Part shown: piece after piece, positions 1 to 61,753 of the stretch | Position numbering within the stretch: position 1 is the first letter of the stretch | How the letters are laid out: each line of letters opens with the position of its first letter | Origin: Escherichia phage vB_EcoS_SA126VB | Strand: one strand, 5' to 3' | DNA length: 61,753 nt | Sequence record: OL960573.1 | Position numbers and translations under genes: made by a program | Notes under the pieces: generated by a model | Told to the model about the DNA's origin: nothing | What the model saw: the letters and a program-made list of their open reading frames with translations, nothing else | Database searches by the model: none

Positions 1-8
1 GAGCTTCC

Positions 9-566
9 ATGAACGGGGCAAGTCAAGAGCAATATGATCGTGACTGGACGAACTATATCCAGTATGCAAATAGCTTGTCCGCTGACGAGATGGCAATACG
101 TGACAAAGTTGTTGCTGAGTATATGTTCGACTACAATTGGACTAACGCTTGCATGAGATGCGGGTTCAATGCTATGTTTGCACAGGAGCTTGGCCAACGC
201 TTTGCCACGGACTGTTACGTTCGATGGAAGCTCAAGGAGATTGAAAGATCCCGTGTTCAACGTACTTCTGAGCAAGCTAACATTGAAGCAGACCTTGAGC
301 GTCAGCATATCATTGAAGCATTAAAACGTGAAGCTCATTATACAGGACCGGGATCTTCTCAAGCTGCTAGAGTAGCTGCATTGGGCAAGCTTGCACAAAT
401 TTATGATTTGGATGCGCCCAAGAAGGCTAAAATTGATGTTACTAACAGAGGCGGCGTAATGATAGTCCCTGCTGTAGCAAATATTGACGAATGGGAAAAA
501 ACTGCATCCGAGTCTCAACAACGACTAGTTAAAGAGACTGAAGATGGAGCTAAACCGACAACCTGA
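9..566 (+). CDS. putative terminase small subunit (5' end may lie upstream of window)
   Basis: 185-aa ORF directly upstream of and overlapping the large terminase gene; call by position only, no diagnostic motif. Confidence 0.4.
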   Translation: MNGASQEQYDRDWTNYIQYANSLSADEMAIRDKVVAEYMFDYNWTNACMRCGFNAMFAQELGQRFATDCYVRWKLKEIERSRVQRTSEQANIEADLERQHIIEALKREAHYTGPGSSQAARVAALGKLAQIYDLDAPKKAKIDVTNRGGVMIVPAVANIDEWEKTASESQQRLVKETEDGAKPTT

Positions 567-2103
567 TAACATGCCGCGAGTAGTCTGGAAACCACATCCA
601 GGTTCACAGACACTCGCTCTATCCTGCCCCGCTGATATTATCCTATACCACGGTACTCGCGGTCCTGGAAAAACGGACTGCCAGCTTATGCGTTTTCGTA
701 AGAATGTTGGTGTAGGGTACGGTAAATTTTGGAAGGGTATTATATTCGACCGTGAATATAAAAACCTTGATGACCTTGTGACTAAATCCCAGCGTTGGTT
801 TCCTGAATTTAAAGACGGGGCTAAATTCCTTAGCTCTAAGTCTGATTATAAATGGGTTTGGCCTACTGGTGAAGAGCTACTGTTCCGCGTTGCTTGTAAA
901 GAAAAGGATTACTGGTCTTATCACGGTCATGAATACCCATTTATCGGATGGAACGAATTAACAAAATATCCGGACGGGCGTTTGTTTGAAGCAATGATGT
1001 CCTGTAACCGTTCATCATTCCTACCCGAAGATAATCCAATTATCAATCCGGACGGTACTGTTACATATTTACCAGATATTCCTCTGGAAGTGTTTGCTAC
1101 CAGTAACCCGTTTGGAGCGGGGCATAACTGGGTTAAGAAACGCTTCATTGACGCTGCACCGATGGGCAAAATACTCAGGAAAACTACGCGAGTGTTTAAC
1201 CCGCGGACGCAGAAAGAGGAAGATGTGGTTACGACGCAATGCCATATCTTTGGTTCGTACCGTGAAAACAAAAACCTAAGCCCAAAATATATTGCAGAGC
1301 TTATGTCCATCACAGACCCGAACAAACGCGCCGCATGGTTAGGCGGTAGCTGGGATATCACCTCCGGTGGTATGTTCGATGACCTGTGGCGTAGCACTGT
1401 TCACAAAGTACGACCATTCCCGATTCCAGCGAGTTGGAAGATTACACGTTCTTTCGACTGGGGTTCTTCAAAACCGTTCTCTGTCGGTTGGTGGGCTATT
1501 AGTGATGGTTCGGATGTTGTGCGTGAAGATGGCACTACATTCTCCACGGTCCGCGGTGACCTGTTTAGGATTAACGAATGGTATGGGACCAACGGTAAAA
1601 CAAACGAAGGTCTACATTTGCTGGACTCAGAAATTGCAAGCGGTATACTGGAGCGGGAATTGGCCTGGGGTATACACGATCGTGTAGTTCCTGGTCCTGC
1701 GGATAACTCCATTTGGGATCTGGAGAACAATAACTCCACCGCTGCAACAATGGCGAAGAAAATTCGTCTTAACGGGAAGTTATACAACGGTATACATTGG
1801 AAGCGCAGTGATAAGTCTGCTGGGTCACGTAAACGAGGCTGGCAGAAAATGCGTGAGTTCCTTAAAGCTGCACTGCGGGAAGATGCGAACGGTAAACCTT
1901 TGCCCGGTCCGCGCGAGAATCCGGCAATGTACATTTTTGATAACTGCAACTATTTCTTTGAGCTGGTTCCAAGTCTACCTCGCGATGAAGTAGATCAGGA
2001 CGACGTTGATACGGAATGTGAAGACCATATGGGTGATGAAGTTCGTTATATGGTTCTGGATCAAGCTGTTTATACAGGTGTTGGCAAAACTATCGGTATT
2101 TAA
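544..2103 (+). CDS. terL: terminase large subunit
   Basis: 519 aa; N-terminal P-loop-like YHGTRGPGKTD; size and position before portal; ATG at 544. Confidence 0.85.
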   Translation: MELNRQPDNMPRVVWKPHPGSQTLALSCPADIILYHGTRGPGKTDCQLMRFRKNVGVGYGKFWKGIIFDREYKNLDDLVTKSQRWFPEFKDGAKFLSSKSDYKWVWPTGEELLFRVACKEKDYWSYHGHEYPFIGWNELTKYPDGRLFEAMMSCNRSSFLPEDNPIINPDGTVTYLPDIPLEVFATSNPFGAGHNWVKKRFIDAAPMGKILRKTTRVFNPRTQKEEDVVTTQCHIFGSYRENKNLSPKYIAELMSITDPNKRAAWLGGSWDITSGGMFDDLWRSTVHKVRPFPIPASWKITRSFDWGSSKPFSVGWWAISDGSDVVREDGTTFSTVRGDLFRINEWYGTNGKTNEGLHLLDSEIASGILERELAWGIHDRVVPGPADNSIWDLENNNSTAATMAKKIRLNGKLYNGIHWKRSDKSAGSRKRGWQKMREFLKAALREDANGKPLPGPRENPAMYIFDNCNYFFELVPSLPRDEVDQDDVDTECEDHMGDEVRYMVLDQAVYTGVGKTIGI

Positions 2104-2114
2104 CTGGAGGGTAT

Positions 2115-3611
2115 ATGGGTATTGATGCAACTCACCCGCTATATGATAAGTGGAAGGGTGCATGGGTCAAGTGCAACGACTGCTATGAGGGTGAAGATAA
2201 AATTAAGGAAGAAGGTGTTAAATATCTACCGCCTTTAGCTTCCATGATTATTGATGGGATGAATAATCCTGATGATTTGGGCTTTCAACGTTGGCTCGCT
2301 TATCGTCTGCGTGCTAACTTCCCTGACGATTATTCAAGTGCGGTTACAAACAATTTAGGCCTGCTGCACCAGAAGCCTCCTACAATCCAGCTTCCACCTG
2401 AAATGGAATACATGCGGGAGCTGTGTACTGCGGACGGTGAAGACATTATTGCTCTGCTACGTCGCATCAATGAAATGCAGTTAAAAAATGGACGTTTGGG
2501 CCTGCTGCTGGACTTACCTAAAGGTGAGGATGTAAATAACAGACCTTATATTAGCGTTTATGATGCTTTATCCATTATTAACTGGGATGATGGTAAAGAT
2601 GAATTGGGCAATATCAACTTGAACATGGTTGTTCTGGATGAAAGCGGTCCTGTACGTGTCAATCAGTTTGACTGGAAAGAAGAGAAGCGTTATCGCGTTC
2701 TACAATTGGGTCCAATGGACACAGATGAAGTTGCAGGTGGGGCGGTCTACTCCCAACATCTGTTTATTAACAATACCAATTATGATGAAGGGCAAATGAT
2801 TGCTCCTTATTATAAAGGTAATACGCTGGATGAAATTCCTTTCCAGTTTGTCAATACAACAGATATTACCCCAGCACCGGAAGCGCCGCCATTGTTGGGT
2901 CTTGCTAACATTTGTCTAAGCATGTACCGAAGTGACGCGGATTACCGCCAAAGCTTGCATATGCAGGGTCAGGACACCTTAGTCGTTGTTGGTGGTACTG
3001 GGGAGAATGGGGATAAAGCCCCTCAACGCATTGGCCCTGGCGCTGTCATTAACGTTGCTATTGGTGGTGACGCTAAATATGTAGGTGTTAGCGGTGACGG
3101 TTTGTCCGAGCAACGTCTCGCACTAGCTGCGGATAAGCAAGAAGCCCAAATTAAAGCCGGGCAAATGGTAAACAACACCAAGAGCACGCAGGAATCAGGC
3201 GAAGCTATGAAAACGCGTATTGCTGCGCGTACAGCTAGCCTGATTCGAATTGCGTATACTGGTGCGGCAGGTTTGGAAAACTTGCTGAAGGTTTGCGCTA
3301 AATGGATGGGTGCTGATCCAGAGAAAGTTGTGGTTAAGCCTAATCTTGAATTTACCAAGAGCATGTTTAACGGTCAGGACTTTGTTCAAATTATTACTGC
3401 ACGCAACCTTAAGGCTCCGATCAGCTTGCAGTCTATTCATGGCTGGCTTGTTGATCAGGGCTTAACCACACTAAGCTTTGAAGAAGAAATGGCAATTCTT
3501 GAGGAAGAGCTTAAGAAGTGGCCTCTGCCCGATGATGCTAAGGCTGATTTAAACGCAGAGCAGCAAGTAAACAAAGATCCTAAGGAAGACAACGCTTCCG
3601 ATAAAGAATAG
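2115..3611 (+). CDS. portal protein
   Basis: 498 aa directly after terL; GGAGGG RBS before ATG 2115; canonical position. Confidence 0.75.
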   Translation: MGIDATHPLYDKWKGAWVKCNDCYEGEDKIKEEGVKYLPPLASMIIDGMNNPDDLGFQRWLAYRLRANFPDDYSSAVTNNLGLLHQKPPTIQLPPEMEYMRELCTADGEDIIALLRRINEMQLKNGRLGLLLDLPKGEDVNNRPYISVYDALSIINWDDGKDELGNINLNMVVLDESGPVRVNQFDWKEEKRYRVLQLGPMDTDEVAGGAVYSQHLFINNTNYDEGQMIAPYYKGNTLDEIPFQFVNTTDITPAPEAPPLLGLANICLSMYRSDADYRQSLHMQGQDTLVVVGGTGENGDKAPQRIGPGAVINVAIGGDAKYVGVSGDGLSEQRLALAADKQEAQIKAGQMVNNTKSTQESGEAMKTRIAARTASLIRIAYTGAAGLENLLKVCAKWMGADPEKVVVKPNLEFTKSMFNGQDFVQIITARNLKAPISLQSIHGWLVDQGLTTLSFEEEMAILEEELKKWPLPDDAKADLNAEQQVNKDPKEDNASDKE

Positions 3612-3706
3612 TTGCAACTTCCAAGTTGATTGGTTTATATTAACGAACACGGGGCTGGGACGGCTCAGCTCCAAAAACGTCACACGGGTGACAACGGAGA
3701 TAAGAA

Positions 3707-4579
3707 ATGAAAAAGAGTTCTGTAGCTATTAGTGTTGGTATGGCTTTAATTAATCCACGCGCTCGCGGTGAAGGTGATGTGGAACTGGAATACGAATATG
3801 CATCTGCGGAAGAGATCCCGGCAGAGTTTGCAACTCTTTACGCAGAGCAGGGCGGTAAATACGTTCTTGCAAAAGTTAAAGGTGTAGCCCCTGCTGATAG
3901 CGTTCGTCGTCTGGAAAGTGCGTTAGCTAAAGAACGTAACGACCATCGTCAGGTGAAGCAACAGATTAGCGCACTTGGGCGTCCGGTTGAAGAAGTCCTT
4001 GCGGACCTTGATCGTATCCCTCAACTGGAAGCTGCCGCTAACGGTAAAGGTACTCCGGAAGACATCGAAAAGATGGTTAAAGCCCGTCTTGCTCCGCTCG
4101 AGCGTCAATTACAAACTGTAGCAGCTGAACGCGATTCCGTTAAGCAGGAAATTGAAGGCTACCGCACTCGCGAAACTAAAGCGAAAATTAAAGACGCAGT
4201 TATTGCTGCTGCATCCGGTGCTAAGCTGCGTCCGTCTGCTATCGAAGATGCGGTGACTTATGCACAGTTGCAAATGACCGTCGACGAGAACGGCAATGTG
4301 GTTACGAAAGATGGGGCTGGTGTAACTCCATACCTGACTCCGGCTGATTGGCTGAACGAAATCCTTCCGAAACGTCCGCACTGGGTTGAAGGATCTGCTG
4401 GTGGCGGTGCGTCTGGTCCGGGCGCTGGCGGTCATCACGGTGAAGACCCATACAGTCACGACGGTTGGAACATCTCTAAGCAGATGAATCTCTGGAAAAC
4501 TAATCAATCTTTAGCTAAACGCTTAGCTGAAAAGAATGGCGTAGACCCGCTGAAGCCTGTACGTCCTGCTAAGAAATAA
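3707..4579 (+). CDS. putative scaffolding protein
   Basis: 290 aa, charged helical sequence between portal and major capsid genes; GGAGA RBS. Confidence 0.5.
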   Translation: MKKSSVAISVGMALINPRARGEGDVELEYEYASAEEIPAEFATLYAEQGGKYVLAKVKGVAPADSVRRLESALAKERNDHRQVKQQISALGRPVEEVLADLDRIPQLEAAANGKGTPEDIEKMVKARLAPLERQLQTVAAERDSVKQEIEGYRTRETKAKIKDAVIAAASGAKLRPSAIEDAVTYAQLQMTVDENGNVVTKDGAGVTPYLTPADWLNEILPKRPHWVEGSAGGGASGPGAGGHHGEDPYSHDGWNISKQMNLWKTNQSLAKRLAEKNGVDPLKPVRPAKK

Positions 4580-4580
4580 G

Positions 4581-4609
4581 TTGACATCCCGACGTCCCTG
4601 ATGTTAAGT
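4581..4609 (+). promoter_or_regulatory. sigma70-like promoter (TTGACA-17-TTAAGT) upstream of major capsid gene
   Basis: TTGACA at 4581-4586, 17-nt spacer, TTAAGT at 4604-4609; overlaps a 9-bp inverted repeat (CCCTGATGT/ACATCAGGG). Confidence 0.35.
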
Positions 4610-4701
4610 TTCAACACATCAGGGACACGGGTTCCTAAACAGCCTTCCACGGGGAAAGGCTACCAACAGTAAACAAATCAATCCTTTTCCTGGAGACAAG
4701 T

Positions 4702-5763
4702 ATGTCTAAATCTAAAATTATTCTACCATTTGGTCGTGGTGAAACTGACCTGACTCGTTTGAAGGATGTCATTGTCCCTGAGATCTTCACTGGTTATGTG
4801 CAGACGCAGACCGCCGAACTTTCTGCTCTGATCCAATCCGGTGCGGTTGTAATGGACGAGCGTTTATCTGCTAACCTTGCTGGTGCAGGTCTGACTTTTA
4901 ACGAGCCGTTCTATAACGACCTGAAAGATGAAGACGAAGATATCGCGGTTGATAAAGGCGATCCGTCCAAACCGTCTAACATTACTACCGGATCTGAAGT
5001 TCAGGTTCGTATGAGTCGTTCAAAATCCTGGGGTTCTGCGGATCTGGTATCTGCTTTGATCGGTAACGACCCAATGACCGCTATCGGTAACCGCGTGTCT
5101 GCGTGGTGGGTTCGCCGTCTGCAAGCTGCATACATCGCAACCTGGAAAGGCGTATTTGCTAATGCGAAGAAATCCCATAACGATGATCTGACGTTCGATA
5201 TTTCCGGTTCTTCATTTGTAAACAACCAGACCAACTTTACCGCGTCTAACTTCATCAACGCAACTGCAACGATGGGTGATGCTGCTCGCGGTCTGACTAT
5301 GATTATGGTACACTCTACCGTTCGTAACCGTATGCGTCAGTTGAACCTGATCGACTTCATTCCGGATGCTCGCGGTGAAACTCAGTTTGAGTATTATCAG
5401 GGCCTGCGTATTATCGAAGACGACTCCATGCCACACGATCCGTCTACTGGTGTGTTTGAAAGCTGGCTGTTCGGCCCGGGCGCAACTGCAATGGGTGCTG
5501 GATCACCGAAAGTTCCGACCGCTGTGGTGCGTGACGAAGCCGCTAACCAAGGCGCTGGTGAAGAAGTTCTTCACAACCGTGTTGAATGGATTCTGCATCC
5601 GGTTGGCCATGCTTGGGCTGCTGCTCAAACTGCTAAAGGTGGTCCGTCTAACGCTGCTACCACTAACAACCTGGCCCATGAAGATTCCTGGCGTCGTGCG
5701 TTCCCTGAGCGCAAGCAGCTTAAAGTTGCACGCCTGATTACTCGTGAGTATCAGGGTTCCTAA
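4702..5763 (+). CDS. major capsid protein
   Basis: 353 aa after scaffold gene, GGAGA RBS, followed by strong terminator; typical capsid size and position. Confidence 0.75.
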   Translation: MSKSKIILPFGRGETDLTRLKDVIVPEIFTGYVQTQTAELSALIQSGAVVMDERLSANLAGAGLTFNEPFYNDLKDEDEDIAVDKGDPSKPSNITTGSEVQVRMSRSKSWGSADLVSALIGNDPMTAIGNRVSAWWVRRLQAAYIATWKGVFANAKKSHNDDLTFDISGSSFVNNQTNFTASNFINATATMGDAARGLTMIMVHSTVRNRMRQLNLIDFIPDARGETQFEYYQGLRIIEDDSMPHDPSTGVFESWLFGPGATAMGAGSPKVPTAVVRDEAANQGAGEEVLHNRVEWILHPVGHAWAAAQTAKGGPSNAATTNNLAHEDSWRRAFPERKQLKVARLITREYQGS

Positions 5764-5794
5764 GGCTTCACTCAACGCCGCGCTGTAGTATTTT

Positions 5795-5822
5795 GGGGAC
5801 ATCTTATGTCCCCTCTTTTTTA
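5795..5822 (+). terminator. rho-independent terminator after capsid gene
   Basis: GGGGACAT-ctt-ATGTCCCC stem followed by TCTTTTTT. Confidence 0.7.
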
Positions 5823-5833
5823 GGAGAACAACC

Positions 5834-6157
5834 ATGCGTTATCAACGTTATGAGCGACATGACTTGATGGAAAAATCGTTGCAGGTGGAGCCAATTTCGA
5901 TTACTCTCAATCCTGCTACGATTGACACCACAACTTCAGAAGTAAAAACGGTTACTGTTAAAATAAACTTTGTCCCAGGCGGAACTACAAACAAAGCGTA
6001 TAGCGCGTCAGTTGACGGTTCCTCTGCTACAATTAAAGACAACGGGGACGGTACAATTACTGTGACCACAACCGAAAGCAGTGGTACTTCAAACTTGACA
6101 GTAACGTCCAAGGCAAAGGATAGTGTTACTGGTACATGTGTTATTAATGTGACCTAA
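5834..6157 (+). CDS. Ig-like (Big_2-type) domain protein, possible head decoration protein
   Basis: 107 aa, Thr/Ser-rich beta-strand pattern (TVTVKINF..TITVTTTE..LTVTSKAKD) typical of bacterial Ig-like domains; AGGAGAA RBS. Confidence 0.5.
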   Translation: MRYQRYERHDLMEKSLQVEPISITLNPATIDTTTSEVKTVTVKINFVPGGTTNKAYSASVDGSSATIKDNGDGTITVTTTESSGTSNLTVTSKAKDSVTGTCVINVT

Positions 6158-6173
6158 AAATAAGGATTAAACA

Positions 6174-6827
6174 ATGAAGACATTAATTGAAGCATTGTTA
6201 GAACTTGATCCGGATAACCCGAATCATTGGACTAGCGACGGTCTACCTAAAGTTGACGCTCTGCGTTTCGCTACCGCTAACCCGTCTTTAACTCGCGACG
6301 ATATTACAACTGCTGCTCCGCTGTTTACCCGCGATAACCGCGTGCTGGAAGAGCCCGAGTCAGTGGAACCTGTTAAATCTGCTGACCCAGTTTTACATGA
6401 AGCAGTTAAACAGGAGAAAGCTCATGAAGAACAAAAGAAAGTCGCGGTTGCAACGATGCAAATCGAAGTTAAGATTAGCGAAGCACTGCGTGCTCTTCTG
6501 GAGCCGGAAAAAATCGGTGACACTTCCAGCCTAAGCGATGAAGAGCTGAAAGCGAAGCGTGAAAAGCTTAGCAATGTGGTTAAAGAGATTGCCCACACTA
6601 AGCACGCGTTGGAGCTCGCTATCGCAGACGTTCAAGCGGATCTGGATAAGATTATCGTTGAGCAGGAGCGTCGTCGTCCTAAGTCCGGTCTTACTGCAAC
6701 TCAGATGTATCTTGAAGCGCAGAAAAAACGTAAACCGGAAGACATGCTTTCTGACCATCGCTTCCAGAACCCTATTGACGATCCTGTCGCCCGTATGGTT
6801 GCACGTAATATGATGCGTCGAGGTTAA
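6174..6827 (+). CDS. hypothetical head-module protein
   Basis: 217-aa ORF with AAGGA RBS, in head module. Confidence 0.45.
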   Translation: MKTLIEALLELDPDNPNHWTSDGLPKVDALRFATANPSLTRDDITTAAPLFTRDNRVLEEPESVEPVKSADPVLHEAVKQEKAHEEQKKVAVATMQIEVKISEALRALLEPEKIGDTSSLSDEELKAKREKLSNVVKEIAHTKHALELAIADVQADLDKIIVEQERRRPKSGLTATQMYLEAQKKRKPEDMLSDHRFQNPIDDPVARMVARNMMRRG

Positions 6828-6881
6828 CCATGGAAATGAGCCATAGACAATATGTGTTGTGGCTCCTCCGACGTAATAGAA

Positions 6882-6910
6882 AACGGCGTCAAGAAGACGC
6901 CGTTTCTGTT
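6882..6910 (+). terminator. stem-loop, possible attenuator or weak terminator
   Basis: AACGGCGTC-aagaa-GACGCCGTT followed by TCTGTT. Confidence 0.4.
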
Positions 6911-6965
6911 CCTGAAGAAGAGCTCCCGCCACTTATCCCTACAACCATCGCAATGAGGAAGAAAG

Positions 6966-7472
6966 ATGGAGATTCCACTGATAGTTGAAGATGGTACTGG
7001 TGTACCGGACGCCAACAGTTATGTCACCATTGAACAAGTCCGCATGTATGCCGCAATGCGAGGTATTGTACTTCCAAGTGAAGACGAAGATCTAAAGACA
7101 AAGATCTTTGACGCTATGGATTTTGTGGAAGGGTACAGCCAACGCTTTAAAGGTTATAAAATTGACCCACAGCAACCGCTAAATTGGCCACGCTACGGGG
7201 TGTTTGTGGATGGGTTCGAGCTACCCCAAAGCCCCTTACCAAAGGCGCTTATAAACGCTGTTTGCCAGCTTACAGCGGACTCAGCTACTAGCGGTCCTCT
7301 TAATGGGAAAACTACTGCATATGCAGTCAAAAGAACTAAAGTAGAAGGTCTTGAGATTGAATACGCAACTGGTAGCACAGCACAGTCAGGTCCAGCAAAA
7401 ACATATGATAAAGCTATGACGTTTTTATCACCTTTGCTGGGTTATCAAATGGGTAATAGATTGATACGGTGA
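6966..7472 (+). CDS. putative head-tail connector/adaptor protein
   Basis: 168 aa, position after head genes, GAGGAAG RBS; call by synteny. Confidence 0.45.
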   Translation: MEIPLIVEDGTGVPDANSYVTIEQVRMYAAMRGIVLPSEDEDLKTKIFDAMDFVEGYSQRFKGYKIDPQQPLNWPRYGVFVDGFELPQSPLPKALINAVCQLTADSATSGPLNGKTTAYAVKRTKVEGLEIEYATGSTAQSGPAKTYDKAMTFLSPLLGYQMGNRLIR

Positions 7473-7475
7473 TTT

Positions 7476-7856
7476 ATGAGCTTTCCTTACGAGCAGCTAG
7501 TTGAAGCTGCAAAGCAAATGATCAACGATGCTGGTGTTAACTGTACCCTTGTTGTTATGGAGCAAGGGGAAGGTCAAGATGAATGGGACGATCCGAGCGT
7601 TGAAAAACGATACCCATTCATTGGAGCTTTCCTTTCACCGAAGGAAAAGATGATTGGCGGCAGTCTTGTTTCTGCTGGTGAGCTGAAAGTGTTGACTTAC
7701 CCAATGACACCTCCATTGACTCGCGATAAAGCAATGACTGCACGCATTGAGCGTGTGTCACCGGATGGGGAACTGGAAGTGTGGACAATAAATGAGTTTG
7801 TTGATACACGACCAGCTAACGTTTCTGTTCTTTACACTTTTAAGGTGACGCGATAA
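7476..7856 (+). CDS. putative head closure/head-tail joining protein
   Basis: 126 aa, tightly packed in neck module; synteny. Confidence 0.4.
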   Translation: MSFPYEQLVEAAKQMINDAGVNCTLVVMEQGEGQDEWDDPSVEKRYPFIGAFLSPKEKMIGGSLVSAGELKVLTYPMTPPLTRDKAMTARIERVSPDGELEVWTINEFVDTRPANVSVLYTFKVTR

Positions 7857-8263
7857 TGGGATTCGGGGCGGATATTCGACGTGCAAGTCAGAAGGTACTT
7901 GTTCAGACAAGCGAGCAGGCCAAAAAAGTCGTTGTCAAGTTCACAGAGAACGTGATACAGGATACTCCTGTTAAGACCGGACGCACAAAAGGTGGTTGGC
8001 GGTCATCCATTGGTGCTCCGTATGCAACGGAAACTATCCGCCTCGATCCTACTGGAGAGATGGCTAAAGCTGAAGCCCGAGTTGTTGCACGCCAACTACC
8101 TAATGATAAAGACTGGACTTTCTACTTTAGCAACTTAAGCCCGTATGCTCCGAAACTTGAATATCTTGGTTGGTCGCAGCAAGCGCCAAATGGCATGGTG
8201 CGTATTAACGTAGCGAAGCTTCCAATGTTAATACGCCAAGCTATTGTAGAAGGAAAACTATAA
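7856..8263 (+). CDS. putative neck/tail terminator protein
   Basis: 135 aa, ATG overlaps previous stop; synteny. Confidence 0.4.
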   Translation: MGFGADIRRASQKVLVQTSEQAKKVVVKFTENVIQDTPVKTGRTKGGWRSSIGAPYATETIRLDPTGEMAKAEARVVARQLPNDKDWTFYFSNLSPYAPKLEYLGWSQQAPNGMVRINVAKLPMLIRQAIVEGKL

Positions 8264-8712
8264 TGCTGGGATACGATTTTATCAATGACGCATTTAATAA
8301 GATGCTACGCGAAGCCGTTGGACCGGATATAGGTATAGCGTGGAAGAACAAGAAGTTTACACCTAAAGCGAATCAGATGTGGTTAAAGGCAATCAATGCA
8401 CCTGCATCCACATACGCGGCAACGTTAGGTGATAACGGTCTGAATGAAATTCCAGGCTTCTACCAAATCACAGTATATAGTCCTTTAAACACTGGAACGT
8501 CTAAGCAGAATCAAATCTTGGATTCTATTCGGAAAAAGTTTAAACTGGGCTTGCGTATCCCGTGCCCGGATGACCACACGTTACGGATTGTCAGTTTAGA
8601 CTTTTCGCAAGGTGGACAAACTTCGCTGAACGATTTTACCAAAGGCGGGGTTGAAGATAACTGGGACGTTAACTTTATCACAATCTATTGGTCGGCTCGT
8701 GAGCCGAGGTAA
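8263..8712 (+). CDS. putative tail completion protein
   Basis: 149 aa, ATG overlaps previous stop; synteny. Confidence 0.4.
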   Translation: MLGYDFINDAFNKMLREAVGPDIGIAWKNKKFTPKANQMWLKAINAPASTYAATLGDNGLNEIPGFYQITVYSPLNTGTSKQNQILDSIRKKFKLGLRIPCPDDHTLRIVSLDFSQGGQTSLNDFTKGGVEDNWDVNFITIYWSAREPR

Positions 8713-8726
8713 GAGAGGATCTAAAT

Positions 8727-9650
8727 ATGGCTACAGGTTCACGTTATTCGTGTTACTACGTCAAAGAAGATGTAAGCAACACTACGCCAGCGAGCGCGAA
8801 GTTTACTCCGTTCCGTGTGACCAGTTCCGGTCTGGACATTAATATTGCAACGCTGGAATCTGAAGAACTGCGCGATGATGCGGAAACTGCGGACTTCCGC
8901 CTCGGTGCTCGCAGTGTTGAAGGTACAGTAACGGGCGAAATGTCCTTCGGCACCTTCGATGATCTTATTGCTGCTGCACTTCGTGGGGAGTGGCAAGACA
9001 ACGTCCTTAAAGGCGGTATTATCCGTCAGTCATTTACTTTCGTAGACTATAACGCAGATCTACCGTCAGGTAAATATACAATTTATCGCGGTTGCGAAGT
9101 TAATAGCATGACTTTCTCATTGTCTGCGGAAAACATGACCACAGTGGAATTCGGTATTGTTGGGCGCTCGATGGAAATTGCGGAATCGCTTCCATCTGGT
9201 GCAACTATCAAAGACCGTACAACTACGTCACCGATGGATGGTTTCTCCGGTCGCTTGCTGGAAAACAACGAAGAAATCAGCGTTATTACGGAAATCGGTC
9301 TTACCGTTGAAAACGATATTGCGCCACGCTTTGTTGTTGGTTCTAAGTTCTCCATTGAACCGTCCGCTGGTCGTCGTGCGGTAACTGGTACAGCTAACGT
9401 GTACTTCCTGGATAACAAGCTGCGTATGAAGTATCTGGATGAAGTGGAAACTTCAATCAAGTTTGATCTGATTGACCCAAGCAATCCGGAACAAAAATAC
9501 ACTGTGGAAATTCCTCGCGTGAAATTCACTGAAGCTCCGCGTCCTATTGACGGTGAAGGGGATATCATGCTTAATATGGGCTACCGCGGATTGCTGGACC
9601 CAGCAACCGCAAGTTCCATCAAAATTACCCGCGTTGTAGCGGGAGCCTAA
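8727..9650 (+). CDS. major tail (tube) protein
   Basis: 307 aa directly upstream of the chaperone and tape-measure genes; AGAGAGGAT RBS. Confidence 0.6.
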   Translation: MATGSRYSCYYVKEDVSNTTPASAKFTPFRVTSSGLDINIATLESEELRDDAETADFRLGARSVEGTVTGEMSFGTFDDLIAAALRGEWQDNVLKGGIIRQSFTFVDYNADLPSGKYTIYRGCEVNSMTFSLSAENMTTVEFGIVGRSMEIAESLPSGATIKDRTTTSPMDGFSGRLLENNEEISVITEIGLTVENDIAPRFVVGSKFSIEPSAGRRAVTGTANVYFLDNKLRMKYLDEVETSIKFDLIDPSNPEQKYTVEIPRVKFTEAPRPIDGEGDIMLNMGYRGLLDPATASSIKITRVVAGA

Positions 9651-9659
9651 GGATAAGAA

Positions 9660-10067
9660 ATGACCGACACCAAAAAAGCCAAAGTTGTAGTAGCTAAAAG
9701 CTTCCGTGATTTTAAAACTGTGAGCCGGGCTAACGACCCGGCAAACACTAAGCCAATGAATGTGGTTATTCCTGGTGTAGGCGACACTGGCGAAAAACTC
9801 TACATTCGTAGCCGCTACTGCACAGAGTATCGTGACGCGGAATTGAAAGCACAACGTCAACTGTTAGCACTTATGCAGGGCAAAGACGGTGAAGTAACAG
9901 ATGCTATGAAGGAAGACATCCTTACCCGTTCACTGTGCAACCTTGTAGCGGGATGGACGTTTGACGAGCCGCCAACTGTTGACAACGTGTTTGAGTTCTT
10001 AACGGAGAACCCAACTGTCCGAGAAGACCTTAACGTATTTGCCGCTAAAGATAGTAATTTTTTCTAA
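9660..10067 (+). CDS. tail assembly chaperone (G-like, frame-0 product)
   Basis: 135 aa between tail tube and tape measure; ends DSNFF* on a slippery run. Confidence 0.6.
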   Translation: MTDTKKAKVVVAKSFRDFKTVSRANDPANTKPMNVVIPGVGDTGEKLYIRSRYCTEYRDAELKAQRQLLALMQGKDGEVTDAMKEDILTRSLCNLVAGWTFDEPPTVDNVFEFLTENPTVREDLNVFAAKDSNFF

Positions 10068-10465
10068 AAGCGCGCAGACAGTTAATTGATAAGAAGATCC
10101 TCCAATGGGAACTAAATAGCAAAGTCCCCGGCGGGGGATCTTCTTTATTATCGCAACTGCAAAAGGTTGAGGAACAGTCTGGTAAGACGCCACCTAAGCT
10201 TAAAGAATATCGGGAAAAGGAAATACCGCTTTGCTTCGAATATCTATCTACTTTATTTGATGATATCTACACTGGAGGAGATTTTAGTTATACAGAATTG
10301 CACAGCTATCAAGTGACAATGGGCTTACATCTTCAACCGTACGAATGCGAAATACTGCGGCAGCTATGGCTTGAAAAGCGCGTGTCAGAAGCTGAACAAA
10401 ATGCTAAACTCATGGAAAGTCAAATGCAAAATCAAAATAAAGGTAGAAGAAAAAGGAGAAGATAA
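9660..10465 (+). CDS. tail assembly chaperone GT-like fusion product via -1 frameshift
   Basis: -1 frame read by hand from 10058: FFLKARRQLIDKKILQWELNSKVPGGGSSLLSQLQKVEEQSGKTPPKLKEYREKEIPLCFEYLSTLFDDIYTGGDFSYTELHSYQVTMGLHLQPYECEILRQLWLEKRVSEAEQNAKLMESQMQNQNKGRRKRRR*; stop overlaps tape-measure ATG. Confidence 0.55.
10058..10064 (+). promoter_or_regulatory. -1 programmed ribosomal frameshift slippery heptamer T_TTT_TTC
   Basis: X_XXY_YYZ heptamer in frame 0 at the 3' end of the chaperone ORF; -1 frame is open from 10058 to the TAA at 10463-10465. Confidence 0.6.
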
Positions 10466-13400
10466 TGGCCGAAACCGCTTCGCTAGTAATCAGAGTTGAC
10501 GCGAGAGGGATTAGTACCGCGGACTCTATGTTGCGGAACTTAGCGCGTACAGGTGACACAGCGGAGCGGTCCGCTCAACGTGTTACCTCCAGCTATAAAA
10601 CATTGTCTAACACATCTAACGAGCTTGCAACTGTCACAAGTCGTTTGGACGCTGCAATTGTAGGCATGGTTAGCGTTGACACTATTAGCCGTGTTATATC
10701 GCTGTCTGACTCCTGGACCATCCTTACCAACAAACTTGAACTGGCTCGTACGGGTAATGAAACCGTTGCAGATGCGCAGCAACGCGTGTTTGATATTGCC
10801 CAGCGTTCTCGTACAAGCTTAGAAGCGACTGCAACTCTGTACTCCCGTCTCCAGCGTGCGATGAAGAATACTGGTATGACAGGGATGGAGCTTGGACGCA
10901 TTACCGAAACAATTAACAAAGCAATGATTGTTTCCGGTGCAACATCCCATGAAGCAAGTGCTGCCCTTATTCAGTTTTCGCAAGCAATGGCATCCGGTGT
11001 TCTGCGTGGGGAGGAATACCGCTCTGTTGCAGAACAAGCGCCGCGCTTAACTCAAATCATGTCCGATTCGTTAGGCGTTACCATTGGACAATTGCGTGAG
11101 CTGGCGTACAGCGGAAAGTTAACAGCCGATGTGGTTATCAAATCGTTGTCTGGTGCTGCGGATACAATTGATAAAGAATTTAGCCGCACTATGCCAACGT
11201 TCAACCAGCAATGGACAGTTGCAACAAACAACCTGACTAAGTTTATGGGCGAATCCCAAAAGACTCAAGGTGCGGTCGCTGCATTGGGACAGACGTTTGT
11301 TGCATTATCCGAAAACTTAGGAACGGTTGTAACGGTTGGTTCAGCTTTAGCCACAGTAATTACCGCCCGTATCATTACGGCAATGCTTGCTAAGACTAAA
11401 GCGTCTATAGCTGCTGCAAAAGCATCTCAGATGGAAGCTGCACAAACTGCGGCAACTACGGCGGTGATGCAAAGCTCCATTGGCATTACTGCACAAAAAG
11501 CGGCTGCGGACCGTGCTGCTTCCCTTGCATCTTTGCAGGTTGCACGCGGTGCGTTAGCGGTTGCTAAGGGTACGGCAGCGGAAGCGGGTGCTCGCCTTGC
11601 ACTTATTAACGCTACCCGTGCGCATTCTGCGGCAATTATGGCGGACGTACAAGCGCGGCAAGCGCTCAATGCTGCGCTTAATGCAACTGTACCAGCCGCA
11701 AGCCGGGCAGCTACAGCAATGAGCGTGCTGCGCGGTGCTATGGGGTTAATTGGCGGTCCTGTTGGTGTAGCAATGCTGGCAGCGGGTGCAATTTACTCCT
11801 ATAAAGCGTCATTGGAAGCTGGTCGTGCGGAAAACAATCAGTTTGCGGATAGTGTTGATACTGTACGCGATAAACTGATGCAGATGACAGAAGCTCAGTT
11901 GGCAGCTAACGCAGTTAAAGCTCGCGCAATTCTCCCCGAACTTGAAGAGCAAATGAAGCGGGAGCAAACTGCTCTTAAATCTGCAACGGAAACGCAGAAG
12001 TTCTATGAAGCACAATTAAAACGTCGTGCTGCGTCCGGTCGTGATACAGCCAGTGCTGAAAAGAATTTACAAATTGCAACGGATAACGTCAAGCTTGCTG
12101 CGGAGCGTGCTGAAGAAGCTCAACGCCGTTACAACAATGTCTTAGAAATGACAAGCCCTGCTATCGAGAAGATAATTCCGTTAGCTCGTCAGCTTGCTGC
12201 TGATATGAAGGCTGTTCTTAGCATCAAATCCGGTCCGCTTATTGACGAGAAAGTGCTTGATCGTTTTAAAGGTCAGTTAGGTGACGTTAACCGTGAAATT
12301 GACGTCAACACGGTTAAAGGTGCTGGTAACGCTCGTCAGGCTGCAATCCTTAGTGGACTGTATCAAACTCTGGGCAAAGATGCAGACACCTACGGAAGTC
12401 TAATTCGCAAAGTAGCTATGGGACAGGATGTTAGCTCTGAAGCGACAAGCGAGTCCGCAAAAGAACTTGTTAAATATGCTCAAGAGCTAGCGGAAGCTTA
12501 CGGCAAGAATTATGATCTCGAGGAAGCGGAGAGGAACCGAACTAAAGCGACAAAAGACGGTATTAAAGCAGAACAACAGAACGCCAAAGTTATTGACGAT
12601 TTACGGAACAAGCTTAACGAAGTAACCACAGGGGTTAAGGAAAACGCCAAAGCTAAAGCTCAAGCTGTGGCACTTAATAAGCTCAATGCGTCTGCAACGG
12701 CTGCGGAAAAAGCGGAAGTTGTTAGTCTTGCTGCTGCAATCTACGATGCAGAAGAAGCTCAAAAGAAACTGGACGAACGTAAAAAGAATCGTAAGTTTGC
12801 GCAGGGTCTATTGGATGAAGGTATGACGGACTATGAAAAAATCGCGTACGAGCAAAATACTAAGATTGCTGAGCTTACTGCTAAACAACGAGCGGATGAC
12901 CTAGCTTACTATCAACTTTATGAGGATGCCAAAACTCAAGTCCTGAAGAAAGCAAGCATGGAAAGGGAAAATCTGGATAAAGTTCTTATGAACCGAATGA
13001 TATCCTTTTCTCAGGAATCCTTGGGTATTATACTGTCAGGGCTGGAAGAAGGTGTTAGTAAACAGAACTTTATTTATAAGGCAATGTTTGCTGCACAGAA
13101 AGCAATGCAAATCCCATCAATCCTTGCTAACACGGAGACCGCAGCATCTGCGGCGCTTGCGTGGGGTACACAGCAAGGCGGTGCTACAATGGGCGCGGCT
13201 ATGGCTGGAATTGTTAAAGCTATGGGTTATGCGTCCGCTGCTACTGTGGGTGGCTTAGCAATCGCTGGCATGGCACACGATGGTATTGATAATGTTCCAC
13301 GCGAAGGTACATGGTTATTGGATAAAGGTGAACGCGTACTTAATGCTCCGTCTAATGACAAGTTAAACCGCTTCCTGGATAGCCAAGCTTCACAACAAGG

Positions 13401-13581
13401 TGGCGTGAATATGTCTGGTGGTGTTAGCATTGTCCAGTATATCACGGTGCAAGGGAATGGCGATGCTGCACTCACGCAAGCCATGCAGCAAGCGGCTCGT
13501 GATGGTGCGGAGCAGGGATATAATAAAGTTCTTACAGACTTTGCATCCCGAGGAACAATTCGTAGAACTGCAATGGGGTAA
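10465..13581 (+). CDS. tail tape measure protein
   Basis: 1038 aa, Ala-rich helical sequence, immediately after chaperone/frameshift. Confidence 0.85.
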   Translation: MAETASLVIRVDARGISTADSMLRNLARTGDTAERSAQRVTSSYKTLSNTSNELATVTSRLDAAIVGMVSVDTISRVISLSDSWTILTNKLELARTGNETVADAQQRVFDIAQRSRTSLEATATLYSRLQRAMKNTGMTGMELGRITETINKAMIVSGATSHEASAALIQFSQAMASGVLRGEEYRSVAEQAPRLTQIMSDSLGVTIGQLRELAYSGKLTADVVIKSLSGAADTIDKEFSRTMPTFNQQWTVATNNLTKFMGESQKTQGAVAALGQTFVALSENLGTVVTVGSALATVITARIITAMLAKTKASIAAAKASQMEAAQTAATTAVMQSSIGITAQKAAADRAASLASLQVARGALAVAKGTAAEAGARLALINATRAHSAAIMADVQARQALNAALNATVPAASRAATAMSVLRGAMGLIGGPVGVAMLAAGAIYSYKASLEAGRAENNQFADSVDTVRDKLMQMTEAQLAANAVKARAILPELEEQMKREQTALKSATETQKFYEAQLKRRAASGRDTASAEKNLQIATDNVKLAAERAEEAQRRYNNVLEMTSPAIEKIIPLARQLAADMKAVLSIKSGPLIDEKVLDRFKGQLGDVNREIDVNTVKGAGNARQAAILSGLYQTLGKDADTYGSLIRKVAMGQDVSSEATSESAKELVKYAQELAEAYGKNYDLEEAERNRTKATKDGIKAEQQNAKVIDDLRNKLNEVTTGVKENAKAKAQAVALNKLNASATAAEKAEVVSLAAAIYDAEEAQKKLDERKKNRKFAQGLLDEGMTDYEKIAYEQNTKIAELTAKQRADDLAYYQLYEDAKTQVLKKASMERENLDKVLMNRMISFSQESLGIILSGLEEGVSKQNFIYKAMFAAQKAMQIPSILANTETAASAALAWGTQQGGATMGAAMAGIVKAMGYASAATVGGLAIAGMAHDGIDNVPREGTWLLDKGERVLNAPSNDKLNRFLDSQASQQGGVNMSGGVSIVQYITVQGNGDAALTQAMQQAARDGAEQGYNKVLTDFASRGTIRRTAMG

Positions 13582-13584
13582 TAT

Positions 13585-14169
13585 ATGCTCACTTGGCCCG
13601 AAGAGCTTAGACCATCGGAAATGGAATGGTATCTAGTTTCAAACGCTGTAGAATTTACAAGTCCCTTCAATGGGGCTTCCCAAACTGTGTCATATCCCGG
13701 ATCTCGTTGGGAAGCGACACTGACATTTAGCAACTTAAATGACTGGCAATCCAGAAAGCTTGAATCAACGTTAGCTAAACTTGATGGCAAAGCTGGTCGC
13801 ATTATGCTTCAGGATTTTGGTCGCTGGGGTAGGCCTCCAATGGGATTACCTGTGGTTAATGGTGCAAATAACACTGGGACAACTTTATCAACTAAGGGTT
13901 GGACTCCTGAACGTAAGGTATTATGGGAAGGGGACTATATCGCAGTAAACAATGAATTAAAATTGATAACAGAAGATGCTTGGAGTGATTCTTCTGGTAA
14001 CGTGATTTTAAACATTGCCCCAATGTTAAGAAGCATCCCTCCAAACGGTGCGAAGATTGAAACTCAGAAACCCCAAGGATCTTTCCGTTTAGCCGAAAAC
14101 ACAAATGGAGTTAAACGTCAACCTGCATTTAATAACTCCTTTACTTTAAAATTTTCGGAGGCATTCTAA
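13585..14169 (+). CDS. putative distal/minor tail protein
   Basis: 194 aa directly after tape measure; synteny with lambda-like M/L region. Confidence 0.5.
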   Translation: MLTWPEELRPSEMEWYLVSNAVEFTSPFNGASQTVSYPGSRWEATLTFSNLNDWQSRKLESTLAKLDGKAGRIMLQDFGRWGRPPMGLPVVNGANNTGTTLSTKGWTPERKVLWEGDYIAVNNELKLITEDAWSDSSGNVILNIAPMLRSIPPNGAKIETQKPQGSFRLAENTNGVKRQPAFNNSFTLKFSEAF

Positions 14170-14753
14170 TGTTATTCAGTCCGTTTAGCGATAGCCTTCT
14201 TAGCGCAATGGAGCAACCAAACGTCGCGCTAGTGTTGGCAGCGGAAATAGACTTCCCTTCCGGTATCACCCGCGTGCATACCGGAACAGGAACTGTTATT
14301 ATCAATGGTCAGACTTTTCTTGGTGTAGGTACTCTAGGGGATGTTGGATCGGTTACAGAAGAAAACAGCACAAGCTCAAGCACTATGTCCATGGCACTTA
14401 GCGGTCTGGATATGAGTCTTGTAGGGGAGACGTTAAACGAAGAAGTTATTGGCCGCAATGTTATTTGCTATCTTGCGGTTATGAACGATCAAGGCGTTGT
14501 CACTGGTGCAAACGTATTATTTGAAGGGTTTATTACAGATACAGCTTTACAAGCAGGACAACAAAATGCTTTGAGCTATGTTATTGCCAATGTCTTTGAG
14601 CGTTGGTCACAAGGTTTACCGGATCGCTATACAGATGAAAGTCAACAACGTTTACATCCAGGTGATCGGTTCTTTAGATATGTTGCACAAATGGCTGAAC
14701 GTTCAATCTTTTGGGGGAGTAAAAAAGATGCGCCAGGGTTCACGTATGAGTAA
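14169..14753 (+). CDS. putative minor tail protein
   Basis: 194 aa, ATG overlaps previous stop. Confidence 0.45.
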   Translation: MLFSPFSDSLLSAMEQPNVALVLAAEIDFPSGITRVHTGTGTVIINGQTFLGVGTLGDVGSVTEENSTSSSTMSMALSGLDMSLVGETLNEEVIGRNVICYLAVMNDQGVVTGANVLFEGFITDTALQAGQQNALSYVIANVFERWSQGLPDRYTDESQQRLHPGDRFFRYVAQMAERSIFWGSKKDAPGFTYE

Positions 14754-15162
14754 AATGCCAGGATGGCAAACACGTTTATTAACCACAGTAAAGGAGCTGG
14801 CATCGACTCCTTTTTCTTGGGGCGAAAACGATTGCTGTACGTTTGCCGCTAAATGTGTTGATGCACAATACAACACAAATATTTATAATCAGATAGCAGG
14901 TAAATACCGCACAGAGCTTGGAAGCAAACGGTTCTCAATTGAAAAGGTTGGAACAACTTACCTTCCAACCTTGCTTGACGCTTACCTAAGTGAGCGCGTT
15001 GATAAGAACTTTGCGCAAAGAGGAGATGTGGTTACATTTGAGGGAGCATTGGGCTTAACCGCTGGCATATTATGGACGGGATATGTATGGGCTATGGGCC
15101 CGAACGGTGTGGAAACATTCCCGCTTAATAAGATCAAAATCACGGATATTTGGAGGGTCTAA
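14728..15162 (+). CDS. putative tail assembly protein, NlpC/P60-like (gpK-like)
   Basis: Start moved to ATG 14728 (GGGGGAG RBS; track start 14578 overlaps previous gene by 176 nt); ENDCC..GDVVTF resembles the NlpC/P60 Cys region. Confidence 0.4.
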   Translation: MRQGSRMSKMPGWQTRLLTTVKELASTPFSWGENDCCTFAAKCVDAQYNTNIYNQIAGKYRTELGSKRFSIEKVGTTYLPTLLDAYLSERVDKNFAQRGDVVTFEGALGLTAGILWTGYVWAMGPNGVETFPLNKIKITDIWRV

Positions 15163-17801
15163 TGCCACCAGCAATAATTGGAGCAGCAATAGCTTTAGGT
15201 GCTTCCGCTGCCGCTGCGGCGGGGTGGATTGCTACGGGCGTAGCTTTGGCTATTGGTATGGCTGCAACTGCGGCGGGTGCTCTTTTAACTAAGACACCTA
15301 ATATGAACTTTAATGCTTATAAAGGTCAACAAGAGCGTAAACAGGTTTTACGAGCAGCCGCAGCATCTCGAACAGTAGTGTATGGCACAACGGTTGCTTC
15401 CGGTGTTATGACGTTTGCCGAGGAGCAGCCTGGAGATCAGGACGAAGACGAACTCCTGCATATGGCTCTTGTTGTAGCTTCACATCCATTGGAGGGAATT
15501 GGTGATATTTGGCTTGGGGATGACCTTGTACAGACTTTCGAACAGTATGTCACTTGGGAATTTCATAATGACCGTCAGACGGTAGACCCTTTCATGCTAA
15601 ACAACTGTCCTTCATGGAAAGAAGATATGATTGGGAAAGGGATTGCCTGGCTTCGTATTAGTTTTAAGTTTAATGCAGAAAAATTCCCGTCTGGCTTGCC
15701 AAACATTAAGCTTCTTAAAAGAGGTCGCCGTGTATATGATCCTCGTTCTGGTTATACCATATTCAGCGATAATGCAGCGTTAGTGATACTTGATTACTTC
15801 CGCACGTATTTAAAGCGCAAAGATGAAGATATTAACTGGGACCAATTCAAAGAAGCGGCTAACATCTGTGATGAATACGTCAATAACGCTGATGGTTCTA
15901 CAGAGCGCCGTTATAAAATCAACGGTGAATTTGAAGTAGATGAAGCCCCATCCAAAATTCTGGATGCTATGTTGCAAGCATGTGGTGGCGAGCTAACGTA
16001 TGTAGCGGGTAAACACGGCCTTCTGGTTGGCGCATATTACGGCCCAGCAACAATGACGCTGGACGAAAGTTGTATTGCTGGGGATATTAAAATTGTTCCA
16101 GAGACTTCTTATAAGGAGCGCACCAACACCATTACAGGGACGTTTATTGATCCGAAGCAGAACTATGTTGAGGCGGACTTTCCTCCAGTTGTGGTCAAGG
16201 AATGGGTGGAAAAAGATGGCGGTGAAATAACTCAGGACATGGATTTCCGATTTGTAACAAGTGAATATCAAGCCCAACGTTTATCTAATATTATTCTACG
16301 TCGTAAACGTGTTGGGCGCACAATTGAAATCCCTTGTAACATGAAGGGTTATAAGTTCCGTCCAGGAATGTATGTAAAAGTTACCATCACGCAGATTGGC
16401 ATGAAGAATGTTGAAATGCGCGTTACCAAATGGTCTTTTAACCCTAAAGGTGGGGTTAACCTTACCTTACGTCAAGATTTCCTGGAAATGTGGGACGATG
16501 CAATTGGTAAACCTATGGACCGGCCGGATCTTGTAGACTTGCCAAGTGGTGGTGTTGCTCAACCTCAAAATCTTCAATACCAGATATTGCAGATTAGTGA
16601 TGTGGTACAGGGGGTATTATCCTGGACCAACATGGGGCAAGTTGCATATAACCGCGTAGCTGTGCGACAGGGAGGCGTTACTATTTGGACCGCACAAGTC
16701 CCTGGCCAAAGCGTTCGTGTCACTGGGTTGCTGCGTGGGGCGTATACTGCGCACGTTCAAGCTGTATCGCACAGTGGAGCAATATCACCGGAAGCTTATT
16801 TGGAGTTTAATATTCAAGCTCCACCGCCACCTTCATCTGTTGAGATACAGAACGGTTATTTTTCTTTAACTCTTATACCAAAGATTGCAGAGCTCACTAG
16901 TGTTAGCACACAATTTGATTTCTGGACGTCTGGTGAAACAAAACTGCCGTCTGCTAATACAGATGTTGTTGAGCGCGATGCGACCCGTGAAGGTATGGGA
17001 ACTATATGGCAGAAAAATAACTTACTCAATGACCACACTTATTACTGGTATGTAAGAACTATCAATGCCTTTGGGTCGTCCGCGTTTGTGGAAGTTGAAG
17101 CTCGTGTATGGGCAGAAACTGCACAGATCATAGAAATTATGGATAAAGAGTTTCAAGAAACTGAAACTTTCAAAAACCTTATGGAGACTGTGCAAAAGGT
17201 TGATGACGGTGTAACGGAATTGTCCAAAGTAGTTGAAGGACAAGCTACAAAAATTGAATCGGTTCAGAGTAGTGTGGGTGATGTTGTTGTTACCGTGCAA
17301 GAGCAATCGCAAGCACTAGCAGATCTTAATGGCAAACTTTCTGCTCAATGGGGACAAAAGGTTCAAATAGACAATGATGGCAACAAATACGTTGCAGGTA
17401 TGCAGTTAGGTATTGAAGGTAGCGGAGGACAATTCCAGTCTTACTTTATGGTGAGCGCTGATAACTTTGCTATTTATAATCCTGTAGCGGGAGCAGCACA
17501 GCTTGCTTTTGCTATTAAAAACGGTCAAAGTTTCTTACAAGAAGCTTTTATTGAAAACGGATCGATTACCAACGCTAAGATTGGTAATGTTATCCAGTCC
17601 AATAACTGGAATGGTAACGATCAAGGTTGGGCAATTACAAAAGACGGTTATTGCGTATTTAATAACGTAACCGTCAGAGGGACAGTTGTTGCTAACGCTG
17701 GTCAATTTGGTTTCAATGGAAATGGAGGTATTACAATTGATAGTAACGGTATTCGTGTTCCGCTATCAGGTGGTGGTGTTGTCATAGTGGGACGCTGGTA
17801 A
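15162..17801 (+). CDS. tail tip / host specificity protein (J-like)
   Basis: About 880 aa after minor tail genes; ATG 15162 overlaps previous stop (TAATG), track start 15150 is TTG. Confidence 0.6.
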   Translation: MPPAIIGAAIALGASAAAAAGWIATGVALAIGMAATAAGALLTKTPNMNFNAYKGQQERKQVLRAAAASRTVVYGTTVASGVMTFAEEQPGDQDEDELLHMALVVASHPLEGIGDIWLGDDLVQTFEQYVTWEFHNDRQTVDPFMLNNCPSWKEDMIGKGIAWLRISFKFNAEKFPSGLPNIKLLKRGRRVYDPRSGYTIFSDNAALVILDYFRTYLKRKDEDINWDQFKEAANICDEYVNNADGSTERRYKINGEFEVDEAPSKILDAMLQACGGELTYVAGKHGLLVGAYYGPATMTLDESCIAGDIKIVPETSYKERTNTITGTFIDPKQNYVEADFPPVVVKEWVEKDGGEITQDMDFRFVTSEYQAQRLSNIILRRKRVGRTIEIPCNMKGYKFRPGMYVKVTITQIGMKNVEMRVTKWSFNPKGGVNLTLRQDFLEMWDDAIGKPMDRPDLVDLPSGGVAQPQNLQYQILQISDVVQGVLSWTNMGQVAYNRVAVRQGGVTIWTAQVPGQSVRVTGLLRGAYTAHVQAVSHSGAISPEAYLEFNIQAPPPPSSVEIQNGYFSLTLIPKIAELTSVSTQFDFWTSGETKLPSANTDVVERDATREGMGTIWQKNNLLNDHTYYWYVRTINAFGSSAFVEVEARVWAETAQIIEIMDKEFQETETFKNLMETVQKVDDGVTELSKVVEGQATKIESVQSSVGDVVVTVQEQSQALADLNGKLSAQWGQKVQIDNDGNKYVAGMQLGIEGSGGQFQSYFMVSADNFAIYNPVAGAAQLAFAIKNGQSFLQEAFIENGSITNAKIGNVIQSNNWNGNDQGWAITKDGYCVFNNVTVRGTVVANAGQFGFNGNGGITIDSNGIRVPLSGGGVVIVGRW

Positions 17802-17811
17802 TGAAATATTT

Positions 17812-17833
17812 AAACGGGGCTCATGCCCCGTTT
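17812..17833. terminator. bidirectional terminator between convergent genes
   Basis: AAACGGGGC-tcat-GCCCCGTTT perfect hairpin with A/T-rich flanks on both sides. Confidence 0.65.
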
Positions 17834-17834
17834 A

Positions 17835-18800
17835 TTAATACATATTTGGTATAGCTATGAGTGGTGTTGAAATCACCACGTTACGACCGGGCATTTGGAA
17901 TTGTTGTCGCGAGTAGTTGCCTACCACGCGGTTTCTTGCAGCACCTACCACATTATCTGCCATGCGGATCCCGTTCATGCGAATATGATTATAACCTCCG
18001 TTGTTCTCAATAAGCGTGCCTGTGTATGCAAGCTGTATTAAGCTGTTACCAATATTTTGCCAGCCCGCGCTAAGATCTACTGTTCCGTTGAATACAAAAG
18101 GCTTCTTAACCGTGGAGAACGTAACCTGCCCCGCGCTGTTCGTCATGGTAATACCATCACCAGGCTGTGGAGGAGTGTTATTAAATATTACTAATTCCAT
18201 CCCAACAGAAGCTGATACGTCATCAATTCCACCATATGCTGCATTGCGAACAATAATATTCGAACCATCAAAACCTACTGACACGTTAGGGTCGTTCCAG
18301 CGAGCAAACGGAACACCACCGACAGGTAACGGTATACTGCCGTTAACCCATACGTACTGGGAATACTGACAAGTCATGAGAAAGGCTGCGTTGGATATTG
18401 CTGTAAAGTCCGTGGAGTTAGCAACAAATAGACCCTCGTTTCGCGTTCCTACAGGTAGCAGTTCCATAATCACCCCTGCCCATTGCGGCAGCCCACTATA
18501 GGCACCCAGTCCGTCCGCACCTCGCAACGTAACTCCACCGTCCCCGTTTCGGGTTACGGACGTCACATACATTGGATCCGGAATAACTAGCGTCTGATCA
18601 AATACTTCCAGTACTTCAACTGGGTTAGTCATAATAACGACATGCTGCGATCCTGGCGTCAGAGGTGTATTGATGGTTAGTGTTTTGTCAGATTGACATC
18701 GCTGATTGAAGTTAGCGCAAAAAGACGGGGCTCTCAATCCTGCTGTTATTTGCATTGCAGGTCTACCGTCATTGTAGTTTATATAAATACCCTCTGGCAT
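17835..18800 (-). CDS. hypothetical beta-rich protein, reverse-oriented inside tail module (possible receptor-binding or moron protein)
   Basis: 321 aa from ATG 18800 (GGAG RBS; track start 18836 is TTG); Gly/Asn/Thr/Val-rich; convergent with tail tip gene. Confidence 0.5.
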   Translation of the reverse strand: MPEGIYINYNDGRPAMQITAGLRAPSFCANFNQRCQSDKTLTINTPLTPGSQHVVIMTNPVEVLEVFDQTLVIPDPMYVTSVTRNGDGGVTLRGADGLGAYSGLPQWAGVIMELLPVGTRNEGLFVANSTDFTAISNAAFLMTCQYSQYVWVNGSIPLPVGGVPFARWNDPNVSVGFDGSNIIVRNAAYGGIDDVSASVGMELVIFNNTPPQPGDGITMTNSAGQVTFSTVKKPFVFNGTVDLSAGWQNIGNSLIQLAYTGTLIENNGGYNHIRMNGIRMADNVVGAARNRVVGNYSRQQFQMPGRNVVISTPLIAIPNMY

Positions 18801-18924
18801 AGTTACTCCAACAATGTGGTTAAAGATGATAGACAATATTGTTTTATATTCTAATTTAATTTACCATATTTATATGCCATAGTGCATCCATTAATTGATC
18901 AACTCTGCGAAACAAGAGGTAAAA

Positions 18925-21033
18925 ATGGCAACTCGTTTATATGGTATTCTGACGGATGGTTTAAATAAACCGATTGTTAACGCTACCGTCGCCCTTTTAG
19001 CAAAAGGGAACACAATTACCGTTCTTAATGGTAGTGAGGCTGTATTTCGTACAGACGGAGAAGGTGCCTATAATGTAACTGTGCAAGCAGGGCATTACAA
19101 AGTAATCATTGGACCACAGGGTCTTGAGCCTTATAAAGCTGGTGAGATAGTTATTTATTCCGACAGCCCTGAAGGTTCGCTAAACGGATATTTAATCAAC
19201 TGGGCTCCGGAAGAATTAACTCCGGACGTTATCAAACAAGTCCAGCAACTTGTGGCTAACTCTGAAGAATATGCTCTGCAAGCTGGTCGCTCTGCTGCCG
19301 CAGCAAACGCAGATGCTACGGACGCTCGCAATAGTAAGGCTTCCGCTGCTCAATCTGCTTCGGATGCACTTGTCTATAAAAATGATGCCAAAGCTAGCGA
19401 AGACGCTGCTAAACAAGCACAAGCTGGTGCTGCTGGTTCTGCTAACACTGCATCTCAAGCTGTAACCACAATTCAAGGTCTTAAATCTGACGTTGAGCAG
19501 TTAAAAACAGACACACAGGGTATTAAGGATAGCGCAGTAACGGAAACTACCGCGCTAAAAGACGCTGCTGCTGCTTCAGCTACGCAAGCAAGTAATAGTG
19601 CTGCCGAAGCAGGACAACAAGCTGGTAACGCGGCTGGTAGCGCAAATAGCGCTAAGGGCGACGCGGACCGTGCAAAGGCAGAAGCAGACCGTGCGGAAGT
19701 TGCAGCTAACAGGGCCCCGGATCTTCAACCTTTCCCTGACGTATGGATTCCATTTAATGACTCGCTTGATATGCTTGCAGGTTACTCGCCAGGGTATAAG
19801 AAAATAACAGTTGGTGAAGATGTTATTACAATGCCTTCTGATAAGGTTGTTAGTTTCTCGCGTGCGTCAAATGCAACATACATAAATAAGCATGGTGAAT
19901 TTTGCATTGCCAATATCGATGAACCTAGATTTGAAAAGCAAGGACTCTTGATTGAAGGCCAGAGGACAAATCACATTACTTTCAGTAATGACCCCGCTTC
20001 ATTAAATACAGATAAATACCGTAGTGATGTTACTTATAATGTTGATAAGTATGGTTTTGCATATGCAACGGCGACAGCAAACGAAAATTCACAAGGTGAG
20101 TATCCTTCATTATTTTATTGTGAAACAGTAAATGCAATCAACTGTCAGCAAAATGAATACGTTTCTTTATCTATACGAGTAAAGGCAAACTTGGATATCT
20201 ATATCACCCCACAATTTTATTTAGTAGGTGAGGATGGAGGTCTTATTCTTGGCGCTAGATCTTTCATAAGTTGCGAAACCGGCGAAGTTTCTTCTGTAGT
20301 AGAAGGGAGAGGGACTATAGCACATAGAATATATAGAGAAGACAACGGATGGTTGAAAGTTGAAGCTATGTGTAAATTTGTAGAACGTGGAGGTAGTTCT
20401 ATTGGATCTGTAAATTATTGTCGGAATAATGATCAACCTGTGCAAGTTGGGGATACAATATCATTTTGTACTCCGCAATTTGAAAAGGGTTTTTGTGCAT
20501 CCTCCTTCATTATTACGGGAAGCACGCCTGCAACAAGGGCTCTGGATTATGTTACTATACCTGCAAGAAATAATTTCTCAGGAACGAATATTTCATTCCT
20601 TGCTGAGGTAAGTATTAACTGGGATAGCTTTGAATTAGTTAATACATACCCGATGATAATGGATAACAGTAAATATAATATAGCAGGGGAATCTTTTGTA
20701 TCGGAGATGTTTATAGCTACAAGAGTGCCTAGCGTTTACTTTTTAAATAAGGAAACTGGACGTCCTACAGGCTCAAACGGAGCTTCATTTAGTGGTGTTG
20801 GCATCCCCTCCGTATGGGGTTTTATACATACAAAAAACGGGGATGTAACATCGTTTTTGAATGGTTTTAAGAATATAACATCCTCCGGTTCAACGTGGGA
20901 AGGACTATCTCCGGATTCCTTGCTGGAGATAGGCGGTAGACCTTCAGATCCAACTAAATTGTATGGTCATATTCGTAACCTTAGAATATGGAATCGAGTA
21001 TTAACGGATAGTCAAATGAGGGAGAAAGTTTAA
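18925..21033 (+). CDS. tail fibre protein
   Basis: About 700 aa; ATG 18925 with AGAGGT RBS (track start 18895 is TTG); Ala-rich coiled segment then C-terminal globular region. Confidence 0.55.
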   Translation: MATRLYGILTDGLNKPIVNATVALLAKGNTITVLNGSEAVFRTDGEGAYNVTVQAGHYKVIIGPQGLEPYKAGEIVIYSDSPEGSLNGYLINWAPEELTPDVIKQVQQLVANSEEYALQAGRSAAAANADATDARNSKASAAQSASDALVYKNDAKASEDAAKQAQAGAAGSANTASQAVTTIQGLKSDVEQLKTDTQGIKDSAVTETTALKDAAAASATQASNSAAEAGQQAGNAAGSANSAKGDADRAKAEADRAEVAANRAPDLQPFPDVWIPFNDSLDMLAGYSPGYKKITVGEDVITMPSDKVVSFSRASNATYINKHGEFCIANIDEPRFEKQGLLIEGQRTNHITFSNDPASLNTDKYRSDVTYNVDKYGFAYATATANENSQGEYPSLFYCETVNAINCQQNEYVSLSIRVKANLDIYITPQFYLVGEDGGLILGARSFISCETGEVSSVVEGRGTIAHRIYREDNGWLKVEAMCKFVERGGSSIGSVNYCRNNDQPVQVGDTISFCTPQFEKGFCASSFIITGSTPATRALDYVTIPARNNFSGTNISFLAEVSINWDSFELVNTYPMIMDNSKYNIAGESFVSEMFIATRVPSVYFLNKETGRPTGSNGASFSGVGIPSVWGFIHTKNGDVTSFLNGFKNITSSGSTWEGLSPDSLLEIGGRPSDPTKLYGHIRNLRIWNRVLTDSQMREKV

Positions 21034-21034
21034 A

Positions 21035-21301
21035 ATGAAAGATATTAATTTGCAATTTAAAGACGAAAAACATTATCGGGATGTTGTCATTAATAGTAAC
21101 TGGCTTAAGACAAACTACGGTAAAGTGTTTGTAGATGAAATTGGTTTTGTCCTCATAGTAGATGACCCGAAAAGTAGGACTCCAGTTGTCATTGGCAAAG
21201 AGGGTTATTATATAAACATAAGAATAATAGATAACAATGTAGACTTGTCAGAGCTTGAACAATTCATTATTAAGAACCCCTGTGTACGTAAATGGGCATA
21301 A
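21035..21301 (+). CDS. hypothetical protein (possible fibre assembly/accessory)
   Basis: 88-aa ORF between the two fibre genes. Confidence 0.4.
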   Translation: MKDINLQFKDEKHYRDVVINSNWLKTNYGKVFVDEIGFVLIVDDPKSRTPVVIGKEGYYINIRIIDNNVDLSELEQFIIKNPCVRKWA

Positions 21302-21311
21302 GAGGTGAACA

Positions 21312-23072
21312 ATGACTACTTATACTAATATTCCTCAGGACATTACAAAACTTAAATCCGAAAAGATGGATAAAAGTAATAACTTATCTGATCTTGCGGA
21401 CCGTGCTGCTGCGTGGTTAAACGTTCGACCAATTGGGTCTACACCATTAGCAGGAGACCCCGTTAGCGATTATGATGCAACAACTAAACGTTGGGTTGAG
21501 AACTTAATCAACACAGGTACAGTTGGTCCAACAATGAACGGGGTAATGAATTACGGGGTAGGGGATTTCCATCTTCGGGATAGTCGCGCTTACGTTCAAC
21601 CTTATGAGGTTACATCGGACGGGCAATTACTTAACCGTGCCGACTGGCCGGAATTGTGGGCTTACGCCCAAATGGTTGGGCTTATAGATGATAGTGAATG
21701 GTTAGCTGATAAATTCAAACGCGGCAAATATTCCTCTGGCGACGGAGTTACAACTTTCCGCGTACCAGATAAAAACGGTGTTCAGGAGGGATCTATTCGT
21801 GCGCTTTATGGTCGTGGTGATGGTGGAAACTCCTCTGCAAATGGGCAACTGTTCGAATCCGCTGCGCCTAATATTACAGGTTTTTTCACCACATATTCAG
21901 CTCAAACCTATGGCCAGGTATTAGGTCAAACTGGTGGTTGTTTTAACGCAAACAATAATGCTTTCCCTGAAGGAAAAGGCGAAGGAATCCCTCCAGGAAC
22001 TACAGCTCTTGCTGGACGTTACAACACCTGTGACTTCAATGCTTCAATTTCAAGTCCAATTTACGGCGCATCCACTGATGAAATCCTTACGCGCAACTTT
22101 GTCGGTGTGTGGGTAATCCGTGCGTCAGGTGGGTTTGTTGCGGCAAATACATCATGGAGTGTAATAAACGCTAATGCTGTCAAACCTTCTTCTGGAACAA
22201 TTGTAAGAGGGGGTAGTGTAAAATCAGAATACAAGATAGGTACGACTACCACACATCAAGCGTATTTGCAATCTTACGGAAAGATTGATGGATTGAGCAG
22301 CGAATCAGGGGCGGTGTTATCAAATGGTGTTCAGGAATGGGCATTTGGTCAGGATGGTACATTACGCCTTCCAAACGCAGAATTTCAGATCGGGACATTG
22401 AGAACTGATGGAGCACTACAGGTTGACGCATACATACGAGCAAAAGACTTCTACGCACAGCCGTTAAACTCTGTCGGCGTTTCTGCTATAGAAAGAAACG
22501 CCATAAGGATGATAAACTACGCCAATGTTGGAGAAGGGTATTTTGTAAACACTATAAGCGGCGATTGGTATGATGGAAGCTGGATTCTTGGTGGTATTCG
22601 CTCCGGTAGTACGTTGTTAGATAGGATGCAACTTAATGTCTCTGACGGAAGCGGAGGAGTTGCATCTTATCTTTTTGGGTCGGACGGTATAGCAAAATGC
22701 CAAGAATGGAGAAGTTTATCCGACAAACGCATTAAAAGTAATATTGAGCGTATAAACGATCCACTGTCCAAGATGCGGAACATTAAAGGCGTTAAATGGA
22801 CATTGGAAACAAATGGGTCAGTTGGGTATGGATTTATTGCTCAGGATGTAGAGAAGGATTTCCCTGAAGCAGTATCCGAAACAAAGTCCTCTCCTGTTAC
22901 CTTACGCAATGGTTCATCCGTGACTGATGTAAAGTCTGTAAACACTTCCGGTATAGCCGCAGCGCTACATCATGAAGCAATTCTTGCTTTGATGCAAAAA
23001 GTGGAGAACCTAGAAGCGGAATTAGCTGCACTAAAAGAAGCGAATGGTTCACAGCAAACTAACCTTCCATAA
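21312..23072 (+). CDS. tail fibre/spike with tail-collar-like N-terminal region and C-terminal S74-type intramolecular chaperone domain
   Basis: N-terminal LNRADWPELWAYA resembles the phage tail-collar motif; C-terminal SDKRIKSNIERI...KGVKWTLE...GFIAQDVEKDFPEAV matches the self-cleaving chaperone domain pattern. Confidence 0.65.
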   Translation: MTTYTNIPQDITKLKSEKMDKSNNLSDLADRAAAWLNVRPIGSTPLAGDPVSDYDATTKRWVENLINTGTVGPTMNGVMNYGVGDFHLRDSRAYVQPYEVTSDGQLLNRADWPELWAYAQMVGLIDDSEWLADKFKRGKYSSGDGVTTFRVPDKNGVQEGSIRALYGRGDGGNSSANGQLFESAAPNITGFFTTYSAQTYGQVLGQTGGCFNANNNAFPEGKGEGIPPGTTALAGRYNTCDFNASISSPIYGASTDEILTRNFVGVWVIRASGGFVAANTSWSVINANAVKPSSGTIVRGGSVKSEYKIGTTTTHQAYLQSYGKIDGLSSESGAVLSNGVQEWAFGQDGTLRLPNAEFQIGTLRTDGALQVDAYIRAKDFYAQPLNSVGVSAIERNAIRMINYANVGEGYFVNTISGDWYDGSWILGGIRSGSTLLDRMQLNVSDGSGGVASYLFGSDGIAKCQEWRSLSDKRIKSNIERINDPLSKMRNIKGVKWTLETNGSVGYGFIAQDVEKDFPEAVSETKSSPVTLRNGSSVTDVKSVNTSGIAAALHHEAILALMQKVENLEAELAALKEANGSQQTNLP

Positions 23073-23088
23073 CCACATCTAACTTCTC

Positions 23089-23113
23089 AGCGCGTCTTCG
23101 GGCGCGCTTTTTA
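23089..23113 (+). terminator. rho-independent terminator after fibre gene
   Basis: AGCGCG-tcttcggg-CGCGCT followed by TTTTTATT. Confidence 0.65.
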
Positions 23114-23242
23114 TTGACTGTCAATCCCAATTTACAAAATCTTTACATTTGGATCATTGTAAAAAGCATGTTAAGGGGTATGCTTTACTTCGTAACCAGT
23201 TGGTTACATCCTCTTAACAAATCCATATATGGAGATTTTCCT

Positions 23243-23950
23243 ATGTCTGACATGACTCTTTTACCTACTAATCTCGGTGGCGACGGTTTCGGTGGTGAAG
23301 CTGGTGCGGCTGGTATCGGTGGCGCGATCGGTGGCTTAATTGGTTCCTGGATCGGTAATGGTTGGGGTGGCAATGGTGGTTGGGGTGGTCGCGGTAACTT
23401 CGCTGGTCCGGTGGAAGTGCAAGCTTCTGTTGACACCAACGCAATTCTGCAAGCTATCAACAACGGTACTCTTCAGACCATTCAGGGGCAGAACGGTACT
23501 AACCTGACTGTTGAACGCTCCGCTGCTTCTACCTATAACGGTATTACTCAGCAGAACACTCAAAACCTGCTGGCTTCCGTTCAGGGTTTTGCTGGTCTGA
23601 ACGCGCAGATCCAGGGCGGCACCAGCCAAGTGCTCGCGGCTCTGTGTAACAACGAAGCGGCTAACATTACCCGTTCTTTCCAGGCCCAGTTAGCAGCCGA
23701 GAAGTGTTGCTGCGAAACCAACCTGAACATCGAGCGTCAAGCTGAAGCTACCCGTGCACTGATCCGTGATCAACACGCACAGGCGCAAGCTGTTCTGATC
23801 TGCGACCTGAAGTCCCAGTTGCAGGAAGCTCGCTTTGCGAACTCTCAGTTGGCGCAGACCGCTGGTCTTACCTGTAAGATCAATCAGGTTGAGCAGTTAG
23901 TTAACTTTAAACTGCCAACTCCTCCAACTCCTCCGACTGGCTGCTGCTAA
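23243..23950 (+). CDS. glycine-rich protein with Cys-containing C-terminus, unknown function
   Basis: ATG 23243 with GGAGA RBS; N-terminal GGDGFGGEAGAAGIGGAIGGLIGSWIGNGWGGNGGWGGRGN; C-terminal CCCE...PTPPTPPTGCC. Confidence 0.45.
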   Translation: MSDMTLLPTNLGGDGFGGEAGAAGIGGAIGGLIGSWIGNGWGGNGGWGGRGNFAGPVEVQASVDTNAILQAINNGTLQTIQGQNGTNLTVERSAASTYNGITQQNTQNLLASVQGFAGLNAQIQGGTSQVLAALCNNEAANITRSFQAQLAAEKCCCETNLNIERQAEATRALIRDQHAQAQAVLICDLKSQLQEARFANSQLAQTAGLTCKINQVEQLVNFKLPTPPTPPTGCC

Positions 23951-23972
23951 TCGTTGAAGTGTGGTTAAACTA

Positions 23973-24006
23973 AAGCGCCTTTCGCTCCTCCGCTTGGGGC
24001 GCTTTT
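23973..24006 (+). terminator. possible terminator (long-loop hairpin plus T-run)
   Basis: AAGCGCC ... GGCGCTT arms followed by TTTT; loop about 18 nt so weaker call. Confidence 0.35.
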
Positions 24007-24021
24007 AACAGAGGTACTATC

Positions 24022-24390
24022 ATGAGCCACATTAAAATCGCAACGATGGGAATACCACGGGTCAAATTGCCTAAGGTTGCTTTACCTCGCATTAGCGTAG
24101 GCGAGCACCACCATGAACATGAGAAAGAGGAATATAAACATGCTCACTCTTATGCTCGAGATCATGAACATATGGCAGCTATGTCAAATGTTCTTGACCG
24201 GATGGAAGAACCTCCGCATACGTGGGCGGCGTACCACGACAAGCCCGGCGGTATGATGTCCATTGTTGAAATGGAATACCGCGAATTAATGGAGTGTAAG
24301 AAAGAAGGCGACCGCGCAGGGATCATGAAAGAGTTGACTGATCTTGCCGCGGCTTGTACTTGCGCTCTTCAAAAAATGAAAGATATGTAA
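24022..24390 (+). CDS. hypothetical protein with histidine-rich segment
   Basis: 122 aa; GEHHHEHEKEEYKHAHSYARDHEHM; AGAGGT RBS. Confidence 0.5.
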   Translation: MSHIKIATMGIPRVKLPKVALPRISVGEHHHEHEKEEYKHAHSYARDHEHMAAMSNVLDRMEEPPHTWAAYHDKPGGMMSIVEMEYRELMECKKEGDRAGIMKELTDLAAACTCALQKMKDM

Positions 24391-24405
24391 GAATAGGAAG
24401 CCGAC

Positions 24406-24936
24406 ATGCAAAACGTAAACGCAGGAATGGGCGTAACCCAGTTCAACGGGATGAAACCGAAAAACTCCATCAACATGGGCGGTGTTGATTGGACGTTACG
24501 TCGGGACGCTACCGATTCAACTACCATGTTCCCACACCAGAAGGTAAGCTGGCTTAATGCTGGCTGTGAACCTATGGGTGATGGAAGGGTTCATTACTGT
24601 TGGATTATGGGAGTGATACCGCCTACGCCGGGCACTATCGAACGACCCGTGAATGTGATGTATGTCGGCTTCCACCAGTTCAAGATCACAATTGCTCCAA
24701 ACTCCATTAGTCAGTCAGATCTTGATCGTATGCATGTTTACGTCAGCGATGGTACAGACTTCGCAGGGGATTTTATTAGTAAGTTTCTTGGTATGCAACC
24801 AGAGCAGCCTGTAGAAGCACGCGAGCATATTAGCCCGTGGCCACCCATGATTGATCAGGAAGTGCTGCAACCAAAGACCGCTCAAACGGTCCCTCAGAAA
24901 CCGGAGCAGAAGGTGAAACCAAATGACGAAGAATGA
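24406..24936 (+). CDS. hypothetical protein
   Basis: 176-aa ORF with AGGAAG RBS. Confidence 0.5.
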   Translation: MQNVNAGMGVTQFNGMKPKNSINMGGVDWTLRRDATDSTTMFPHQKVSWLNAGCEPMGDGRVHYCWIMGVIPPTPGTIERPVNVMYVGFHQFKITIAPNSISQSDLDRMHVYVSDGTDFAGDFISKFLGMQPEQPVEAREHISPWPPMIDQEVLQPKTAQTVPQKPEQKVKPNDEE

Positions 24937-25207
24937 AGGTATTGATAAAGTCGTTGAAGGGCTTTCTATTCGTGCTCATGTTATAGCAGACGAAGGTCAT
25001 GATCAACTCACAATTATGAAATCTGCATTCAGCGATTTTAAGTCTCTTGGAAACTTAAGCGGGTTAATGACTGTGGTGTCGACCGGAAAATTAACCCAGC
25101 AGCAAATCAGTCTGGCTCAGCGTATTGCTGTTAAAGTTATTGCGGTACTTGGGATGATTGAAGCTGAAAAGCCCAGTTCCAAGCAGGATAACGAAAGCGA
25201 CCTTTAA
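24923..25207 (+). CDS. hypothetical protein
   Basis: 94-aa ORF overlapping previous stop. Confidence 0.45.
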   Translation: MTKNEGIDKVVEGLSIRAHVIADEGHDQLTIMKSAFSDFKSLGNLSGLMTVVSTGKLTQQQISLAQRIAVKVIAVLGMIEAEKPSSKQDNESDL

Positions 25208-25218
25208 GGAGGTCTACT

Positions 25219-25422
25219 ATGTGTGGTAATACTAACCGTTGCTGTCTAGGCAGTCCTGCAACACAAGCAGGTATACTTCAGGGGCAATTGGCGCAAGCAG
25301 CTTGTAATTGCAAAACGTTTCAACCTGTACCCGTAACACCAGTGTTCGTAAACGCAGTGGCACCAGCAATTTTTAAGCCTTTTGACCTATATCCATATGG
25401 TAGTTTCTTTCGTATATTTTAA
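25219..25422 (+). CDS. small Cys-containing hypothetical protein
   Basis: 67 aa, AAGGAGG RBS, followed by terminator. Confidence 0.45.
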   Translation: MCGNTNRCCLGSPATQAGILQGQLAQAACNCKTFQPVPVTPVFVNAVAPAIFKPFDLYPYGSFFRIF

Positions 25423-25431
25423 GACGTAGCA

Positions 25432-25457
25432 AGGGGCCGCTAGAGCCCCTTTTCTTT
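25432..25457. terminator. terminator at the switch from rightward to leftward genes
   Basis: AGGGGC-cgctaga-GCCCCT followed by TTTTCTTT on the plus strand; convergent gene ends. Confidence 0.6.
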
Positions 25458-25737
25458 AACGCTTATGAAAAGCTGACAGGATTGCGAGTGTTACAGCACC
25501 CAATCCGACGACGGTAGCATAAGTAAGTTGGTGTTGAACTTTAACAAAACCGTAATAGGTGCTAGGGATCTCCACAACCCCAAACGCCATGGCAAAACTT
25601 GTCCCAAGAAGTGCTACAGCAAGGGCGCGTAATAACGCCCTGCTCATTGCTGTAAAGCCCTTCTCATTACTATCTCCGGTCATTATAACAACAATGATTA
25701 GAAATAGCGCAACGACAACTAATAGATATTCCATCAT
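25456..25737 (-). CDS. small membrane protein
   Basis: 93 aa, two hydrophobic helices. Confidence 0.45.
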   Translation of the reverse strand: MMEYLLVVVALFLIIVVIMTGDSNEKGFTAMSRALLRALAVALLGTSFAMAFGVVEIPSTYYGFVKVQHQLTYATVVGLGAVTLAILSAFHKR

Positions 25738-25940
25738 TTGCGTCTCCTGTACATGTATTGATCATACGCAGTCGCAATAATAGTGACTGGCCAGCAAGCG
25801 AGTATACATAGAAGACTTACAATCTTCTCCCAACGTTTCTTATGGGCTAGCGCATAATCATAGTTATTCCAACAAAAGAAATAAGTCATTGCTGCAATAA
25901 CTGCACCAATTACAAAATACATAACCACATATTCAGTCAT
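25734..25940 (-). CDS. small membrane protein
   Basis: Start moved to ATG 25940 (track start 25946 is TTG); two hydrophobic segments. Confidence 0.45.
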   Translation of the reverse strand: MTEYVVMYFVIGAVIAAMTYFFCWNNYDYALAHKKRWEKIVSLLCILACWPVTIIATAYDQYMYRRRK

Positions 25941-26124
25941 TAACAAACTCCCATGTTAAATGATTACGATATACACCATTGTCTACATACCGTCCGGGAC
26001 GTGGATCAAAGCTAGGTACAGTAAATGCTAACGTTCCCGCAGTGTAAAGTTGCACCTTTTGTCCGTTCCACGGTCCGCCTATCAATTTAAAAGTCTGTCG
26101 ATAACCTTTTGCAGCTTTAGCCAT
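25933..26124 (-). CDS. hypothetical small protein
   Basis: ATG 26124 preceded by AAGGAG (track start 26130 is GTG). Confidence 0.4.
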   Translation of the reverse strand: MAKAAKGYRQTFKLIGGPWNGQKVQLYTAGTLAFTVPSFDPRPGRYVDNGVYRNHLTWEFVND

Positions 26125-26136
26125 GCTCACTCCTTA

Positions 26137-26160
26137 AATACCCGCGCGAACGCGGGTATT
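26137..26160 (-). terminator. intercistronic stem-loop (possible attenuator/terminator)
   Basis: AATACCCGCG-cgaa-CGCGGGTATT perfect 10-bp stem directly upstream of the RBS of the next leftward gene. Confidence 0.4.
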
Positions 26161-26166
26161 TCTTTG

Positions 26167-26373
26167 TTACGCTTCCGGTGTTTCTGGTAATGGTTCATCA
26201 GGAACAACAATAACGTCGGCTAAAACTTTTAACGCTTCTTGTTGCTCCGCTGTCATATTATTCCAGTAATAGACGTGAATGTAAACTACTGGTTTGTCAC
26301 CATGTTGCCACGGTTCGCGACTTACTACATCCGCAGCTAAATCGCTTGCTACGCTCTTTTCTTTACCAGCCAT
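26167..26373 (-). CDS. hypothetical protein
   Basis: 68-aa ORF with ATG start. Confidence 0.4.
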   Translation of the reverse strand: MAGKEKSVASDLAADVVSREPWQHGDKPVVYIHVYYWNNMTAEQQEALKVLADVIVVPDEPLPETPEA

Positions 26374-26405
26374 GCTAATGTACCCCTTTAATGTTTTACA
26401 CGCGG

Positions 26406-26699
26406 CTAGCCCCCAAAAGTACCCCTATGATCAAGGGTGCTAATGCGCTTCTCCAGCCAACGTGCGTTCTTTTCAAAATGTTTATTGGTACGCGCTGCTT
26501 TGCACGCATCAATAATACCTAACTCACATCCAAGCTGCGTTTGTCCCATCACGTAAGAATGGGTTAACATGCTGGATACAAGCTCTTCGCATTGTAACTT
26601 AATAGGATGGTCTTGGCATAGTTTCTTTGCTGCATCTTTTAAATCCACAGCTTGGACACCAGGCGCTATCAGCAAAGTTACGAGTAATAAACGTTTCAT
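26406..26699 (-). CDS. secreted/periplasmic small protein
   Basis: N-terminal MKRLLLVTLLIAPGVQA signal-peptide-like segment; four Cys in mature part. Confidence 0.45.
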   Translation of the reverse strand: MKRLLLVTLLIAPGVQAVDLKDAAKKLCQDHPIKLQCEELVSSMLTHSYVMGQTQLGCELGIIDACKAARTNKHFEKNARWLEKRISTLDHRGTFGG

Positions 26700-26983
26700 T
26701 ATGCTTTCCCTTTACGACATAAGGCTTGAAGTTCCAGAAGCGCATCAATGTCTTCCTGTGGAGTTACACCGACGTGAATTGGATATTTAGCGCGACATTC
26801 GTAGCCAACTTCAACAGTGTGGTTAATGTAACCATAAACACATCCACCAATAACAGTGAAGATAAGCGCAACAATCATTGTAAGGTATTTACCTTGTTTG
26901 CGTTCTTCATTTTGTTTATTAAGCTGACGGTTAAGTTCCACCGCGTCGATTTTACCTTTGTTGTAATCGTCTACTAAGCTCAT
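26699..26983 (-). CDS. small membrane protein
   Basis: ATG 26983 with AAGAGGAG RBS (track start 27040 is TTG and lies inside a terminator hairpin); one transmembrane segment. Confidence 0.45.
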   Translation of the reverse strand: MSLVDDYNKGKIDAVELNRQLNKQNEERKQGKYLTMIVALIFTVIGGCVYGYINHTVEVGYECRAKYPIHVGVTPQEDIDALLELQALCRKGKA

Positions 26984-27010
26984 TTTGCATCTCCTCTTGT
27001 TGTATGCATA

Positions 27011-27037
27011 TATTAAAACAGACCCGCGAAGGGTCTG
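27011..27037 (-). terminator. rho-independent terminator after DNA polymerase gene
   Basis: CAGACCC-gcgaa-GGGTCTG followed on the minus strand by UUUUAAUA. Confidence 0.6.
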
Positions 27038-27047
27038 CAAGTGGAAT

Positions 27048-29033
27048 TTAGGCGTATCCCATGTCTTCGAGATACTTCTCTGCTTTAGCTATATAAGCAT
27101 CATAATCTATGTCGTCCGGTATTTTATCCGGTAGCGTCATGATTGGGACACCTCCCGCGCTACCAGCTACACGGTTGCCCGAGTTAGCATAGATTATTTC
27201 GGGAGTTTCTTCATTGGTGCTTAAATACCAGCGTACAACCTTACCCAAAAATTCGCCATTCCATACCGCGCCGCCTTTTACTGCACGTAGGATAATGAAT
27301 TTTCTAATATCGTTGCAATTGCGTATAGTACGAGAAACAGGCGTACCGTGGGCCAAACATTCACATACAGCTTCCATAATAATTTCACCAGTACAGTTCT
27401 TTTGAAGCCCTGTTTTCGCGAACCAGCCTTTACGTTTAATTTCAACATTTCCTTCCTCATCAGGTTCTTTTACTGCAACATAGTTGTTGACGTTAGCACT
27501 GTACAGCTTGTCATAGTAGTTGGATTCCATTTTAAAACCTGTTACGGATTCCCACCACTTAATCATGTTATCAACGAAATCCTGCATGTGGTCAGGGTAC
27601 TTAACCACAATGCCATCCGTGTTAGCTGAAATTACTTTAACACCGTTCAGCTCAAACGCTTCAATAAGCATTAACAGAGATAGCTGTCCTGTGATAGTTA
27701 CCTGTATCAACAATTGCGGCGCGTACAATACAGACCACATTGAACCCAATTTACCGAACGATCCGTTGATTACGATCTTCAGCGTGTTGGCTGTGTTCTT
27801 GTCTCCTGAGTGCTTAGCCGCAATACGACGGTCTACAATGCTTTTATAAACACGAAGGAACGCTGGTCCCAACTGCTCAGGGTATAAGCCCTGATTAAGA
27901 ATAATTGAAGGGTAATAGGACGTTACGTCAATGTCTCGCTTCTTAATACCTGGCTCTTTACCGTGACCAGCACATTCTTCAGAGCTGTGTAGCCCACCGA
28001 TACCCATACGGTAGACACCGTCCGCAATCTTGATCTCCAGACCTGTTAAGGCTGGGGGCAAGCTAATGCCACCGTTATCGCTAACAACAAAGCGGCAGTC
28101 GCGAACAATATCCAAAACACTATTCATCAGAGGTGTTTGAAAACGAATAAAGTCCGGTATGTTATACGCATACTTTGTTCCAGGATAAACTTGGGGACGC
28201 TGCGGACGCACACCAGTTAACGCTTGAATTTCGTGTTTAATTACGTCTTCTGCAATCTGCGCATCAGAACGTGAACGCAGATCCACACCGTATTCTTGCG
28301 ACATAATTTCACGAAGATGTAAAGGTTCCTGTAATGCAATAAAACATTCTTCCGTCTGTACAAGGTCGTTAATACAGTACCAGCGTACAATAAGCATCTG
28401 GTCCTGCGTCAACATTGTATTTGGCTTGAACGGTAAATCCTGCATACGGCGAGTATGTACACGTCCGCCATATTGTTTCAAACCACCAGATCCAGGCAGA
28501 ACTTCCATAATATCAATGTGGTTAACGTTCTGCATACGCTTGAGACGGTAACTTTTCAATACATCCGAAGGACGCCAATCTTCAACGATTATCTTATCGG
28601 TTGCGTCTTTAAGCTGCGCATTAGAACAGCCGTTAAGCGCAAGCGTAGCAATGGTCATATCGTAACCGTTACCGTTAAAGCTCACGATAAGGAAGTTTGT
28701 CATTACCCAGTTAAGTAGCAAGCAATTCAAACTACAACCGTGATACATTTCGAAGTAGACAACTTTCTTAGTCCTTACTCCGCGGAATGCGATCAAGAAG
28801 TAGTTTGAATAACATTCAATATCATATACAAGCGGTTCGCGGTTAATCCATGCTTGAATAAGTTCATCCTGTGTGTACAGGTTGTATTGGAAGTTCCGCG
28901 CTTCCTCAAGATTAGGCAAATAATCCGGGCGCTCCCAAGTGCGCTCCGGCGGTAAACGTTTAACTTTTTCTTTCTTTGCTTTTGGCTCAGGCGGTAAGTC
29001 CTGCCAAAAGAAACCAATAGCATCTGTCCGCAT
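27048..29033 (-). CDS. DNA polymerase, family B (compact, with 3'-5' exonuclease motifs)
   Basis: Exo motifs YDIECYS, FNGNGYD, YCINDL; polymerase motifs DVTSYYPSII (A), KIVINGSFGK (B), SANTDGIVV (C); ATG 29033 overlaps upstream stop (TAATG), GGAGAA RBS; track start 29087 is TTG. Confidence 0.75.
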   Translation of the reverse strand: MRTDAIGFFWQDLPPEPKAKKEKVKRLPPERTWERPDYLPNLEEARNFQYNLYTQDELIQAWINREPLVYDIECYSNYFLIAFRGVRTKKVVYFEMYHGCSLNCLLLNWVMTNFLIVSFNGNGYDMTIATLALNGCSNAQLKDATDKIIVEDWRPSDVLKSYRLKRMQNVNHIDIMEVLPGSGGLKQYGGRVHTRRMQDLPFKPNTMLTQDQMLIVRWYCINDLVQTEECFIALQEPLHLREIMSQEYGVDLRSRSDAQIAEDVIKHEIQALTGVRPQRPQVYPGTKYAYNIPDFIRFQTPLMNSVLDIVRDCRFVVSDNGGISLPPALTGLEIKIADGVYRMGIGGLHSSEECAGHGKEPGIKKRDIDVTSYYPSIILNQGLYPEQLGPAFLRVYKSIVDRRIAAKHSGDKNTANTLKIVINGSFGKLGSMWSVLYAPQLLIQVTITGQLSLLMLIEAFELNGVKVISANTDGIVVKYPDHMQDFVDNMIKWWESVTGFKMESNYYDKLYSANVNNYVAVKEPDEEGNVEIKRKGWFAKTGLQKNCTGEIIMEAVCECLAHGTPVSRTIRNCNDIRKFIILRAVKGGAVWNGEFLGKVVRWYLSTNEETPEIIYANSGNRVAGSAGGVPIMTLPDKIPDDIDYDAYIAKAEKYLEDMGYA

Positions 29034-29986
29034 TAGACACGTTCTCCAATTAATACACCGCGAAGATTGTCCCCAAAGAATGCGCAAGGTTGCGGATATA
29101 AACTAAAGTCCGCAGTCTTAACCACATTTTCAAGCAATAACAGGATATCAATATTGTACACTCCCGTTATTGTTCGGTCCTGTAATACGAAGCTTGCACC
29201 TTCCGCATCATCATAGTGAGTACGGGCTAGACCGTTTTCAATATATACACGCGGTCGGTCTTCTGCGAACGGTTTAATTTTATGCAAGCCCTCAAAAAGA
29301 CCTGGATCAACAGGATGTGCATTGCATTGAACATTTAAAATACGACGTATATCGGGCCACTCCGCATCAATAAGCTGTGTTCGCAACCAGCGACCTTCCG
29401 GATAATGAAACGTTACATTGTTCTTACTAACCTGAATATGTGTCGGGTTAGCTTTAATGCGAAGTATTTCTTTAATAGCAACAGACGGTATTATGCAGTC
29501 AATAGGGAATTGATTACCAAACCAATATTCCGCAATGGTGACGTTATTTGTAGCAAACAGGCTACCGTTATTAATCAGAATACCGCAAGCCCACGGGCGG
29601 GACGCATCCGAGCCTACAAACGGAGCAACAGACTTCACACCGTGTACGAAGCGAGCACCGTCTATTTCGTATAAATCACCTTCAGGGAATACGTGAGGCG
29701 TTTCCTTGTCAATGCAGCGTATAGCAACACGAAACGGTCCGGACTTAATATTAAGTTTACCGTTAGCCATCATTGTTAACTGTACGGTTTCGTCACAGTT
29801 TGAAATAGCTTTAATCATAGGCCCAGCTTCAGGCTTGCAATCAATATCCAGCTCAATAGGGCTACCCAGTGCAATAACACCGTTAAAGCCCTGTACCTGT
29901 CCATCACGGATAAGAAAGCTGGTAAGCCCTTCTACCAGTTCCTTTTTAGCGACGGACCCTTGAACAAATTTAAGAGCGTCTAACAT
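29033..29986 (-). CDS. beta sliding clamp-like protein (DnaN-like)
   Basis: 317 aa; LIDAEWPDIRRILNV closely resembles the DnaN segment LVDGRFPDYRRVLP (recalled from memory); translationally coupled to polymerase. Confidence 0.5.
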   Translation of the reverse strand: MLDALKFVQGSVAKKELVEGLTSFLIRDGQVQGFNGVIALGSPIELDIDCKPEAGPMIKAISNCDETVQLTMMANGKLNIKSGPFRVAIRCIDKETPHVFPEGDLYEIDGARFVHGVKSVAPFVGSDASRPWACGILINNGSLFATNNVTIAEYWFGNQFPIDCIIPSVAIKEILRIKANPTHIQVSKNNVTFHYPEGRWLRTQLIDAEWPDIRRILNVQCNAHPVDPGLFEGLHKIKPFAEDRPRVYIENGLARTHYDDAEGASFVLQDRTITGVYNIDILLLLENVVKTADFSLYPQPCAFFGDNLRGVLIGERV

Positions 29987-30213
29987 TAGCGATCCTCGAT
30001 TGCTCTAATTGTGGTTAAATCTAATTCGCAGGTTGGAGGGTATCCATAAAGTTCCATTTGTTTTCCTTGTGCATTAAACCATGTACCTGATGGATCCTGC
30101 CACTGCTTAGGTGTCTTGTGGAGAAATACTACTCTGTTTTCACCATAATAATTAATTCTTACTCCTGTGTGAGTATATTTACGTTTACCTTTTGGTCTTC
30201 TTAAGTTAGCCAT
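29986..30213 (-). CDS. hypothetical small protein
   Basis: 75 aa, Lys/Arg-rich N-terminus; start and stop both overlap neighbours. Confidence 0.4.
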   Translation of the reverse strand: MANLRRPKGKRKYTHTGVRINYYGENRVVFLHKTPKQWQDPSGTWFNAQGKQMELYGYPPTCELDLTTIRAIEDR

Positions 30214-31133
30214 CAGAACAACTCCATTACACGATCACGGAATGTGCCGTCATGGGTGGCGTTAATGTTTGCAGCAATTACACCATACGCCCATAAGTTG
30301 AAGGCAGCACGTGATTCATAGATTGTTGATAAACGTTCGTAAGTGAAACCGTTTTGCTCAAGGTATTTAAGGACAGCGTCTTGTTCGATTTCAGTTAATG
30401 TTGAAACATGCTTACCAAAATGATGGCGGTCCGGTGACTTATCTGATACGCGCATTGGTCCCCACGGAGGGGTAACCACACTTCCAAACGCTGCCGCTTG
30501 AATCCAGGAGGATGAGTCGCAGCTATACCACGGATAACGTTCCATGATGGTTGTTGACGTAATACCAAACGCATGAAGTTTAATCTTAGCACGTCCGCTA
30601 CCGTCGCAAATATATTTGTCCCACATGCGGTCAAGCCAAGTCTTAAGCGTGTCCGTGGAACGCCCTACCATGCCCCCGATGGTGATATATTCGTAGTTCT
30701 TCATGTAGTATTCAAGATAGCGGAAGTCTTCACCAAAGTGAAAGCAAGGTAACGGTTTAGCACCGCGTGCTTCCATTTCAAGCTGGTTACGGTAGGTTTG
30801 CAACGGGTCACCGATACCATCGAGTACCGACGCCATTACCGCACCATCTTCAACGCGAAGGATGTCTTTGTTGCGCTTAATGTATTCGCAGTATTCAACA
30901 ATATCAATGTGAGCACCTAAAGAATGTGCAGAGAATGCACCGGAGTCGAGAAATACTTTAGCCCCGTCCGCACGCATCTGATCAACATACTTTTGACGCC
31001 CAACGTAGTGATATGATTCCAAAATATGGGGCAGATTGCGCGTGATATTTTTCTCATGCTCAGACAGCTTTTCATAACGCTGCTGGCCAGGCATATATCC
31101 GTTCGTGTAAACTGCTGCCATAAAAACGTTCAT
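30213..31133 (-). CDS. dpdA: DpdA-like tRNA-guanine-transglycosylase-family protein (predicted DNA 7-deazaguanine transglycosylase)
   Basis: 306 aa; FLDSGAFS matches the TGT catalytic DSGGFQ region; no CxCxxC..H zinc motif; sits beside folE/queD/queC/queE. Confidence 0.65.
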   Translation of the reverse strand: MNVFMAAVYTNGYMPGQQRYEKLSEHEKNITRNLPHILESYHYVGRQKYVDQMRADGAKVFLDSGAFSAHSLGAHIDIVEYCEYIKRNKDILRVEDGAVMASVLDGIGDPLQTYRNQLEMEARGAKPLPCFHFGEDFRYLEYYMKNYEYITIGGMVGRSTDTLKTWLDRMWDKYICDGSGRAKIKLHAFGITSTTIMERYPWYSCDSSSWIQAAAFGSVVTPPWGPMRVSDKSPDRHHFGKHVSTLTEIEQDAVLKYLEQNGFTYERLSTIYESRAAFNLWAYGVIAANINATHDGTFRDRVMELF

Positions 31134-31336
31134 TTTTGGAACGGCCCTCCAAACTGATCAATTAGTTCTAAAGTACGCCACGTTTCATTAAATGCTTCGT
31201 CCGCTCGATGTTTAGCGTCAATAAGCTGCTGCTTTAAAACATCTGTAGGCGCATCATTCTGTACTGCAGAGCAAGCATCTGCAGTACCTGCTTTAAGCTG
31301 GTAGAATGCTGTCTCTAAGATTAGTTGTCTTGACAT
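31130..31336 (-). CDS. hypothetical small protein
   Basis: ATG 31336 preceded by GGAGGA; track start 31363 lies inside the folE terminator hairpin. Confidence 0.35.
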   Translation of the reverse strand: MSRQLILETAFYQLKAGTADACSAVQNDAPTDVLKQQLIDAKHRADEAFNETWRTLELIDQFGGPFQK

Positions 31337-31352
31337 ATTTCCTCCAATGACT

Positions 31353-31389
31353 AAAAAGCCCATACCAGTATTATGACCGATATGGGCTT
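31353..31389 (-). terminator. rho-independent terminator after folE
   Basis: AAGCCCATA ... TATGGGCTT 9-bp stem followed on the minus strand by UUUUUAG. Confidence 0.55.
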
Positions 31390-31407
31390 GATCTGTAAAG
31401 CTATCTA

Positions 31408-32055
31408 TTATTTACAAGCTTCGAGGAACTCCCGGCGCCAATATGCACCCATATCGGTTCCCCCCAGCCCCGCGCGTGCGGTGCATCCGCGGAATGCTTT
31501 GGTAATAGTAGAGCTGCCGCATACCTGCTTAACACCGCGCGACTCCATGCACATATGCTTGGCGTCAATATAAACACATACAGCTTTCGGGTTTAAATGC
31601 TCCTGAATAGCGTCAGCAATCTGGTTAGTTAGACGCTCTTGCACTTGCAAGCGACGGCTAAAAGCATCAACCACGCGAGACAGTTTACTGAGCCCCACGA
31701 TGCGACCGTTAGGAACATACCCCACGACAGCGCGACCGATAATAGGGGCCATATGGTGTTCACAATGACTGTAAACAGGAATATCACGAACAATGACCAT
31801 TTCATTGGTGTTTTCCGCCCCATCCTCAAAGGTTTTAAACAGACCAGCAATATCTACATCGTAACCGCTAAACCATGTGGCATAAGCTTTAGCGACACGG
31901 TCTGGAGTCTCTGCTAATCCTGGACGTAATTCAATGCAATCTTCAATCTGAGTTAGTAAAGTATGCACCGCGCGAGCAATACGGAATTGAGTACCTTCAT
32001 TATCAATAGTAAATTTTGGCATGGTTTGCAGTTTCCTTGTTGTTAATGTGGTCAT
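31408..32055 (-). CDS. folE: GTP cyclohydrolase I
   Basis: 215 aa; [30 protein letters not shown] contains the FolE CEHH signature. Confidence 0.85.
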
Positions 32056-32057
32056 AC

Positions 32058-32549
32058 TTACAGACTATAGTTTACGTGACATTTCGAAGTTTCTTCGATG
32101 GTGCATTCTACAAGTTGAACACCATGTTCGTCAAGTAGTTGCGGTCCAATTACTTCAACCATATATGCAGCTAGGTTTTCGGCGGTAGGGTTGAACGGTA
32201 AAGATACCAGCGAGTTGTCAAAGTCCCTTACATCGTGACCCGTAGCTTCGTCACAAAGTTCAAGATCAACCTGAAGAGCTTTAATCAAAGGATCTTCTTC
32301 CCAGTGTAGGAATTTATGATCCCAATTATCTTCCAACCACTGGCAGAGCGTAGTTTTAACCACACTAAAATCGATAACTCGCCCAACGTCGTCCAGCAAA
32401 ATACTATTGATTTCTTGCGACCCTTTTTTCGGTGCAACCTTAAAGTGAAACTTATAGTTGTGACCATGAAGGTGACGACACTTACTTTCATGACCCACAA
32501 CACGGTGACCAGCGCAAATTTCATGTGAACGAATTACTGTATAACTCAT
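32058..32549 (-). CDS. queD: 6-carboxy-5,6,7,8-tetrahydropterin synthase
   Basis: 163 aa; CRHLHGHNY (CxxxHGH zinc motif); AGAGGT RBS. Confidence 0.85.
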
Positions 32550-33136
32550 TTTAATACCTCTTTAGACTGTTCAATTTCTAACGCACGTTGCGCCGACGCA
32601 ATAATGTCTTTCAGATCTTCTACCAGATTCTTATGACCGCGTTCGCCCGGCTGCAACGCCTTTTTAATCAAATGTTGTAAAGCTGGGTTAGTTGTGTTCC
32701 AAGCTTCCAAGACATCATAGACGTCCACGATGCATTTTACAACATTGCCGTTTTGATCTTTACCATAAATAACTTTCTGATATTTATTCATGGGAATTTT
32801 AGATGGTTCGTATTTCGTAAAAACTGCACCATTAAATGTATTACTTATGCTTATTCCAGAAGAAGGTTGATGGTACAATCCGGAGCGAGTGTTTTCGCTG
32901 GCTTGGTTGACGTAATCTTCCGCAACAATATATCGCCAGGCTATGATATCTTGAACTTTATAAGGGCTATTTTCATCCATAGCTGAACGCCCTTCCATAG
33001 CCCAATCCCATCCATGTAATAGATTCTTAACGTGTGTGCCGTTGCGCAAACGAACTTCAAACTTCTCATTACGAAGAAAAATAGGCATTCCTTTACCGTC
33101 GTGTAGGTGCCAAATTTTATTCAAATTATCTTTCAT
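32546..33136 (-). CDS. hypothetical protein embedded in 7-deazaguanine cluster
   Basis: 196 aa from ATG 33136 (stop of upstream gene 2 nt away); no recognisable QueF/ArcS/amidotransferase motif. Confidence 0.5.
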   Translation of the reverse strand: MKDNLNKIWHLHDGKGMPIFLRNEKFEVRLRNGTHVKNLLHGWDWAMEGRSAMDENSPYKVQDIIAWRYIVAEDYVNQASENTRSGLYHQPSSGISISNTFNGAVFTKYEPSKIPMNKYQKVIYGKDQNGNVVKCIVDVYDVLEAWNTTNPALQHLIKKALQPGERGHKNLVEDLKDIIASAQRALEIEQSKEVLK

Positions 33137-33138
33137 TT

Positions 33139-33618
33139 TTACGCTCTCGCTGTACGTGAATGAACTTCGTAAACAACCCAAAGGATAGCAGACGCTGTGA
33201 ACTTACTTAAGCTCATTGCTACCATCGATCCCGGATTAACAATACCTATAATACTTAAGAACACAATGGAGTCAATCGGTACAGCTACCAAAGAGCTGAT
33301 AAATACTCGTTGATGGAAAGGCTTCTTGGTGACCGTGTATACTACATAGTCCGCAAACTCACTAAGCGCAAAAGACGCAACGGATGCAACTACAACCGCA
33401 GGATCACCGAACACCCAGCTAAGAATGCAACCAACAATCATTGCAGGGATGACGCCTTTGCCAGCGTTACGCTGTGCGTAATCACGCAGAACAAAGATAA
33501 TGCCTACAAAGAAAGCCATCATGGGGACTACGCCAAGTGGCGTATTAAGCATCGGAAGGTAGGAAAAGCCCAGGTTTACGAATGTAATTGCAGCCAGATA
33601 AGCAACGATAAATTTCAT
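33139..33618 (-). CDS. putative queuosine-precursor (preQ0/preQ1) transporter, YhhQ/DUF165-like membrane protein
   Basis: 159 aa, 4-5 hydrophobic helices; loose resemblance to YhhQ; adjacent to queC; GGAGAA RBS. Confidence 0.4.
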   Translation of the reverse strand: MKFIVAYLAAITFVNLGFSYLPMLNTPLGVVPMMAFFVGIIFVLRDYAQRNAGKGVIPAMIVGCILSWVFGDPAVVVASVASFALSEFADYVVYTVTKKPFHQRVFISSLVAVPIDSIVFLSIIGIVNPGSMVAMSLSKFTASAILWVVYEVHSRTARA

Positions 33619-33738
33619 ACTTTTGTTCTCCAGTTTTAACAGCGCTATTCGCTGGTTGTTGGGTTTAAAAGCTTTAGTAGTATAGTTGGGTTACCGCACC
33701 CTAAACAATGCGCTAGCGGTGCGGTTTTCGCGGTAAGA

Positions 33739-34461
33739 TCAAATGTGTTTGCTGTAAGCCTTATCCATAAATTCGCTATAGCCTTTAGCGCGAAGTTTAC
33801 ACGCCGGGCATTCCCCGCAACCGTATCCCCAGTCATGCAGAGTACGACGGACGCCATTATAGCACGTATGGGACTGCTCAATTACTGTGGTTAAGAAACC
33901 AACCTTATCCGCCAGCTCAAACGTTTCTGCTTTATTTAAACGCATAAGCGGTGTAACAAAATGGATATCAGTTTCATATCCAACGTTTAATGTAGCTTCA
34001 AGAAGATCAACAAACTGCTGGCGGCAATCCGGATAACCGCTATAGTCTGTTTCACAAACGCCTGTAACCACATATCGAGCACCAACTTTCTGCGCGTAAG
34101 CGTGCGCGGTAGTAAGGAAAAGAGCATTACGGTTTGGCACAAAGCTTGCCGGAAGGTTGTTGTGCTGTTCGTGATGTTCGTTAACATCACCTTCGTCCCC
34201 GATTAAAGCGCTATTCCCAATCTGTTTCAAAGCAGGTAATTCAAAGACAACAAATGGGACATCGTGCTCTTTACAAATTTGATTAGCACAAGCCAGCTCA
34301 ATGTTATGACGTTGACCGTATGCAAAACCAATAGCGTAGACCTTATCATAGTTATTAAGGGCAAGGCCCAAACAGGTTACGCTGTCCTGGCCGCCAGACA
34401 GGACGACAACGGCGGAGTTATGATTTTTTACAGGGAATACCAGTTTATCTAATTTATTCAT
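33739..34461 (-). CDS. queC: 7-cyano-7-deazaguanine (preQ0) synthase
   Basis: 240 aa; PP-loop VVLSGGQDS; C-terminal Cys cluster CYNGV...CGECPAC; no fused amidotransferase domain. Confidence 0.85.
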   Translation of the reverse strand: MNKLDKLVFPVKNHNSAVVVLSGGQDSVTCLGLALNNYDKVYAIGFAYGQRHNIELACANQICKEHDVPFVVFELPALKQIGNSALIGDEGDVNEHHEQHNNLPASFVPNRNALFLTTAHAYAQKVGARYVVTGVCETDYSGYPDCRQQFVDLLEATLNVGYETDIHFVTPLMRLNKAETFELADKVGFLTTVIEQSHTCYNGVRRTLHDWGYGCGECPACKLRAKGYSEFMDKAYSKHI

Positions 34462-34462
34462 T

Positions 34463-34651
34463 TTAGAAACCTTTAAGGCTAATATTAAGGTTAACGACTA
34501 CTTGTTCAACTACATCTTCAGAGGCCATCTGACGCTTATGAATTTCAAGCTCCGAGTATATTTTCTTGGATGCAGCACGACAAATAGCGTCATTTAACTC
34601 GTCCTGTAAACGTTGAATCTTTTGCATAAGAATTACAGTCTCTTCATTCAT
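34463..34651 (-). CDS. hypothetical small protein
   Basis: 62 aa between queC and queE, ATG start. Confidence 0.4.
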   Translation of the reverse strand: MNEETVILMQKIQRLQDELNDAICRAASKKIYSELEIHKRQMASEDVVEQVVVNLNISLKGF

Positions 34652-34856
34652 CTACTTCACCTTTAATATCACAAGGGTTGATTGTTACGTTAGACATTAC
34701 AATTGGATGATTACGCGCTCCAATTGTACTAACGTAATTAATATCTAATTCTACATGCACGCCCTGCATAGTAGCGTGAGCAATCGAAGAATTAAGTTTT
34801 TCTACCAGCTCAGTAATCATTTCCTGATGCTGTTTCGCTTCTTCCAAAGTGATCAT
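34644..34856 (-). CDS. hypothetical small protein
   Basis: 70 aa between queC and queE; stop overlaps queE start region. Confidence 0.4.
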   Translation of the reverse strand: MITLEEAKQHQEMITELVEKLNSSIAHATMQGVHVELDINYVSTIGARNHPIVMSNVTINPCDIKGEVDE

Positions 34857-35563
34857 TATTCCACCCCGATATATTTGTGAACCTGAAGCTGCAACGTGTA
34901 ACCGTGTTTCATACAGCTTTGGACAACGGCTTGGATGTTACTGTGGTTAAGGTTTTCATCCTGCTCGTCCATTGGCTGTAAATATATCTTACCCTTGAAC
35001 CCCTTCGGAGGTCTAGCGATAAATGGCGTAGCTTGATGATCTAATGCTTGAAAAGGTAAACCATCTACCACGTTTACACAGCACGCTTTAAGTACATATT
35101 TAAATGCATTAGCGCGGTACAGCACAGAAGGGTGAATCTTTGAGGTTTTGGGGCTACATACAATCACAGGTAACTGGGAAAAGTTCTTAGGTAAAGGCAT
35201 AGACCCATTAGTCTCAATTTGCACCAAATACCCGCGCGATAACAGTTGTTCGACAAACGGGTTAATTTGCTGGCGGAATGGTTCACCCCCAGTAATAACC
35301 ACAAGTGATGTGCTATTGCCTGATTCCAGCTTACGGCTTTCGATTAAACGCATAATATCGACAATATGATAAAGACTACGACCAACAGTATAATCCGTAT
35401 CACAGCCAGGACATTGCAGGTTGCACCCAGCAAGACGCACAAATACAGCAGGTTGGCCGCAAAATGGACCTTCACCCTGAATGGTAGAGAATACCGAATG
35501 CACGTCTAAATACATATCGTTTTCTTTAGAACGGGACTCGGGAGCTTGTTGATTAATATTCAT
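34856..35563 (-). CDS. queE: 7-carboxy-7-deazaguanine synthase (radical SAM)
   Basis: 235 aa; RLAGCNLQCPGCDTDY (CX3CX2C radical-SAM motif); AGAGGA RBS. Confidence 0.8.
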   Translation of the reverse strand: MNINQQAPESRSKENDMYLDVHSVFSTIQGEGPFCGQPAVFVRLAGCNLQCPGCDTDYTVGRSLYHIVDIMRLIESRKLESGNSTSLVVITGGEPFRQQINPFVEQLLSRGYLVQIETNGSMPLPKNFSQLPVIVCSPKTSKIHPSVLYRANAFKYVLKACCVNVVDGLPFQALDHQATPFIARPPKGFKGKIYLQPMDEQDENLNHSNIQAVVQSCMKHGYTLQLQVHKYIGVE

Positions 35564-35576
35564 CTTAAATCCTCTA

Positions 35577-35606
35577 GTGAAAAAGAAAGCGCCTCATTGG
35601 GCGCTT
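35577..35606 (-). terminator. rho-independent terminator upstream of queE
   Basis: AAAGCGCC-tcatt-GGCGCTTT followed on the minus strand by UUCUUUUUC. Confidence 0.55.
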
Positions 35607-35632
35607 TCATTATAACGTGATATGTTTTGATA

Positions 35633-36436
35633 TTACAAGCCGTTCAGGGCTTCCGGTACTGGCATAGGCACGCGACCAGTTATACCATTGAACTTCTTCC
35701 AACGTGCATACTGAGTTTTAACAGTATCTTCGTTCAGACCGTGACGACCTGCCAGATTCAGGACATAAGAGATCGGAGCAGGCTGACCCAGTGTAGCGCT
35801 AATCTGATCCATCAGAGCCCAGGCACGACCGCAGGAAGTTTCAGGTTGCGGACGACGAACACCATTCTGTTCCGGCATACGGTTCGCTTCTTTCGCTTTC
35901 ACACGTTCAGCTTTTTCGCGGGCTTTTTCAGCAGCCTTTTCAGCCTGTTTAGCAGCGCGGATCTTGTCTTTGAAGCTTTTAATAGACGAATCCAGTTCGT
36001 CAACCATGCTCTGAGCAGCAGTTACTGCACCGGACAGATCTTCGCCTTTGGATTTTTTAACAACTGCTTTCAGCTCTTTCAGAGCATTCTTTAAATGCTT
36101 CAGCTGTTCAGAACCCTTAGATTCTGCTTCCGTAATCTGTTCAACAGTGCTTTCATCGGTAATACCGGATAAAGCAAACTTCACGGTTTCAACTGCCTGG
36201 GAAAGAGCGGTAAATTTATTTTCCGCTTCAGTACGGATTTCAGCTTGTTTCTTTTCAGCGGCAGCTTTTTTCTCTGCTTCTTTTTTCTCTTTTGCTACGC
36301 GTGCAGCTTCAGCGGCAGCGGCTTTTTTAGCTTCTGCGTCGTTAGCAGTAGCTTCTTTCTTTGCAGGCTTAGCAGATTTTGCAGCGGCAGCAGCGGCTGC
36401 GGCAGCAGCGGCTTTCTTATCTTCAATATTACTCAT
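35633..36436 (-). CDS. Ala/Lys-rich protein with basic low-complexity N-terminus
   Basis: ATG 36436 with GGAG RBS (track start is GTG); N-terminal AAAAAAAAAAAKSAKPAKKE...; globular C-terminus. Confidence 0.5.
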   Translation of the reverse strand: MSNIEDKKAAAAAAAAAAAKSAKPAKKEATANDAEAKKAAAAEAARVAKEKKEAEKKAAAEKKQAEIRTEAENKFTALSQAVETVKFALSGITDESTVEQITEAESKGSEQLKHLKNALKELKAVVKKSKGEDLSGAVTAAQSMVDELDSSIKSFKDKIRAAKQAEKAAEKAREKAERVKAKEANRMPEQNGVRRPQPETSCGRAWALMDQISATLGQPAPISYVLNLAGRHGLNEDTVKTQYARWKKFNGITGRVPMPVPEALNGL

Positions 36437-36563
36437 TTTCTTCACTCCGAATTATTATGGGTTCGTTTGTTACCAACGGGGTTAAATGTACCAAAGGATT
36501 TTGTGACACGCAACCACTTACATAAACATTTTTAAAAATATTTTTGATCAGGGTTAGAACTTA

Positions 36564-37058
36564 TTAGCTCTTCGCACCTCTGCCCGGTGTCCATGCTGCT
36601 TGCAATGCGGGTTGCTCACAAATGACCCGGGCACCGGAAATAATACTACCCTCCCGTTCAGCATCGTATTTGACACGGGCAGGTTTCCAAAGTCCTTCAT
36701 CCATTGACGGAACGTATTGCCCAATTTGAGGTGAGCAAAAGCCTTGGATATCGTATTCCACACAGAATTCGGCTTGTGCGCTAATTTGGGCGTGATCCAG
36801 GATTGTTTCTGGAAGTTGCGTAAAGTAATCAAACAAAATGCGCTCAACGATTTCCCGTTCATATGGTGCAGCTCCTAAGTTTTCTGTCAGGTTAATATAA
36901 AGCATTTGAAGATCAACATCTTCAAGATCTTTTAAATCGTTTACTGGTGTTACCAGTGTTGACTCCGGACAACAGATAATTCCAAGTTGGTGTAGTGTCA
37001 ACCAATTGGGATGTTTTGCCAAGAGTTCAAATTTATCTGTATCAATTAGGACGTACAT
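36564..37058 (-). CDS. hypothetical protein
   Basis: 164-aa ORF with ATG start. Confidence 0.5.
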   Translation of the reverse strand: MYVLIDTDKFELLAKHPNWLTLHQLGIICCPESTLVTPVNDLKDLEDVDLQMLYINLTENLGAAPYEREIVERILFDYFTQLPETILDHAQISAQAEFCVEYDIQGFCSPQIGQYVPSMDEGLWKPARVKYDAEREGSIISGARVICEQPALQAAWTPGRGAKS

Positions 37059-37070
37059 TCCAATCCCCTA

Positions 37071-37102
37071 TAAATAAGTAATGCCCCAATAGTAGGGGCA
37101 TT
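37071..37102 (-). terminator. terminator after helicase gene
   Basis: AATGCCCC-aatagta-GGGGCATT followed on the minus strand by ACUUAUUUA. Confidence 0.5.
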
Positions 37103-37117
37103 AGATGTTGAAGTCAA

Positions 37118-39094
37118 TTAGAACGGAACGTAATCCGGATCATCTACTTGTACAGGGTTAACCACATTGTTCACCGTTATACCTTGCGTATTCTGCGAAA
37201 CAATATCGTCCCAGCTTACATCATCATTATAGCTCGGACCTTCTGTTGTTCCATCCTGCCCGTATACTTTAACCTGAATAGCTTCGTCGTCCTGTGGAGC
37301 TTCAAACTTACCGAAACAAGTACCATCATAATCATAGTTCAATATCTCAGGCCATTTCTTATTGGTATGAACTTTGATGTATTTTGGTGTTTTAAGCATT
37401 GCAGCAACATCAAGAGCTTCTTCAATAGTTTGTGGTAAAGGTAAATGTGTCCTTTTCTTCCACCATGCGACCGCTTTACGACCCGCCCAGTCCCCATGAA
37501 GCAGAGCTACCCATTCACTGAATATTTTACTACCGCAATAATAAGTCACCTTCATTGTTGGAGGTTTAGAGCTGTCATTGCGTTTAGTATGCTTTGCATA
37601 AGTAACATGCGTAACTTTAAAGTCTTCGACTACTGGAATATCCTGCTTGATCAGGGCTTCCGTACTTGCAGCTTTCTTGAGTTTGGTCTGAAACTTAAAC
37701 TCATGACCGCAAAAGCCTTCTTTAACGTAATCCGTCCCGCGTAGTCTAAATCCTTTCAGATATAATTGTTGAACTTGTTCCTGTGTAACACTGTCCATCG
37801 GGATTGGTGCGAAGCCACCGCAATAGCGAGCGGACGCATGATTATACGACCCGCACACATCGCATTCTTTAACTGGAGCAGTACCAGCACCTTTTTCGCC
37901 AGGGCGCTTGGGTTTAACAGGGTCGTTAATAGGGCCCAAACGGCGCGTATTACCGCTGAAATCCAGTACAAGGCAGTTCTGCTTAGGGCTTGCCGCAATA
38001 GCTTGTAAGCGCCCCTCCTGCGTGGAAAGATCAAAGCCCTCCGCGTATACCGGACGCGTACCGCGACCCAGCATCTGAACCCATAGCACCGCCGACGCAG
38101 TAGGGCGGAGCATGATGATCAGGTCAAGCATTGGATGATCAAAACCTGTGGTTAAGACGTTATTGTTAGTTAATGCTCGAAATTCACCGCGCTTGAATTT
38201 TTCAATAATCTCGTCACGTTCTTTTGCATCAAGCTTAGAGTGAATACATCCACAGCTAATACCCATATCGTTCAGCATATCACACGCGTCTTTAGCGTGT
38301 TCAATACCAGAACAAAATATAAGCCAGCTTTGACGGTCTTCACCACATTCAATCGCTTCCTCAAGTGCGCGGAGTGTTGCGTCATCGCGGTTTACCGCAC
38401 TTTGCAGCTCACTCTGGATAAACTCACCGCCGCGTTTACCTACCCCGTTGAGATCCAGCTCCATCTTAGTACGCTTTGGCACAACCGGAAGAAGATAACC
38501 TTGTTCCAGGAACCAGTTGAAGGCTTCCGGAGTAGTTGCATCAAACGTTACCTTATCAAATAACGCATCATCGTCTTCGTTTTCCTTAACAATTGAACCA
38601 TACCCTAGTCGATAAGGTGTAGCAGTAAGACCGATGATTTTTAAGTAAGGGTTAACTTCACGCAACGCTGCAAAGAACTTCTTATACATTGTTGCATCAC
38701 GCGGACTAATAAGATGCGCTTCATCCACAAAAATAAGATCAACTTTGCCGAACTTTTTCGGATGCTTAGCAACGGACGCAATTCCTGCAAAGGTAATAAG
38801 ATTGTAGACTTCTTTACGCTTCAAACCCGCGCTGTAAATACCTGCTGGCGCTTCGGGCCAGACTTTCATTAATTTATCATAGTTTTGTGCAATTAACTCT
38901 TTGACGTGAGTTAACATCATTACGCGCTGGTTTGGATACCATTTGTAAAGCAGATCGAGGAACCCCGCGATAACGAGCGATTTTCCTGTCCCTGTTGGTA
39001 ACAGGATCAAAGGGTTCCCCGCGTTACCCTTTTCAGCATCAAAATAGCGGAATACGCTATAAACTGCTTCCTGTTGATAATCGCGGAGCCTCAT
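37118..39094 (-). CDS. superfamily-2 DEAH-box DNA helicase with C-terminal Cys-rich region
   Basis: Walker A LLPTGTGKS, motif II IFVDEAHLIS, CDVCGSYNHASARYCGG; ATG 39094 (track start 39100 is TTG), GGGAAAG RBS. Confidence 0.7.
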   Translation of the reverse strand: MRLRDYQQEAVYSVFRYFDAEKGNAGNPLILLPTGTGKSLVIAGFLDLLYKWYPNQRVMMLTHVKELIAQNYDKLMKVWPEAPAGIYSAGLKRKEVYNLITFAGIASVAKHPKKFGKVDLIFVDEAHLISPRDATMYKKFFAALREVNPYLKIIGLTATPYRLGYGSIVKENEDDDALFDKVTFDATTPEAFNWFLEQGYLLPVVPKRTKMELDLNGVGKRGGEFIQSELQSAVNRDDATLRALEEAIECGEDRQSWLIFCSGIEHAKDACDMLNDMGISCGCIHSKLDAKERDEIIEKFKRGEFRALTNNNVLTTGFDHPMLDLIIMLRPTASAVLWVQMLGRGTRPVYAEGFDLSTQEGRLQAIAASPKQNCLVLDFSGNTRRLGPINDPVKPKRPGEKGAGTAPVKECDVCGSYNHASARYCGGFAPIPMDSVTQEQVQQLYLKGFRLRGTDYVKEGFCGHEFKFQTKLKKAASTEALIKQDIPVVEDFKVTHVTYAKHTKRNDSSKPPTMKVTYYCGSKIFSEWVALLHGDWAGRKAVAWWKKRTHLPLPQTIEEALDVAAMLKTPKYIKVHTNKKWPEILNYDYDGTCFGKFEAPQDDEAIQVKVYGQDGTTEGPSYNDDVSWDDIVSQNTQGITVNNVVNPVQVDDPDYVPF

Positions 39095-39096
39095 AA

Positions 39097-40005
39097 TCAA
39101 TCTTTCCCGTAATAATTAGCTACTTGATAGTTTTGACAACCAACTTTCTGTCCTTGCGTATCCACTGCGACGGAATGGAAATTGCAATACCATGTTCCAT
39201 CTTCTTTAGGTTCAAGGAATTGGCATGTGCGGCAGTTTACTTCCGGCATAGTTTTACGCCAGCATAGTGAGGAGTGATCGCACCATTTACATTCGAAGAA
39301 AGTGGGATCTTTAAATGCGCGGTCCGGAATGTCTGTAGCAATAGCAATCTGCACACCACGATCAATATACATGTCCGCGGTAACAGGATCAAACGGAATA
39401 ATTTCTGCGTAAACTTCATCGTCATTCTTGTTTACAGCAAGATATAACGCTGCGCCAAGACCTAGTTTTCGCATGTACACGTTCATCTGTACATAGTGCT
39501 CAGGTTTGGCTTCTTTAACACCTTTAGCTTTCAGCTTTTTAAAAGACTTATCGTTATGTGTCTTCATTTCGGTGAGCACAGGCATCCCAGGCTGCACGTC
39601 CGGACAACCTATAACCACACCATCGCAGGAACCTCCAAAGTGTCCGCCAGCTTCGCTGATACGGAACTGGTGTCCATTTTCGTCCTGCTGGTAGACCTGC
39701 ATACCTGCCGCAAGAAGCATAGCAATGAAACGCGCTTCTTCCAGATGTCCACGGTTAAACAGTCGAAGCTGGCGTCCGTCAAACTCTTTGCGTGTGGCCC
39801 ATCGATATCCATAGAAAAGCTTGCGTGCGCATTGTTGACCAATAAGGGAAGCGCCTAAGTGGCTGCGGTTACCGCTTTCAGGGCGATAAGCGTCTTCAAT
39901 TGTGGGAATAACTACGCCAAGATACTTACGGTAAGTCCCACCCTGATCTTTTTGCACACCGTCATTGATCGCTTGAAGTGTTTTTTCTGCAATATAAATA
40001 GCCAT
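39097..40005 (-). CDS. PD-(D/E)XK exonuclease, Cas4/RecB-like with predicted Fe-S cluster
   Basis: QMNVY (QhxxY) motif, D..EMK core, C-terminal CKWCDHSSLC plus an N-terminal Cys. Confidence 0.6.
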   Translation of the reverse strand: MAIYIAEKTLQAINDGVQKDQGGTYRKYLGVVIPTIEDAYRPESGNRSHLGASLIGQQCARKLFYGYRWATRKEFDGRQLRLFNRGHLEEARFIAMLLAAGMQVYQQDENGHQFRISEAGGHFGGSCDGVVIGCPDVQPGMPVLTEMKTHNDKSFKKLKAKGVKEAKPEHYVQMNVYMRKLGLGAALYLAVNKNDDEVYAEIIPFDPVTADMYIDRGVQIAIATDIPDRAFKDPTFFECKWCDHSSLCWRKTMPEVNCRTCQFLEPKEDGTWYCNFHSVAVDTQGQKVGCQNYQVANYYGKD

Positions 40006-40015
40006 TGGAATACCT

Positions 40016-40046
40016 TAGAAAAATAAGCCGTCTTTCGACGGCTTAT
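40016..40046 (-). terminator. rho-independent terminator between SSB-like gene and exonuclease gene
   Basis: ATAAGCCGTC-tttc-GACGGCTTAT 10-bp stem followed on the minus strand by UUUUUCU. Confidence 0.65.
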
Positions 40047-40069
40047 GGACACTACAGAGGGAGGTTAAC

Positions 40070-40936
40070 TTACTGCTGCCACGGCGGGACTGCTGCTTGT
40101 GCCGGATGCGGTTCAGCTTGCTGCTGCGGCTGAGCTTGCTGCTGAGGTGCTGCTGCCTGGCCAGGCTGTGCTACCTGCTGCGCCCACGGCTGCTGAGCTG
40201 CTTCCGGTGCTACTGGCTGTTGTACCGGAGCTTGCTGCACTGGCTGCTGCGGTGCTGCATTTTGAGCAGGGTTATCCCACGGTTGCGGTGCTGCATTCTG
40301 CCACGGTTGAGCTGCTGCGCCCTGCTGCGGTGCTGGTTGCTGAACAGGCTGCTGAACTGGCTGCGGTTGCTGTACAGGCGCTTGCTGTTGCTGAGCAAAC
40401 GGGTTAGCCGCTGGTTGCTGCGGTGCTGCGCCCGGGAAAGCTGGCTGCTGTGCTGGCGCACCTGCACCGAACGGGTTAGCTACTGCTGCTTGAGCACCCA
40501 TTGCTGGAACACCTGCTTCTTTTTCTGCATACTTAACCGGATCGTTGATGTTAGCATAACCGTTAGGTTCGTTGCTGTCTTCATAACCTTCCTGAGAACG
40601 AACTTTCAGACGCAGGTTCAGCGGAATGTTATGCAGTTGAGCAGGAGTATCCCAGCGGATTACGCCTACAGCATGGGAAAGAGCGCCCAGTTGCTCGTAA
40701 GCAATACGCACAGTATCTTCGTTGTCGTTGATAACGTTGTAACGAGCAAAGATTTTACGACCTTTAGCAAAACCATCAATGATGCTAAACGTTACCTGGA
40801 TCGCCATACCGCCATTTTTGGTCGGTTTAAATTCAGATGTTTCAATTACTGCTTTATACCAACCTTTCGGCAATGCGCCGTAAGAAGGTGCTTGATAGCT
40901 GCTCGCGTCAAAGTGGAAATTAGTTGGCATAGTCAT
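40070..40936 (-). CDS. putative ssDNA-binding protein with long Gln/Pro/Ala-rich C-terminal tail
   Basis: Globular N-terminal ~130 aa then ~150 aa of PVQQP/AAPQQP repeats; position between RecA-like ATPase and exonuclease. Confidence 0.4.
   Translation of the reverse strand: MTMPTNFHFDASSYQAPSYGALPKGWYKAVIETSEFKPTKNGGMAIQVTFSIIDGFAKGRKIFARYNVINDNEDTVRIAYEQLGALSHAVGVIRWDTPAQLHNIPLNLRLKVRSQEGYEDSNEPNGYANINDPVKYAEKEAGVPAMGAQAAVANPFGAGAPAQQPAFPGAAPQQPAANPFAQQQQAPVQQPQPVQQPVQQPAPQQGAAAQPWQNAAPQPWDNPAQNAAPQQPVQQAPVQQPVAPEAAQQPWAQQVAQPGQAAAPQQQAQPQQQAEPHPAQAAVPPWQQ
40080..40500. repeat. low-complexity CAGCAGCC/GCTGCTG-type coding repeat (encodes the Q/P/A tail)
   Basis: Reiterated cagcagcc/ctgctg units visible directly; generates long spurious antisense ORFs. 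Confidence 0.8.
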
Positions 40937-41664
40937 TAGTTGATACCTTTCATTTTGTTGATAACAGAACCTAAGTGTGGGACTTCAACCGCATCTAAAC
41001 GTCCCGAACGATCCTTAGCGATTGTATTAAAGTCCGGTTGAGTTTGCAAGTAACGATATGAGTTACCTTGCTGATCCTTATTTACATTCAGACGAAATAC
41101 TTCGTCGAAGAAATAAGGGAGCATTTGTCCCAATTTGGACCCAGGCATAGATGGAGCATACGCGGTAACACCGGAGACTTCATCTTTGTCTTTGCCCATT
41201 TTAGCAGACATATAAACATGTTTGCCAGGAATATCGCGAAACTTACGGATCAGATCTTGCATCTTTTCAAGCAAAGTACCATAAGCTTGACGAGGATCTT
41301 TCGTTCCCTTTTTCGCGTTGTTTAAACATTGTTCAGCAATTTCGCTCAAGCTGTCAAGCGCAATAGAATCGAAATACTGCTGGTTAGCTGGAGTTACACA
41401 CCACTGATAAGCCGCTTCAACGTCTTCCAGACATTTCACTTCAATTACCGGAATATCGTAAACGATGGGCAAGCCCATGTTACCATAAACACGGTTAAGG
41501 TTTTCCGCTGCAATAGACAACAGACCGGATTCTGCGCTGATCAAAATTGGTTTAGGTAGTGTGGCTACAAGACTGGTTTTACCCATACCCGCTTCACCGT
41601 AAACCAGAATTTTAACACCTGTGTCCTGCACAACTTGTGAAGACATTTTAATTTCAATGGCCAT
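40936..41664 (-). CDS. RecA-like ATPase (Sak4/AAA_24-like recombination protein)
   Basis: 242 aa; Walker A VYGEAGMGKTS near N-terminus. Confidence 0.6.
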   Translation of the reverse strand: MAIEIKMSSQVVQDTGVKILVYGEAGMGKTSLVATLPKPILISAESGLLSIAAENLNRVYGNMGLPIVYDIPVIEVKCLEDVEAAYQWCVTPANQQYFDSIALDSLSEIAEQCLNNAKKGTKDPRQAYGTLLEKMQDLIRKFRDIPGKHVYMSAKMGKDKDEVSGVTAYAPSMPGSKLGQMLPYFFDEVFRLNVNKDQQGNSYRYLQTQPDFNTIAKDRSGRLDAVEVPHLGSVINKMKGIN

Positions 41665-41729
41665 TTAACGCCTCTCTTTTAAGTTCGCGCTCATTGTAAC
41701 GTAATATACTTTGAACCCTCAATTACTTT

Positions 41730-42644
41730 TTAATCTAAAGCCTGATCAGTTTCATCGCGGAAATGCATAAAGTTTGCAAAACGCGGTTTATCTTTCACGC
41801 CATGAGGGAAGTGTTTATATGAAATAGTCCGACCTTTAATTTTGTCAGGGTTATTCCAATAATAAATCTTATCCTCTTGCGTTAGTTTACCAGGACTAAC
41901 GTTGATTGTATTGCCCGTCTTAACGTCTTTACAAACCAACGTCCCGATCATACCGTTAGGAACTTTATTTTCCTGATGCGAAGATCGTGTAGTCCTGCCC
42001 AGCTCGTTAACAGTAGCTTCATTAAGGTTAGTTTCACCCTCAATAATATCAAGGACAATAGCATCTTCCTGAATAAAGCGTTTAATACGAAGATATCCAC
42101 CTTCACGAACTGTGCCGCGCCCATGTTTATAAGGCTTGTCAGGATCGCGGATAATAATACCTTCATAACCAATATCAAGCCAGATGTTTTCCCAGTAGAG
42201 CAGCTCTTGTAAAGACTTAACCACATACATTGGGACAACTTGCAGGTCGAGCAATTCGCCTTTAGCGTGCTGTGTGGTTATAAAGTCTTTCATCATGTTG
42301 TAGCGTGCTTCATAGCCCAGCTCTGCAACACTTTCCGCGCACAGATCAAAGATGTGCCATTTCAGGAACGGTTCACCTTCAATTGTGTTTACCGCACTGG
42401 TTGTTTTACGGCACAGATCTGGATCTGTTTCTACACCTGCTGCGAGCTCGCCGTCATAGCCCATGTACTGGGGACCGCTGAAAATTGCGCTTGTATGGCG
42501 GTTTTTAAACAGCTTTAAGCTTCGCCCTACTATCTGCCCGTCCGGATTTAAACCGCGCACACCGTCGATTTTAGGCAGTATGCAGCACGGAAATTTAATC
42601 TTTTCTTCAACCGCGTCAGTCGCTAAATGTGGTTTAAAAGTCAT
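41730..42644 (-). CDS. ATP-dependent DNA ligase
   Basis: 304 aa; adenylation motif I KIDGVRG. Confidence 0.75.
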   Translation of the reverse strand: MTFKPHLATDAVEEKIKFPCCILPKIDGVRGLNPDGQIVGRSLKLFKNRHTSAIFSGPQYMGYDGELAAGVETDPDLCRKTTSAVNTIEGEPFLKWHIFDLCAESVAELGYEARYNMMKDFITTQHAKGELLDLQVVPMYVVKSLQELLYWENIWLDIGYEGIIIRDPDKPYKHGRGTVREGGYLRIKRFIQEDAIVLDIIEGETNLNEATVNELGRTTRSSHQENKVPNGMIGTLVCKDVKTGNTINVSPGKLTQEDKIYYWNNPDKIKGRTISYKHFPHGVKDKPRFANFMHFRDETDQALD

Positions 42645-43147
42645 AGAGGTCTTTCACTCCCGTGGTTTTGGTTAAAGTTATAGTCACGTTCTGCTTGTTT
42701 TCGAATACGAACAGCTTCATTGAAATTTTCAAAATATCCAAGAAATTTTTCTTTTCTGTTAATCCGTATATAAGCTCTCCATTTACCTCTCTTTTTGCAC
42801 CAAAGCACTCCAACTTGACCGCTTTTGTTATTAGCTGGTTTGCGCCTATTACACGCATTAACTTGATGCGTAACAGATTTTAAATTTGTGCGACGGTTAT
42901 TTAACCCATTTCCGTCATCATGATCAATTTCTTCAGGTTCTTCATCATAGAGCATTTTCCAGATTATACGATGTGCTTTATATAATACTCCATCAATACG
43001 CAATACTAGATAGCTTTTACCATCCGGTTGCGTTACAACAGTACCCGCAGGTTCCATTGTTTCATAACGAATTAAAATACCTGTCTCTTCGCAATAATAG
43101 AATAAACTGTCTAAAATGTCTTTATCTGGTGTTCCTCGTATATGCAT
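42641..43147 (-). CDS. HNH homing endonuclease (HNH_3 plus AP2-like domain)
   Basis: IDHDDGNGLNNRRTNLKSV HNH core, AP2-like KSGQVGVLW..GKWRAYI; ATG 43147 with GGAGGTGA RBS (track start is TTG). Confidence 0.7.
   Translation of the reverse strand: MHIRGTPDKDILDSLFYYCEETGILIRYETMEPAGTVVTQPDGKSYLVLRIDGVLYKAHRIIWKMLYDEEPEEIDHDDGNGLNNRRTNLKSVTHQVNACNRRKPANNKSGQVGVLWCKKRGKWRAYIRINRKEKFLGYFENFNEAVRIRKQAERDYNFNQNHGSERPL
42935..42976. repeat. 42-bp exact repeat, copy 1 (inside HNH gene)
   Basis: aggttcttcatcatagagcattttccagattatacgatgtgc is identical at 47482-47523; encodes AHRIIWKMLYDEEP on the minus strand. Confidence 0.9.
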
Positions 43148-43152
43148 AAATA

Positions 43153-43656
43153 TCACCTCCAATAATATTTACTCTTTATTTGTTGAATAAGCTCTTTACA
43201 TTGAAGGATCCTAATCTTGCTTCTCTCAAGTCTCATTGCGTGCCGAGCTCTTTGATCGCAAAATCTTTGGGCTTTACTACGCTGGTCCTGATTAGCTGTA
43301 TGACCTTTAACGTGGCGGAACTCAATAGTAAGATTATATTTACGCAATTGATCGTTCAACCATTTGAAAGCTACACCTTCCTGTTCACTTTTCCAGCTCG
43401 CTTCTTTATACACTTTAATAGCTGTTGAACAGTCTGTTTGCACAATTAAATGATCACCTGGATGGATTAATTTAGCCTTCATTCCCTCCCAAATAACATT
43501 ACAGATTGCCATTGTTTCAGCTGCATTATTATCAGGAGCTCCACGTAACGGTCCACCGTTAGCGTTATTTCCACGGTTGCACACTACCCAGCCACCGTAT
43601 CCAGCGGCTTTTGTATTTGGACAAAAACTTGCATCAGATATAATTGTTACTCGCAT
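43153..43656 (-). CDS. ribonuclease H
   Basis: 167 aa; RNase H-like DASF..E..D..H pattern (SDASFCPN, AAETMAI, VQTDCSTAI, VKGHTAN). Confidence 0.6.
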   Translation of the reverse strand: MRVTIISDASFCPNTKAAGYGGWVVCNRGNNANGGPLRGAPDNNAAETMAICNVIWEGMKAKLIHPGDHLIVQTDCSTAIKVYKEASWKSEQEGVAFKWLNDQLRKYNLTIEFRHVKGHTANQDQRSKAQRFCDQRARHAMRLERSKIRILQCKELIQQIKSKYYWR

Positions 43657-43664
43657 AATAACTC

Positions 43665-43691
43665 CTGTTAAAAAGGGGCTTTCGCCCCTTT
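43665..43691 (-). terminator. rho-independent terminator upstream of RNase H gene
   Basis: AAAGGGGC-tttc-GCCCCTTT followed on the minus strand by UUUUUAAC. Confidence 0.65.
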
Positions 43692-43697
43692 AGTTTA

Positions 43698-44465
43698 TTA
43701 CAGTTTGTCTTTGAACTCTTCGATATATTGCTCAATCGGGTACTGCTTACGCTTGAAACGATCAAACAAGATTTTAGCAGATTCTACGTCTTCGTCGCTC
43801 TCTTTACTTGCGCCCGGTGCCATAAAATCACGCCATGTAAAACCGTTCAGATTATGCATCTTAGCAATGTGTTTATTGTAACGACTTTCCCAGTCAATAC
43901 GCTGAGCACGACCATGGATCTGAGCTGGCGGAATAGCGCGTCCAAGAACTTGCACATAAGGTCCGGTTTTAAACTCAACAACACTACCGTTAAGATCTAC
44001 ACCATCCGCAAAGTTGTGTAGCATAGTTTCAATAACGTCATTCAATGTTGGAACCATCACTTTTCCCTGAGCAATACCTGCCAAATAACCGACGTTTTCT
44101 TCACCGTACAACTCAATCAGTTCTTTCTTGGTCGCTTCTGCTTCTTTGTTTGCGAACAAAGCCAACATCTGTTGTTCGAACATGTGCTCCTGTTCCAGGA
44201 AGTGAGTATATCGCTCTTCATCCACTTTGCAGACAATCCATTTGTATTCAACATCCTTGCTGAAGTCCGGATACTGATCTACTTCTACTACTTCCGTAGT
44301 AAAGAACTTGCCGTTATATTGAATAACAACTGTATCGCCCGGCTGTAATTCGTCGCTTTCCAGGGCACGGTAGGTATAAAGACGACCACCTGCTTCAAAC
44401 TTAACTTTGACAGTTACAACACCTTTTAACAGGGCATGATAAGCTTTCTGAAATTCTTTACGCAT
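43698..44465 (-). CDS. hypothetical protein
   Basis: 255 aa, AAGAGGAAA RBS. Confidence 0.5.
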   Translation of the reverse strand: MRKEFQKAYHALLKGVVTVKVKFEAGGRLYTYRALESDELQPGDTVVIQYNGKFFTTEVVEVDQYPDFSKDVEYKWIVCKVDEERYTHFLEQEHMFEQQMLALFANKEAEATKKELIELYGEENVGYLAGIAQGKVMVPTLNDVIETMLHNFADGVDLNGSVVEFKTGPYVQVLGRAIPPAQIHGRAQRIDWESRYNKHIAKMHNLNGFTWRDFMAPGASKESDEDVESAKILFDRFKRKQYPIEQYIEEFKDKL

Positions 44466-44507
44466 TTTTAGTTTCCTCTTGGGCGGTTGATCCGCTCGTT
44501 AATGTGG

Positions 44508-44918
44508 TTAAGCTTTATTTGGAACAATTTCCAGTGACGCAGATCCAACTTTAGATTCAACGCACTGGTTAAAGACTGCGGCTTGCTCCGCTGTAAGTTT
44601 ACGCCAAGCCGCAACTTTCAATACAGGTTTATTTTCCACAAGCAGATCAACGTTAACACCAACTTTAATCAGATCGCCCAGGATTCCGTTAAGGCTTGGA
44701 AGATCAATCTTACGATCAATCTTGTGGGTCATTTTCATAACCCCGCCAGTAATTTCAACTTTATTAGTCCCCTCAGACGGCGCTGGGAAATAGGACTTAA
44801 TGATCTTATCACGGAGTGCTCGCTCGCGAGCTTGAAGCTTTTGTAATTCTGCTTTGGTTTTATACCACTCAATAACATCTGCTTCGGTTGCTTGTACTGC
44901 TTTATCTGCGTCGAACAT
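44508..44918 (-). CDS. hypothetical protein
   Basis: ATG 44918 with AGAGGA RBS; track start 44978 is TTG and overlaps the predicted promoter. Confidence 0.45.
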   Translation of the reverse strand: MFDADKAVQATEADVIEWYKTKAELQKLQARERALRDKIIKSYFPAPSEGTNKVEITGGVMKMTHKIDRKIDLPSLNGILGDLIKVGVNVDLLVENKPVLKVAAWRKLTAEQAAVFNQCVESKVGSASLEIVPNKA

Positions 44919-44950
44919 TTTTCTATCCTCTGTTGTGTTTCGATGTATGT

Positions 44951-44978
44951 ATAATAGCACATCCATGTGACAGGGCAA
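44951..44978 (-). promoter_or_regulatory. sigma70-like promoter (TTGCCC-16-TGcTATTAT)
   Basis: Minus-strand -35 TTGCCC (44978-44973), extended -10 TGcTATTAT (TATTAT = 44956-44951), about 25 nt upstream of RBS/ATG 44918. Confidence 0.35.
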
Positions 44979-45159
44979 GACTCAATCTGTATCAATTAAT
45001 CTTTTTAAACGGATTAGTAATCTAGCAACCTTCCTCCATTCAGCATCCTCCATTAATGGTGAAGGTTTATACGCTTCAGGTATCGGACAAGGTATATAAG
45101 GTTCCATGTCAGATATTACTTGCTTTGATAACTTTTTCTTCCGTTTACCCATAAATAAC

Positions 45160-45747
45160 CTATTTTAAATAACGGGAAGTCATAATTGGGTGCAGAGACA
45201 CTTCTTCCTCTGCTGTAACCACATTGGCAGACGTTCCAGTAGACCCGAAACCATTGGCACCGCGCTCAGTAGTTTTAAGCTCGTCTACTTCTACCAGTTG
45301 CACGCAAGGCACCTTAATAAGCATAGCTTGCGCAATACGATCACCATGTTTAACTGTAAAACTACCATCGTTATCAATAGTAATCTTAACCTTAACTTCC
45401 CCAGTGTAGTCGCTATCAATGACGCCCACGCAGTTTGCTAGACGCACGTCGTTTTTGAATCCGTGTCCGCTACGGGAATAGACCATAAGCGCGTAACCTT
45501 CAGGAATATCAAACGCTAACCCTGTGCGGAATATATGCTCGTAAGAGAAAATAATTTGTTCACATCCATCTTCACTCTTAAGATCCGCGTGCAGGTCAAA
45601 GCAAGCTGCTCCCGCACTGGCAAACGATGGCAGGATTGCGGTGTCCGTTAAGCGTTTCACCCCGAGAAGAGTTGGCGCAAAGGATGTAGCAGTTACGCTA
45701 GAATTAGTTATAGAAATACTGTGCATGTTATTTAATACGTCAGTCAT
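45160..45747 (-). CDS. dut: dUTP diphosphatase (trimeric dUTPase)
   Basis: Motifs AGACFDL, YSRSGHG, GVIDSDYTGE, DRIAQ, RGANGFGSTG; AAGGTG RBS. Confidence 0.8.
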   Translation of the reverse strand: MTDVLNNMHSISITNSSVTATSFAPTLLGVKRLTDTAILPSFASAGAACFDLHADLKSEDGCEQIIFSYEHIFRTGLAFDIPEGYALMVYSRSGHGFKNDVRLANCVGVIDSDYTGEVKVKITIDNDGSFTVKHGDRIAQAMLIKVPCVQLVEVDELKTTERGANGFGSTGTSANVVTAEEEVSLHPIMTSRYLK

Positions 45748-45759
45748 AATTTCACCTTA

Positions 45760-46224
45760 TTAAGAGTATGTACCTGTTTGAACAATGTGATTAATAGCAT
45801 GTGCTCTGAAGATTTCTCTAAAATCTTCAAGTTCTATTGTAGCACGAATTGGCTCCTTTTTAATATAATGATTGAACTCATTAATATCAAAGACGGAAGG
45901 GTTCATACATATAACAACTTTCCAACCCGCTCTAGGAATCTTATACATTAAGACTGGGATTTTATTACATTCCTGTGCAGACTTAACAGTTTGCTTCCAC
46001 CATGTGTTAACAGCAAGAGTTGCATGGTTTTTGATCTCTACACAATATTGGCAAGTATTATCAATATCCGCACCACCTACAGCCGATTGATTTTGTCGCC
46101 TTTGTGCAATAGGTTTAGGTGGTAACGGTTTACCAATAAGCTTATGCACTTCCGCATAAATATCGTTGAAAAAATCGCAAGCTTCCCTTTCAGCTCTCTG
46201 ACCTTTTTGCCGTATGTTGACCAT
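45760..46224 (-). CDS. putative Holliday-junction resolvase-like nuclease (Hjc/PD-(D/E)XK-like)
   Basis: KGQRAERE plus DIDNTCQYCVEIK (D..E.K) pattern; ATG 46224 with AAGGAA RBS. Confidence 0.4.
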   Translation of the reverse strand: MVNIRQKGQRAEREACDFFNDIYAEVHKLIGKPLPPKPIAQRRQNQSAVGGADIDNTCQYCVEIKNHATLAVNTWWKQTVKSAQECNKIPVLMYKIPRAGWKVVICMNPSVFDINEFNHYIKKEPIRATIELEDFREIFRAHAINHIVQTGTYS

Positions 46225-46702
46225 GATTTGCAAATTCCTTATGTAGTTCCAATCTTTTAGTTCTAACCCAAGCTTTAGCAGCTTGTAAACCTTCAGGTGT
46301 AAGTTCAAAATACTTTGATACCAAAACACCTTTTACATGTAAGTTTGCATAATAGACTTGAATGCCATTATGTTTTGTAATAGTTACGCACTTAACACCA
46401 GTCTTTGAGTCTTTACGAATAACCATATTATAATTGTTCTGTGAACGATCAGCCAGTCTAAGATTTTCTATTCTGTTATCATCTCGAACTCCGTTAATAT
46501 GATCAATTATCTTGTCTTCAGGAATATCACCATTGAAGTATTGCCATATTAACCTGTGAGCGAAATAAAATCTCTTATCAATTTTACCTTGAATGTAACC
46601 GTCCTGACGTTTTGTACCAAATGGTCTTTTATTATAACCGTTTTTATTTCTTTGAAATAATTTGCCATCTATATAAATAAAGCGATCGTTTACATTGATC
46701 AT
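46190..46702 (-). CDS. HNH homing endonuclease (HNH_3 plus AP2-like domain)
   Basis: IDHINGVRDDNRIENLRLA HNH core; ATG 46702 with AAAGGAGG RBS. Confidence 0.7.
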   Translation of the reverse strand: MINVNDRFIYIDGKLFQRNKNGYNKRPFGTKRQDGYIQGKIDKRFYFAHRLIWQYFNGDIPEDKIIDHINGVRDDNRIENLRLADRSQNNYNMVIRKDSKTGVKCVTITKHNGIQVYYANLHVKGVLVSKYFELTPEGLQAAKAWVRTKRLELHKEFANHGQHTAKRSES

Positions 46703-46750
46703 GTTTACCTCCTTTATATGTATTTTAATATGAAGTAAAATCAATCTCAA

Positions 46751-46781
46751 TAAAAAAGCGCAACGTTTTCACGCTGCGCTT
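46751..46781 (-). terminator. terminator upstream of HNH gene
   Basis: AGCGCA ... TGCGCT imperfect hairpin followed on the minus strand by UUUUUUA. Confidence 0.5.
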
Positions 46782-47086
46782 AGTTTAAATAAGGTACTTG
46801 ACTATTCAGCTTCCCTTATTTCCGGTAAATTGTACAGCCTCGCCAAAGGCTGGTGACGGTTTGGTACATCTGGCGCCGTCGCGTTGAACATCGTTCACAT
46901 CGTTCAGTAAGTTGCGGGTTTACCCTGTCCGCTCCAGGAAGCCCAGCGAAAGTAGTTGCTGTAAGGAGGTACAGCTACCGCTTTCAAGGGCTTGAATTAA
47001 GCATCGTTCACTAAGTTAATGTTGTTAAATTGTTAAACCTCGTTAACTGTGGTTATCTTAAAGGATGCAGTCTTGAATGGCAAGCT

Positions 47087-47404
47087 TCAATTTTGCGCGG
47101 TTCCCTTTGCCGCTTTTGGTGCTAAAGTACCATCATTTAACATCAACTCAAAACCTGTTACTTGATCGGTTGGAACAATAGGGTAATTCATGATAGCCAT
47201 GTGGATACAACCCCCTCCATCACATTCGTCGATGTATTCACTACCCCAATAGTATAAATGACCATCTCTTCGAATATCCATTGCTGTAGGGAAATCTACA
47301 AGAATTCTTTTGATTTCTTTTCGTCCTTCTTTATGCAGATTAGTTTCAATACGGATAAGCTCCGCATAAATTGCTTCACAGATAGTGTTTACAATACTCA
47401 TCAT
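47087..47404 (-). CDS. hypothetical protein
   Basis: 105-aa ORF with ATG start. Confidence 0.45.
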   Translation of the reverse strand: MMSIVNTICEAIYAELIRIETNLHKEGRKEIKRILVDFPTAMDIRRDGHLYYWGSEYIDECDGGGCIHMAIMNYPIVPTDQVTGFELMLNDGTLAPKAAKGTAQN

Positions 47405-47748
47405 TTACCCCTTAAGTTTTGAATCATTCTATCACAGGCAGCTTTTACAGAAGAATTTTGCCAGTCTTCCTCAATTTGTGAAGGTTCTTCATCATAGAGC
47501 ATTTTCCAGATTATACGATGTGCCAGATAATGAAGACCGTCTAGACCAACAAGAATATAAACGTTTCGGTCTTTAACAACAGCGCGACCAGCTTCTTTTC
47601 CTGCGAACTGAGAGTTGAATTTGGAACAAGCTCTTTGTGTTTTAAAGAACTTTAAAGGCGCTTTCTTCCATCTTAAAATGCCAGTCTCTTCATTATACTC
47701 AAAACGATCATGCAAATAGTCAAATGAAGGTAAAGGTCTAAATTTCAT
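47401..47748 (-). CDS. truncated, degenerate HNH-endonuclease-like paralog (possibly non-functional)
   Basis: Shares YNEETGIL and AHRIIWKMLYDEEP with the 42641 HNH gene; catalytic IDHxDGN replaced by IEEDWQN; no AP2 domain; ATG 47748 with weak RBS. Confidence 0.4.
   Translation of the reverse strand: MKFRPLPSFDYLHDRFEYNEETGILRWKKAPLKFFKTQRACSKFNSQFAGKEAGRAVVKDRNVYILVGLDGLHYLAHRIIWKMLYDEEPSQIEEDWQNSSVKAACDRMIQNLRGK
47482..47523. repeat. 42-bp exact repeat, copy 2
   Basis: Identical to 42935-42976. Confidence 0.9.
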
Positions 47749-47989
47749 AATATTACCTATAACCAATAAAAGAACCAGAAATAACCAGCTACGAAAATAG
47801 CACCCGCAAATAATTTTAAAAGTTCGAACATTGTTCCCTCCGTTAACTTTATGCTGTAAGTATAGCAGGACTTGCGATGTATGCAACAACTTTAGACTTG
47901 AAATACATCTATAAAATAGCACGATTTGCCTTTACCTTTGATCCGTCTAGCTGTACTATTAACTCATAAACAGAGCGGAGGATTACAAA

Positions 47990-48214
47990 ATGGTCATGCT
48001 GAATAAAGTATATAGCACAATGGGCGCGGATTATAAAGTTGTACGTCACCCGCGTACTGGTAAATTTGAAGCATACATCCGTCCAATGGGTGAAGGTTGG
48101 ATGTATTACGGTACTTATGATGACGCTGAGCAAGCTTATAAAGAAGCGGAAAGTGTAGCGGAAGCATCCGAAATTATGGCAAGGTACGACGTCGATGATT
48201 ACTACCTTAACTAA
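47990..48214 (+). CDS. small rightward gene embedded in the leftward block
   Basis: 74 aa; GGAGG RBS 9 nt before ATG; strong terminator immediately downstream; overlapping minus ORF 47909-48217 judged spurious. Confidence 0.45.
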   Translation: MVMLNKVYSTMGADYKVVRHPRTGKFEAYIRPMGEGWMYYGTYDDAEQAYKEAESVAEASEIMARYDVDDYYLN

Positions 48215-48246
48215 CAATAAAGGGCCGAAAGGCCCTTTATTTATTT
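48215..48246 (+). terminator. rho-independent terminator
   Basis: AAAGGGCC-gaaa-GGCCCTTT followed by ATTTATTT; overlaps stop of leftward primase gene. Confidence 0.65.
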
Positions 48247-50577
48247 GCTTAAGTCCTTGAAAACACTCTCAATCGACTCGTCTATATACCAACCCAATCC
48301 CCTGAAATTACGCTTCAACGCATCTTCACGCGTGACTGGAACGAGCGCGCCCATATCTACAAGTTGTTTGATAGTAAGGTCTGTTGCAGTACCTGCTCCC
48401 ATCCTGTGATTCTTGAATGCTGCCAGACCGTATGTCCTGCGTGTGATAGTTGCCTTCGGGATAATACCGTCAACGCGCAGCTCCTTACGATCACATGCAA
48501 TCTTACCGCCAAGATAGTCTTTGCAGACCTGGCAAATAGCCTTCACGCGCGTTTCATCATCACCACCAATAGTACCTTTTTCCCATGCGTTGATCATGAT
48601 GTCCTGCCCATGCGTAACAAAATCTACCGCCCATTGCATGTGATTGGGCTGAACGACAGGATTGATCCAGTTTTCCCCTACCGCTAGCAGGGACGCAAGG
48701 CGCAGAGCTTTAAGGTGCGCACGGTTCCACGGCTGACGAATAGCTTCGTCTTTAGTTGCGTTAATGTGTTCATCACACAACAAGTTAAACTCCCGCTCAA
48801 TCCTTGCAGCTTCCGGGCTTAACTGGACGGTGACGGTCTGGAACTTCGCCATTGTTACTAACGTGTGGTTAACAAGATGGCACACCATATCCTTTAATTG
48901 CTGGGGCATTGTGATTTCAGGATTTTCGTTTGCAGGAACACGATCCCCTTCATATTGCACAATGTGGAAACGGGACAAGAAACCGTCTTCCATCATTTCA
49001 CGTGTTAACGCTTCAAAGAATGTGTCCGGTGTTGTTTCGCCCAGCACGCTGAACGCCACCCCTTCCATCGTCTTGGTATTATTAGCCTTATCAGAATATC
49101 CAATACCGCCAACAACATCCATCGCACCAGATTTTTGATACACATCTGTAATAGTTTGCTTCAGGGTATAGTTCGCAGTACCAGGCTGAGCTGTCGCCAT
49201 ACCTTTAATGGTTTTACCAAACTCACCGTTAATATTCACAAACGAAGTATGATCCGCAAAACTTTTACGCAAAGCAGGACCGGAAGCATAGTTAGTCATG
49301 TCTACAAATTCATGCACTTGCGGCAATTGCTCGCCTACCTGCTTACAAATATAGCTGGGTCCAGCGTGAAGCATTTCTTTACCCACACCTGATCGGGCAA
49401 TAAGGACAAAGTAACCGTTCAGCCCTGTGTTGGTGATAGTATTCCACACCTTGCCACATACGCCGGATAAGAATGCTAAAGATGCAGTGATTGCAATTTC
49501 TTTCACCGGACGCTGCGATGCTTTGTAGATATACTTCGCAAGCTCTCCAGCAAGTCCCGGCGGCCATTCAATAGCGGTTGCATCAATGGACGTGCTTTCT
49601 GCAACTACTATTTCACCGGACGGGCTGACTGTGGTTACAGGCATTTCCGTTACCTGCTGCATTGCACTGTGTGCAGCTTGCATACGGGCAGCGTAATCCC
49701 GCGCCAGCGCCGCTACGTTTTCCTGGGCAATACGCTCACGCTCCATACGACCGCGGCACATGCGCAAACAACGGTCAATATGAACATTGTTCTTATTAGC
49801 CTTCTCACGTTTGCCCAGTGCACTGTAACGGAACAGACGGCGACATTGCTCATTACTTTCTGTGTAGAATGCATACATAGAAATAAGAGCAAGATCTGCT
49901 TCAGACTGGGAAGGGAATCCCATTTCAACCCATTCGCCATTGAATAGGCGTGCATACTTGTCCCCGTTGTCCGCTTCAAGTGCACGCTGGTGAATAGTTG
50001 CATCGTCTTCTACCGGATCTTTTTCTACCAGTTCAATTTCATATGTCTTGCGCTGAAGATCAATTTCATTCACAAGCATAGTAAGATAATGATCGCGTTC
50101 AGCAACTGGTTTGTTGTAAACGGGATTACCTGTGCAGATAATAAAACGCTCCTGACTATAAACCTCGACACCATCACGTCGACGACCTTTACCGATGTTA
50201 CCTCTTAACCACAGGTGAACACCCAAGCCTGAGCGACTTACTTCGGTGTAAGTATCGAACGCAGTCATGATCTGTTCGAAGCGGCGCAACTGTTCCGGCG
50301 TTGTGTGCTTCTTGGGATCCGGTTCATTGGTTGCGTTCTTCACATCCAGGTCGATGCAGGTGAACGGGTCTTGCGCAGTAAGCACAAAGCCAATATAAGG
50401 TTTGTTGAAATGAGCGGCGCAACCTTTGGCAGCTTCAAAAGTCATTAGCATATCCGGATCGGTAACGTCCGCCGCCATCAAACGTCCGATATCGTTGTCC
50501 CATACGAGCGGCTTTTTGTCCGTATCGGCGACCGCCCATTGTGGGAAAGCTTTAATCTCAGCGGGAAACAATTCCAT
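48241..50577 (-). CDS. replication protein with primase-polymerase (PrimPol)-like N-terminal domain
   Basis: 778 aa; N-terminal YIGFVLTAQDPFTCIDLD...GLGVHLWLRG..GVEVYSQERFIICTG resembles bifunctional primase/polymerase domains; central P-loop-like ARSGVGKE. Confidence 0.55.
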   Translation of the reverse strand: MELFPAEIKAFPQWAVADTDKKPLVWDNDIGRLMAADVTDPDMLMTFEAAKGCAAHFNKPYIGFVLTAQDPFTCIDLDVKNATNEPDPKKHTTPEQLRRFEQIMTAFDTYTEVSRSGLGVHLWLRGNIGKGRRRDGVEVYSQERFIICTGNPVYNKPVAERDHYLTMLVNEIDLQRKTYEIELVEKDPVEDDATIHQRALEADNGDKYARLFNGEWVEMGFPSQSEADLALISMYAFYTESNEQCRRLFRYSALGKREKANKNNVHIDRCLRMCRGRMERERIAQENVAALARDYAARMQAAHSAMQQVTEMPVTTVSPSGEIVVAESTSIDATAIEWPPGLAGELAKYIYKASQRPVKEIAITASLAFLSGVCGKVWNTITNTGLNGYFVLIARSGVGKEMLHAGPSYICKQVGEQLPQVHEFVDMTNYASGPALRKSFADHTSFVNINGEFGKTIKGMATAQPGTANYTLKQTITDVYQKSGAMDVVGGIGYSDKANNTKTMEGVAFSVLGETTPDTFFEALTREMMEDGFLSRFHIVQYEGDRVPANENPEITMPQQLKDMVCHLVNHTLVTMAKFQTVTVQLSPEAARIEREFNLLCDEHINATKDEAIRQPWNRAHLKALRLASLLAVGENWINPVVQPNHMQWAVDFVTHGQDIMINAWEKGTIGGDDETRVKAICQVCKDYLGGKIACDRKELRVDGIIPKATITRRTYGLAAFKNHRMGAGTATDLTIKQLVDMGALVPVTREDALKRNFRGLGWYIDESIESVFKDLSK

Positions 50578-50583
50578 ATTTAA

Positions 50584-50787
50584 TTAAGACCTCCGACGCT
50601 TATCGCCTTGCATCTTTTCCAGGACGGGTTCTGCTAATGAACGTTTATAGATGTACACGCTACCGATTTTAATAGCGCCTGGAATGCATTCGCGCATTCT
50701 GGAGAGCTTAAATTTTGAAATACCGAACTGGTTTTCAATTTCGGTAGTTGTTATATAGTTGTGATTAAATTCTTCGACGTGGGTCAT
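50584..50787 (-). CDS. small helix-turn-helix DNA-binding protein (AlpA/excisionase-like)
   Basis: 67 aa; ITTTEIENQFGISKFKLSRM..IKIGSVYIY; AAAGGAGGAG RBS. Confidence 0.45.
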   Translation of the reverse strand: MTHVEEFNHNYITTTEIENQFGISKFKLSRMRECIPGAIKIGSVYIYKRSLAEPVLEKMQGDKRRRS

Positions 50788-50848
50788 AGCTCCTCCTTTG
50801 TCCTCACACTATACACAGATAAGAGGAGCCATTGCAATGCGTTTTGCA

Positions 50849-51595
50849 TTATTGGATTTCGGTTTTTTGGTACTGCATCACGATCTGAAATACCTGATCC
50901 GGTGTTCGCCCTTCGCGCAACTGTATCATCCATTCATCCAACTGTTCTAAACGTGCTTGAGCTTCGTTAATGTCCTTAAACGGCTGCCATGATACGGGGA
51001 CACAGCCATTAACACTTAGAGTAATTGATGTAGTCCCGTTTTCATACACTCTAAGCGCGCAAGTTGGCCAAACGCCACGGTTATCCCATACAGGAGGATT
51101 TTCTACAGATTTATAACTGCTATACCATTTATTGCGAAGCGATGTTCTTTCCTTATCCGTCAACGGAGCACCTTTAACCCTTTCATGCTCCTCCAGCCAA
51201 GCTTTAAATTTTGGGTCCGGTTTGCGCCCAACCTTTCCGCCTTTCCCTTTTGCATTTTCTTTAAACGCTTGTTCATATGGATCATTACCATGCGTTTTGT
51301 GCCAGTTAAACATACCGTTATAACGTGTTATCTCTTTGGCATCCAACTCATGCCCCAACTTATCGCTAACCCATGCAAGGAAATCCGCCCTCTCTTTGGC
51401 ATCCAGCTTCCCCGCTTTCTGTCTTGTAGCTTTTTTAACAGGCTGCTCCACATCTTCGTTGAAGTAATTTTCTACCATTGCAAGCGCCTGGCTTTTAGAT
51501 GGTGCACCGCGCAACCGTGAGCACTCCTGGACGATCCATGCAGCGAAGCACAACTCCTTAACCACAGTTTTAGATGCAATCATTTCTTCACTCAT
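50849..51595 (-). CDS. hypothetical protein
   Basis: 248 aa, GAGGAG RBS. Confidence 0.5.
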   Translation of the reverse strand: MSEEMIASKTVVKELCFAAWIVQECSRLRGAPSKSQALAMVENYFNEDVEQPVKKATRQKAGKLDAKERADFLAWVSDKLGHELDAKEITRYNGMFNWHKTHGNDPYEQAFKENAKGKGGKVGRKPDPKFKAWLEEHERVKGAPLTDKERTSLRNKWYSSYKSVENPPVWDNRGVWPTCALRVYENGTTSITLSVNGCVPVSWQPFKDINEAQARLEQLDEWMIQLREGRTPDQVFQIVMQYQKTEIQ

Positions 51596-51608
51596 AATAA
51601 CACTCCTC

Positions 51609-51638
51609 GTTATAAGAATAGATTTAAGCCGTCCACAA
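51609..51638 (-). promoter_or_regulatory. possible sigma70-like promoter (TTGTGG-18-TATAAC)
   Basis: Minus-strand -35 and -10 hexamers just upstream of the RBS of gene 50849-51595. Confidence 0.3.
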
Positions 51639-51697
51639 AACTTTTACAGTATCGCAAAACCTTTAAAAGTTACGTTATAAGGGAATTATATTAAAAG

Positions 51698-51917
51698 ATA
51701 GTGCTAGTGGCAATTATAGTGGCATTACTGCGTATAGTGCGCCGTTGCTGGCTTTCAATGTCCTGCCACTATAACTGCACAAACGGCTATCACTACTATT
51801 TTGTATAAAGTATAAATTTTTGGGTTTTGCGTTACGTATAAATACCCCCCTTTAAACTAAGAATTATAGTAGTAGTGGATAAACATAGTGAAATGCCACT
51901 ATCACTACTTACTATAA
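51698..51917. repeat. cluster of iteron-like repeats (TGCCACTAT / ATAGTGGCA and CACTACT units)
   Basis: TGCCACTAT at 51764 and 51894; inverted ATAGTGGCA at 51716; ATAGTGC at 51734; CACTACT at 51791 and 51904; AGTAGTG at 51871. Confidence 0.6.
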
Positions 51918-52181
51918 TTAATTTAATAAAAAATTGGGGTATCTGTACCAAAAACCTAAAACTTTCAGTCAACAGACTAAAAACGGATAGAAACTAAAAG
52001 TTAATAAGTAATAACATAAATATATATAAAATAAGGATTTATTAGTAATGTATATAGTACCTATTGGTATTATTTGAATGTTTTTGGGTCATTGTTAAAA
52101 AGTCCCAAAACTCACAAAAAGTGAACGGATGCAGATCAAAAATGAGAAGTCACGTGCTTTTGAGGGAAATTTATTGAACTA

Positions 52182-52211
52182 TTGTGATCGGAAGGTATAT
52201 CAAGCTATAAT
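52182..52211 (+). promoter_or_regulatory. near-consensus sigma70 promoter (TTGTGA-18-TATAAT) facing rightward with no obvious gene
   Basis: TTGTGA 52182-52187, TATAAT 52206-52211; adjacent to the AT-rich tract. Confidence 0.35.
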
Positions 52212-52295
52212 GCGCTTAATCGCGGGATATTGGAGGAGGACTTTATTGCGCGGTTAACCGGACCAGTAGGAGGGCTGGCCCGGAGAAGTTAGAAT

Positions 52296-52472
52296 TTATT
52301 TGCGGACGAATACAGAGCCGACAAATAATGTTGATTGAGTGGCAGCTTGCTCGATTAATTCGCCAACAAGCTGGGACTGCGTTAGAGGTTTAAGGCCTTG
52401 TTTGGCGCGTGCTTCATTTACACGGCGCTGAAGGTCTTTTAGGTATTGAGTTGCGAAGCTGTCTAATTGCAT
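52296..52472 (-). CDS. hypothetical small protein
   Basis: ATG 52472 with AGGAG RBS; longer track ORF from 52670 overlaps upstream gene. Confidence 0.3.
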   Translation of the reverse strand: MQLDSFATQYLKDLQRRVNEARAKQGLKPLTQSQLVGELIEQAATQSTLFVGSVFVRK

Positions 52473-52525
52473 TTTCGTTACTCCTAGGGCTCCCGCAGAA
52501 GCCCGTTGGTTGATGTGGTTATAGA

Positions 52526-53140
52526 TTATGCGTCCAGTCCGTTGTATTTGCGCCAGGCGTAGAACTGAATGGCAACTGTTGTCCCGTTGTAAGAAGGCAT
52601 TGCCGTTTTCATTTCTTTCAGCTCCGGCGTGCGGCCCAGTTCGGCTAAAAGTTTGTCGCCCATTGCCCACACTTCGGCGGTTTTTCCTTTCAGCGGCTTG
52701 CGAGCGCCATTTTTGAAATCACAGCGAGCAGCTTTTGCATCCTGTTTTGGCGCGGCAGCTTTTGGCTCTTCAATTTTGATTTCAGAAACCTGCGTGGCAG
52801 CTTTTGCATGTTTCATATCTTTCTCTTCCTCCTGCTCCAGAGCTTCGAGGCAGCTTTTGACGATTTCCGGATTTACCATCGGGCGCAGTACCGAGACGCT
52901 GGCAGCTGGCGCGGCGGTCGGTGCTGGGACTTTCTGCTCCGGCTGTTGCGCTTTTTTATGGTCGCGCAGCACCTGAAGCACTTCCTTCTCAACGATGTAA
53001 AAACCAATCTCGTCCTGATGGATAAGCTGTTCGTGTGCGTCGCGTGCAACCTGGCCCCAGCGGGTCTTAAGGGCGCGGCGTGCATTCGTTTTCATGGTGT
53101 AGCGCATTTTGTCCTGTTCGCGGTGGGTTACTTTAGACAT
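52526..53140 (-). CDS. hypothetical protein
   Basis: ATG 53140 with AAGGAG RBS; about 204 aa. Confidence 0.45.
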   Translation of the reverse strand: MSKVTHREQDKMRYTMKTNARRALKTRWGQVARDAHEQLIHQDEIGFYIVEKEVLQVLRDHKKAQQPEQKVPAPTAAPAASVSVLRPMVNPEIVKSCLEALEQEEEKDMKHAKAATQVSEIKIEEPKAAAPKQDAKAARCDFKNGARKPLKGKTAEVWAMGDKLLAELGRTPELKEMKTAMPSYNGTTVAIQFYAWRKYNGLDA

Positions 53141-53213
53141 GGTATAGCTCCTTTCATTAATATTAGTTTGCTTATTACTGCCCACCGTAATGATGAGCAG
53201 TGTATAAGAAAAC

Positions 53214-53462
53214 TTATTGCACGATTGCTACGAAATCGGCGGTTGCGATATCCATGCTTGCGAAAGCAACGATGCTATAGTCGGTGTCGTTGTCCGCGTT
53301 AAACGCTTTGAGGAACTGCTGTACTGCTGCTTTATGGTTAAGAGTTACGTCGACAGCGTAGTCCCAGCTATAGACTTTGCGCTTGCCAAAACCTTTAACT
53401 GCAATTCGTGCGCTTTTAGTGTTGGTTGGTGCCAAAAATTTGGTGACGATAGAAGTAGCCAT
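53214..53462 (-). CDS. hypothetical protein
   Basis: 82-aa ORF with ATG start; first gene of the leftward block. Confidence 0.4.
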   Translation of the reverse strand: MATSIVTKFLAPTNTKSARIAVKGFGKRKVYSWDYAVDVTLNHKAAVQQFLKAFNADNDTDYSIVAFASMDIATADFVAIVQ

Positions 53463-54034
53463 GATGTAATCCTCGTTTTGTTTAAGTTGACTTATTATTG
53501 CCCAGTCAGATCAACTAGGCAAGATATAAATCAACTATTTTCGCTTACATAATCCAGTGCAGCTTCGAGGAAATAGAATTCTTCCTGCTTATATAAGCTG
53601 ATGGCCCACTCCAGCTGAGCGCGAGTAAGGTGGCGATATTTGTTGTCGATGCTATAGCTGCGACCGAAGTAAATGATATTGAAGTAGTTGGACATAACGC
53701 GCCTCCAAGTGTGGTTAAGAAGTAGTACCGTGTTGCTATGGGTACATAATAGCGATGCATCGTGATATTGAATAGGCCAAAAGTGCTATTTAGAATTATT
53801 TTGCATCTAGTGAAAATTATGCTTGCATTGCATATTAGCACCAATGGCCTAACTAATATCACACGATCCGGTCTACACGCGTGCACGCATACATATAAGG
53901 CGAACCGGACCAGTTTCCACGGACTGGGAGTAGTATACCGGATCTACAGGAGCGGTTGCGCGCCCATATCCGTCCTGTAAGCTGGTCCACGAACAGGTCC
54001 AAAAAATATTTTTATAAAAAGATGCAAAAAGGTG

Positions 54035-54063
54035 TAGACATATGATCAGTCTAGCACTACTAT
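54035..54063 (+). promoter_or_regulatory. sigma70-like promoter (TAGACA-17-TACTAT) for rightward block
   Basis: Preceded by an A/T-rich UP-like tract; about 50 nt upstream of ATG 54113. Confidence 0.35.
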
Positions 54064-54112
54064 ATACACATACCGCAAGGGTACTACAAATTAACTTAAA
54101 GGGGTTTACATC

Positions 54113-54316
54113 ATGTCTATTCGTAACGTTATCTGCGTAATGGTTGCAAACAATAATTTCGGTTTCGTAGAAGGCACAGAGTATAAAATGGATCTTAAAA
54201 CTCGTTGCATTATTAAAGGTGAAGAGGAATGGCGTGCAGTAGTAGAAGACCGCGGAGATATCTACATCTATAGTTCGGATACAATGAAAACTATTGCCGT
54301 CTTCGAATTTAACTAA
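54113..54316 (+). CDS. hypothetical small protein
   Basis: 67 aa, AAAGGGG RBS. Confidence 0.4.
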   Translation: MSIRNVICVMVANNNFGFVEGTEYKMDLKTRCIIKGEEEWRAVVEDRGDIYIYSSDTMKTIAVFEFN

Positions 54317-54384
54317 GCCAACTCATACAATGGGCATTAATACAGTGCCCATTAATAAGCTAACTAATTATAACGAGGTGTATT

Positions 54385-54570
54385 ATGTCTACGAACACTG
54401 TGAAGTCTGTAAATAATAGCAACAGAACATTTAAAGTTATGTACTATGGCGAATATATCGGAGACGTTACAGCTCCCAGCCGCATCGATGCAGAAGGTTT
54501 CGTCCGCGTAGAGATGCAACTTGGAATCGCCGATTTTAGCGCCATCGTTGAACTGGTAGAGGTGTACTAA
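54385..54570 (+). CDS. hypothetical small protein
   Basis: 61 aa, GAGGTG RBS. Confidence 0.4.
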   Translation: MSTNTVKSVNNSNRTFKVMYYGEYIGDVTAPSRIDAEGFVRVEMQLGIADFSAIVELVEVY

Positions 54571-54571
54571 T

Positions 54572-54712
54572 ATGTCACGAAAATACACGCTTACACGCGC
54601 ACAGCACGCGTTATTGATTGCAGCTATGCGTGAAGAGTATGCGGCTCACGGCTGGTATAGCGCCATGATACGCGGAAAAAGTTTATATAAAGAGTTGTGT
54701 CCGCAGAAATAA
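54572..54712 (+). CDS. candidate small ORF (46 aa), below ORF-track threshold
   Basis: ATG 54572 right after previous stop, GAGGTG RBS; MSRKYTLTRAQHALLIAAMREEYAAHGWYSAMIRGKSLYKELCPQK. Confidence 0.3.
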   Translation: MSRKYTLTRAQHALLIAAMREEYAAHGWYSAMIRGKSLYKELCPQK

Positions 54713-55277
54713 GGCACACAGCAGCACCACAGCGGGCTAAAGCTCAAAGGTAATGGTAATGCATTACCAACACACAACGAGCACGTTGTACCCCACAAAG
54801 CGGCGCTAATTTCAATGCTCACAGGCTGTACGTTAACGCGTACGGCCTGCTCTGCTATATGTGCGCCATGTATATAGCCAGCTCACAATATGCATCAATA
54901 TAATGACGAATGAAATAGATTCGTTTGGAAGAATAACGGATCTTACAGTCACAGACCGGTCCAATGAGCCGACTCATAGACCCCACCTAGGATCATCAGG
55001 GTACTAATAATCACACGAGGGCGCCTTATCCATCCTGATAGTAAGTCCTTGTCTAAATCTCACCTGTCACATTCCTATCCACCTACATCCATAACCCCAC
55101 CTACCTTCTTTTTGAATATATTGCGCTCATCCTTTCTAAATATATGGATTTTGGTAGTAAATTCTGAGTCGTCAACGTATAATTCGTCTTGTAGCTGCTC
55201 CATAGCTACCATCTTTAAGCGGATGCAACCAATTTCTATCAATTCACACCTGTTTTTAGAGCATCAAGGAGGTATTT

Positions 55278-55529
55278 ATGTGTGACACCAGTGTAAGCGC
55301 TACACCCAGCACCTCCAGCAATGTGGTTACAGAGGTAAATGCAATGCGATTAGGTCCATATCGCGGCTATTATGGTCGTGCTGCATGGAATGACGCTACT
55401 CAACGTTTTGAAGGCTGGATTATCTGCCCGGAACGTGTTAAATTTCACTCCGTAAAAGAGAAAAATATCGTTCTTAATTTTCAAAAATGTGTCACTAAAT
55501 ATGTAGAGGAGCAAGAAGAATGCGTGTAG
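55278..55529 (+). CDS. hypothetical protein
   Basis: 83 aa, AAGGAGG RBS. Confidence 0.45.
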   Translation: MCDTSVSATPSTSSNVVTEVNAMRLGPYRGYYGRAAWNDATQRFEGWIICPERVKFHSVKEKNIVLNFQKCVTKYVEEQEECV

Positions 55530-55810
55530 AAGAGATTGTTGAAGGTAAAGAGTATCGTTTACTGACCGATATTGGTGGTGTTGGGTATACTCCGGATGAT
55601 GCAGCTTGTTTTAACGTCCTTCCGCAAGGTGCTATCGTGACAGTTAACAAGGTCGTTACCGATTTATACAGTGTTCATGACGGCAGATGGCCACATGCAG
55701 TTATTGTTACCTTCGGTAAAGATGGTTATGTGGACCTTGATGGCGAAGACGATACTTACGAAGTTGCGTATACAGGTCTGGTAAGTCCCAATTTCCTGGA
55801 AGAAGTATAA
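55520..55810 (+). CDS. hypothetical acidic protein
   Basis: 96 aa, GAGGAG RBS. Confidence 0.45.
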   Translation: MRVEEIVEGKEYRLLTDIGGVGYTPDDAACFNVLPQGAIVTVNKVVTDLYSVHDGRWPHAVIVTFGKDGYVDLDGEDDTYEVAYTGLVSPNFLEEV

Positions 55811-55861
55811 TTATCAATCTATAATGGGTTCTACGGAGCCCTTAATTATCTGGAGGTTGTT

Positions 55862-56161
55862 ATGCTGTATTTAGGAATGGACGAAACTGGACACGCAATT
55901 CCTTCTGTTAACAAAGAGACGCAAGTATTTACAGACTATTACGGGTCTGCTATTCCTGTAGAGCCCTGGGCCAACTTTATCGCTGTAGACGCAGACGGTA
56001 AAGTACATTGTTATGACGCCAAACCTTCTTGCTATGAATCTGGTAAGCAATGGATGCTTGGCGTATACGGTTTGCATGTGCGCTACTGCGGTGAAGTTGA
56101 CATTGAAGGTGTGGACTGGCGCGATACGTTGAAGGAGATTACTACATATGTCCACAGCTGA
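55862..56161 (+). CDS. hypothetical protein
   Basis: 99 aa, GGAGG RBS. Confidence 0.45.
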   Translation: MLYLGMDETGHAIPSVNKETQVFTDYYGSAIPVEPWANFIAVDADGKVHCYDAKPSCYESGKQWMLGVYGLHVRYCGEVDIEGVDWRDTLKEITTYVHS

Positions 56162-56237
56162 AGTTACCACATTCATAATAGCTTTTGCGGTTGCTTTATT
56201 TCTTCTAGCTAAGTTAGATTTATTTATTGGGTAACTT

Positions 56238-56462
56238 ATGCGACTACTTATGGTTCTTGGTGTTATAATTGCTGCATTCATTGTGTTTGCAATTGTAGAC
56301 TCTAAAGAAATGGAGCGGCAAAATTGTCAGCGTACTGGTAACAGCCGGGAGGATATTATTTGGCAATATATTTACGATGCAAAAGGTAATGTTATGTCAA
56401 TGTATCCTCAGGTTATTACAGAGTATGAATATAAATGCAACGACCGTAACAGGTGGAGATAA
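56238..56462 (+). CDS. small membrane protein
   Basis: 74 aa, N-terminal hydrophobic helix. Confidence 0.4.
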   Translation: MRLLMVLGVIIAAFIVFAIVDSKEMERQNCQRTGNSREDIIWQYIYDAKGNVMSMYPQVITEYEYKCNDRNRWR

Positions 56463-56464
56463 TA

Positions 56465-56944
56465 ATGGAAGTTACTGAAGCTGCTAAACGCATGGTAAAA
56501 TTCTATGTCGGCTCTGATGCACCTTTAATTCGCGCTTTTGATCAGGAACTTTATGTTTTCCAGGCTGATCGAGAGGAAGCTGAAGAAATTGCTCAGGCAA
56601 TCCTCAATCTGCAAGCAAAAGCGGATCGTGCGGAAGCCCTTGAAGCAGAATGGCGAGCTCAGGAAGAATGCGCCGAAAATGCTGAAACGGATCTTGTCAA
56701 CATGCGTGCTGCTGAGCACGCACTATCCGATTCTTATATTCGTTTGCGTCAAATTGTTGGTGCAATGAACCCGCCTGGTGTGAGCAGCGAAGAGGTGTGG
56801 GCGCATACCGAGAAGAAGGCTCAAGAGTTGCGTGATCGCTGCGAAGCTCTGGAAGCTGTAGCAAAGGACTTCCTGCGTCGTAATAAATATGGTCCTTTGT
56901 TCTATCGTGATTTGTATAACCGTTTTAAGGAGATTGTGAAATGA
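56465..56944 (+). CDS. hypothetical acidic coiled-coil protein
   Basis: ATG 56465 with AGGTGGAG RBS (track start 56453 is GTG). Confidence 0.45.
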   Translation: MEVTEAAKRMVKFYVGSDAPLIRAFDQELYVFQADREEAEEIAQAILNLQAKADRAEALEAEWRAQEECAENAETDLVNMRAAEHALSDSYIRLRQIVGAMNPPGVSSEEVWAHTEKKAQELRDRCEALEAVAKDFLRRNKYGPLFYRDLYNRFKEIVK

Positions 56945-57210
56945 TCACAGCACAACAAGCACGTAAAAATAGTGAAAATTTGGATATCACTGAATATATT
57001 TATGATTTGGATAAATGGATTACTAAAGCGTCTCTCGAGGGTAGAGATTGTATTAAACTATTTGAAAAGCCTTATAGTGAAATTGGTAGTCCTAATGCAC
57101 GTCCTGTAATGAGAAAGGTGACTGAACAACTGGTATCATTTGGATATAAAATCAAATATAACCAACCATTGAGTCGGATGGATACTGAAAGTGTGGAGAT
57201 TTTATGGTGA
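56941..57210 (+). CDS. hypothetical protein
   Basis: 89 aa, ATG overlaps previous stop. Confidence 0.4.
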   Translation: MITAQQARKNSENLDITEYIYDLDKWITKASLEGRDCIKLFEKPYSEIGSPNARPVMRKVTEQLVSFGYKIKYNQPLSRMDTESVEILW

Positions 57211-57277
57211 TTGAAGAAAATATCAAATATTGGAAAGGTTTTATTGACGAAATGTTGAAACCATTGGAGAAGAAATA

Positions 57278-57670
57278 ATGCGATTAGTCGTCACCGGAGG
57301 TCGAGATTTTAAGCATGTGGAGTATATTTACGCTCAATTGGATAAGATGCATATGCAAAGAAGGATAACCACACTTCGCCACGGTGACGCTGACGGTGTT
57401 GACCGCATTTGCGAACATTGGGCGGAGCGGAACGGTATTAAGACGGAGGCGTTTCCTGCGCCGTGGCACAATCTTTCACTGCCAAATACTAAGATACGAT
57501 ATAACGCCAAAGGAGCTTATAATGCGCAAGCAGGCGCTTACCGTAATCAATTAATGCTGGATACTGATCCTAAACCAGATCACGCTATTGTGTTTCCGGG
57601 CGGAGCTGGTACTATGGACATGTACAGACGGATTAAAGCATCCGGTATTCCTTACACATTAGCGGAGTAA
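57278..57670 (+). CDS. LOG/SLOG-like Rossmann-fold protein (predicted nucleotide-processing enzyme)
   Basis: VVTGGRDF near N-terminus and VFPGGAGTMDM (PGGxGT motif) near C-terminus; GGAGAAG RBS. Confidence 0.4.
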   Translation: MRLVVTGGRDFKHVEYIYAQLDKMHMQRRITTLRHGDADGVDRICEHWAERNGIKTEAFPAPWHNLSLPNTKIRYNAKGAYNAQAGAYRNQLMLDTDPKPDHAIVFPGGAGTMDMYRRIKASGIPYTLAE

Positions 57671-57673
57671 ATA

Positions 57674-58144
57674 ATGGCTGACGTTAAAACTATTGTTGAT
57701 GCAATGGACGAATCCAAAGACTGCCAACTGAAGAAGTCGTTTGAAGTAAAACAGGTTACAGAAACTCAGTTGGTCTGCAATTTTGCGCGTTATTGTGGAC
57801 TGGGACGCGGGAAAGACTGGAACGGGCTTATTGTTATGCCCACATCACAGATCCTTGTCTATGTCCGTAATGTTGTAGAAGATCTTTTACGTCTTCAAAT
57901 AGATATTGGTGACGTAGAAATTAACATGACTGCGAGCTCTACTATTGTGGTTAAATGGCAGTCGGGCGAGACACTGCGTTTGGAAGCGTGTCATTGTGCT
58001 AAGAGCTTGCACCACCTGCGCGGTTGTCACTACCAGTTTGTTGGGTTTGTGCATCCGCAAGGGTTAAGCGAGCGTACGGCGCTGGTAGCGCGTTTGCTGC
58101 TGCGTCCTTACAATAACGAGCCGGAAGTTATATACGAGGCATAA
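57674..58144 (+). CDS. hypothetical protein
   Basis: 156 aa, GGAG RBS. Confidence 0.45.
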   Translation: MADVKTIVDAMDESKDCQLKKSFEVKQVTETQLVCNFARYCGLGRGKDWNGLIVMPTSQILVYVRNVVEDLLRLQIDIGDVEINMTASSTIVVKWQSGETLRLEACHCAKSLHHLRGCHYQFVGFVHPQGLSERTALVARLLLRPYNNEPEVIYEA

Positions 58145-58145
58145 G

Positions 58146-58352
58146 ATGGAAACCCCATTGGCTAAACAAATGATAGAGCGTGCTGATCGGGACGGTTTGC
58201 CCGAAGACCATGCTATGCGTCGAACTGCACAAGCGTTTGACGAAATTAGCGTTAATTACGCTATGGGAAAGAGCACGCCTAAAGGCTTACTGGGCGCATG
58301 GGCTCGCGCTCGTCGCTGCTGGTGCAACTACACCGGAGAACCGCTTGTATGA
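58146..58352 (+). CDS. hypothetical small protein
   Basis: 68 aa. Confidence 0.35.
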   Translation: METPLAKQMIERADRDGLPEDHAMRRTAQAFDEISVNYAMGKSTPKGLLGAWARARRCWCNYTGEPLV

Positions 58353-58771
58353 TTAAACATGTTAAGCAACCAACGTTGAATACATGCGTTTCTGCGTGTT
58401 TGGCAATGATCCTTAATAAACCTGTTGAGAATGTGATTGAGGAATTTCATAGTCGTTATTATAACAACTGGGAGATTACTATCAGCGAATATTTGACTAA
58501 AAACGGCGTCCAGCATCATTGTTCGGAAGGTGGTGGACGGGAAACTTTGCATATGGGAGGTTTGTTCCTGTGCACGGTGCCAAGTCTTAATATTCCGGGC
58601 GCATTGCACCAGATTGTAATTGATATGACAGATCACAAGTTTATTGTGTATGATCCAATTAAAGGATGGGAAGGTAAAAAGTTCTATGTTGGTCCGGATC
58701 AAGATCCTGAAGAGCCTGGAGCTTTTATCATTCATACTTGGGTCAAAGACGTTGAAATCCTGCTTTATTAA
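58349..58771 (+). CDS. papain-like cysteine peptidase, C39-like
   Basis: ATG 58349 overlapping previous stop; QPTLNTCVSACLAMIL (Cys motif) and HQIVIDMTDHKFIVYDP (His region). Confidence 0.45.
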   Translation: MIKHVKQPTLNTCVSACLAMILNKPVENVIEEFHSRYYNNWEITISEYLTKNGVQHHCSEGGGRETLHMGGLFLCTVPSLNIPGALHQIVIDMTDHKFIVYDPIKGWEGKKFYVGPDQDPEEPGAFIIHTWVKDVEILLY

Positions 58772-58833
58772 TTTTCTTGCTATCACATAACCCTTCATTG
58801 TATTGTGTACCCATCGAATAAGAGGGGTACACA

Positions 58834-59019
58834 ATGACCAAACTATACGCCGGATTGTTTTTATTTGCGACGTTAATGTTCGCTGGGCTTTATACCTATA
58901 CAGTAGTCGAACAACCTTCCACGGTTATCCGAATCTTTGCAAGTACAGGGCTTTGCATCTGTCTTATTCTATTTGTTTTATGCATTGTTATTATCCAAGA
59001 CCAAAGGAAAGTTAAATGA
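58834..59019 (+). CDS. small membrane protein
   Basis: 61 aa, two hydrophobic helices, AAGAGGGG RBS. Confidence 0.4.
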   Translation: MTKLYAGLFLFATLMFAGLYTYTVVEQPSTVIRIFASTGLCICLILFVLCIVIIQDQRKVK

Positions 59020-59480
59020 CCACAATTGCGTTTGATGGAAAAGTATTAGCTGCGGACCGTGGAGTTATGCGCGGGGAAGCTGTGACTGCTTATAAGAAAG
59101 TTCATAGCGTGAATGGACATCGTGGACGGTTTCTACTGGGCTTGTGCGGCCTTACAGCATTTACCGATCAGGTGTTGCGTTATTTTAATAGCGCGGAACC
59201 TGTTAAGTTCCCTGATATTAAACTTTACAGTAAAGATGATGATTACGGGCAAACTTGCGGTCTTGCTGTCACTCCGGAAGGTACTTGCCATTTTATTTAT
59301 AATGATGGTACTTTGAGCGAGCCCATGCTGGATGGATGGGGATCTGAGGGTAGCGGTTGTGTGTTTGCTGCTGGGGCGTTAGCTGCTGGTGCAAGTGCGA
59401 GCGAAGCTATTGAGTTGGCAATTAAACACACCACCTGCGCATTCCTGGGAGTTGATACAATATCATTTGAGGGTTTTTAA
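59016..59480 (+). CDS. HslV/proteasome-beta-like Ntn-hydrolase fold protein
   Basis: N-terminal MTTIAFDGK (Thr at position 2 after Met removal, as in HslV TTIV); Gly-rich GSEGSGCVFAAGALAAG segment. Confidence 0.4.
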   Translation: MTTIAFDGKVLAADRGVMRGEAVTAYKKVHSVNGHRGRFLLGLCGLTAFTDQVLRYFNSAEPVKFPDIKLYSKDDDYGQTCGLAVTPEGTCHFIYNDGTLSEPMLDGWGSEGSGCVFAAGALAAGASASEAIELAIKHTTCAFLGVDTISFEGF

Positions 59481-59481
59481 A

Positions 59482-59973
59482 ATGGAATGGTCTTCCATAT
59501 TTACTTATTTGGATGGAAAGCTGTTCTGGAAAACTTCTAGAGGTGGTAGAGTTATACCAGGAGCACTTGCTGGTCATGCTACAAAGAGGGGTTACGTTAA
59601 AATACGATGCGGTTGTAGTTTCTATCTAAGGCATCGCATAGTATGGGAAATGCATAATGGTTCCATTCCCGAAAATATGCAAATAGATCATATTAATCAC
59701 GTTCCTGGAGATGACAGGATAGAGAATCTTAGATTAGTTACAAGTACATTAAATAATAGGAACGTAACCAGATCTAAGCTTAATAAGTCTGGTGTTACTG
59801 GTGTTTGCTATCACAAAAGAAATAAAAGATGGATAGCTTATATTAATACACAGGTTGGTCAAGTAAGACTTGGCTCTTTTATTAATTTTGAAGATGCTGT
59901 CAATGCTCGTAAAAATGCTGAGATTGTATATGAATACCACGAGAATCACGGAACTGAACGTAAGAGTTTTTGA
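59482..59973 (+). CDS. HNH homing endonuclease (HNH_3 plus AP2-like domain)
   Basis: IDHINHVPGDDRIENLRLVT HNH core; AP2-like KSGVTGVCYHKRNKRWIAYI; ATG 59482 right after previous stop. Confidence 0.7.
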   Translation: MEWSSIFTYLDGKLFWKTSRGGRVIPGALAGHATKRGYVKIRCGCSFYLRHRIVWEMHNGSIPENMQIDHINHVPGDDRIENLRLVTSTLNNRNVTRSKLNKSGVTGVCYHKRNKRWIAYINTQVGQVRLGSFINFEDAVNARKNAEIVYEYHENHGTERKSF

Positions 59974-60217
59974 TGTTTTACCTTCACAATTAAACTGGAG
60001 GATAAAAGATTTTTATAACTATGTCCAAGTGAACGATGATATTTTCTTCACTAATTGTGAGGAGGTAGCTATTGCGATTATTGATAGTCTGCAAACTAAT
60101 GGCCTTGTTATCTTTTGGGATGGGGTTAACGATTACTCAGTATATTCAGAAAAGTATCTTGGCGAAGGGGACTCATTATTCGCTAAGTCCTGCGTTCTGG
60201 CATTCCTTAATAGATGA
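59870..60217 (+). CDS. hypothetical protein, start uncertain
   Basis: Track ORF overlaps HNH 3' end by about 100 nt; no convincing ATG/RBS downstream. Confidence 0.25.
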   Translation: MALLLILKMLSMLVKMLRLYMNTTRITELNVRVFDVLPSQLNWRIKDFYNYVQVNDDIFFTNCEEVAIAIIDSLQTNGLVIFWDGVNDYSVYSEKYLGEGDSLFAKSCVLAFLNR

Positions 60218-60302
60218 TCCGTCATATCCAATTCAGCTTGCTCCTCTTGATCAAAGCCTGTTAATATTATCAAGCCTAAATCAAGCGGAGGAGGCTTTAT
60301 CT

Positions 60303-60740
60303 ATGGCACTTCAACCTCGTGGTATTCGTAATAACAATCCAGGTAATATTCGCTGGGGTGATAATTGGCAGGGCTTAGTTCCTGCTGATAAGCGAACAGA
60401 TAAATCTTTTGCGCAATTCACGCAACCGATTTACGGCATTCGTGCACTAGCGAAAATCCTGACAAACTACACCAAACGTGAAGGCTTACCCAATGTGGGT
60501 AAGAAAAACATCGATACTGTACGTGAAATCATCGCTCGCTGGGCACCGCCTAACGAAAACGATACGGAAGCGTATATTCGCTCTGTTGCCAAAGCAATTG
60601 GTGTTCGACCTAACGATCCAATTAATGTCTTCGACAAGGCAATTATGTCAGGATTGGTGAAAGCAATCATTCGTCATGAAAATGGCATGATGCCCTATAC
60701 CGACGACGTAATTAACCGCGCTATTGCAATGGTACTTTAA
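60303..60740 (+). CDS. hypothetical protein, candidate endolysin/cell-wall hydrolase by position
   Basis: ATG 60303 with GGAGGAGG RBS (track start 60072); GIRNNNPGNIRWG motif; directly upstream of holin/spanin genes; enzymatic class not established. Confidence 0.3.
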   Translation: MALQPRGIRNNNPGNIRWGDNWQGLVPADKRTDKSFAQFTQPIYGIRALAKILTNYTKREGLPNVGKKNIDTVREIIARWAPPNENDTEAYIRSVAKAIGVRPNDPINVFDKAIMSGLVKAIIRHENGMMPYTDDVINRAIAMVL

Positions 60741-60745
60741 CTGAC

Positions 60746-60767
60746 GGGGCGTTAGCCCCTTTTATTT
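60746..60767 (+). terminator. rho-independent terminator
   Basis: GGGGC-gtta-GCCCC followed by TTTTATTT. Confidence 0.65.
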
Positions 60768-60776
60768 GGAGGGAAC

Positions 60777-61121
60777 ATGTTCAATTCACCCAACGAACAT
60801 TGGGCAGTTCTAGCGGGGTTTGCGTTTATCTCCCTCATTGGGGGAGCTCTCGGTTATGTCATGCGTACAATAGACGCTGGTAAGAAAGTACGGGCAAGCA
60901 TTGCGTTTCTTGAAGGCTTATCCGCCGCTTTCTTTGGCGTTATAATGTATGCGATCTACAGGGAGTTTAACATCAGCCTTTGGTTCGCTTTTGGCCTTGC
61001 TGGCCTATTTGCTTGGGCAGGTTCACGTGCTACGCTAAAAGCCCTAACGTCGCTTATAGCTTCACGGACAGGGATCAAACTCGATTCAGGGGACTGCAAA
61101 CATGAAAACGATTCTAAATAA
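60777..61121 (+). CDS. putative holin (three transmembrane segments)
   Basis: 114 aa, three hydrophobic helices, charged C-terminus; GGAGGG RBS; precedes spanin pair. Confidence 0.5.
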   Translation: MFNSPNEHWAVLAGFAFISLIGGALGYVMRTIDAGKKVRASIAFLEGLSAAFFGVIMYAIYREFNISLWFAFGLAGLFAWAGSRATLKALTSLIASRTGIKLDSGDCKHENDSK

Positions 61122-61578
61122 CTTCTTCGGTTTTATAAAAACTAAACCGCGTCTGTTTATCGAGTATTTGATGATCGGCGCGGTTGTGTTTTTATGCGGG
61201 GTGGCTGCCTACCTGTGGTCACAGAACGAGCTTAACAAATCAAATTTAAGTTTGGCTGAAGAACGTTTAACCGTTGTGGAGAAAGACAATGCAAAGCTGG
61301 GCGAGGCTGTTGTATTTCTTGCTGCACAAAGGGAGAAGGACACTGACTCTTTCAAGAAACTAACTTCTGCAATTCAAGATGAACAACATAACCACAAGTT
61401 GCTTCAGGACAAGTTGCAGACACTGGAGAAAAGCAATGCTGACGTCAAAGCTTATCTTAACGAGCGTATTCCTGATGATTTGCGCAGGTTGCTCGACGCA
61501 GACTCAACCTCCTCCAGCTCCACAGATAGTGAAGGTAAGGCTACCCGCACATCTACTGGTGGAATGTCGGGAAGTTGA
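61102..61578 (+). CDS. putative i-spanin (Rz-like)
   Basis: N-terminal transmembrane helix then coiled-coil-like periplasmic region. Confidence 0.45.
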   Translation: MKTILNNFFGFIKTKPRLFIEYLMIGAVVFLCGVAAYLWSQNELNKSNLSLAEERLTVVEKDNAKLGEAVVFLAAQREKDTDSFKKLTSAIQDEQHNHKLLQDKLQTLEKSNADVKAYLNERIPDDLRRLLDADSTSSSSTDSEGKATRTSTGGMSGS

Positions 61579-61741
61579 GAAAATTCCTTTGGTTTACACA
61601 AGAGATATTATCCGACGTTTACAGGATACAGAAACTGCTCTGACTGAATGTAAGCTAAGGGTTAAGGAAATCATACGCTATGAAGCTGAAAATGTTTCGC
61701 TTGATTTTGTAGGATCAAGCAATTATATTCAGCCTAAATAG
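61436..61741 (+). CDS. putative o-spanin (Rz1-like lipoprotein), overlapped with i-spanin gene in another frame
   Basis: ATG 61436 with GGAGAA RBS; MLTSKLILTSVFLMICAGCS lipoprotein-signal-like N-terminus; Pro-rich segment QTQPPPAPQ. Confidence 0.45.
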   Translation: MLTSKLILTSVFLMICAGCSTQTQPPPAPQIVKVRLPAHLLVECREVEKIPLVYTRDIIRRLQDTETALTECKLRVKEIIRYEAENVSLDFVGSSNYIQPK

Positions 61742-61753
61742 CAATAAGAAGGG

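What the first reader, a model, noticed from the sequence alone, without database searches (positions are those of the whole stretch)
10058..10465. Programmed -1 frameshift producing a G/GT-type tail assembly chaperone
The chaperone ORF ends ...AAT TTT TTC TAA, placing a canonical slippery heptamer T_TTT_TTC at 10058-10064. I translated the -1 frame by hand: it stays open for about 135 codons and stops at a TAA that overlaps the tape-measure ATG (TAATG). The ORF track misses it because the -1 frame has no start codon of its own.
Basis: seen in the sequence. Interest (0 to 1): 0.5.

Follow-up and report, generated by a model that had tools for sequence, protein, structure and literature searches.

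The report
Phage tail chaperone programmed −1 frameshift
This is the well-known ribosomal slip that lets a tailed phage make a short and a long version of its tail-assembly chaperone from one gene; it is real here, but it is already annotated in a near-identical phage, so it is ordinary.

Summary
ORF 9660..10067 (135 aa) ends AAT TTT TTC TAA. The heptamer T_TTT_TTC (10058-10064) is in X_XXY_YYZ register. The −1 frame opens exactly at 10058 and closes at TAA 10463-10465, which overlaps the tape-measure ATG. The only place a −1 shift can join the two frames is the heptamer itself.

The window is a Seuratvirus (Queuovirinae) coliphage. GenBank records of phages Seurat and SA80RD already annotate this joined 'tape measure chaperone' CDS with ribosomal slippage at the same site.

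Gene order is tail tube, G, T, tape measure. The T part hits Pfam Phage_TAC_18, and PHROG 569 covers G and T contiguously. About 60 related loci keep the architecture and an in-register T-rich slip motif at about 25-35% protein identity. Within the genus, substitutions fall on the third codon position of the −1 frame.

One addition: a stable stem-loop (10087-10150) lies 22-26 nt downstream. It exceeds synonymous-codon controls only at this position in most lineages tested, and 10029-10158 has a single variable site in 12 genomes. It is probably part of the signal, but its spacing is not canonical and its role is untested.

Verdict: confirmed, already known, low interest.

The parts
8727..9650 (+). 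Tail tube (major tail) protein gene, 307 aa, immediately upstream of the chaperone gene
   Evidence: PF18906 Phage_tube_2, E 2.5e-41; phrog_290
9660..10067 (+). G-like tail assembly (tape measure) chaperone ORF, 135 aa, 15.2 kDa; the product of standard 0-frame decoding. An SD-like AAGGA lies at 9649-9653.
   Evidence: phrog_569 profile 11-126 (E 7e-26) and phrog_313 'Tail assembly chaperone' (E 3.6e-11). Variable sites by codon position in 12 genomes: 13/5/71.
10058..10064 (+). Slippery heptamer T_TTT_TTC (U_UUU_UUC) in X_XXY_YYZ register. It is the only stretch where the 0 frame and the −1 frame are both open.
   Evidence: Conserved in register in Seurat-, 9g-, Vid5-, PSTCR7- and Kpn2-P2-like phages and in IMG/VR loci. 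U_UU.U_UU.C is an experimentally frameshift-prone heptamer in E. coli (PMC4066793).
10065..10067 (+). 0-frame TAA stop of G, directly 3' of the heptamer
   Evidence: The adjacency is shared with the 9g- and Kpn2-P2-like clades but is not universal: 3 to 46 nt further downstream in Vid5, K4PH164 and PSTCR7.
10064..10465 (+). T-like −1-frame extension: 133 codons plus TAA (10463-10465). It is read after the slip to give GT, 268 aa and 30.9 kDa, from 9660..10064 joined to 10064..10465. Junction peptide: DSNFFLK.
   Evidence: PF23812 Phage_TAC_18 at GT residues 170-239, 36.9 bits against a cut-off of 27. phrog_569 profile 130-256, E 4.8e-47. tblastn homology starts at the first residue after the slip. 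Gapless protein alignment from column 1. Variable sites by codon position of frame 2: 7/6/36.
10087..10150 (+). Conserved RNA stem-loop downstream of the slip site. The main 13-bp stem pairs 10091-10103 with 10133-10145, with an inner stem and a loop around 10114-10122. It is a candidate stimulatory or regulatory element.
   Evidence: about −29 to −34 kcal/mol; z −3 against shuffles. Top 0.3% of 70-nt windows in the 61.7-kb window. Excess stability over synonymous-codon randomisation (z −2.7 to −4.4 at the +25 window) confined to windows starting at +13 to +37 in 7 lineages, with the flanking windows (+1, +49) also negative in some; at about +13 in 7 of 9 loci of the remote environmental clade. 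Three pairs with compensatory change between the 9g and Kpn2-P2 clades.
10029..10158 (+). Nucleotide-invariant island covering the end of G, the heptamer, the spacer and the stem-loop
   Evidence: 12 Seuratvirus genomes, 87-98% identical overall, show one variable site here (10120, in the hairpin loop). About 14 would be expected per 90 nt from the rest of T; Poisson P about 1e-5.
10465..13581 (+). Tape measure protein gene, 1038 aa. Its ATG overlaps the stop of T (TAATG). Its SD AAGGAG (10453-10458) lies inside the Arg/Lys-rich C-terminal tail of T.
   Evidence: PF20155 TMP_3, E 5.5e-59; phrog_339, E 1.7e-177; sequence

Best explanation
A programmed −1 ribosomal frameshift in the tail assembly (tape measure) chaperone gene of a Seuratvirus siphophage. 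Most ribosomes translating 9660..10067 terminate at TAA 10065 and release the 135-aa G-like chaperone. This decoding is shown by the sequence. A minority slip back one base while the two tRNA-Phe sit on UUU-UUC of U_UUU_UUC. They re-pair on UUU-UUU, read CUA next, and continue for 133 codons to TAA 10463. That would yield a 268-aa GT-like fusion. The slip is inferred from frame geometry, homology and conservation. By analogy with lambda gpG/gpGT (PMC5009743), the shared G part should bind the tape measure protein. The T part should recruit the tail tube protein, so the slip rate would fix the G:GT ratio needed to assemble the tail. This functional step is inferred. The heptamer alone gives only about 0.1% frameshifting in E. 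coli reporters. The conserved stem-loop at 10087-10150 is therefore the most likely cis element that raises or tunes the rate. That link is inferred, and the spacing is not canonical.
For: Geometry: the 0 frame and the −1 frame overlap only across the heptamer. Synteny: tail tube, G, T, tape measure. Homology: PF23812 Phage_TAC_18 in T; phrog_569 spans G and T contiguously; homology to distant relatives begins at the first codon after the slip, about 78 codons before the first possible start codon. Conservation: all 11 GenBank and 49 IMG/VR loci examined keep the G ORF, the −1 extension and the short overlap. They carry TTTTTTC, TTTTTTA/TTTAAAG or N_NNT_TTT in register. Coding signature: 36 of 49 variable sites in the extension are at the third position of the −1 frame. 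Motif competence: UUUUUUC gives 0.12% frameshifting without a stimulator, 0.89% with the IS911 stimulator and 7.6% with the IS3 pseudoknot in E. coli (PMC4066793 supplement). It belongs to the efficient H_HH.U_UU.Y class. Prior annotation: Seurat KM236243 and SA80RD OL960575 carry a two-piece joined 'tape measure chaperone' CDS with a ribosomal slippage note at the homologous position. Cis element.
Against: I found no protein-level evidence for GT in this phage group; the Seurat genome announcement only lists a 'tape measure chaperone'. The heptamer alone is barely above background in reporters. The stem-loop starts 22-26 nt after the heptamer rather than the canonical 5-9 nt. No upstream SD-like stimulator is visible. 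A stop codon directly 3' of a U-rich heptamer lowered frameshifting in an E. coli reporter (Horsfield 1995 as summarised in PMC4373837). No common hairpin register exists across all clades; RNAalifold finds no consensus structure. No hit to any other Pfam family at E up to 1, so no link to lambda gpG/gpT by sequence.
Confidence: 0.9

Rival explanations
1. Transcriptional slippage. RNA polymerase adds one extra U on the T6 run (10058-10063). A fraction of mRNAs then encode GT by standard decoding, with the same protein sequence.
For: The site is a homopolymeric T run: 6 T here and 7 T in 9g-, Kpn2-P2- and K4PH164-like phages. UUUUUUU runs are avoided in E. coli genes, possibly because of transcriptional slippage (PMC4066793).
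Against: The motif is always in X_XXY_YYZ register with the 0 frame, which does not matter for a polymerase. In remote relatives the run shrinks to 4-5 T (C_AAT_TTT, G_GTT_TTT, A_CTT_TTT) while the in-frame A-site T_TTT tetramer is kept. From general knowledge, bacterial RNA polymerase slippage usually needs runs of about 8-9 or more.
Confidence: 0.04
2. No fusion is made. The T region is translated on its own from an internal or non-canonical start, as many GenBank records annotate it (48- to 70-aa fragments from ATG 10319 or TTG 10298), or by termination-reinitiation.
For: Several records annotate separate short ORFs: GottfriedDienst, CSP1C, Skure and KS_A8. In 9g-, Vid5- and PSTCR7-like phages a start codon lies 26-45 nt after the G stop.
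Against: In this genus the first ATG/GTG/TTG in frame 2 is 78 codons into the conserved extension. Such a start would drop invariant blocks such as SGKTP. Homology and third-position substitution bias run from the first codon after the heptamer. The phrog_569 profile is a contiguous G+T protein. No SD precedes the rare AUU or AUC codons at 10085 and 10097.
Confidence: 0.04
3. A chance open frame next to a chance T run, with no second product.
For: The region is AT-rich and T runs are common; 72 in-register heptamers occur in long ORFs of the window.
Against: Only 1.5% of positions have a −1 frame this long. The extension has significant Pfam and PHROG matches. It is conserved as protein at 25-40% identity across about 60 loci.
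Confidence: 0.01

Closest known systems
Escherichia phage Seurat CPT_Seurat13/14 (KM236243.1) and vB_EcoS_SA80RD SA80RD_14/15 (OL960575.1): annotated 'tape measure chaperone' with ribosomal slippage
   Same: Same genus, with 94-96% nucleotide identity over 8700-11000. The T extension matches Seurat at 100% over the 127 aligned residues and SA80RD at 98.4%. The heptamer and its flanks are identical. The joined CDS has the same span, and Seurat's slippage note (10236) maps to about window position 10061.
   Different: Nothing of substance. Those annotations are computational, and the Seurat paper does not discuss the frameshift. Most other records of the genus miss it.
Bacteriophage lambda gpG/gpGT (Levin 1993; Xu, Hendrix & Duda 2004, 2013, 2014; reviewed in PMC5009743)
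   Same: A gene pair between the major tail gene and the tape measure gene. A −1 slip near the 3' end of G yields a G-T fusion. The expected role is a chaperone pair at a fixed low GT:G ratio (for lambda; for this locus).
   Different: The lambda heptamer is G_GGA_AAG, decoded by tRNA-Lys (from general knowledge); here it is U_UUU_UUC, decoded by tRNA-Phe. Here the 0-frame stop abuts the heptamer. There is no detectable sequence relation to lambda gpG/gpT: PF23812 was the only significant Pfam family. A conserved downstream stem-loop is present here.
Canonical bacterial −1 PRF cassettes (E. coli dnaX; IS911 and IS3 transposases)
   Same: An X_XXY_YYZ heptamer plus a downstream RNA structure. 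U_UU.U_UU.C is one of the heptamers used by IS elements.
   Different: Those stimulators begin about 5-9 nt after the heptamer and are often helped by an upstream SD. Here the main stem begins 26 nt after the heptamer (22 nt for the extended helix), and no upstream SD-like sequence is present.
Phage P2 E/E' tail chaperone frameshift (T_TTT_TTG; recalled from Christie et al. 2002, not checked here)
   Same: A T-run heptamer in a tail chaperone gene upstream of the tape measure gene; a −1 shift.
   Different: P2 is a myovirus with a different protein family. PMC5009743 notes that P2-like phages differ in the arrangement. The comparison rests on memory.

Membership tests
Conserved G/GT-type tail assembly chaperone frameshift of long-tailed dsDNA phages (Xu, Hendrix & Duda 2004 class) | The gene pair lies between the major tail (tube) gene and the tape measure gene | tested here: met
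   8727..9650 = PF18906 Phage_tube_2; 10465..13581 = PF20155 TMP_3
Conserved G/GT-type tail assembly chaperone frameshift of long-tailed dsDNA phages (Xu, Hendrix & Duda 2004 class) | The second ORF overlaps the 3' end of the first in the −1 frame and has no initiation site of its own at its conserved N-terminus | tested here: met
   The −1 frame opens at 10058. The first ATG/GTG/TTG is at 10298. Homology starts at codon 1 of the extension.
Conserved G/GT-type tail assembly chaperone frameshift of long-tailed dsDNA phages (Xu, Hendrix & Duda 2004 class) | A slippery sequence in the correct register inside the overlap, conserved among relatives | tested here: met
   T_TTT_TTC at 10058-10064 is the whole overlap. 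It is conserved in 11 GenBank and 49 IMG/VR loci, with variants.
Conserved G/GT-type tail assembly chaperone frameshift of long-tailed dsDNA phages (Xu, Hendrix & Duda 2004 class) | Both G and GT are made, at a low fixed GT:G ratio; both are needed for tail assembly and absent from virions | not testable with these tools
   Needs proteomics, reporter assays and genetics. No published data were found for Seuratvirus.
Pfam PF23812 Phage_TAC_18 / PHROG 569 | Sequence match above the curated threshold | tested here: met
   PF23812: 36.9 bits against a cut-off of 27, GT residues 170-239. phrog_569: E 7e-26 for G and 4.8e-47 for T, with contiguous profile coordinates.
Lambda gpG / gpT sequence families (Pfam families for lambda minor tail proteins G and T; accessions recalled, not checked) | Detectable sequence similarity to the lambda proteins | tested here: not met
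   hmmscan of GT against all of Pfam-A at E up to 1 returned PF23812 as the only tail-related family; the two other matches (GST_C_3, Metallophos_3, E 0.15) are unrelated and below their cut-offs. The PDB sequence search found nothing relevant.
Canonical −1 PRF cassette (dnaX / IS3 type) | X_XXY_YYZ heptamer that allows both tRNAs to re-pair | tested here: met
   U_UUU_UUC. Reporter frameshifting was 0.12%, 0.89% and 7.6% with no stimulator, the IS911 stimulator and the IS3 stimulator.
Canonical −1 PRF cassette (dnaX / IS3 type) | Stimulatory stem-loop or pseudoknot beginning about 5-9 nt after the heptamer | tested here: not met
   A conserved stem-loop exists, but its main stem starts 26 nt after the heptamer (22 nt for the extended helix). 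In the other loci examined the strongest predicted helices begin about +18 to +43 from the first base of the heptamer (+62 for the outermost pair in PSTCR7).
Canonical −1 PRF cassette (dnaX / IS3 type) | Upstream SD-like stimulator (optional feature) | tested here: not met
   No GGAGG-like sequence in the 20 nt before the heptamer (GCCGCTAAAGATAGTAA)

The most novel reading that the evidence does not exclude
The conserved stem-loop 20-30 nt downstream of the slip site could be a genuine frameshift regulator that acts at a non-canonical distance. It might do so through a trans-acting factor (for example a phage protein binding the hairpin, as cardiovirus 2A does) or through an unrecognised long-spacer mechanism. 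In that case the G:GT ratio in this widespread chaperone family (Phage_TAC_18 / PHROG 569) would be set by an RNA element and not by the heptamer alone. The evidence shows selection on RNA structure at this position in most lineages tested. It does not show what the structure does.
Probability: 0.3. Interest if true: 0.45.

Novelty: already known. Interest (0 to 1): 0.2.

Why it matters
For annotation, the window should carry a joined CDS (9660..10064, 10064..10465) for a 268-aa GT chaperone. Most deposited Seuratvirus and Nonagvirus genomes lack it, or name G a 'tail length tape measure protein'. The biology is textbook, so the finding itself does not change understanding. The modest added value is the downstream RNA structure, which is under selection at synonymous sites across a broad chaperone family. 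The heptamer alone gives about 0.1% frameshifting in E. coli. This makes the family a convenient natural test case for how phage G/GT signals reach their working ratio.

Tried and rejected
1. A single consensus structure for all clades. RNAalifold on the gapless codon-register alignment gave none. The hairpins occupy the same codons but in slightly different registers. Only the 9g and Kpn2-P2 clades share a register.

2. Rfam. Only sub-threshold generic hairpin (miRNA-like) matches on the opposite strand.

3. Intrinsic terminator. The scan flags 10124-10139 plus a T-rich tail. The T tract is not conserved in 9g-, Kpn2-P2- or K4PH164-like phages, so this is rejected as the conserved role.

4. 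Strand assignment of the hairpin by G·U content or by plus- versus minus-strand energy. Inconclusive.

5. The idea that the adjacent stop codon stimulates slippage. The literature I could read reports the opposite in an E. coli reporter, and the adjacency is not universal.

6. A ribosome-collision model for the long spacer. The distances do not fit consistently across lineages (my own reasoning), so I dropped it.

7. Other heptamers in the window. The one at 14145 precedes the next gene, which has its own ATG, and 52952 lies among overlapping ORFs on both strands; 36212 was not examined.

8. PDB and NCBIfam sequence searches with GT. Only noise-level Rof matches.

9. I did not run the large protein-database searches or structure prediction. 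The verdict did not depend on them.

Full report
**Observation.**
- ORF 9660..10067 (135 aa) ends ...GAT AGT AAT TTT TTC TAA.
- T_TTT_TTC occupies 10058-10064 in X_XXY_YYZ register, and the 0-frame stop is at 10065-10067.
- Frame 2 (the −1 frame) has stops at 10031, 10046, 10052 and 10055, then none until TAA 10463-10465.
- The last A of that TAA is the A of the ATG of a 1038-aa ORF (10465..13581).
- The two frames are therefore both open only across the seven bases of the heptamer.
- The first ATG/GTG/TTG in the −1 frame is the TTG at 10298, which is why the mechanical ORF list shows only a 55-aa fragment.

A −1 slip would give a 268-aa, 30.9-kDa fusion, against 15.2 kDa for the 0-frame product. 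The junction peptide would be DSNFFLK.

ORFs of at least 100 aa in the window hold 72 in-register heptamers. Three others are also followed by a −1 frame of more than 100 codons. At 14145 the −1 frame is the next gene, which has its own ATG; 52952 lies among overlapping ORFs on both strands; I did not examine the third, at 36212.

**Context.** The window is a Seuratvirus (Queuovirinae) coliphage. Bases 8700-11000 are 92-98% identical to GottfriedDienst, CAjan, Seurat and about 30 other records. The flanking genes are a tail tube protein (8727..9650, PF18906) and a tape measure protein (10465..13581, PF20155).

The fused protein hits Pfam PF23812, Phage_TAC_18, in its T part, with 36.9 bits against a cut-off of 27. 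PHROG 569, a 256-position profile, aligns to the G ORF at positions 11-126 and to the −1 extension at positions 130-256. The family is therefore built from contiguous G+T proteins. No other Pfam family reached E 0.1; the two listed at E 0.15 are unrelated and below their cut-offs. No solved structure is detectable by sequence.

**Already annotated.** Phage Seurat (KM236243.1) carries a two-piece joined CDS, 'tape measure chaperone', spanning the homologous G plus T interval. Its note 'ribosomal slippage (10236)' maps to about window position 10061. SA80RD (OL960575.1) does the same.

The other records I opened annotate only G, or G plus a short 3' fragment of T: GottfriedDienst, CSP1C, Skure, CAjan RefSeq and KS_A8. 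Several name G a 'tail length tape measure protein', which is the label carried by PHROG 569. The Seurat genome announcement lists a tape measure chaperone but does not discuss the frameshift.

**Comparative evidence.** A tblastn search with the extension finds 86 phage records. In Nonagvirus (9g, JenK1) and other relatives with about 35% identity, the alignment starts at the first residue after the slip. A protein alignment of seven diverged extensions is gapless from column 1.

All 11 GenBank loci and 49 IMG/VR loci keep the same layout: an upstream ORF of about 125-185 codons, a short overlap, and a −1 extension of 105-154 codons. In the GenBank loci whose stop region I printed, the extension ends at or near the tape measure start. 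The slip motif, always in register, varies as follows:
- TTTTTTC in Seurat-, 9g-, Vid5-, PSTCR7- and Kpn2-P2-like phages.
- TTTTTTA overlapping TTTAAAG in K4PH164-like phages.
- A_AAT_TTT, or imperfect N_NNT_TTT, in a remote environmental clade. There only the A-site T_TTT tetramer persists.

In PSTCR7 the heptamer lies 46 nt before the 0-frame stop. The conserved feature is therefore the heptamer and not the adjacent stop.

Within 12 Seuratvirus genomes, variable sites by codon position are 13/5/71 in G (0 frame) and 7/6/36 in the extension (−1 frame). The −1 frame is thus under purifying selection as protein.

**Mechanism.** U_UU.U_UU.C belongs to the class of heptamers most prone to −1 slippage in E. 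coli (H_HH.U_UU.Y), and IS elements use it (PMC4066793). Measured frameshifting was 0.12% without a stimulator, 0.89% with the IS911 stimulator and 7.6% with the IS3 pseudoknot (supplement).

Both codons are read by tRNA-Phe, which can re-pair perfectly one base back. The next codon in the new frame is CUA. [quoted passage not shown] G binds the tape measure protein and T binds the major tail protein (PMC5009743). I infer the same division of labour here from synteny and family membership. It is not shown.

**A downstream RNA element.** Because the heptamer alone is weak, I looked for a stimulator. A stem-loop spans 10087-10150. Its 13-bp main stem pairs 10091-10103 with 10133-10145. Four independent lines indicate selection on it.
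1. It is among the 0.3% most stable 70-nt windows of the whole 61.7-kb sequence.
2. I re-drew codons at random while keeping the protein and the codon usage. In seven lineages with 45-57% nucleotide identity here, the real sequence folds 2.7-4.4 sd more stably than these controls at the window starting +25, and the excess is concentrated in windows starting +13 to +37 after the heptamer. Most other windows in G and T scatter around zero, with a few isolated exceptions. In the remote environmental clade, seven of nine loci show the same signal at about +13.
3. In 12 Seuratvirus genomes, 10029-10158 has a single variable site, 10120, in the loop. About 14 would be expected per 90 nt (P about 1e-5).
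4. The 9g and Kpn2-P2 clades share a register. There, 95% of cells are paired, against 26-56% when the partner is slid, and three pairs show double-sided compensatory change.

Against a simple reading: the main stem begins 26 nt after the heptamer (22 nt for the extended helix) rather than the canonical 5-9 nt. The registers differ between clades, so RNAalifold finds no common structure. Rfam has nothing. The terminator-like T tract seen here is not conserved. I conclude that the structure is real and linked to the recoding site. Its role as stimulator, attenuator or something else is untested.

**Rivals.**
- Transcriptional slippage on the T run would give the same protein. It does not explain the strict register or the persistence of a 4-5-T motif in remote relatives.
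- Independent initiation of T cannot produce the conserved N-terminal 78 codons in this genus.
- Chance is excluded by homology and conservation.

**Verdict.** The feature is an ordinary, already annotated member of the conserved tail-chaperone frameshift class. The only new element is the evidence for a conserved, unusually spaced downstream stem-loop.

Noticed in passing
window 10087-10150 (arms 10091-10103 / 10133-10145); same codons in L005-L010, L016-L033: A stable stem-loop lies 22-26 nt downstream of the slippery heptamer. It shows excess stability over synonymous-codon controls concentrated at this position in most lineages tested, and compensatory changes between the 9g and Kpn2-P2 clades. 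The spacing is non-canonical for a −1 PRF stimulator.
   Followed up: yes
window 10029-10158 (and, more weakly, 10032-10616): A nucleotide-invariant island: one variable site (10120) in 12 Seuratvirus genomes that are otherwise 87-98% identical. In the four longest loci the whole T region and the first 150 nt of the tape measure gene are also unusually invariant, which the hairpin alone does not explain.
   Followed up: partly
relatives: NC_028776 (CAjan), NC_028831 (slur01), NC_024146 (9g), NC_042120 (Vid5), NC_071001 (PSTCR7): The G chaperone ORF is named 'tail length tape measure protein' in RefSeq and Pharokka-style annotations. This is the label of PHROG 569, whose profile is in fact a fused G+T chaperone. 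Most records lack the joined CDS or annotate 48- to 70-aa fragments of T.
   Followed up: partly
L006 692-701; L016, L018, L019 892-901 (L028 has TTTTTTAAAC): The K4PH164-like clade carries two overlapping in-register slippery heptamers, T_TTT_TTA and T_TTA_AAG (TTTTTTAAAG), instead of TTTTTTC.
   Followed up: no
L035-L056 (IMG/VR environmental contigs), overlap regions: In the remote clade of the same chaperone family the P-site half of the heptamer is degenerate (C_AAT_TTT, G_GTT_TTT, A_CTT_TTT). Only the A-site T_TTT tetramer is conserved. Seven of nine loci in this clade (seven of eleven when L034 and L057 are counted) still show excess downstream RNA structure starting at about +13.
   Followed up: partly
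L011 (Escherichia phage vB_EcoS_HdK1, MK373794) about 1000-1094: The T frame departs from the 9g sequence after about codon 105 and ends without the usual TAATG overlap. The tape measure gene is annotated as a short 'tape measure domain protein'. This is a possible indel or assembly error in that record.
   Followed up: no
window + strand: 11491-11570, 3186-3255, 52861-53100, 54801-54870, 40096-40490, 15186-15270: These are other 70-nt windows with predicted folding energy at or below −30 kcal/mol, stronger than the frameshift hairpin. They were not examined. The 52.5-53.3 kb region is also full of overlapping ORFs on both strands.
   Followed up: no
window 10440-10467: The tape measure gene's SD (AAGGAG, 10453-10458) and its start codon are embedded in the codons for the Arg/Lys-rich C-terminal tail of T (KGRRKRRR), with a TAATG stop-start overlap. 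Ribosomes finishing GT could therefore couple into tape measure translation.
   Followed up: no

Follow-up and report, generated by a model that had tools for sequence, protein, structure and literature searches.

The leftward gene that interrupts the rightward tail module of phage vB_EcoS_SA126VB was analysed within its whole 61,753-nucleotide sequence (here called the window). From its sequence, the gene very probably encodes the dedicated terminal receptor-binding protein (RBP) of the phage, of the type that recognises LptD. The window is an essentially complete genome of an E. coli siphophage of the Queuovirinae (Seuratvirus-like), with a rightward structural module from about position 9 to 24936 followed by mostly leftward replication genes. 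A megablast search with positions 15000–22000 matched Queuovirinae coliphages: phiG7 (93% identity across the whole query), SA80RD (97.8% across the first two thirds), ECP2304, VogelGryff (Bas25) and ChristophMerian (Bas19). The closest relatives were isolated on a variety of hosts; SD04, for one, is recorded as a phage of Aeromonas. The features of the locus are as follows.

15162..17801, + strand: J-like tail-tip protein (879 aa, ATG start), on which the RBP presumably sits (Pfam, PHROG 31, annotation of Bas19 and Bas25)
17684..17801, + strand: last ~39 J codons, a segment peculiar to alleles whose RBP is a separate protein and the putative docking site (Dru_SM1/KurtStettler breakpoints, motif)
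17811..17834, no strand assigned: bidirectional intrinsic-terminator-like hairpin, common to the convergent J and RBP genes (sequence, pattern scan, folding)
17835..18800, − strand: probable RBP gene, 321 aa, DUF6453 family, LptD type (Pfam, PDB match, Foldseek, dN/dS)
18702..18800, − strand: RBP codons 1–33, a conserved N-terminal segment and putative J-tip docking adaptor (conservation, recombination boundary)
18801..18924, no strand assigned: AT-rich divergent intergenic spacer, presumed to hold the RBP (leftward) and fibre (rightward) promoters (composition, SA80RD annotation)
18925..21033, + strand: first lateral tail-fibre gene, 702 aa, the divergent neighbour (Pfam phage_tail_N, PHROG 1419)

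The open reading frame listing gives the gene as 17835..18836 on the minus strand (333 aa, counted from a TTG). Starting instead at the ATG at 18800, which has a GGAG 5 nt upstream, gives exactly 321 aa, the annotated length in every relative compared; the full-length homologues in related phages are all 966 nt and begin with MPEG or MGAG. The stop codon occupies 17835–17837. The J-like gene ends with a TAA at 17799–17801 and the fibre gene begins at 18925, an order that matches the placement of the LptD-type RBP module. Every large neighbouring open reading frame between 9 and 24936 lies on the plus strand. The first-pass annotation had described a 321-aa leftward gene amid rightward neighbours, convergent with the tail-tip gene and divergent from the fibre gene, and the coordinates agree with it on each count. 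It had also described the gene as bracketed by a bidirectional terminator; the hairpin is present, but flanks the gene on its 3′ side only. The J-like gene matches the Pfam families Phage_Tail_Tip and Ig_J_second above their cut-offs and Ig_J and Phage-tail_3 weakly, below theirs. It falls in PHROG 31 (central tail fiber J), and its counterparts in Bas19 and Bas25 are labelled J-like tail tip protein, while the counterpart of the fibre gene in the same two phages is labelled lateral tail fiber.

The predicted protein belongs to Pfam family DUF6453 (PF20051), with a score of 436.3 bits (E = 7e-131) against a curated gathering cut-off of 25 bits, and with residues 4–297 aligned to profile positions 1–290 of 291. 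The literature on DUF6453 yielded one incidental mention only. A phmmer search of PDB sequences matched residues 2–321 to 9rpt_C, and also to 9rpw and 9rqi (E = 3.6e-162). Chain C of 9RPT, 9RPW and 9RQI is the RBP of the Dhillonvirus Oekolampad (Bas18; bas18_0025) (Dunbar et al., PNAS 2025, PMC12685063). The two proteins have the same length of 321 aa and are 75.4% identical over their full length without a gap; they diverge most at residues ~141–160, 221–260 and 301–320. Identity is 99.1% to the SA80RD protein, 98.4% to that of phiG7, 94.1% to that of ChristophMerian and 66.0% to that of VogelGryff, falling to 34% for Rtp44/AugustePiccard. The composition (G 10.9%, V 10.0%, N 9.3%, T 7.2%) and an AlphaFold2 model built with 33 homologues (mean pLDDT 82.8, pTM 0.84), which is all-beta, bear out the first-pass description of a beta-rich, Gly/Asn/Thr-rich protein. 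When this model was compared with the PDB by Foldseek, 9rpt_C was the sole significant match (E = 1.2e-32, TM 0.88 on the target) and the next had E = 0.07. The predicted fold is therefore distinctive, neither a beta-helix nor a lectin; the first-pass annotation had pointed to folds of those kinds, and neither finds support from Foldseek.

The assignment of the receptor draws on published work. The Oekolampad RBP was solved bound to the open state of the Shigella flexneri LptDE lipopolysaccharide translocon, with an interface on LptD of ~1,700 Å2 and 20 hydrogen bonds, one of them between RBP Gln299 and LptD Ser350; the tail-proximal part of the RBP was poorly ordered in the complex (PMC12685063). 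The sequence NYSRQQFQMPG around Gln299 is identical in the window protein and Oekolampad, this one named contact being what the interface comparison covers. Bas19 and Bas25 have a different loop around residue 299 and depend on LptD all the same. Maffei et al. (PLoS Biol 2021, PMC8594841) found seven small siphophages unable to infect two lptD loop-deletion mutants, among them Oekolampad, the Nonagviruses ChristophMerian and FritzHoffmann (Bas20) and the Seuratvirus VogelGryff, and assigned these LptD-dependent phages a common LptD-type RBP module downstream of gpJ. The window protein is thus close to alleles of phages shown to depend on lptD, at 94.1% identity for Bas19 and 66% for Bas25. For the Seuratvirus phiHS1, a preprint of 2026 identifies this gene as that of an RBP with homology to the LptD binder of Bas18, and calls the organisation typical of Queuovirinae. 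Given the Bas18 structure, the Bas19 and Bas25 genetics and the phiHS1 preprint, the identity of the gene and its probable receptor are already in the literature; papers from 2021 to 2026 have covered the structure, the receptor and the genomic logic of the family. Among the roles that the first-pass annotation had listed for the gene, receptor binding is the one favoured by its full-length homology to an RBP solved with LptDE.

Membership of DUF6453 does not by itself fix the receptor, because the temperate phage mEp021, whose gp80 is a 36%-identical homologue, needs OmpA for efficient plating: deletion of ompA strongly cuts its plating. A member of the family could accordingly use a receptor other than E. 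coli LptD, such as OmpA or the LptD variant of another host, and the divergence of alleles to 66% within the Queuovirinae, together with the varied isolation hosts of the closest relatives (SD04 included), would fit such a reading. For the window protein we consider it quite unlikely. It shares 94% of its residues with the Bas19 allele and 75% with the Bas18 RBP, each of them LptD-linked, so that the mEp021 caveat weighs little here, and the link to LptD extends to alleles as far removed as Rtp44/AugustePiccard (34%). The OmpA effect on mEp021 is also incomplete, and lptD is essential and absent from the Keio set; the mEp021 paper contains no occurrence of lptD. It may be that distant members of the family bind to other receptors, or that OmpA acts on plating indirectly.

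The roles of moron and superinfection-exclusion factor, which the first-pass annotation had offered beside receptor binding, fared worse. That the gene encodes such a factor, or a membrane protein, expressed independently of the virion genes, would agree with its reverse orientation, with its own terminator, with its PHROG 1265 match ('membrane protein', filed under 'moron, auxiliary metabolic gene and host takeover') and with some GenBank records that say 'membrane protein'. The protein, however, has no signal peptide, lipobox or hydrophobic, potentially transmembrane segment (maximum 19-residue Kyte–Doolittle mean 1.15), which makes the PHROG label misleading, and its solved homologue is soluble and binds LptDE from outside. 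Exclusion lipoproteins such as Cor, Llp and Rtp45 are ~60–80 aa long and carry a lipobox cysteine; at 321 aa and with no such cysteine, the window protein is not of this kind, and a search with it of PHROG 4281, 1119 and 12984 gave no match. The true exclusion genes of these cassettes encode separate lipoproteins of 73–77 aa (PHROG 4281, 12984). A prophage homologue lies directly after J, within the tail operon, and the mEp021 homologue is annotated as a virion structural protein. Taken together, these points leave the moron or membrane reading scarcely any probability. We give just as little credence to a spurious open reading frame, or to an accessory tail or fibre-assembly protein without a receptor role, for which the 'hypothetical protein' label in nearly all records of the homologues might speak. 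The dN/dS of the gene is 0.13 against SA80RD, 0.05 against phiG7 and 0.06 against Bas19, at synonymous divergences of up to 0.49; a homologue is present in 347 phage records (among them Dhillonvirus, Drexlerviridae and Klebsiella phages) and in Citrobacter, Salmonella and E. coli chromosomes. With this selection, the full-length Pfam match and a 75%-identical homologue solved in complex with its receptor, the spurious frame was rejected, and with it the lack of conservation that the first-pass annotation had named as the sign of one. Two antisense open reading frames inside the gene contain stop codons in Bas25 and Oekolampad and are not conserved. No virion proteomics for Queuovirinae were found in the literature.

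An RBP of the LptD type is thus by far the preferred reading, and the surroundings of the gene can be considered in its light. The gap between the stop codons of J and the RBP gene is 33 nt, nearly all of it taken up by a hairpin, AAACGGGGC-TCAT-GCCCCGTTT (17812–17833), to which a T–A pair at 17811/17834 can be added as the tenth. The stem is a perfect 9–10 bp with six G–C pairs and a 4-nt loop. It folds with −18.0 kcal/mol on the plus strand and −17.8 kcal/mol on the minus strand (z = −3.5 and −4.2; 0 of 200 shuffles were as stable). The T-rich tails are TTTATTAAT on the plus strand and TTTAAATATTT on the minus strand, three stem-closing T's being counted in each, and a pattern scan found the hairpin terminator-like on the minus strand. 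A GC-rich stem-loop with T-rich tracts on both strands, placed between convergent genes, is what would be expected of a bidirectional intrinsic terminator, so that the 9-bp-stem bidirectional hairpin proposed in the first-pass annotation is well supported at the sequence level. Oekolampad, Rtp and ChristophMerian each have a hairpin of another sequence in this place, and SA80RD and mEp021 have an annotated terminator. Conservation of the position without conservation of the sequence argues that the hairpin is functional.

On the other side of the gene, the spacer between the RBP ATG (18800) and the fibre ATG (18925) is 124 nt long and ~72% A+T, compared with 55.8% for the whole window, and is as AT-rich as had been noted in the first reading. 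It is the slot where other phages carry an exclusion lipoprotein gene. A plus-strand promoter is annotated at this position in SA80RD. In a scan of the spacer for sigma-70 promoters, nothing on the minus strand reached 9/12, and the best match on either strand scored 8/12; that on the minus strand was TTAGAA-17-TATCAT (18854..18826). Since the minus strand of the spacer has no strong sigma-70 match, a leftward promoter is presumed; the layout makes independent leftward transcription of the RBP gene plausible.

The same order of J, hairpin and leftward RBP gene recurs in Oekolampad, Rtp, mEp021, Bas19, Bas25, phiG7 and SA80RD, so the comparison with related phages that the first reading had proposed shows both the gene and its layout repeated. 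In Oekolampad the rightward J gene is followed by the hairpin and the leftward RBP gene, and a gene for a 73-aa lipoprotein, bas18_0026, lies upstream of the latter on the same leftward strand. In Rtp the order is rtp43 (J), rtp44 (RBP) and rtp45 (lipoprotein), and in mEp021 it is gp79 (J), an annotated terminator, gp80 and gp81. Rtp45 acts in superinfection exclusion, binding LptDE and displacing its loop EL4 (PMC12685063), and the mEp021 lipoprotein excludes mEp021 when carried on a plasmid (mEp021 paper). The label of mEp021 gp80, 'virion structural protein', is an annotation; the structural proteins of mEp021 were mapped by mass spectrometry, with 16 identified and gp80 unconfirmed. Because Oekolampad, Rtp and mEp021 all have it, leftward orientation is the normal layout of an exchangeable cassette of exclusion gene and RBP gene. 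In Citrobacter lambdoid prophages, the DUF6453 gene is co-oriented with J, begins 2 nt after it and is followed by another tail gene, so orientation is neither intrinsic to the family nor diagnostic of it. The gene reads leftward as part of an exchangeable cassette, and its direction is no indication of a moron.

The locus departs from this cassette in one respect. The exclusion lipoprotein gene found upstream of the RBP gene elsewhere (Rtp45/bas18_0026, PHROG 4281) is absent here, and the 124-nt spacer leaves no room for it; this is the only point of the locus that is even mildly unexpected. The lipoprotein is a frequent companion of the RBP and does not define the module, as Bas19 and Bas25, accepted members, also lack it at the locus. 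Bas19, Bas25, phiG7 and SA80RD, four Queuovirinae loci orthologous to that of the window and identical to it in layout, all have spacers of 116–124 nt between the RBP and fibre genes and no exclusion gene. A tblastn search of the whole 61.7-kb window with bas18_0026, Rtp45 and the Dru_SM1 lipoprotein gave a best E of 0.06, on the wrong strand. A regular-expression scan for lipoboxes in all six frames of the window found no credible candidate. Of two candidates that were considered and set aside, that at 17861–18013 (+) is antisense to the RBP gene and not conserved, and that at 26699–26941 (−) looks like a single-pass membrane protein (PHROG 26834). In the spacer, a blastn-short comparison with the exclusion region of Oekolampad gave only chance matches of 7–8 nt in place of a remnant of the gene. 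The PHROG 4281 lipoprotein family occurs in 378 phage records, and none of 40 sampled records had a genome of Queuovirinae size. Judging by these five loci, the window included, Queuovirinae seem to lack the cognate exclusion lipoprotein.

The exchange of alleles at the locus was followed by comparison with VogelGryff. Nucleotide identity is 94–100% as far as the end of J, drops to 50–71% at 17900–18699 and is 87–96% again from 18700 through the spacer. The RBP allele of VogelGryff, of a different sub-type, is thus swapped from ~17800 to ~18700 only, with J, the RBP N-terminus and the spacer 87–100% identical. At the amino acid level, 27 of the first 33 residues are identical but only 185 of the remaining 288. 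In the alignment of 33 homologues, many columns are invariant in residues 1–25 and 123–135, yet the model is least confident at residues 1–21 and 119–136 despite this conservation. We infer that residues 1–33, and perhaps also 119–136, form a surface that docks to J and becomes ordered only on the virion, which would fit the disordered tail-proximal part of the RBP in the solved Oekolampad complex. The comparison further suggests that residues ~34–321 are an exchangeable receptor-binding body. A possible second body on the same adaptor, in the Citrobacter phage HCF1, was set aside: it matches RBP residues 1–34 only, but the truncated stub overlaps J and the assembly is unverified.

A different replacement is seen in Dru_SM1 and KurtStettler (Bas22). 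These phages have the same slot between J and the fibre gene, with a leftward gene and the same backbone flanks, but their J is ~100 aa longer, the leftward gene encodes a 77-aa lipoprotein (PHROG 12984) and there is no separate RBP. Similarity to the window ends at 17683/17649 and resumes at 18925; since it stops inside J, the alternative cassette takes in the last ~39 J codons. The last 40 J residues of the window share the motif G.F.F.G...I...G..V.LP.GG.V.VG.W/F with the J proteins of Oekolampad (15 of 40 identical) and Rtp. Over the last ~250 residues, the window and Oekolampad J proteins are only ~33% identical.

A mechanism consistent with these results would run as follows. The RBP gene would be transcribed leftward from the 124-nt spacer that it shares with the lateral-fibre gene, and its transcript would end at the same hairpin that may terminate the rightward tail operon after J. 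The soluble, all-beta RBP would then sit on the C-terminal tip of J, held there non-covalently by its own N-terminal ~33 residues, with residues 119–136, conserved but poorly modelled, perhaps joining in. The first contact with the cell, as known from published work, is reversible binding of the lateral fibres to surface glycans. The terminal RBP would then bind LptDE, as shown for the 75%-identical homologue, and this would commit the phage to DNA ejection. The cassette of Dhillonvirus, Rtp and mEp021 consists of a leftward exclusion lipoprotein gene and then the RBP gene, and the window would hold the RBP half only.

Among the closest known systems, Oekolampad shares the fold, the position on the opposite strand after J and the convergent hairpin, and differs in its exclusion lipoprotein gene directly upstream of the RBP gene. 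In the Drexlerviridae, Rtp44/AugustePiccard belongs to the same family and also lies in a leftward cassette after J with a hairpin, and AugustePiccard is of the LptD type by genetics; the Rtp cassette again includes the exclusion lipoprotein that the window lacks. Pb5 and Llp of T5, with FhuA as receptor, were likened to this system by the authors of PMC12685063: pb5 is a tail-tip RBP whose tail-proximal part is poorly ordered on the receptor, and T5 pairs it with a small exclusion lipoprotein. The receptor is of a different class, however, and there is no detectable similarity of sequence or fold, pb5 being absent from the 50 Foldseek matches listed, so pb5 is an analogue only.

How the Queuovirinae came to this arrangement can be proposed only tentatively, and we hold the following account as somewhat less probable than even. 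The Queuovirinae would have captured an LptD-type cassette without its exclusion lipoprotein, so that the orientation of the RBP gene is a fossil of an ancestral operon of exclusion gene and RBP gene. Such phages would either do without receptor masking or have an unrecognised exclusion factor elsewhere, and the boundary at RBP codon ~33 would mark a portable retargeting adaptor. One possible reason to forgo masking is that the RBP binds only the rare open, active state of LptDE.

For the phage, the RBP gene would decide which outer-membrane protein is used for commitment to infection, as already described for close relatives. Because LptD is essential and conserved, RBPs that bind it attract interest in phage therapy, in phage steering and in the design of LptD inhibitors. 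The analysis also has corrective value: in most records the gene product is 'hypothetical' or a 'membrane protein', and PHROG 1265 places it among the morons, where the label should read LptD-type receptor-binding protein. For host-range engineering, two features of the locus may be of use, namely the absence of an exclusion gene from it in the five Queuovirinae genomes compared and the clean boundary for a swap after the first ~33 RBP codons.

No homologue of an exclusion lipoprotein (PHROG 4281 or 12984) was found in the spacer (18801–18924) between the RBP gene (17835–18800, minus strand) and the fibre genes, nor elsewhere in the window. In other phages these lipoproteins are companions of the cassette containing the RBP, the LptD-type receptor-binding protein, or of an alternative allele. 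A similarly short spacer between RBP and fibre genes is present in Bas19, Bas25, phiG7 and SA80RD. The corresponding region was compared in the following records.

Loci compared with the RBP locus of the window
Dru_SM1 (L005), 1663–4876: alternative allele in the equivalent slot
KurtStettler (L007), 1663–4889: alternative allele in the equivalent slot
mEp021 (L009), 1762–2915: lipoprotein and DUF6453 cassette
Citrobacter prophage contigs (L010 and L011), 2825–8199: DUF6453 gene context in lambdoid prophages
Citrobacter phage HCF1 (L012), 3001–3102: RBP-family stub

In Dru_SM1 and KurtStettler, the flanking backbone on either side of the slot between J, the tail-tip gene, and the fibre gene matches that of the window. 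J is longer by about 100 aa than in the window, and a leftward gene for a 77-aa lipoprotein takes the place of a separate RBP. In HCF1, an RBP-family gene is reduced to its first 34 codons (82% identity), which overlap the end of J; as the entry carries an unverified-assembly flag, the stub is either the result of a deletion or an artefact of assembly.

The arrangement also differs in the Citrobacter lambdoid prophages, where the DUF6453 gene lies on the same strand as J, starting 2 nt past it, and is followed directly by a gene for a Phage_tail_C_2 protein. No reverse-oriented cassette was found in 2825–8199 of either contig. The lptD gene is essential, and is absent from the Keio collection. 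Despite its lipoprotein and DUF6453 cassette, mEp021 has been reported to depend on OmpA; the mEp021 paper credits receptor recognition to J, does not raise gp80 as an RBP and makes no mention of lptD.

Database labels for the RBP family are misleading. PHROG 1265 is categorised as ‘moron ... membrane protein’, RefSeq labels homologues ‘membrane protein’, the mEp021 record notes a ‘putative flagellar hook-associated protein FlgL’, and the PDB entry for a homologue is named ‘Tail fiber protein’.

Two further loci of the window were considered.

Other features of the window
18925–21033, 21035–21301 and 21312–23072, plus strand: lateral fibre genes
26699–27040, minus strand: small ORF, PHROG 26834 (function not assigned in PHROG)

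The fibre locus is a mosaic across families, as judged by nucleotide similarity. From about 19390–19490 on (noted stretch 19492–22000), it is 85–92% identical to T5-like phages with genomes of 97–118 kb (FFH_1, AKFV33, Lindwurm, SP15 and WP85), instead of matching most Queuovirinae. The third fibre gene (21312–23072) encodes a Peptidase_S74 intramolecular-chaperone domain. A like T5-type fibre mosaic was described for Seuratvirus phiHS1 in a 2026 preprint.

The small ORF directly precedes the DNA polymerase gene. Its product has a charged N-terminus followed by a single hydrophobic segment ending in VIGGC; it resembles a single-pass membrane protein, or possibly a lipoprotein. No similarity to known exclusion proteins was found.

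Homologues of the Oekolampad-type exclusion lipoprotein, 32–43% identical, occur in phiEco32-like podophages (records of 70–78 kb: phiEco32, ManiMatter/Bas94, SU7 and relatives), and SU7 also has a weak match to the RBP (23.5% over residues 111–321). These similarities hint that LptD-related modules also occur beyond siphophages.

Follow-up and report, generated by a model that had tools for sequence, protein, structure and literature searches.

Gene A of Escherichia phage vB_EcoS_SA126VB, the lead gene of a four-gene phage cassette, and a possible membrane role for its glycine-rich product

After the tail fibre genes of Escherichia phage vB_EcoS_SA126VB (OL960573.1), whose genome was assigned to Seuratvirus (Queuovirinae), lies a gene, here gene A, for a glycine-rich protein that ends in PTPPTPPTGCC. 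What could such a protein do for the phage? An earlier note, made from the letters of the 61,753-nucleotide stretch of DNA analysed here (the window), likened it to glycine-rich bacteriocins or tail-needle proteins and pointed to signals for separate expression. Here we consider the protein, its expression signals and its neighbours in related phages, and then weigh the roles that these would allow. Coordinates of the features are collected in Table 1.

Table 1. Features at and around gene A (coordinates are those of the window)
Feature	Coordinates	Strand	Remarks
Intrinsic terminator of upstream fibre gene	23089..23113	+	stem AGCGCG..CGCGCT, TTCG loop, T-run
Sigma70-like promoter candidate	23157..23184	+	-35 TTGTAA 23157-23162, 16-nt spacer, -10 TATGCT 23179-23184
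5'-UTR stem-loop GTAACC-AGTT-GGTTAC (palindrome GTAACCAGTTGGTTAC)	23192..23207	+	covarying hairpin
Leader motif TTAACAA (23214-23220) and Shine-Dalgarno GGAG (23231-23234)	23214..23234	+	motif conserved and single-stranded
Gene A	23243..23950	+	235 aa, PHROG 9288; start ATG 23243, stop TAA 23948-23950
Acidic N-terminal peptide MSDMTLLPT	23243..23269	+	conserved in family
Glycine-zipper hydrophobic segment and juxta-segment	23300..23407	+	(GxxxG)4 spacing; predicted single-pass membrane anchor
Q/N/A-rich helical region, residues 65-223	23435..23911	+	AF2, periodicity
CCC, residues 155-157	23705..23713	+	near-invariant, inside E-C-C-C-E-T-N-L-N-I-E
PTPPTPPTGCC tail	23915..23947	+	C-terminal end of A
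GC-rich 3' hairpin (AAAGCGCC..GGCGCTTT) and T-run	23972..24006	+	between gene A and gene B Shine-Dalgarno
Cassette partners B, C, D	24022..25207	+	constant order A-B-C-D
Gene B	24022-24390	+	His-rich N-terminus and MazG-like EXXE..EXXD core
Gene C	24406-24936	+	
Gene D	24923-25207	+	

Family, architecture and codon use of the A protein

The 24 kDa product of gene A matches the profile of PHROG 9288, a family of unknown function, over its full length (E = 2e-129; residues 1-235 against positions 1-233 of 234). We identified 170 close homologues, and a search among 1.84 billion proteins gave 116 clusters at 50% identity, nearly all of them about 200-290 aa long and of a single architecture. Values of dN/dS against seven homologues are 0.09-0.26 (an eighth was too diverged and was left unscored). 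Thus, gene A does encode a protein and is under purifying selection. Two antisense ORFs within it (23185-23463 and 23336-23629) were rejected, as dN/dS favours the plus frame.

Searches of Pfam, NCBIfam and PADLOC returned no matches for A, nor did a profile search of the PDB or a Foldseek comparison with viral models and the PDB. The homology searches gave no link to membranes, and Rfam returned no match for the locus, the leader hairpin included. The earlier note would have given way to clear homology to a characterised tail protein; this was looked for in Pfam, PHROG, the PDB and Foldseek and was not found. Its view that A is not a recognisable structural protein therefore stands, given that neither Pfam nor PHROG provides a structural match. 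In the literature we found no statement on the A protein and no virion proteome of any cassette-bearing phage; a proteome exists for phage Sfin-1, from which the cassette is absent.

The first 13 residues (MSDMTLLPTNLGG) are a conserved peptide free of glycine repeats (family consensus M-[ST]-D-M-T-L-[LIV]-P), and the net charge of this N-terminal tail is negative in 58 of 60 family members. The Gly/Ala/Ile/Trp-rich composition that had been ascribed to the first ~50 residues is thus found in residues 14-55 (48% Gly, 12% Ala, 10% Ile, 7% Trp) and not in residues 1-13. A hydrophobic segment spans residues 20-38 (AGAAGIGGAIGGLIGSWIG), followed by a Gly/Trp/Arg-rich juxta-segment (residues 39-55). 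Glycines 26, 30, 34, 38 and 42 form a perfect (GxxxG)4 pattern, the spacing of a glycine zipper, and G30 and G34 are near-invariant across the family. At 1.34 in a 17-residue and 1.27 in a 19-residue window, the hydrophobicity of the segment is below classical transmembrane thresholds. Among family members the 17-residue value is at least 1.6 in 15 of 60 and 1.0-1.6 in 42 of 60, and distant members carry classical transmembrane helices at the equivalent position (LIGILLIAALFGG, WIPFVLILALLGG and WIWVILLFFLFAGG). The 20 residues after the segment contain one basic residue on average. We predict that the glycine-zipper segment is a single-pass membrane anchor.

Residues 65-120 repeat with a period of 11 residues (QG[QF]xG.N motifs recur at multiples of 11) and have a periodicity of 3.65. 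Structure prediction, which the earlier note had proposed as a check, gave a long helix and no fold match: with an alignment of 60 sequences, AF2 modelled a helix over residues 86-223, and about residues 120-215 form one continuous helix with pLDDT >90. A shallower alignment gave a single low-confidence helix, so that confidence rose with alignment depth. The models are of monomers and give neither oligomer state nor tertiary contacts.

The protein has eight cysteines, at positions 135, 155-157 (CCCE), 187, 211, 234 and 235; the earlier description had CCCE and further cysteines right and was one short, having omitted C135. Among 60 diverse members C155-157 are at least 90% conserved, and in distant members the CCC motif is doubled. 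So many cysteines would be more at home in an oxidising compartment, in the periplasm or outside the cell, than in the cytoplasm. The PTPPTPPTGCC end is as the note described it. Members of the enterobacterial core of the family conserve its PTPxTPP part, a terminal GCC or GCCGC is optional, and distant members lack the entire tail.

Gene A ranks first among the 63 genes of the window in its fraction of optimal codons (Fop = 0.72). Glycine content was rejected as the cause of this bias, since it survives removal of glycine codons and holds in residues 56-235. Without glycine, Fop is 0.68 for A, 0.68 for the major capsid gene and 0.69 for an SSB-like gene. Within its cassette, A has the top Fop in 36 of 37 loci. 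We infer that infected cells make the protein in amounts similar to those of a capsid protein. A capsid decoration or fibre protein, too, would be expected to have codon optimality at the level of capsid genes and to be encoded often at the edge of structural modules.

Expression signals and the A-B-C-D cassette

The note's case for separate expression of A accords with a predicted promoter, an upstream terminator and flanking hairpins. The terminator (23089-23108), with its 8-bp stem, 6 GC pairs, TTCG loop and T-run, is real; the element also occurs in SeppeHuegi and may shield gene A from read-through of the late operon. A promoter-like match of at least 8/12, counted if it ended 4-11 nt ahead of the leader hairpin, is present in 58% of 33 distinct leaders versus 7% of background positions. 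In Henuseptimavirus-type loci the match is up to 10/12 (TTGTCA-16-TAGAAT). The candidate in the window scores 8/12, and for this reason was missed by a generic promoter scan. The gene also has its own ribosome binding site, as noted earlier, 8 nt before the ATG.

The spacer ahead of gene A is indeed dense in palindromes (6 hits versus 1.05 expected from shuffles, P ~0.005). There are three: ATTGACTGTCAAT (23113-23125), GTAACCAGTTGGTTAC (23192-23207) and TCCATATATGGA, which overlaps the Shine-Dalgarno sequence. None has a second copy within the window, and TTGACTGTCAA, mutated in SeppeHuegi, is not conserved; on these grounds we rejected the palindromes as repeated regulatory sites. It is the GTAAC..GTTAC palindrome, GTAACCAGTTGGTTAC in the earlier note, that matters: relatives keep this one alone, as a hairpin that covaries. 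This hairpin begins 7 nt past the -10 box, which places it at roughly +1 to +3 if the transcript starts as predicted. Each of the 34 distinct leaders has such a hairpin, and 18 different stems occur among them (e.g., GTAGC/GCTAC, GTAGTC/GACTAC, GTGGC/GCCAC and CCACC/GGTGG). Its mean dG is -6.1 kcal/mol versus -1.9 kcal/mol for shuffled sequences, and none of 30 shuffle sets reached -6.1; taken alone, the window sequence gives an unremarkable hairpin. A 5'-terminal stabiliser of the mRNA is its probable role.

An equivalent of the 3' hairpin occurs right after the A stop codon in nearly all loci. The record of phage Sergei annotates it as a terminator, and in some lineages it has no T-run. It may be a leaky terminator or a 3' stabiliser that sets the ratio of A to B-C-D. 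Loci share both the promoter-like boxes and the hairpins on either side of gene A, and from these sequence signals, together with its codon use, we predict that this lead gene has its own sigma70-like promoter and high expression.

Gene A is always the first gene of the cassette, and the order A-B-C-D was found in ~45 loci, one of them very distant. No assignment was obtained for B, C or D in Pfam, NCBIfam or PADLOC (B gave a weak, sub-threshold PRA-PH match only), and B and C had no matches in the PDB. A large search with C returned unannotated phage proteins only. In reading their sequences we saw no obvious hydrophobic segment in B, C or D.

The cassette is carried by Seuratvirus, Nonagvirus, Tempevirinae, Sashavirus, Eiauvirus and vB_YenM_22-like Yersinia phages. 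It follows fibre genes in Queuovirinae and Tempevirinae, tail genes in eiAU and TerL in Sergei; it adjoins head genes in P400 and lies amid unannotated genes in YenM_22 and phiWae15. Thus, the fibre-gene neighbourhood seen in the window, to which the earlier note drew attention, is real and incidental, the conserved unit being the four-gene cassette, and a functional tie to the fibre genes was rejected on account of these varied positions. One distant relative sits just 3' of the lysis cassette of a Gram-positive phage. The cassette appears to be a horizontally mobile accessory module of phages that infect Enterobacterales and Aeromonas, all siphoviruses apart from one myovirus-named group. 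We rejected an origin in prophages or bacteria, since a scan of 185,579 representative bacterial genomes was essentially negative, with two distant matches in MAGs.

Several phages have lost or broken gene A. SeppeHuegi and KurtStettler, both of the BASEL collection, have, respectively, an amber codon in the gene and an in-frame fusion of A to the upstream fibre gene, with the promoter, the RBS and residues 1-19 deleted. The GenBank phage phiG7 has lost the cassette, and T5-like Epseptimavirus phages retain fragments of it only. An A::C fusion, P0121, was seen in 11 contigs. As A is broken or lost in viable phages, the gene is dispensable in culture.

Possible roles of the A protein

The reading that we prefer, tentatively and as somewhat short of even, is that A works inside the infected cell as an abundant oligomeric coiled coil, held in the membrane by a single-pass anchor. 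The protein would insert in the inner membrane via its single glycine-zipper helix, with the conserved acidic N-terminal peptide facing the periplasm. A ~20-nm homo-oligomeric helical domain, with its CCC layer, would lie on the cytoplasmic side and could there meet soluble B, C and D. This topology derives from the positive-inside rule, for which few charges are available. By analogy, the role is most likely a host-directed accessory function at the level of the envelope, of benefit in natural hosts and not in laboratory K-12; it might, for instance, keep out competing phages or withstand a host response at the membrane. This role, proposed by exclusion and analogy, is a guess. Most likely A is not a part of the virion, a tail-fibre chaperone or a secreted bacteriocin.

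Virion accessories that are dispensable in the laboratory are well known (T4 Hoc and Soc, T5 pb10 and the phi29 head fibres), and A could be another such accessory, a fibre or decoration whose coiled coil, as a trimer, would be fixed at the N-terminal end to the capsid or tail and locked by CCC disulfides after lysis. The codon optimality of A matches that of the major capsid gene, its long predicted helix suits a coiled-coil fibre and its eight cysteines an extracellular protein, it often ends the tail-fibre module or adjoins terminase or head genes, and it is dispensable. We nevertheless consider this unlikely, because one N-terminal peptide is kept across unrelated virions (Queuovirinae, Drexlerviridae, Eiauvirus and the myovirus-named vB_YenM_22), and because A travels with B-C-D and not with capsid or tail genes, has a predicted promoter of its own outside the late operon and matches no structural PHROG or Pfam family. 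The CAjan record, in which gp06 and gp09 are labelled 'structural protein' and the A homologue gp21 is hypothetical, speaks weakly and indirectly against virion membership. The tail-needle comparison of the earlier note, like a tail-protein role in general, is likewise unsupported, given the lack of a tail-family match, the varied position of the cassette and the viability of phages in which A is broken or lost. Labels in GenBank ('putative lateral tail fiber chaperone', 'putative sugar-binding protein'; KurtStettler, PJ16 and KarlJaspers), together with the place of A just after the fibre genes in many phages, would make it a fibre chaperone or sugar-binding accessory. This is the least probable of the readings. 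In KurtStettler the label stems from a Peptidase_S74 domain that belongs to the upstream fibre protein, joined to A by a deletion; in the window this domain occupies residues 470-521 of the 586-aa fibre protein (21312-23072) and none is present in A. The sole trace of sugar binding is a ricin B match of the family profile at E = 0.38, Pfam gives no match for A that would indicate a lectin fold, and the AF2 model is all-helical. The cassette also occurs away from fibre genes, and isolates without an intact A are viable. Both labels are misleading.

If A were soluble, its low-complexity N-terminus and coiled coil might form a cytoplasmic scaffold, a condensate or lattice in which B (as a MazG-like NTP pyrophosphatase) would be concentrated along with C and D. 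Disorder is predicted for the Gly/Trp/Phe/Arg-rich region, a lead gene of predicted high expression is followed by a hairpin and three lower-expressed partners that have no obvious transmembrane segment in their sequences, and the hydrophobicity of the core family is under transmembrane thresholds. Against this stand the unmistakable transmembrane helices of distant members and the regular (GxxxG)4 spacing, which is reportedly typical of helix-helix packing in membranes, and a soluble scaffold is quite unlikely. Were the helix in the membrane, A might instead serve lysis or its timing, as a holin-, antiholin- or spanin-like factor: a transmembrane-like helix and a long cysteine-bearing helical domain approach the outline of an i-spanin or the class III holin T, and the distant relative downstream of a lysis cassette would be in keeping with this. 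It is very unlikely, given that SeppeHuegi has a full cassette of endolysin, holin, i-spanin and o-spanin elsewhere, at its far right end, with ORFs of matching size at about 60.0-61.7 kb in the window. Moreover, the N-tail is acidic and not basic, holins are not made by strong constitutive-type expression, no holin or spanin family of Pfam matches A, and the gene neither lies in the lysis cassette nor has an o-spanin partner as expected for an i-spanin. The bacteriocin comparison of the earlier note also fared poorly. A factor freed at lysis, with a glycine-rich N-terminus that threads a porin or enters the membranes of other cells to kill or block them, could account for the predicted abundance; the Gly/Trp-rich N-terminus has a superficial likeness to class II microcins and to the disordered domains that serve colicins in translocation, and the peptide D-M-T-L-L has a faint TonB-box flavour. 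However, at 235 aa the protein exceeds a microcin (less than ~10-12 kDa), it has no cytotoxic domain, and Pfam gave no bacteriocin or colicin match. The putative GG leader element is not conserved, NLGG(DG) being an insertion missing in most members. Also lacking, among B-D and the annotations of SeppeHuegi and of the structural half of CAjan, are a C39-peptidase ABC exporter and an immunity gene, and the records of relatives annotate no gene for an exporter, for immunity or for a lysis protein. There is no obvious gain for a virulent phage in killing potential hosts, and we regard such a role as highly improbable.

The membrane-anchored coiled coil may be part of something larger. A doubtful extension is that A-B-C-D form a very abundant, novel inner-membrane assembly, a mobile envelope-remodelling or exclusion module common to several families of virulent enterobacterial phages, in which A bundles would be CCC-locked or metal-loaded, the N-terminal peptide would engage a conserved component of the host envelope (e.g., a Ton/Tol-type or DNA-entry factor) and B, C and D would attach from the cytoplasm.

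Comparison with known systems

The cassette spans many groups of model and therapeutic coliphages and Salmonella phages. To judge by every sequence signal, A would be among the most strongly expressed genes of its phage, yet functions have been assigned to none of the four proteins. A protein that is abundant, conserved, horizontally mobile and dispensable bears the hallmarks of a factor for host interaction or competition, and working out A could reveal a new mechanism of exclusion, anti-defence or envelope remodelling. Natural knock-outs of A in public phages (SeppeHuegi, KurtStettler and phiG7) make the question unusually tractable.

As an expression unit, the cassette resembles moron-type units and the papA and Ff gene VIII operons, in which a strong promoter and stable mRNA are combined with a hairpin ahead of minor genes: a predicted promoter and a 5' hairpin precede a first gene with optimised codons, which a 3' hairpin divides from lower-expressed partners. 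Unlike morons, it is found in phages that are not prophages (no lysogeny genes are annotated in the records seen), and unlike papA and Ff gene VIII its lead product is not a known polymer subunit.

For the protein itself, parallels are partial. Helices with (GxxxG)n glycine zippers occur in VacA, MscL and pinholin S21, and glycine-zipper membrane helices have reportedly been described as a class. A has G26-G30-G34-G38-G42 in a hydrophobic segment rich in small residues, but no Pfam Gly-zipper model matches it at E below 1. Like the i-spanin Rz and the class III holin T it would have an N-terminal transmembrane helix followed by a long helical or cysteine-bearing domain of about the width of the periplasm; unlike these, it has no o-spanin partner, and its acidic N-tail suggests the opposite topology. 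Its long predicted helix recalls coiled-coil virion accessories (the phi29 head fibre gp8.5, T4 fibritin and the P22 tail needle gp26), and A is dispensable like the phi29 fibres, but it is not homologous to these proteins, is mobile across unrelated virions and has a predicted promoter of its own.

T4 rIIA and rIIB are abundant membrane-associated proteins that are dispensable on standard hosts and needed against particular host systems. With no homology and with differing sizes and architecture, they offer an analogy of lifestyle only. HK97 gp15, T4 Imm and Sp are inner-membrane proteins that exclude superinfecting phages or block injection. A has no sequence or fold relation to them and is much larger, with its ~20-nm helical domain, CCC motif, capsid-level codon bias and three conserved partner genes, and exclusion by A is an analogy. 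As with these proteins, A would be a phage membrane protein that is non-essential in the laboratory, encoded off the late operon and often next to host-recognition genes, a description that fits the small to medium-sized exclusion proteins as well.

Gene A and its protein family

The sequence of the window is that of a Seuratvirus (Queuovirinae) genome, essentially complete, and across 22.5-24.5 kb it shares 97% identity with Escherichia phage ECP2304. Gene A, which encodes a Gly-rich protein, is 96-98% identical in CAjan, slur01, SeppeHuegi and others. The earlier note's description of the gene is confirmed with two small corrections. The first ~50 residues had been called nearly pure Gly, Ala, Ile and Trp, which is true of residues 14-55 (48% Gly, the rest including Ala, Ile and Trp) but not of the first 13, a conserved non-Gly peptide. 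The cysteine-rich C-terminal region it described is present, with CCC at 155-157 and the end PTPPTPPTGCC, and C135 must be added to it; the eight cysteines lie at 135, 155-157, 187, 211, 234 and 235. The gene indeed has its own ribosome binding site and a strong upstream terminator, and the spacer 5' of it is dense in palindromes as claimed: three short ones are present (6 matches versus 1.05 in shuffles, P about 0.005), with no second copy anywhere else in the genome.

Features of the window around gene A and elsewhere
Feature	Position	Strand	Description
Gap at tail assembly chaperone	9660-10465	+	Chaperone ORF 9660-10067; tape measure gene from 10465
Antisense gene	17835-18836	-	332 aa
Second fibre protein	21312-23072	+	586 aa; C-terminal Peptidase_S74 intramolecular chaperone domain, residues 470-521
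Intrinsic terminator	23089-23108		Good terminator, 5' of A
Tandem TTTACA motif	23131-23148	+	aTTTACAaaatcTTTACAt
Sigma70-like promoter (predicted)	23157-23184		TTGTAA-16-TATGCT
Leader stem-loop	23192-23207		GTAACCAGTTGGTTAC; starts about 7 nt 3' of the -10 box
Shine-Dalgarno			GGAG, 8 nt 5' of the A start codon
Gene A	23243-23950	+	235 aa; ATG to TAA
GC-rich hairpin	23972-24006		3' of A
Gene B	24022-24390	+	122 aa; His/Glu-rich N-terminal stretch HHHEHEKEEYKHAHSYARDHEH, C-terminal helical core with MazG-like EXXE..EXXD
Gene C	24406-24936	+	176 aa; PHROG 8329
Gene D	24923-25207	+	94 aa; PHROG 7239
Cys-rich ORF	25219-25422	+	67 aa; MCGNTNRCCLG...ACNC...; PHROG 25697; directly 3' of D
Terminator-like hairpin	25431-25451		3' of the Cys-rich ORF
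PHROG 11298 gene	35633-36445	-	270 aa, uncharacterised

The A protein matches the uncharacterised PHROG 9288 end to end, with no match in Pfam, NCBIfam or PADLOC and none in the PDB by profile. A search of 5.8 billion proteins returned 170 homologues, all 'hypothetical', and a profile search run exhaustively over 1.84 billion cluster representatives returned only 116 clusters, of which nearly all measure about 200-290 aa and share one layout. Kept across the family are an N-terminal peptide (M-[ST]-D-M-T-L-[LIV]-P), a hydrophobic segment rich in Gly, QG[QF]xG.N motifs at intervals that are multiples of 11 residues, a CCC that is near-invariant (within E-CCC-E-T-N-L-N-I-E), the residues R171 and Q205, and an LCD.K motif. 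Only the enterobacterial core has the PTPPTPP tail, even there with an optional terminal GCC; the distant members in eiAU, vB_YenM_22 and phiWae15 have other C-terminal ends. Values of dN/dS are 0.09-0.26 against seven diverged homologues (an eighth was too diverged for scoring). Thus, the plus-strand frame codes for protein and is subject to purifying selection, and the antisense ORFs within A are taken to be by-products. A literature search found no statement on the A protein and no virion proteome of any cassette-bearing phage.

Expression signals of gene A

The regions 5' of A from eleven phage lineages align as one common leader, in which the promoter-like boxes and a stem-loop (a palindrome pointed out in the earlier note) are accompanied by a TTAACAA motif and then the Shine-Dalgarno sequence. 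The stem-loop was identified in 34/34 distinct leaders, with pairing kept across 18 different stem sequences and a mean dG of -6.1 versus -1.9 kcal/mol in shuffles (reached by 0/30 shuffle sets). On comparative grounds, kept pairing and stability favour a structured RNA over a protein operator; the fold is unremarkable in the window alone, and no Rfam family matches it. A promoter-like match of at least 8/12 occurs just 5' of the hairpin in 58% of leaders, versus 7% of background positions. Hairpins placed at the extreme 5' end of an mRNA are reportedly classical stabilisers against RNase E (Emory, Bouvet and Belasco 1992).

The fraction of E. coli-optimal codons (Fop) of A is 0.72, the highest among 63 window genes; without Gly it ties (0.68) with the major capsid gene (0.68) and an SSB-like gene (0.69). 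Rare Arg or Ile codons are absent from A. Fop is average (0.48) for B, C and D, and A has the top value of its own cassette in 36 of 37 loci. Nearly all loci have a GC-rich hairpin directly after the A stop codon, most of them with a T-run; in Sergei it carries a terminator annotation. The predicted design places a strong and stabilised cistron first, a hairpin after it and weaker partner genes last, as is typical of operons needing one product in large excess. These signals suggest that A is built for very high expression and that its product is apparently very abundant.

The tandem TTTACA motif lies about 45-60 nt 5' of the leader hairpin, is near-identical in two T5-like phages, S126 and vaffelhjerte, and can be recognised in KarlJaspers (upstream regions of L004, L007 and L003). 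Its distance to the -10 box is unsuited to a -35 element, and it could be a UP-like or activator site. The PHROG 11298 gene, between deazaguanine-pathway genes and a helicase gene, has a Fop as high as the major capsid gene (0.70, or 0.68 without Gly), and its product is predicted to be very abundant.

The A-B-C-D cassette and its natural variants

In every lineage with a good A homologue (about 45 loci, GenBank and IMG/VR), A is followed by three partner genes, B, C and D. The arrangement also occurs in a 66-kb contig so distant that similarity persists at profile level only, and the order is kept 3' of a tail-fibre-like gene at L051 5503-7655. At L014 3482-5715, on a Gram-positive-type phage contig with no evident B, C or D homologue, the A relative lies after a holin/endolysin cassette and before a BclA_C-domain gene. 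B has only a sub-threshold PRA-PH match in Pfam (E = 0.016), and BASEL records call it a 'putative pyrophosphatase'; its acidic/His-rich stretch is present in homologues, with no conservation of sequence. C and D overlap by 14 nt, follow A-B in constant order and have no Pfam, NCBIfam or PADLOC match. C also lacks a PDB match, and a large homology search with it returned unannotated phage proteins only. The 67-aa Cys-rich ORF may be a fifth, optional member, because homologues at 38-41% identity hold the same place in Sashavirus-type loci.

The cassette lies after lateral tail fibre genes in Seuratvirus, Nonagvirus and Tempevirinae, after 'host specificity' and 'putative tail' genes in eiAU, between the large terminase and divergent genes in Sashavirus Sergei, back-to-back with head genes in Yersinia phage P400, and among unannotated genes in vB_YenM_22 and phiWae15. 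Judged from gene order, the link of A to fibre genes is incidental and the conserved unit is the four-gene cassette. Among 185,579 representative bacterial genomes scanned, the A pattern had only two distant matches, both in Mailhella MAGs. Thus, this is a family of phages rather than of enterobacterial chromosomes or prophages. The conserved N-terminal peptide and motifs move between phages whose virion proteins are unrelated, which makes it more likely that A has partners encoded by the host or the cassette than partners in the virion.

Ready-made natural mutants of A exist. SeppeHuegi carries CAG->TAG at codon 83. An in-frame deletion in KurtStettler takes out the promoter, leader and N-terminal peptide of A and joins A at residue 20 to the fibre protein's S74-chaperone end; the 510-aa product (L001 3127-4659) is annotated 'lateral tail fiber chaperone' because of this fusion. 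The Seuratvirus phiG7, otherwise syntenic, has lost B to D and retains a 59-aa A remnant (L071 2938-3117). T5-like Epseptimavirus have only fragmented A after the L-shaped fibre gene (L004 5797-6495; L007 4794-5390), with promoter-like boxes and leader hairpin retained and B, C and D absent. An A::C fusion protein is encoded on 11 contigs. A is dispensable in culture, and the combination of repeated loss and strong purifying selection is what characterises accessory fitness genes.

Elsewhere in the window, the 332-aa antisense gene is flanked by the genes for the J-like tail tip and the lateral fibre. It has matches to PHROG 1265 ('membrane protein', moron/host-takeover category) and to Pfam DUF6453 (E = 8e-131). 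A small lipoprotein gene takes this position in CAjan, which indicates a variable slot beside the receptor-binding region. A frameshift product of the G/T type would be expected in the gap 3' of the tail assembly chaperone ORF; the -2 slippery sequence described for phage 9g (CCCTTTTTTT) was not found in the window.

Protein architecture and possible role

In the structure prediction, a check proposed in the earlier note, AlphaFold2 (60-sequence alignment) models residues 86-223 as one continuous helix, with pLDDT >90 at about residues 120-215 and low confidence for the N-terminal 64 residues. A lone helix of about 20 nm suggests a homo-oligomeric coiled coil or bundle. Residues 65-120 have a periodicity of 3.65 residues (hendecad-type repeats). 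The segment of residues 20-38 is a perfect (GxxxG)4 zipper (G26/30/34/38/42), intermediate in hydrophobicity, at the position of which distant members have unmistakable transmembrane helices. The N-tail is net negative in 58/60 members, and the 20 residues after the hydrophobic segment hold one basic residue on average; by the positive-inside rule, this favours an N-out/C-in topology. No hydrophobic segment is obvious on reading the sequences of B, C and D, which fits a cytoplasmic helical domain of A, although its cysteines would be better suited to an oxidising compartment. The near-invariant CCC is duplicated in some distant members, and the very distant relatives at L051 and L014 have two CCCxT motifs; it may serve as a metal site or as an interchain disulfide layer, or have another function.

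The likeness to a Gly-rich bacteriocin suggested in the earlier note was not borne out, given the wrong size, a putative GG leader that is not conserved and the lack of exporter or immunity genes annotated in close relatives. Nor was its alternative, a tail needle (or, equally, a tail chaperone), as there are no tail-family matches, the position varies and A is dispensable. Sugar binding, the label used in KarlJaspers, was not supported beyond a ricin B match at E = 0.38. The codon bias and Cys content of A would suit a capsid decoration or fibre protein, but the cassette moves among phages with unrelated virions and A has its own predicted promoter; the CAjan record, which names other unknowns and not the A homologue 'structural protein', weakly points the same way, and we consider this role less likely. 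Tentatively, we see A as an oligomeric coiled coil that is anchored in a membrane and acts within infected cells, a possibility rather than a firm assignment. By analogy, we would guess at a role in exclusion, or in resistance at the envelope.

A is not strange in kind, being an accessory gene of phages that has expression signals of its own. It is widespread and apparently very abundant, with no assigned function, an unusual near-invariant CCC and three obligate partners. The nearest analogies, functional only, are the phage inner-membrane exclusion proteins HK97 gp15 and T4 Imm/Sp, and the rII proteins, which are abundant and conditionally needed.
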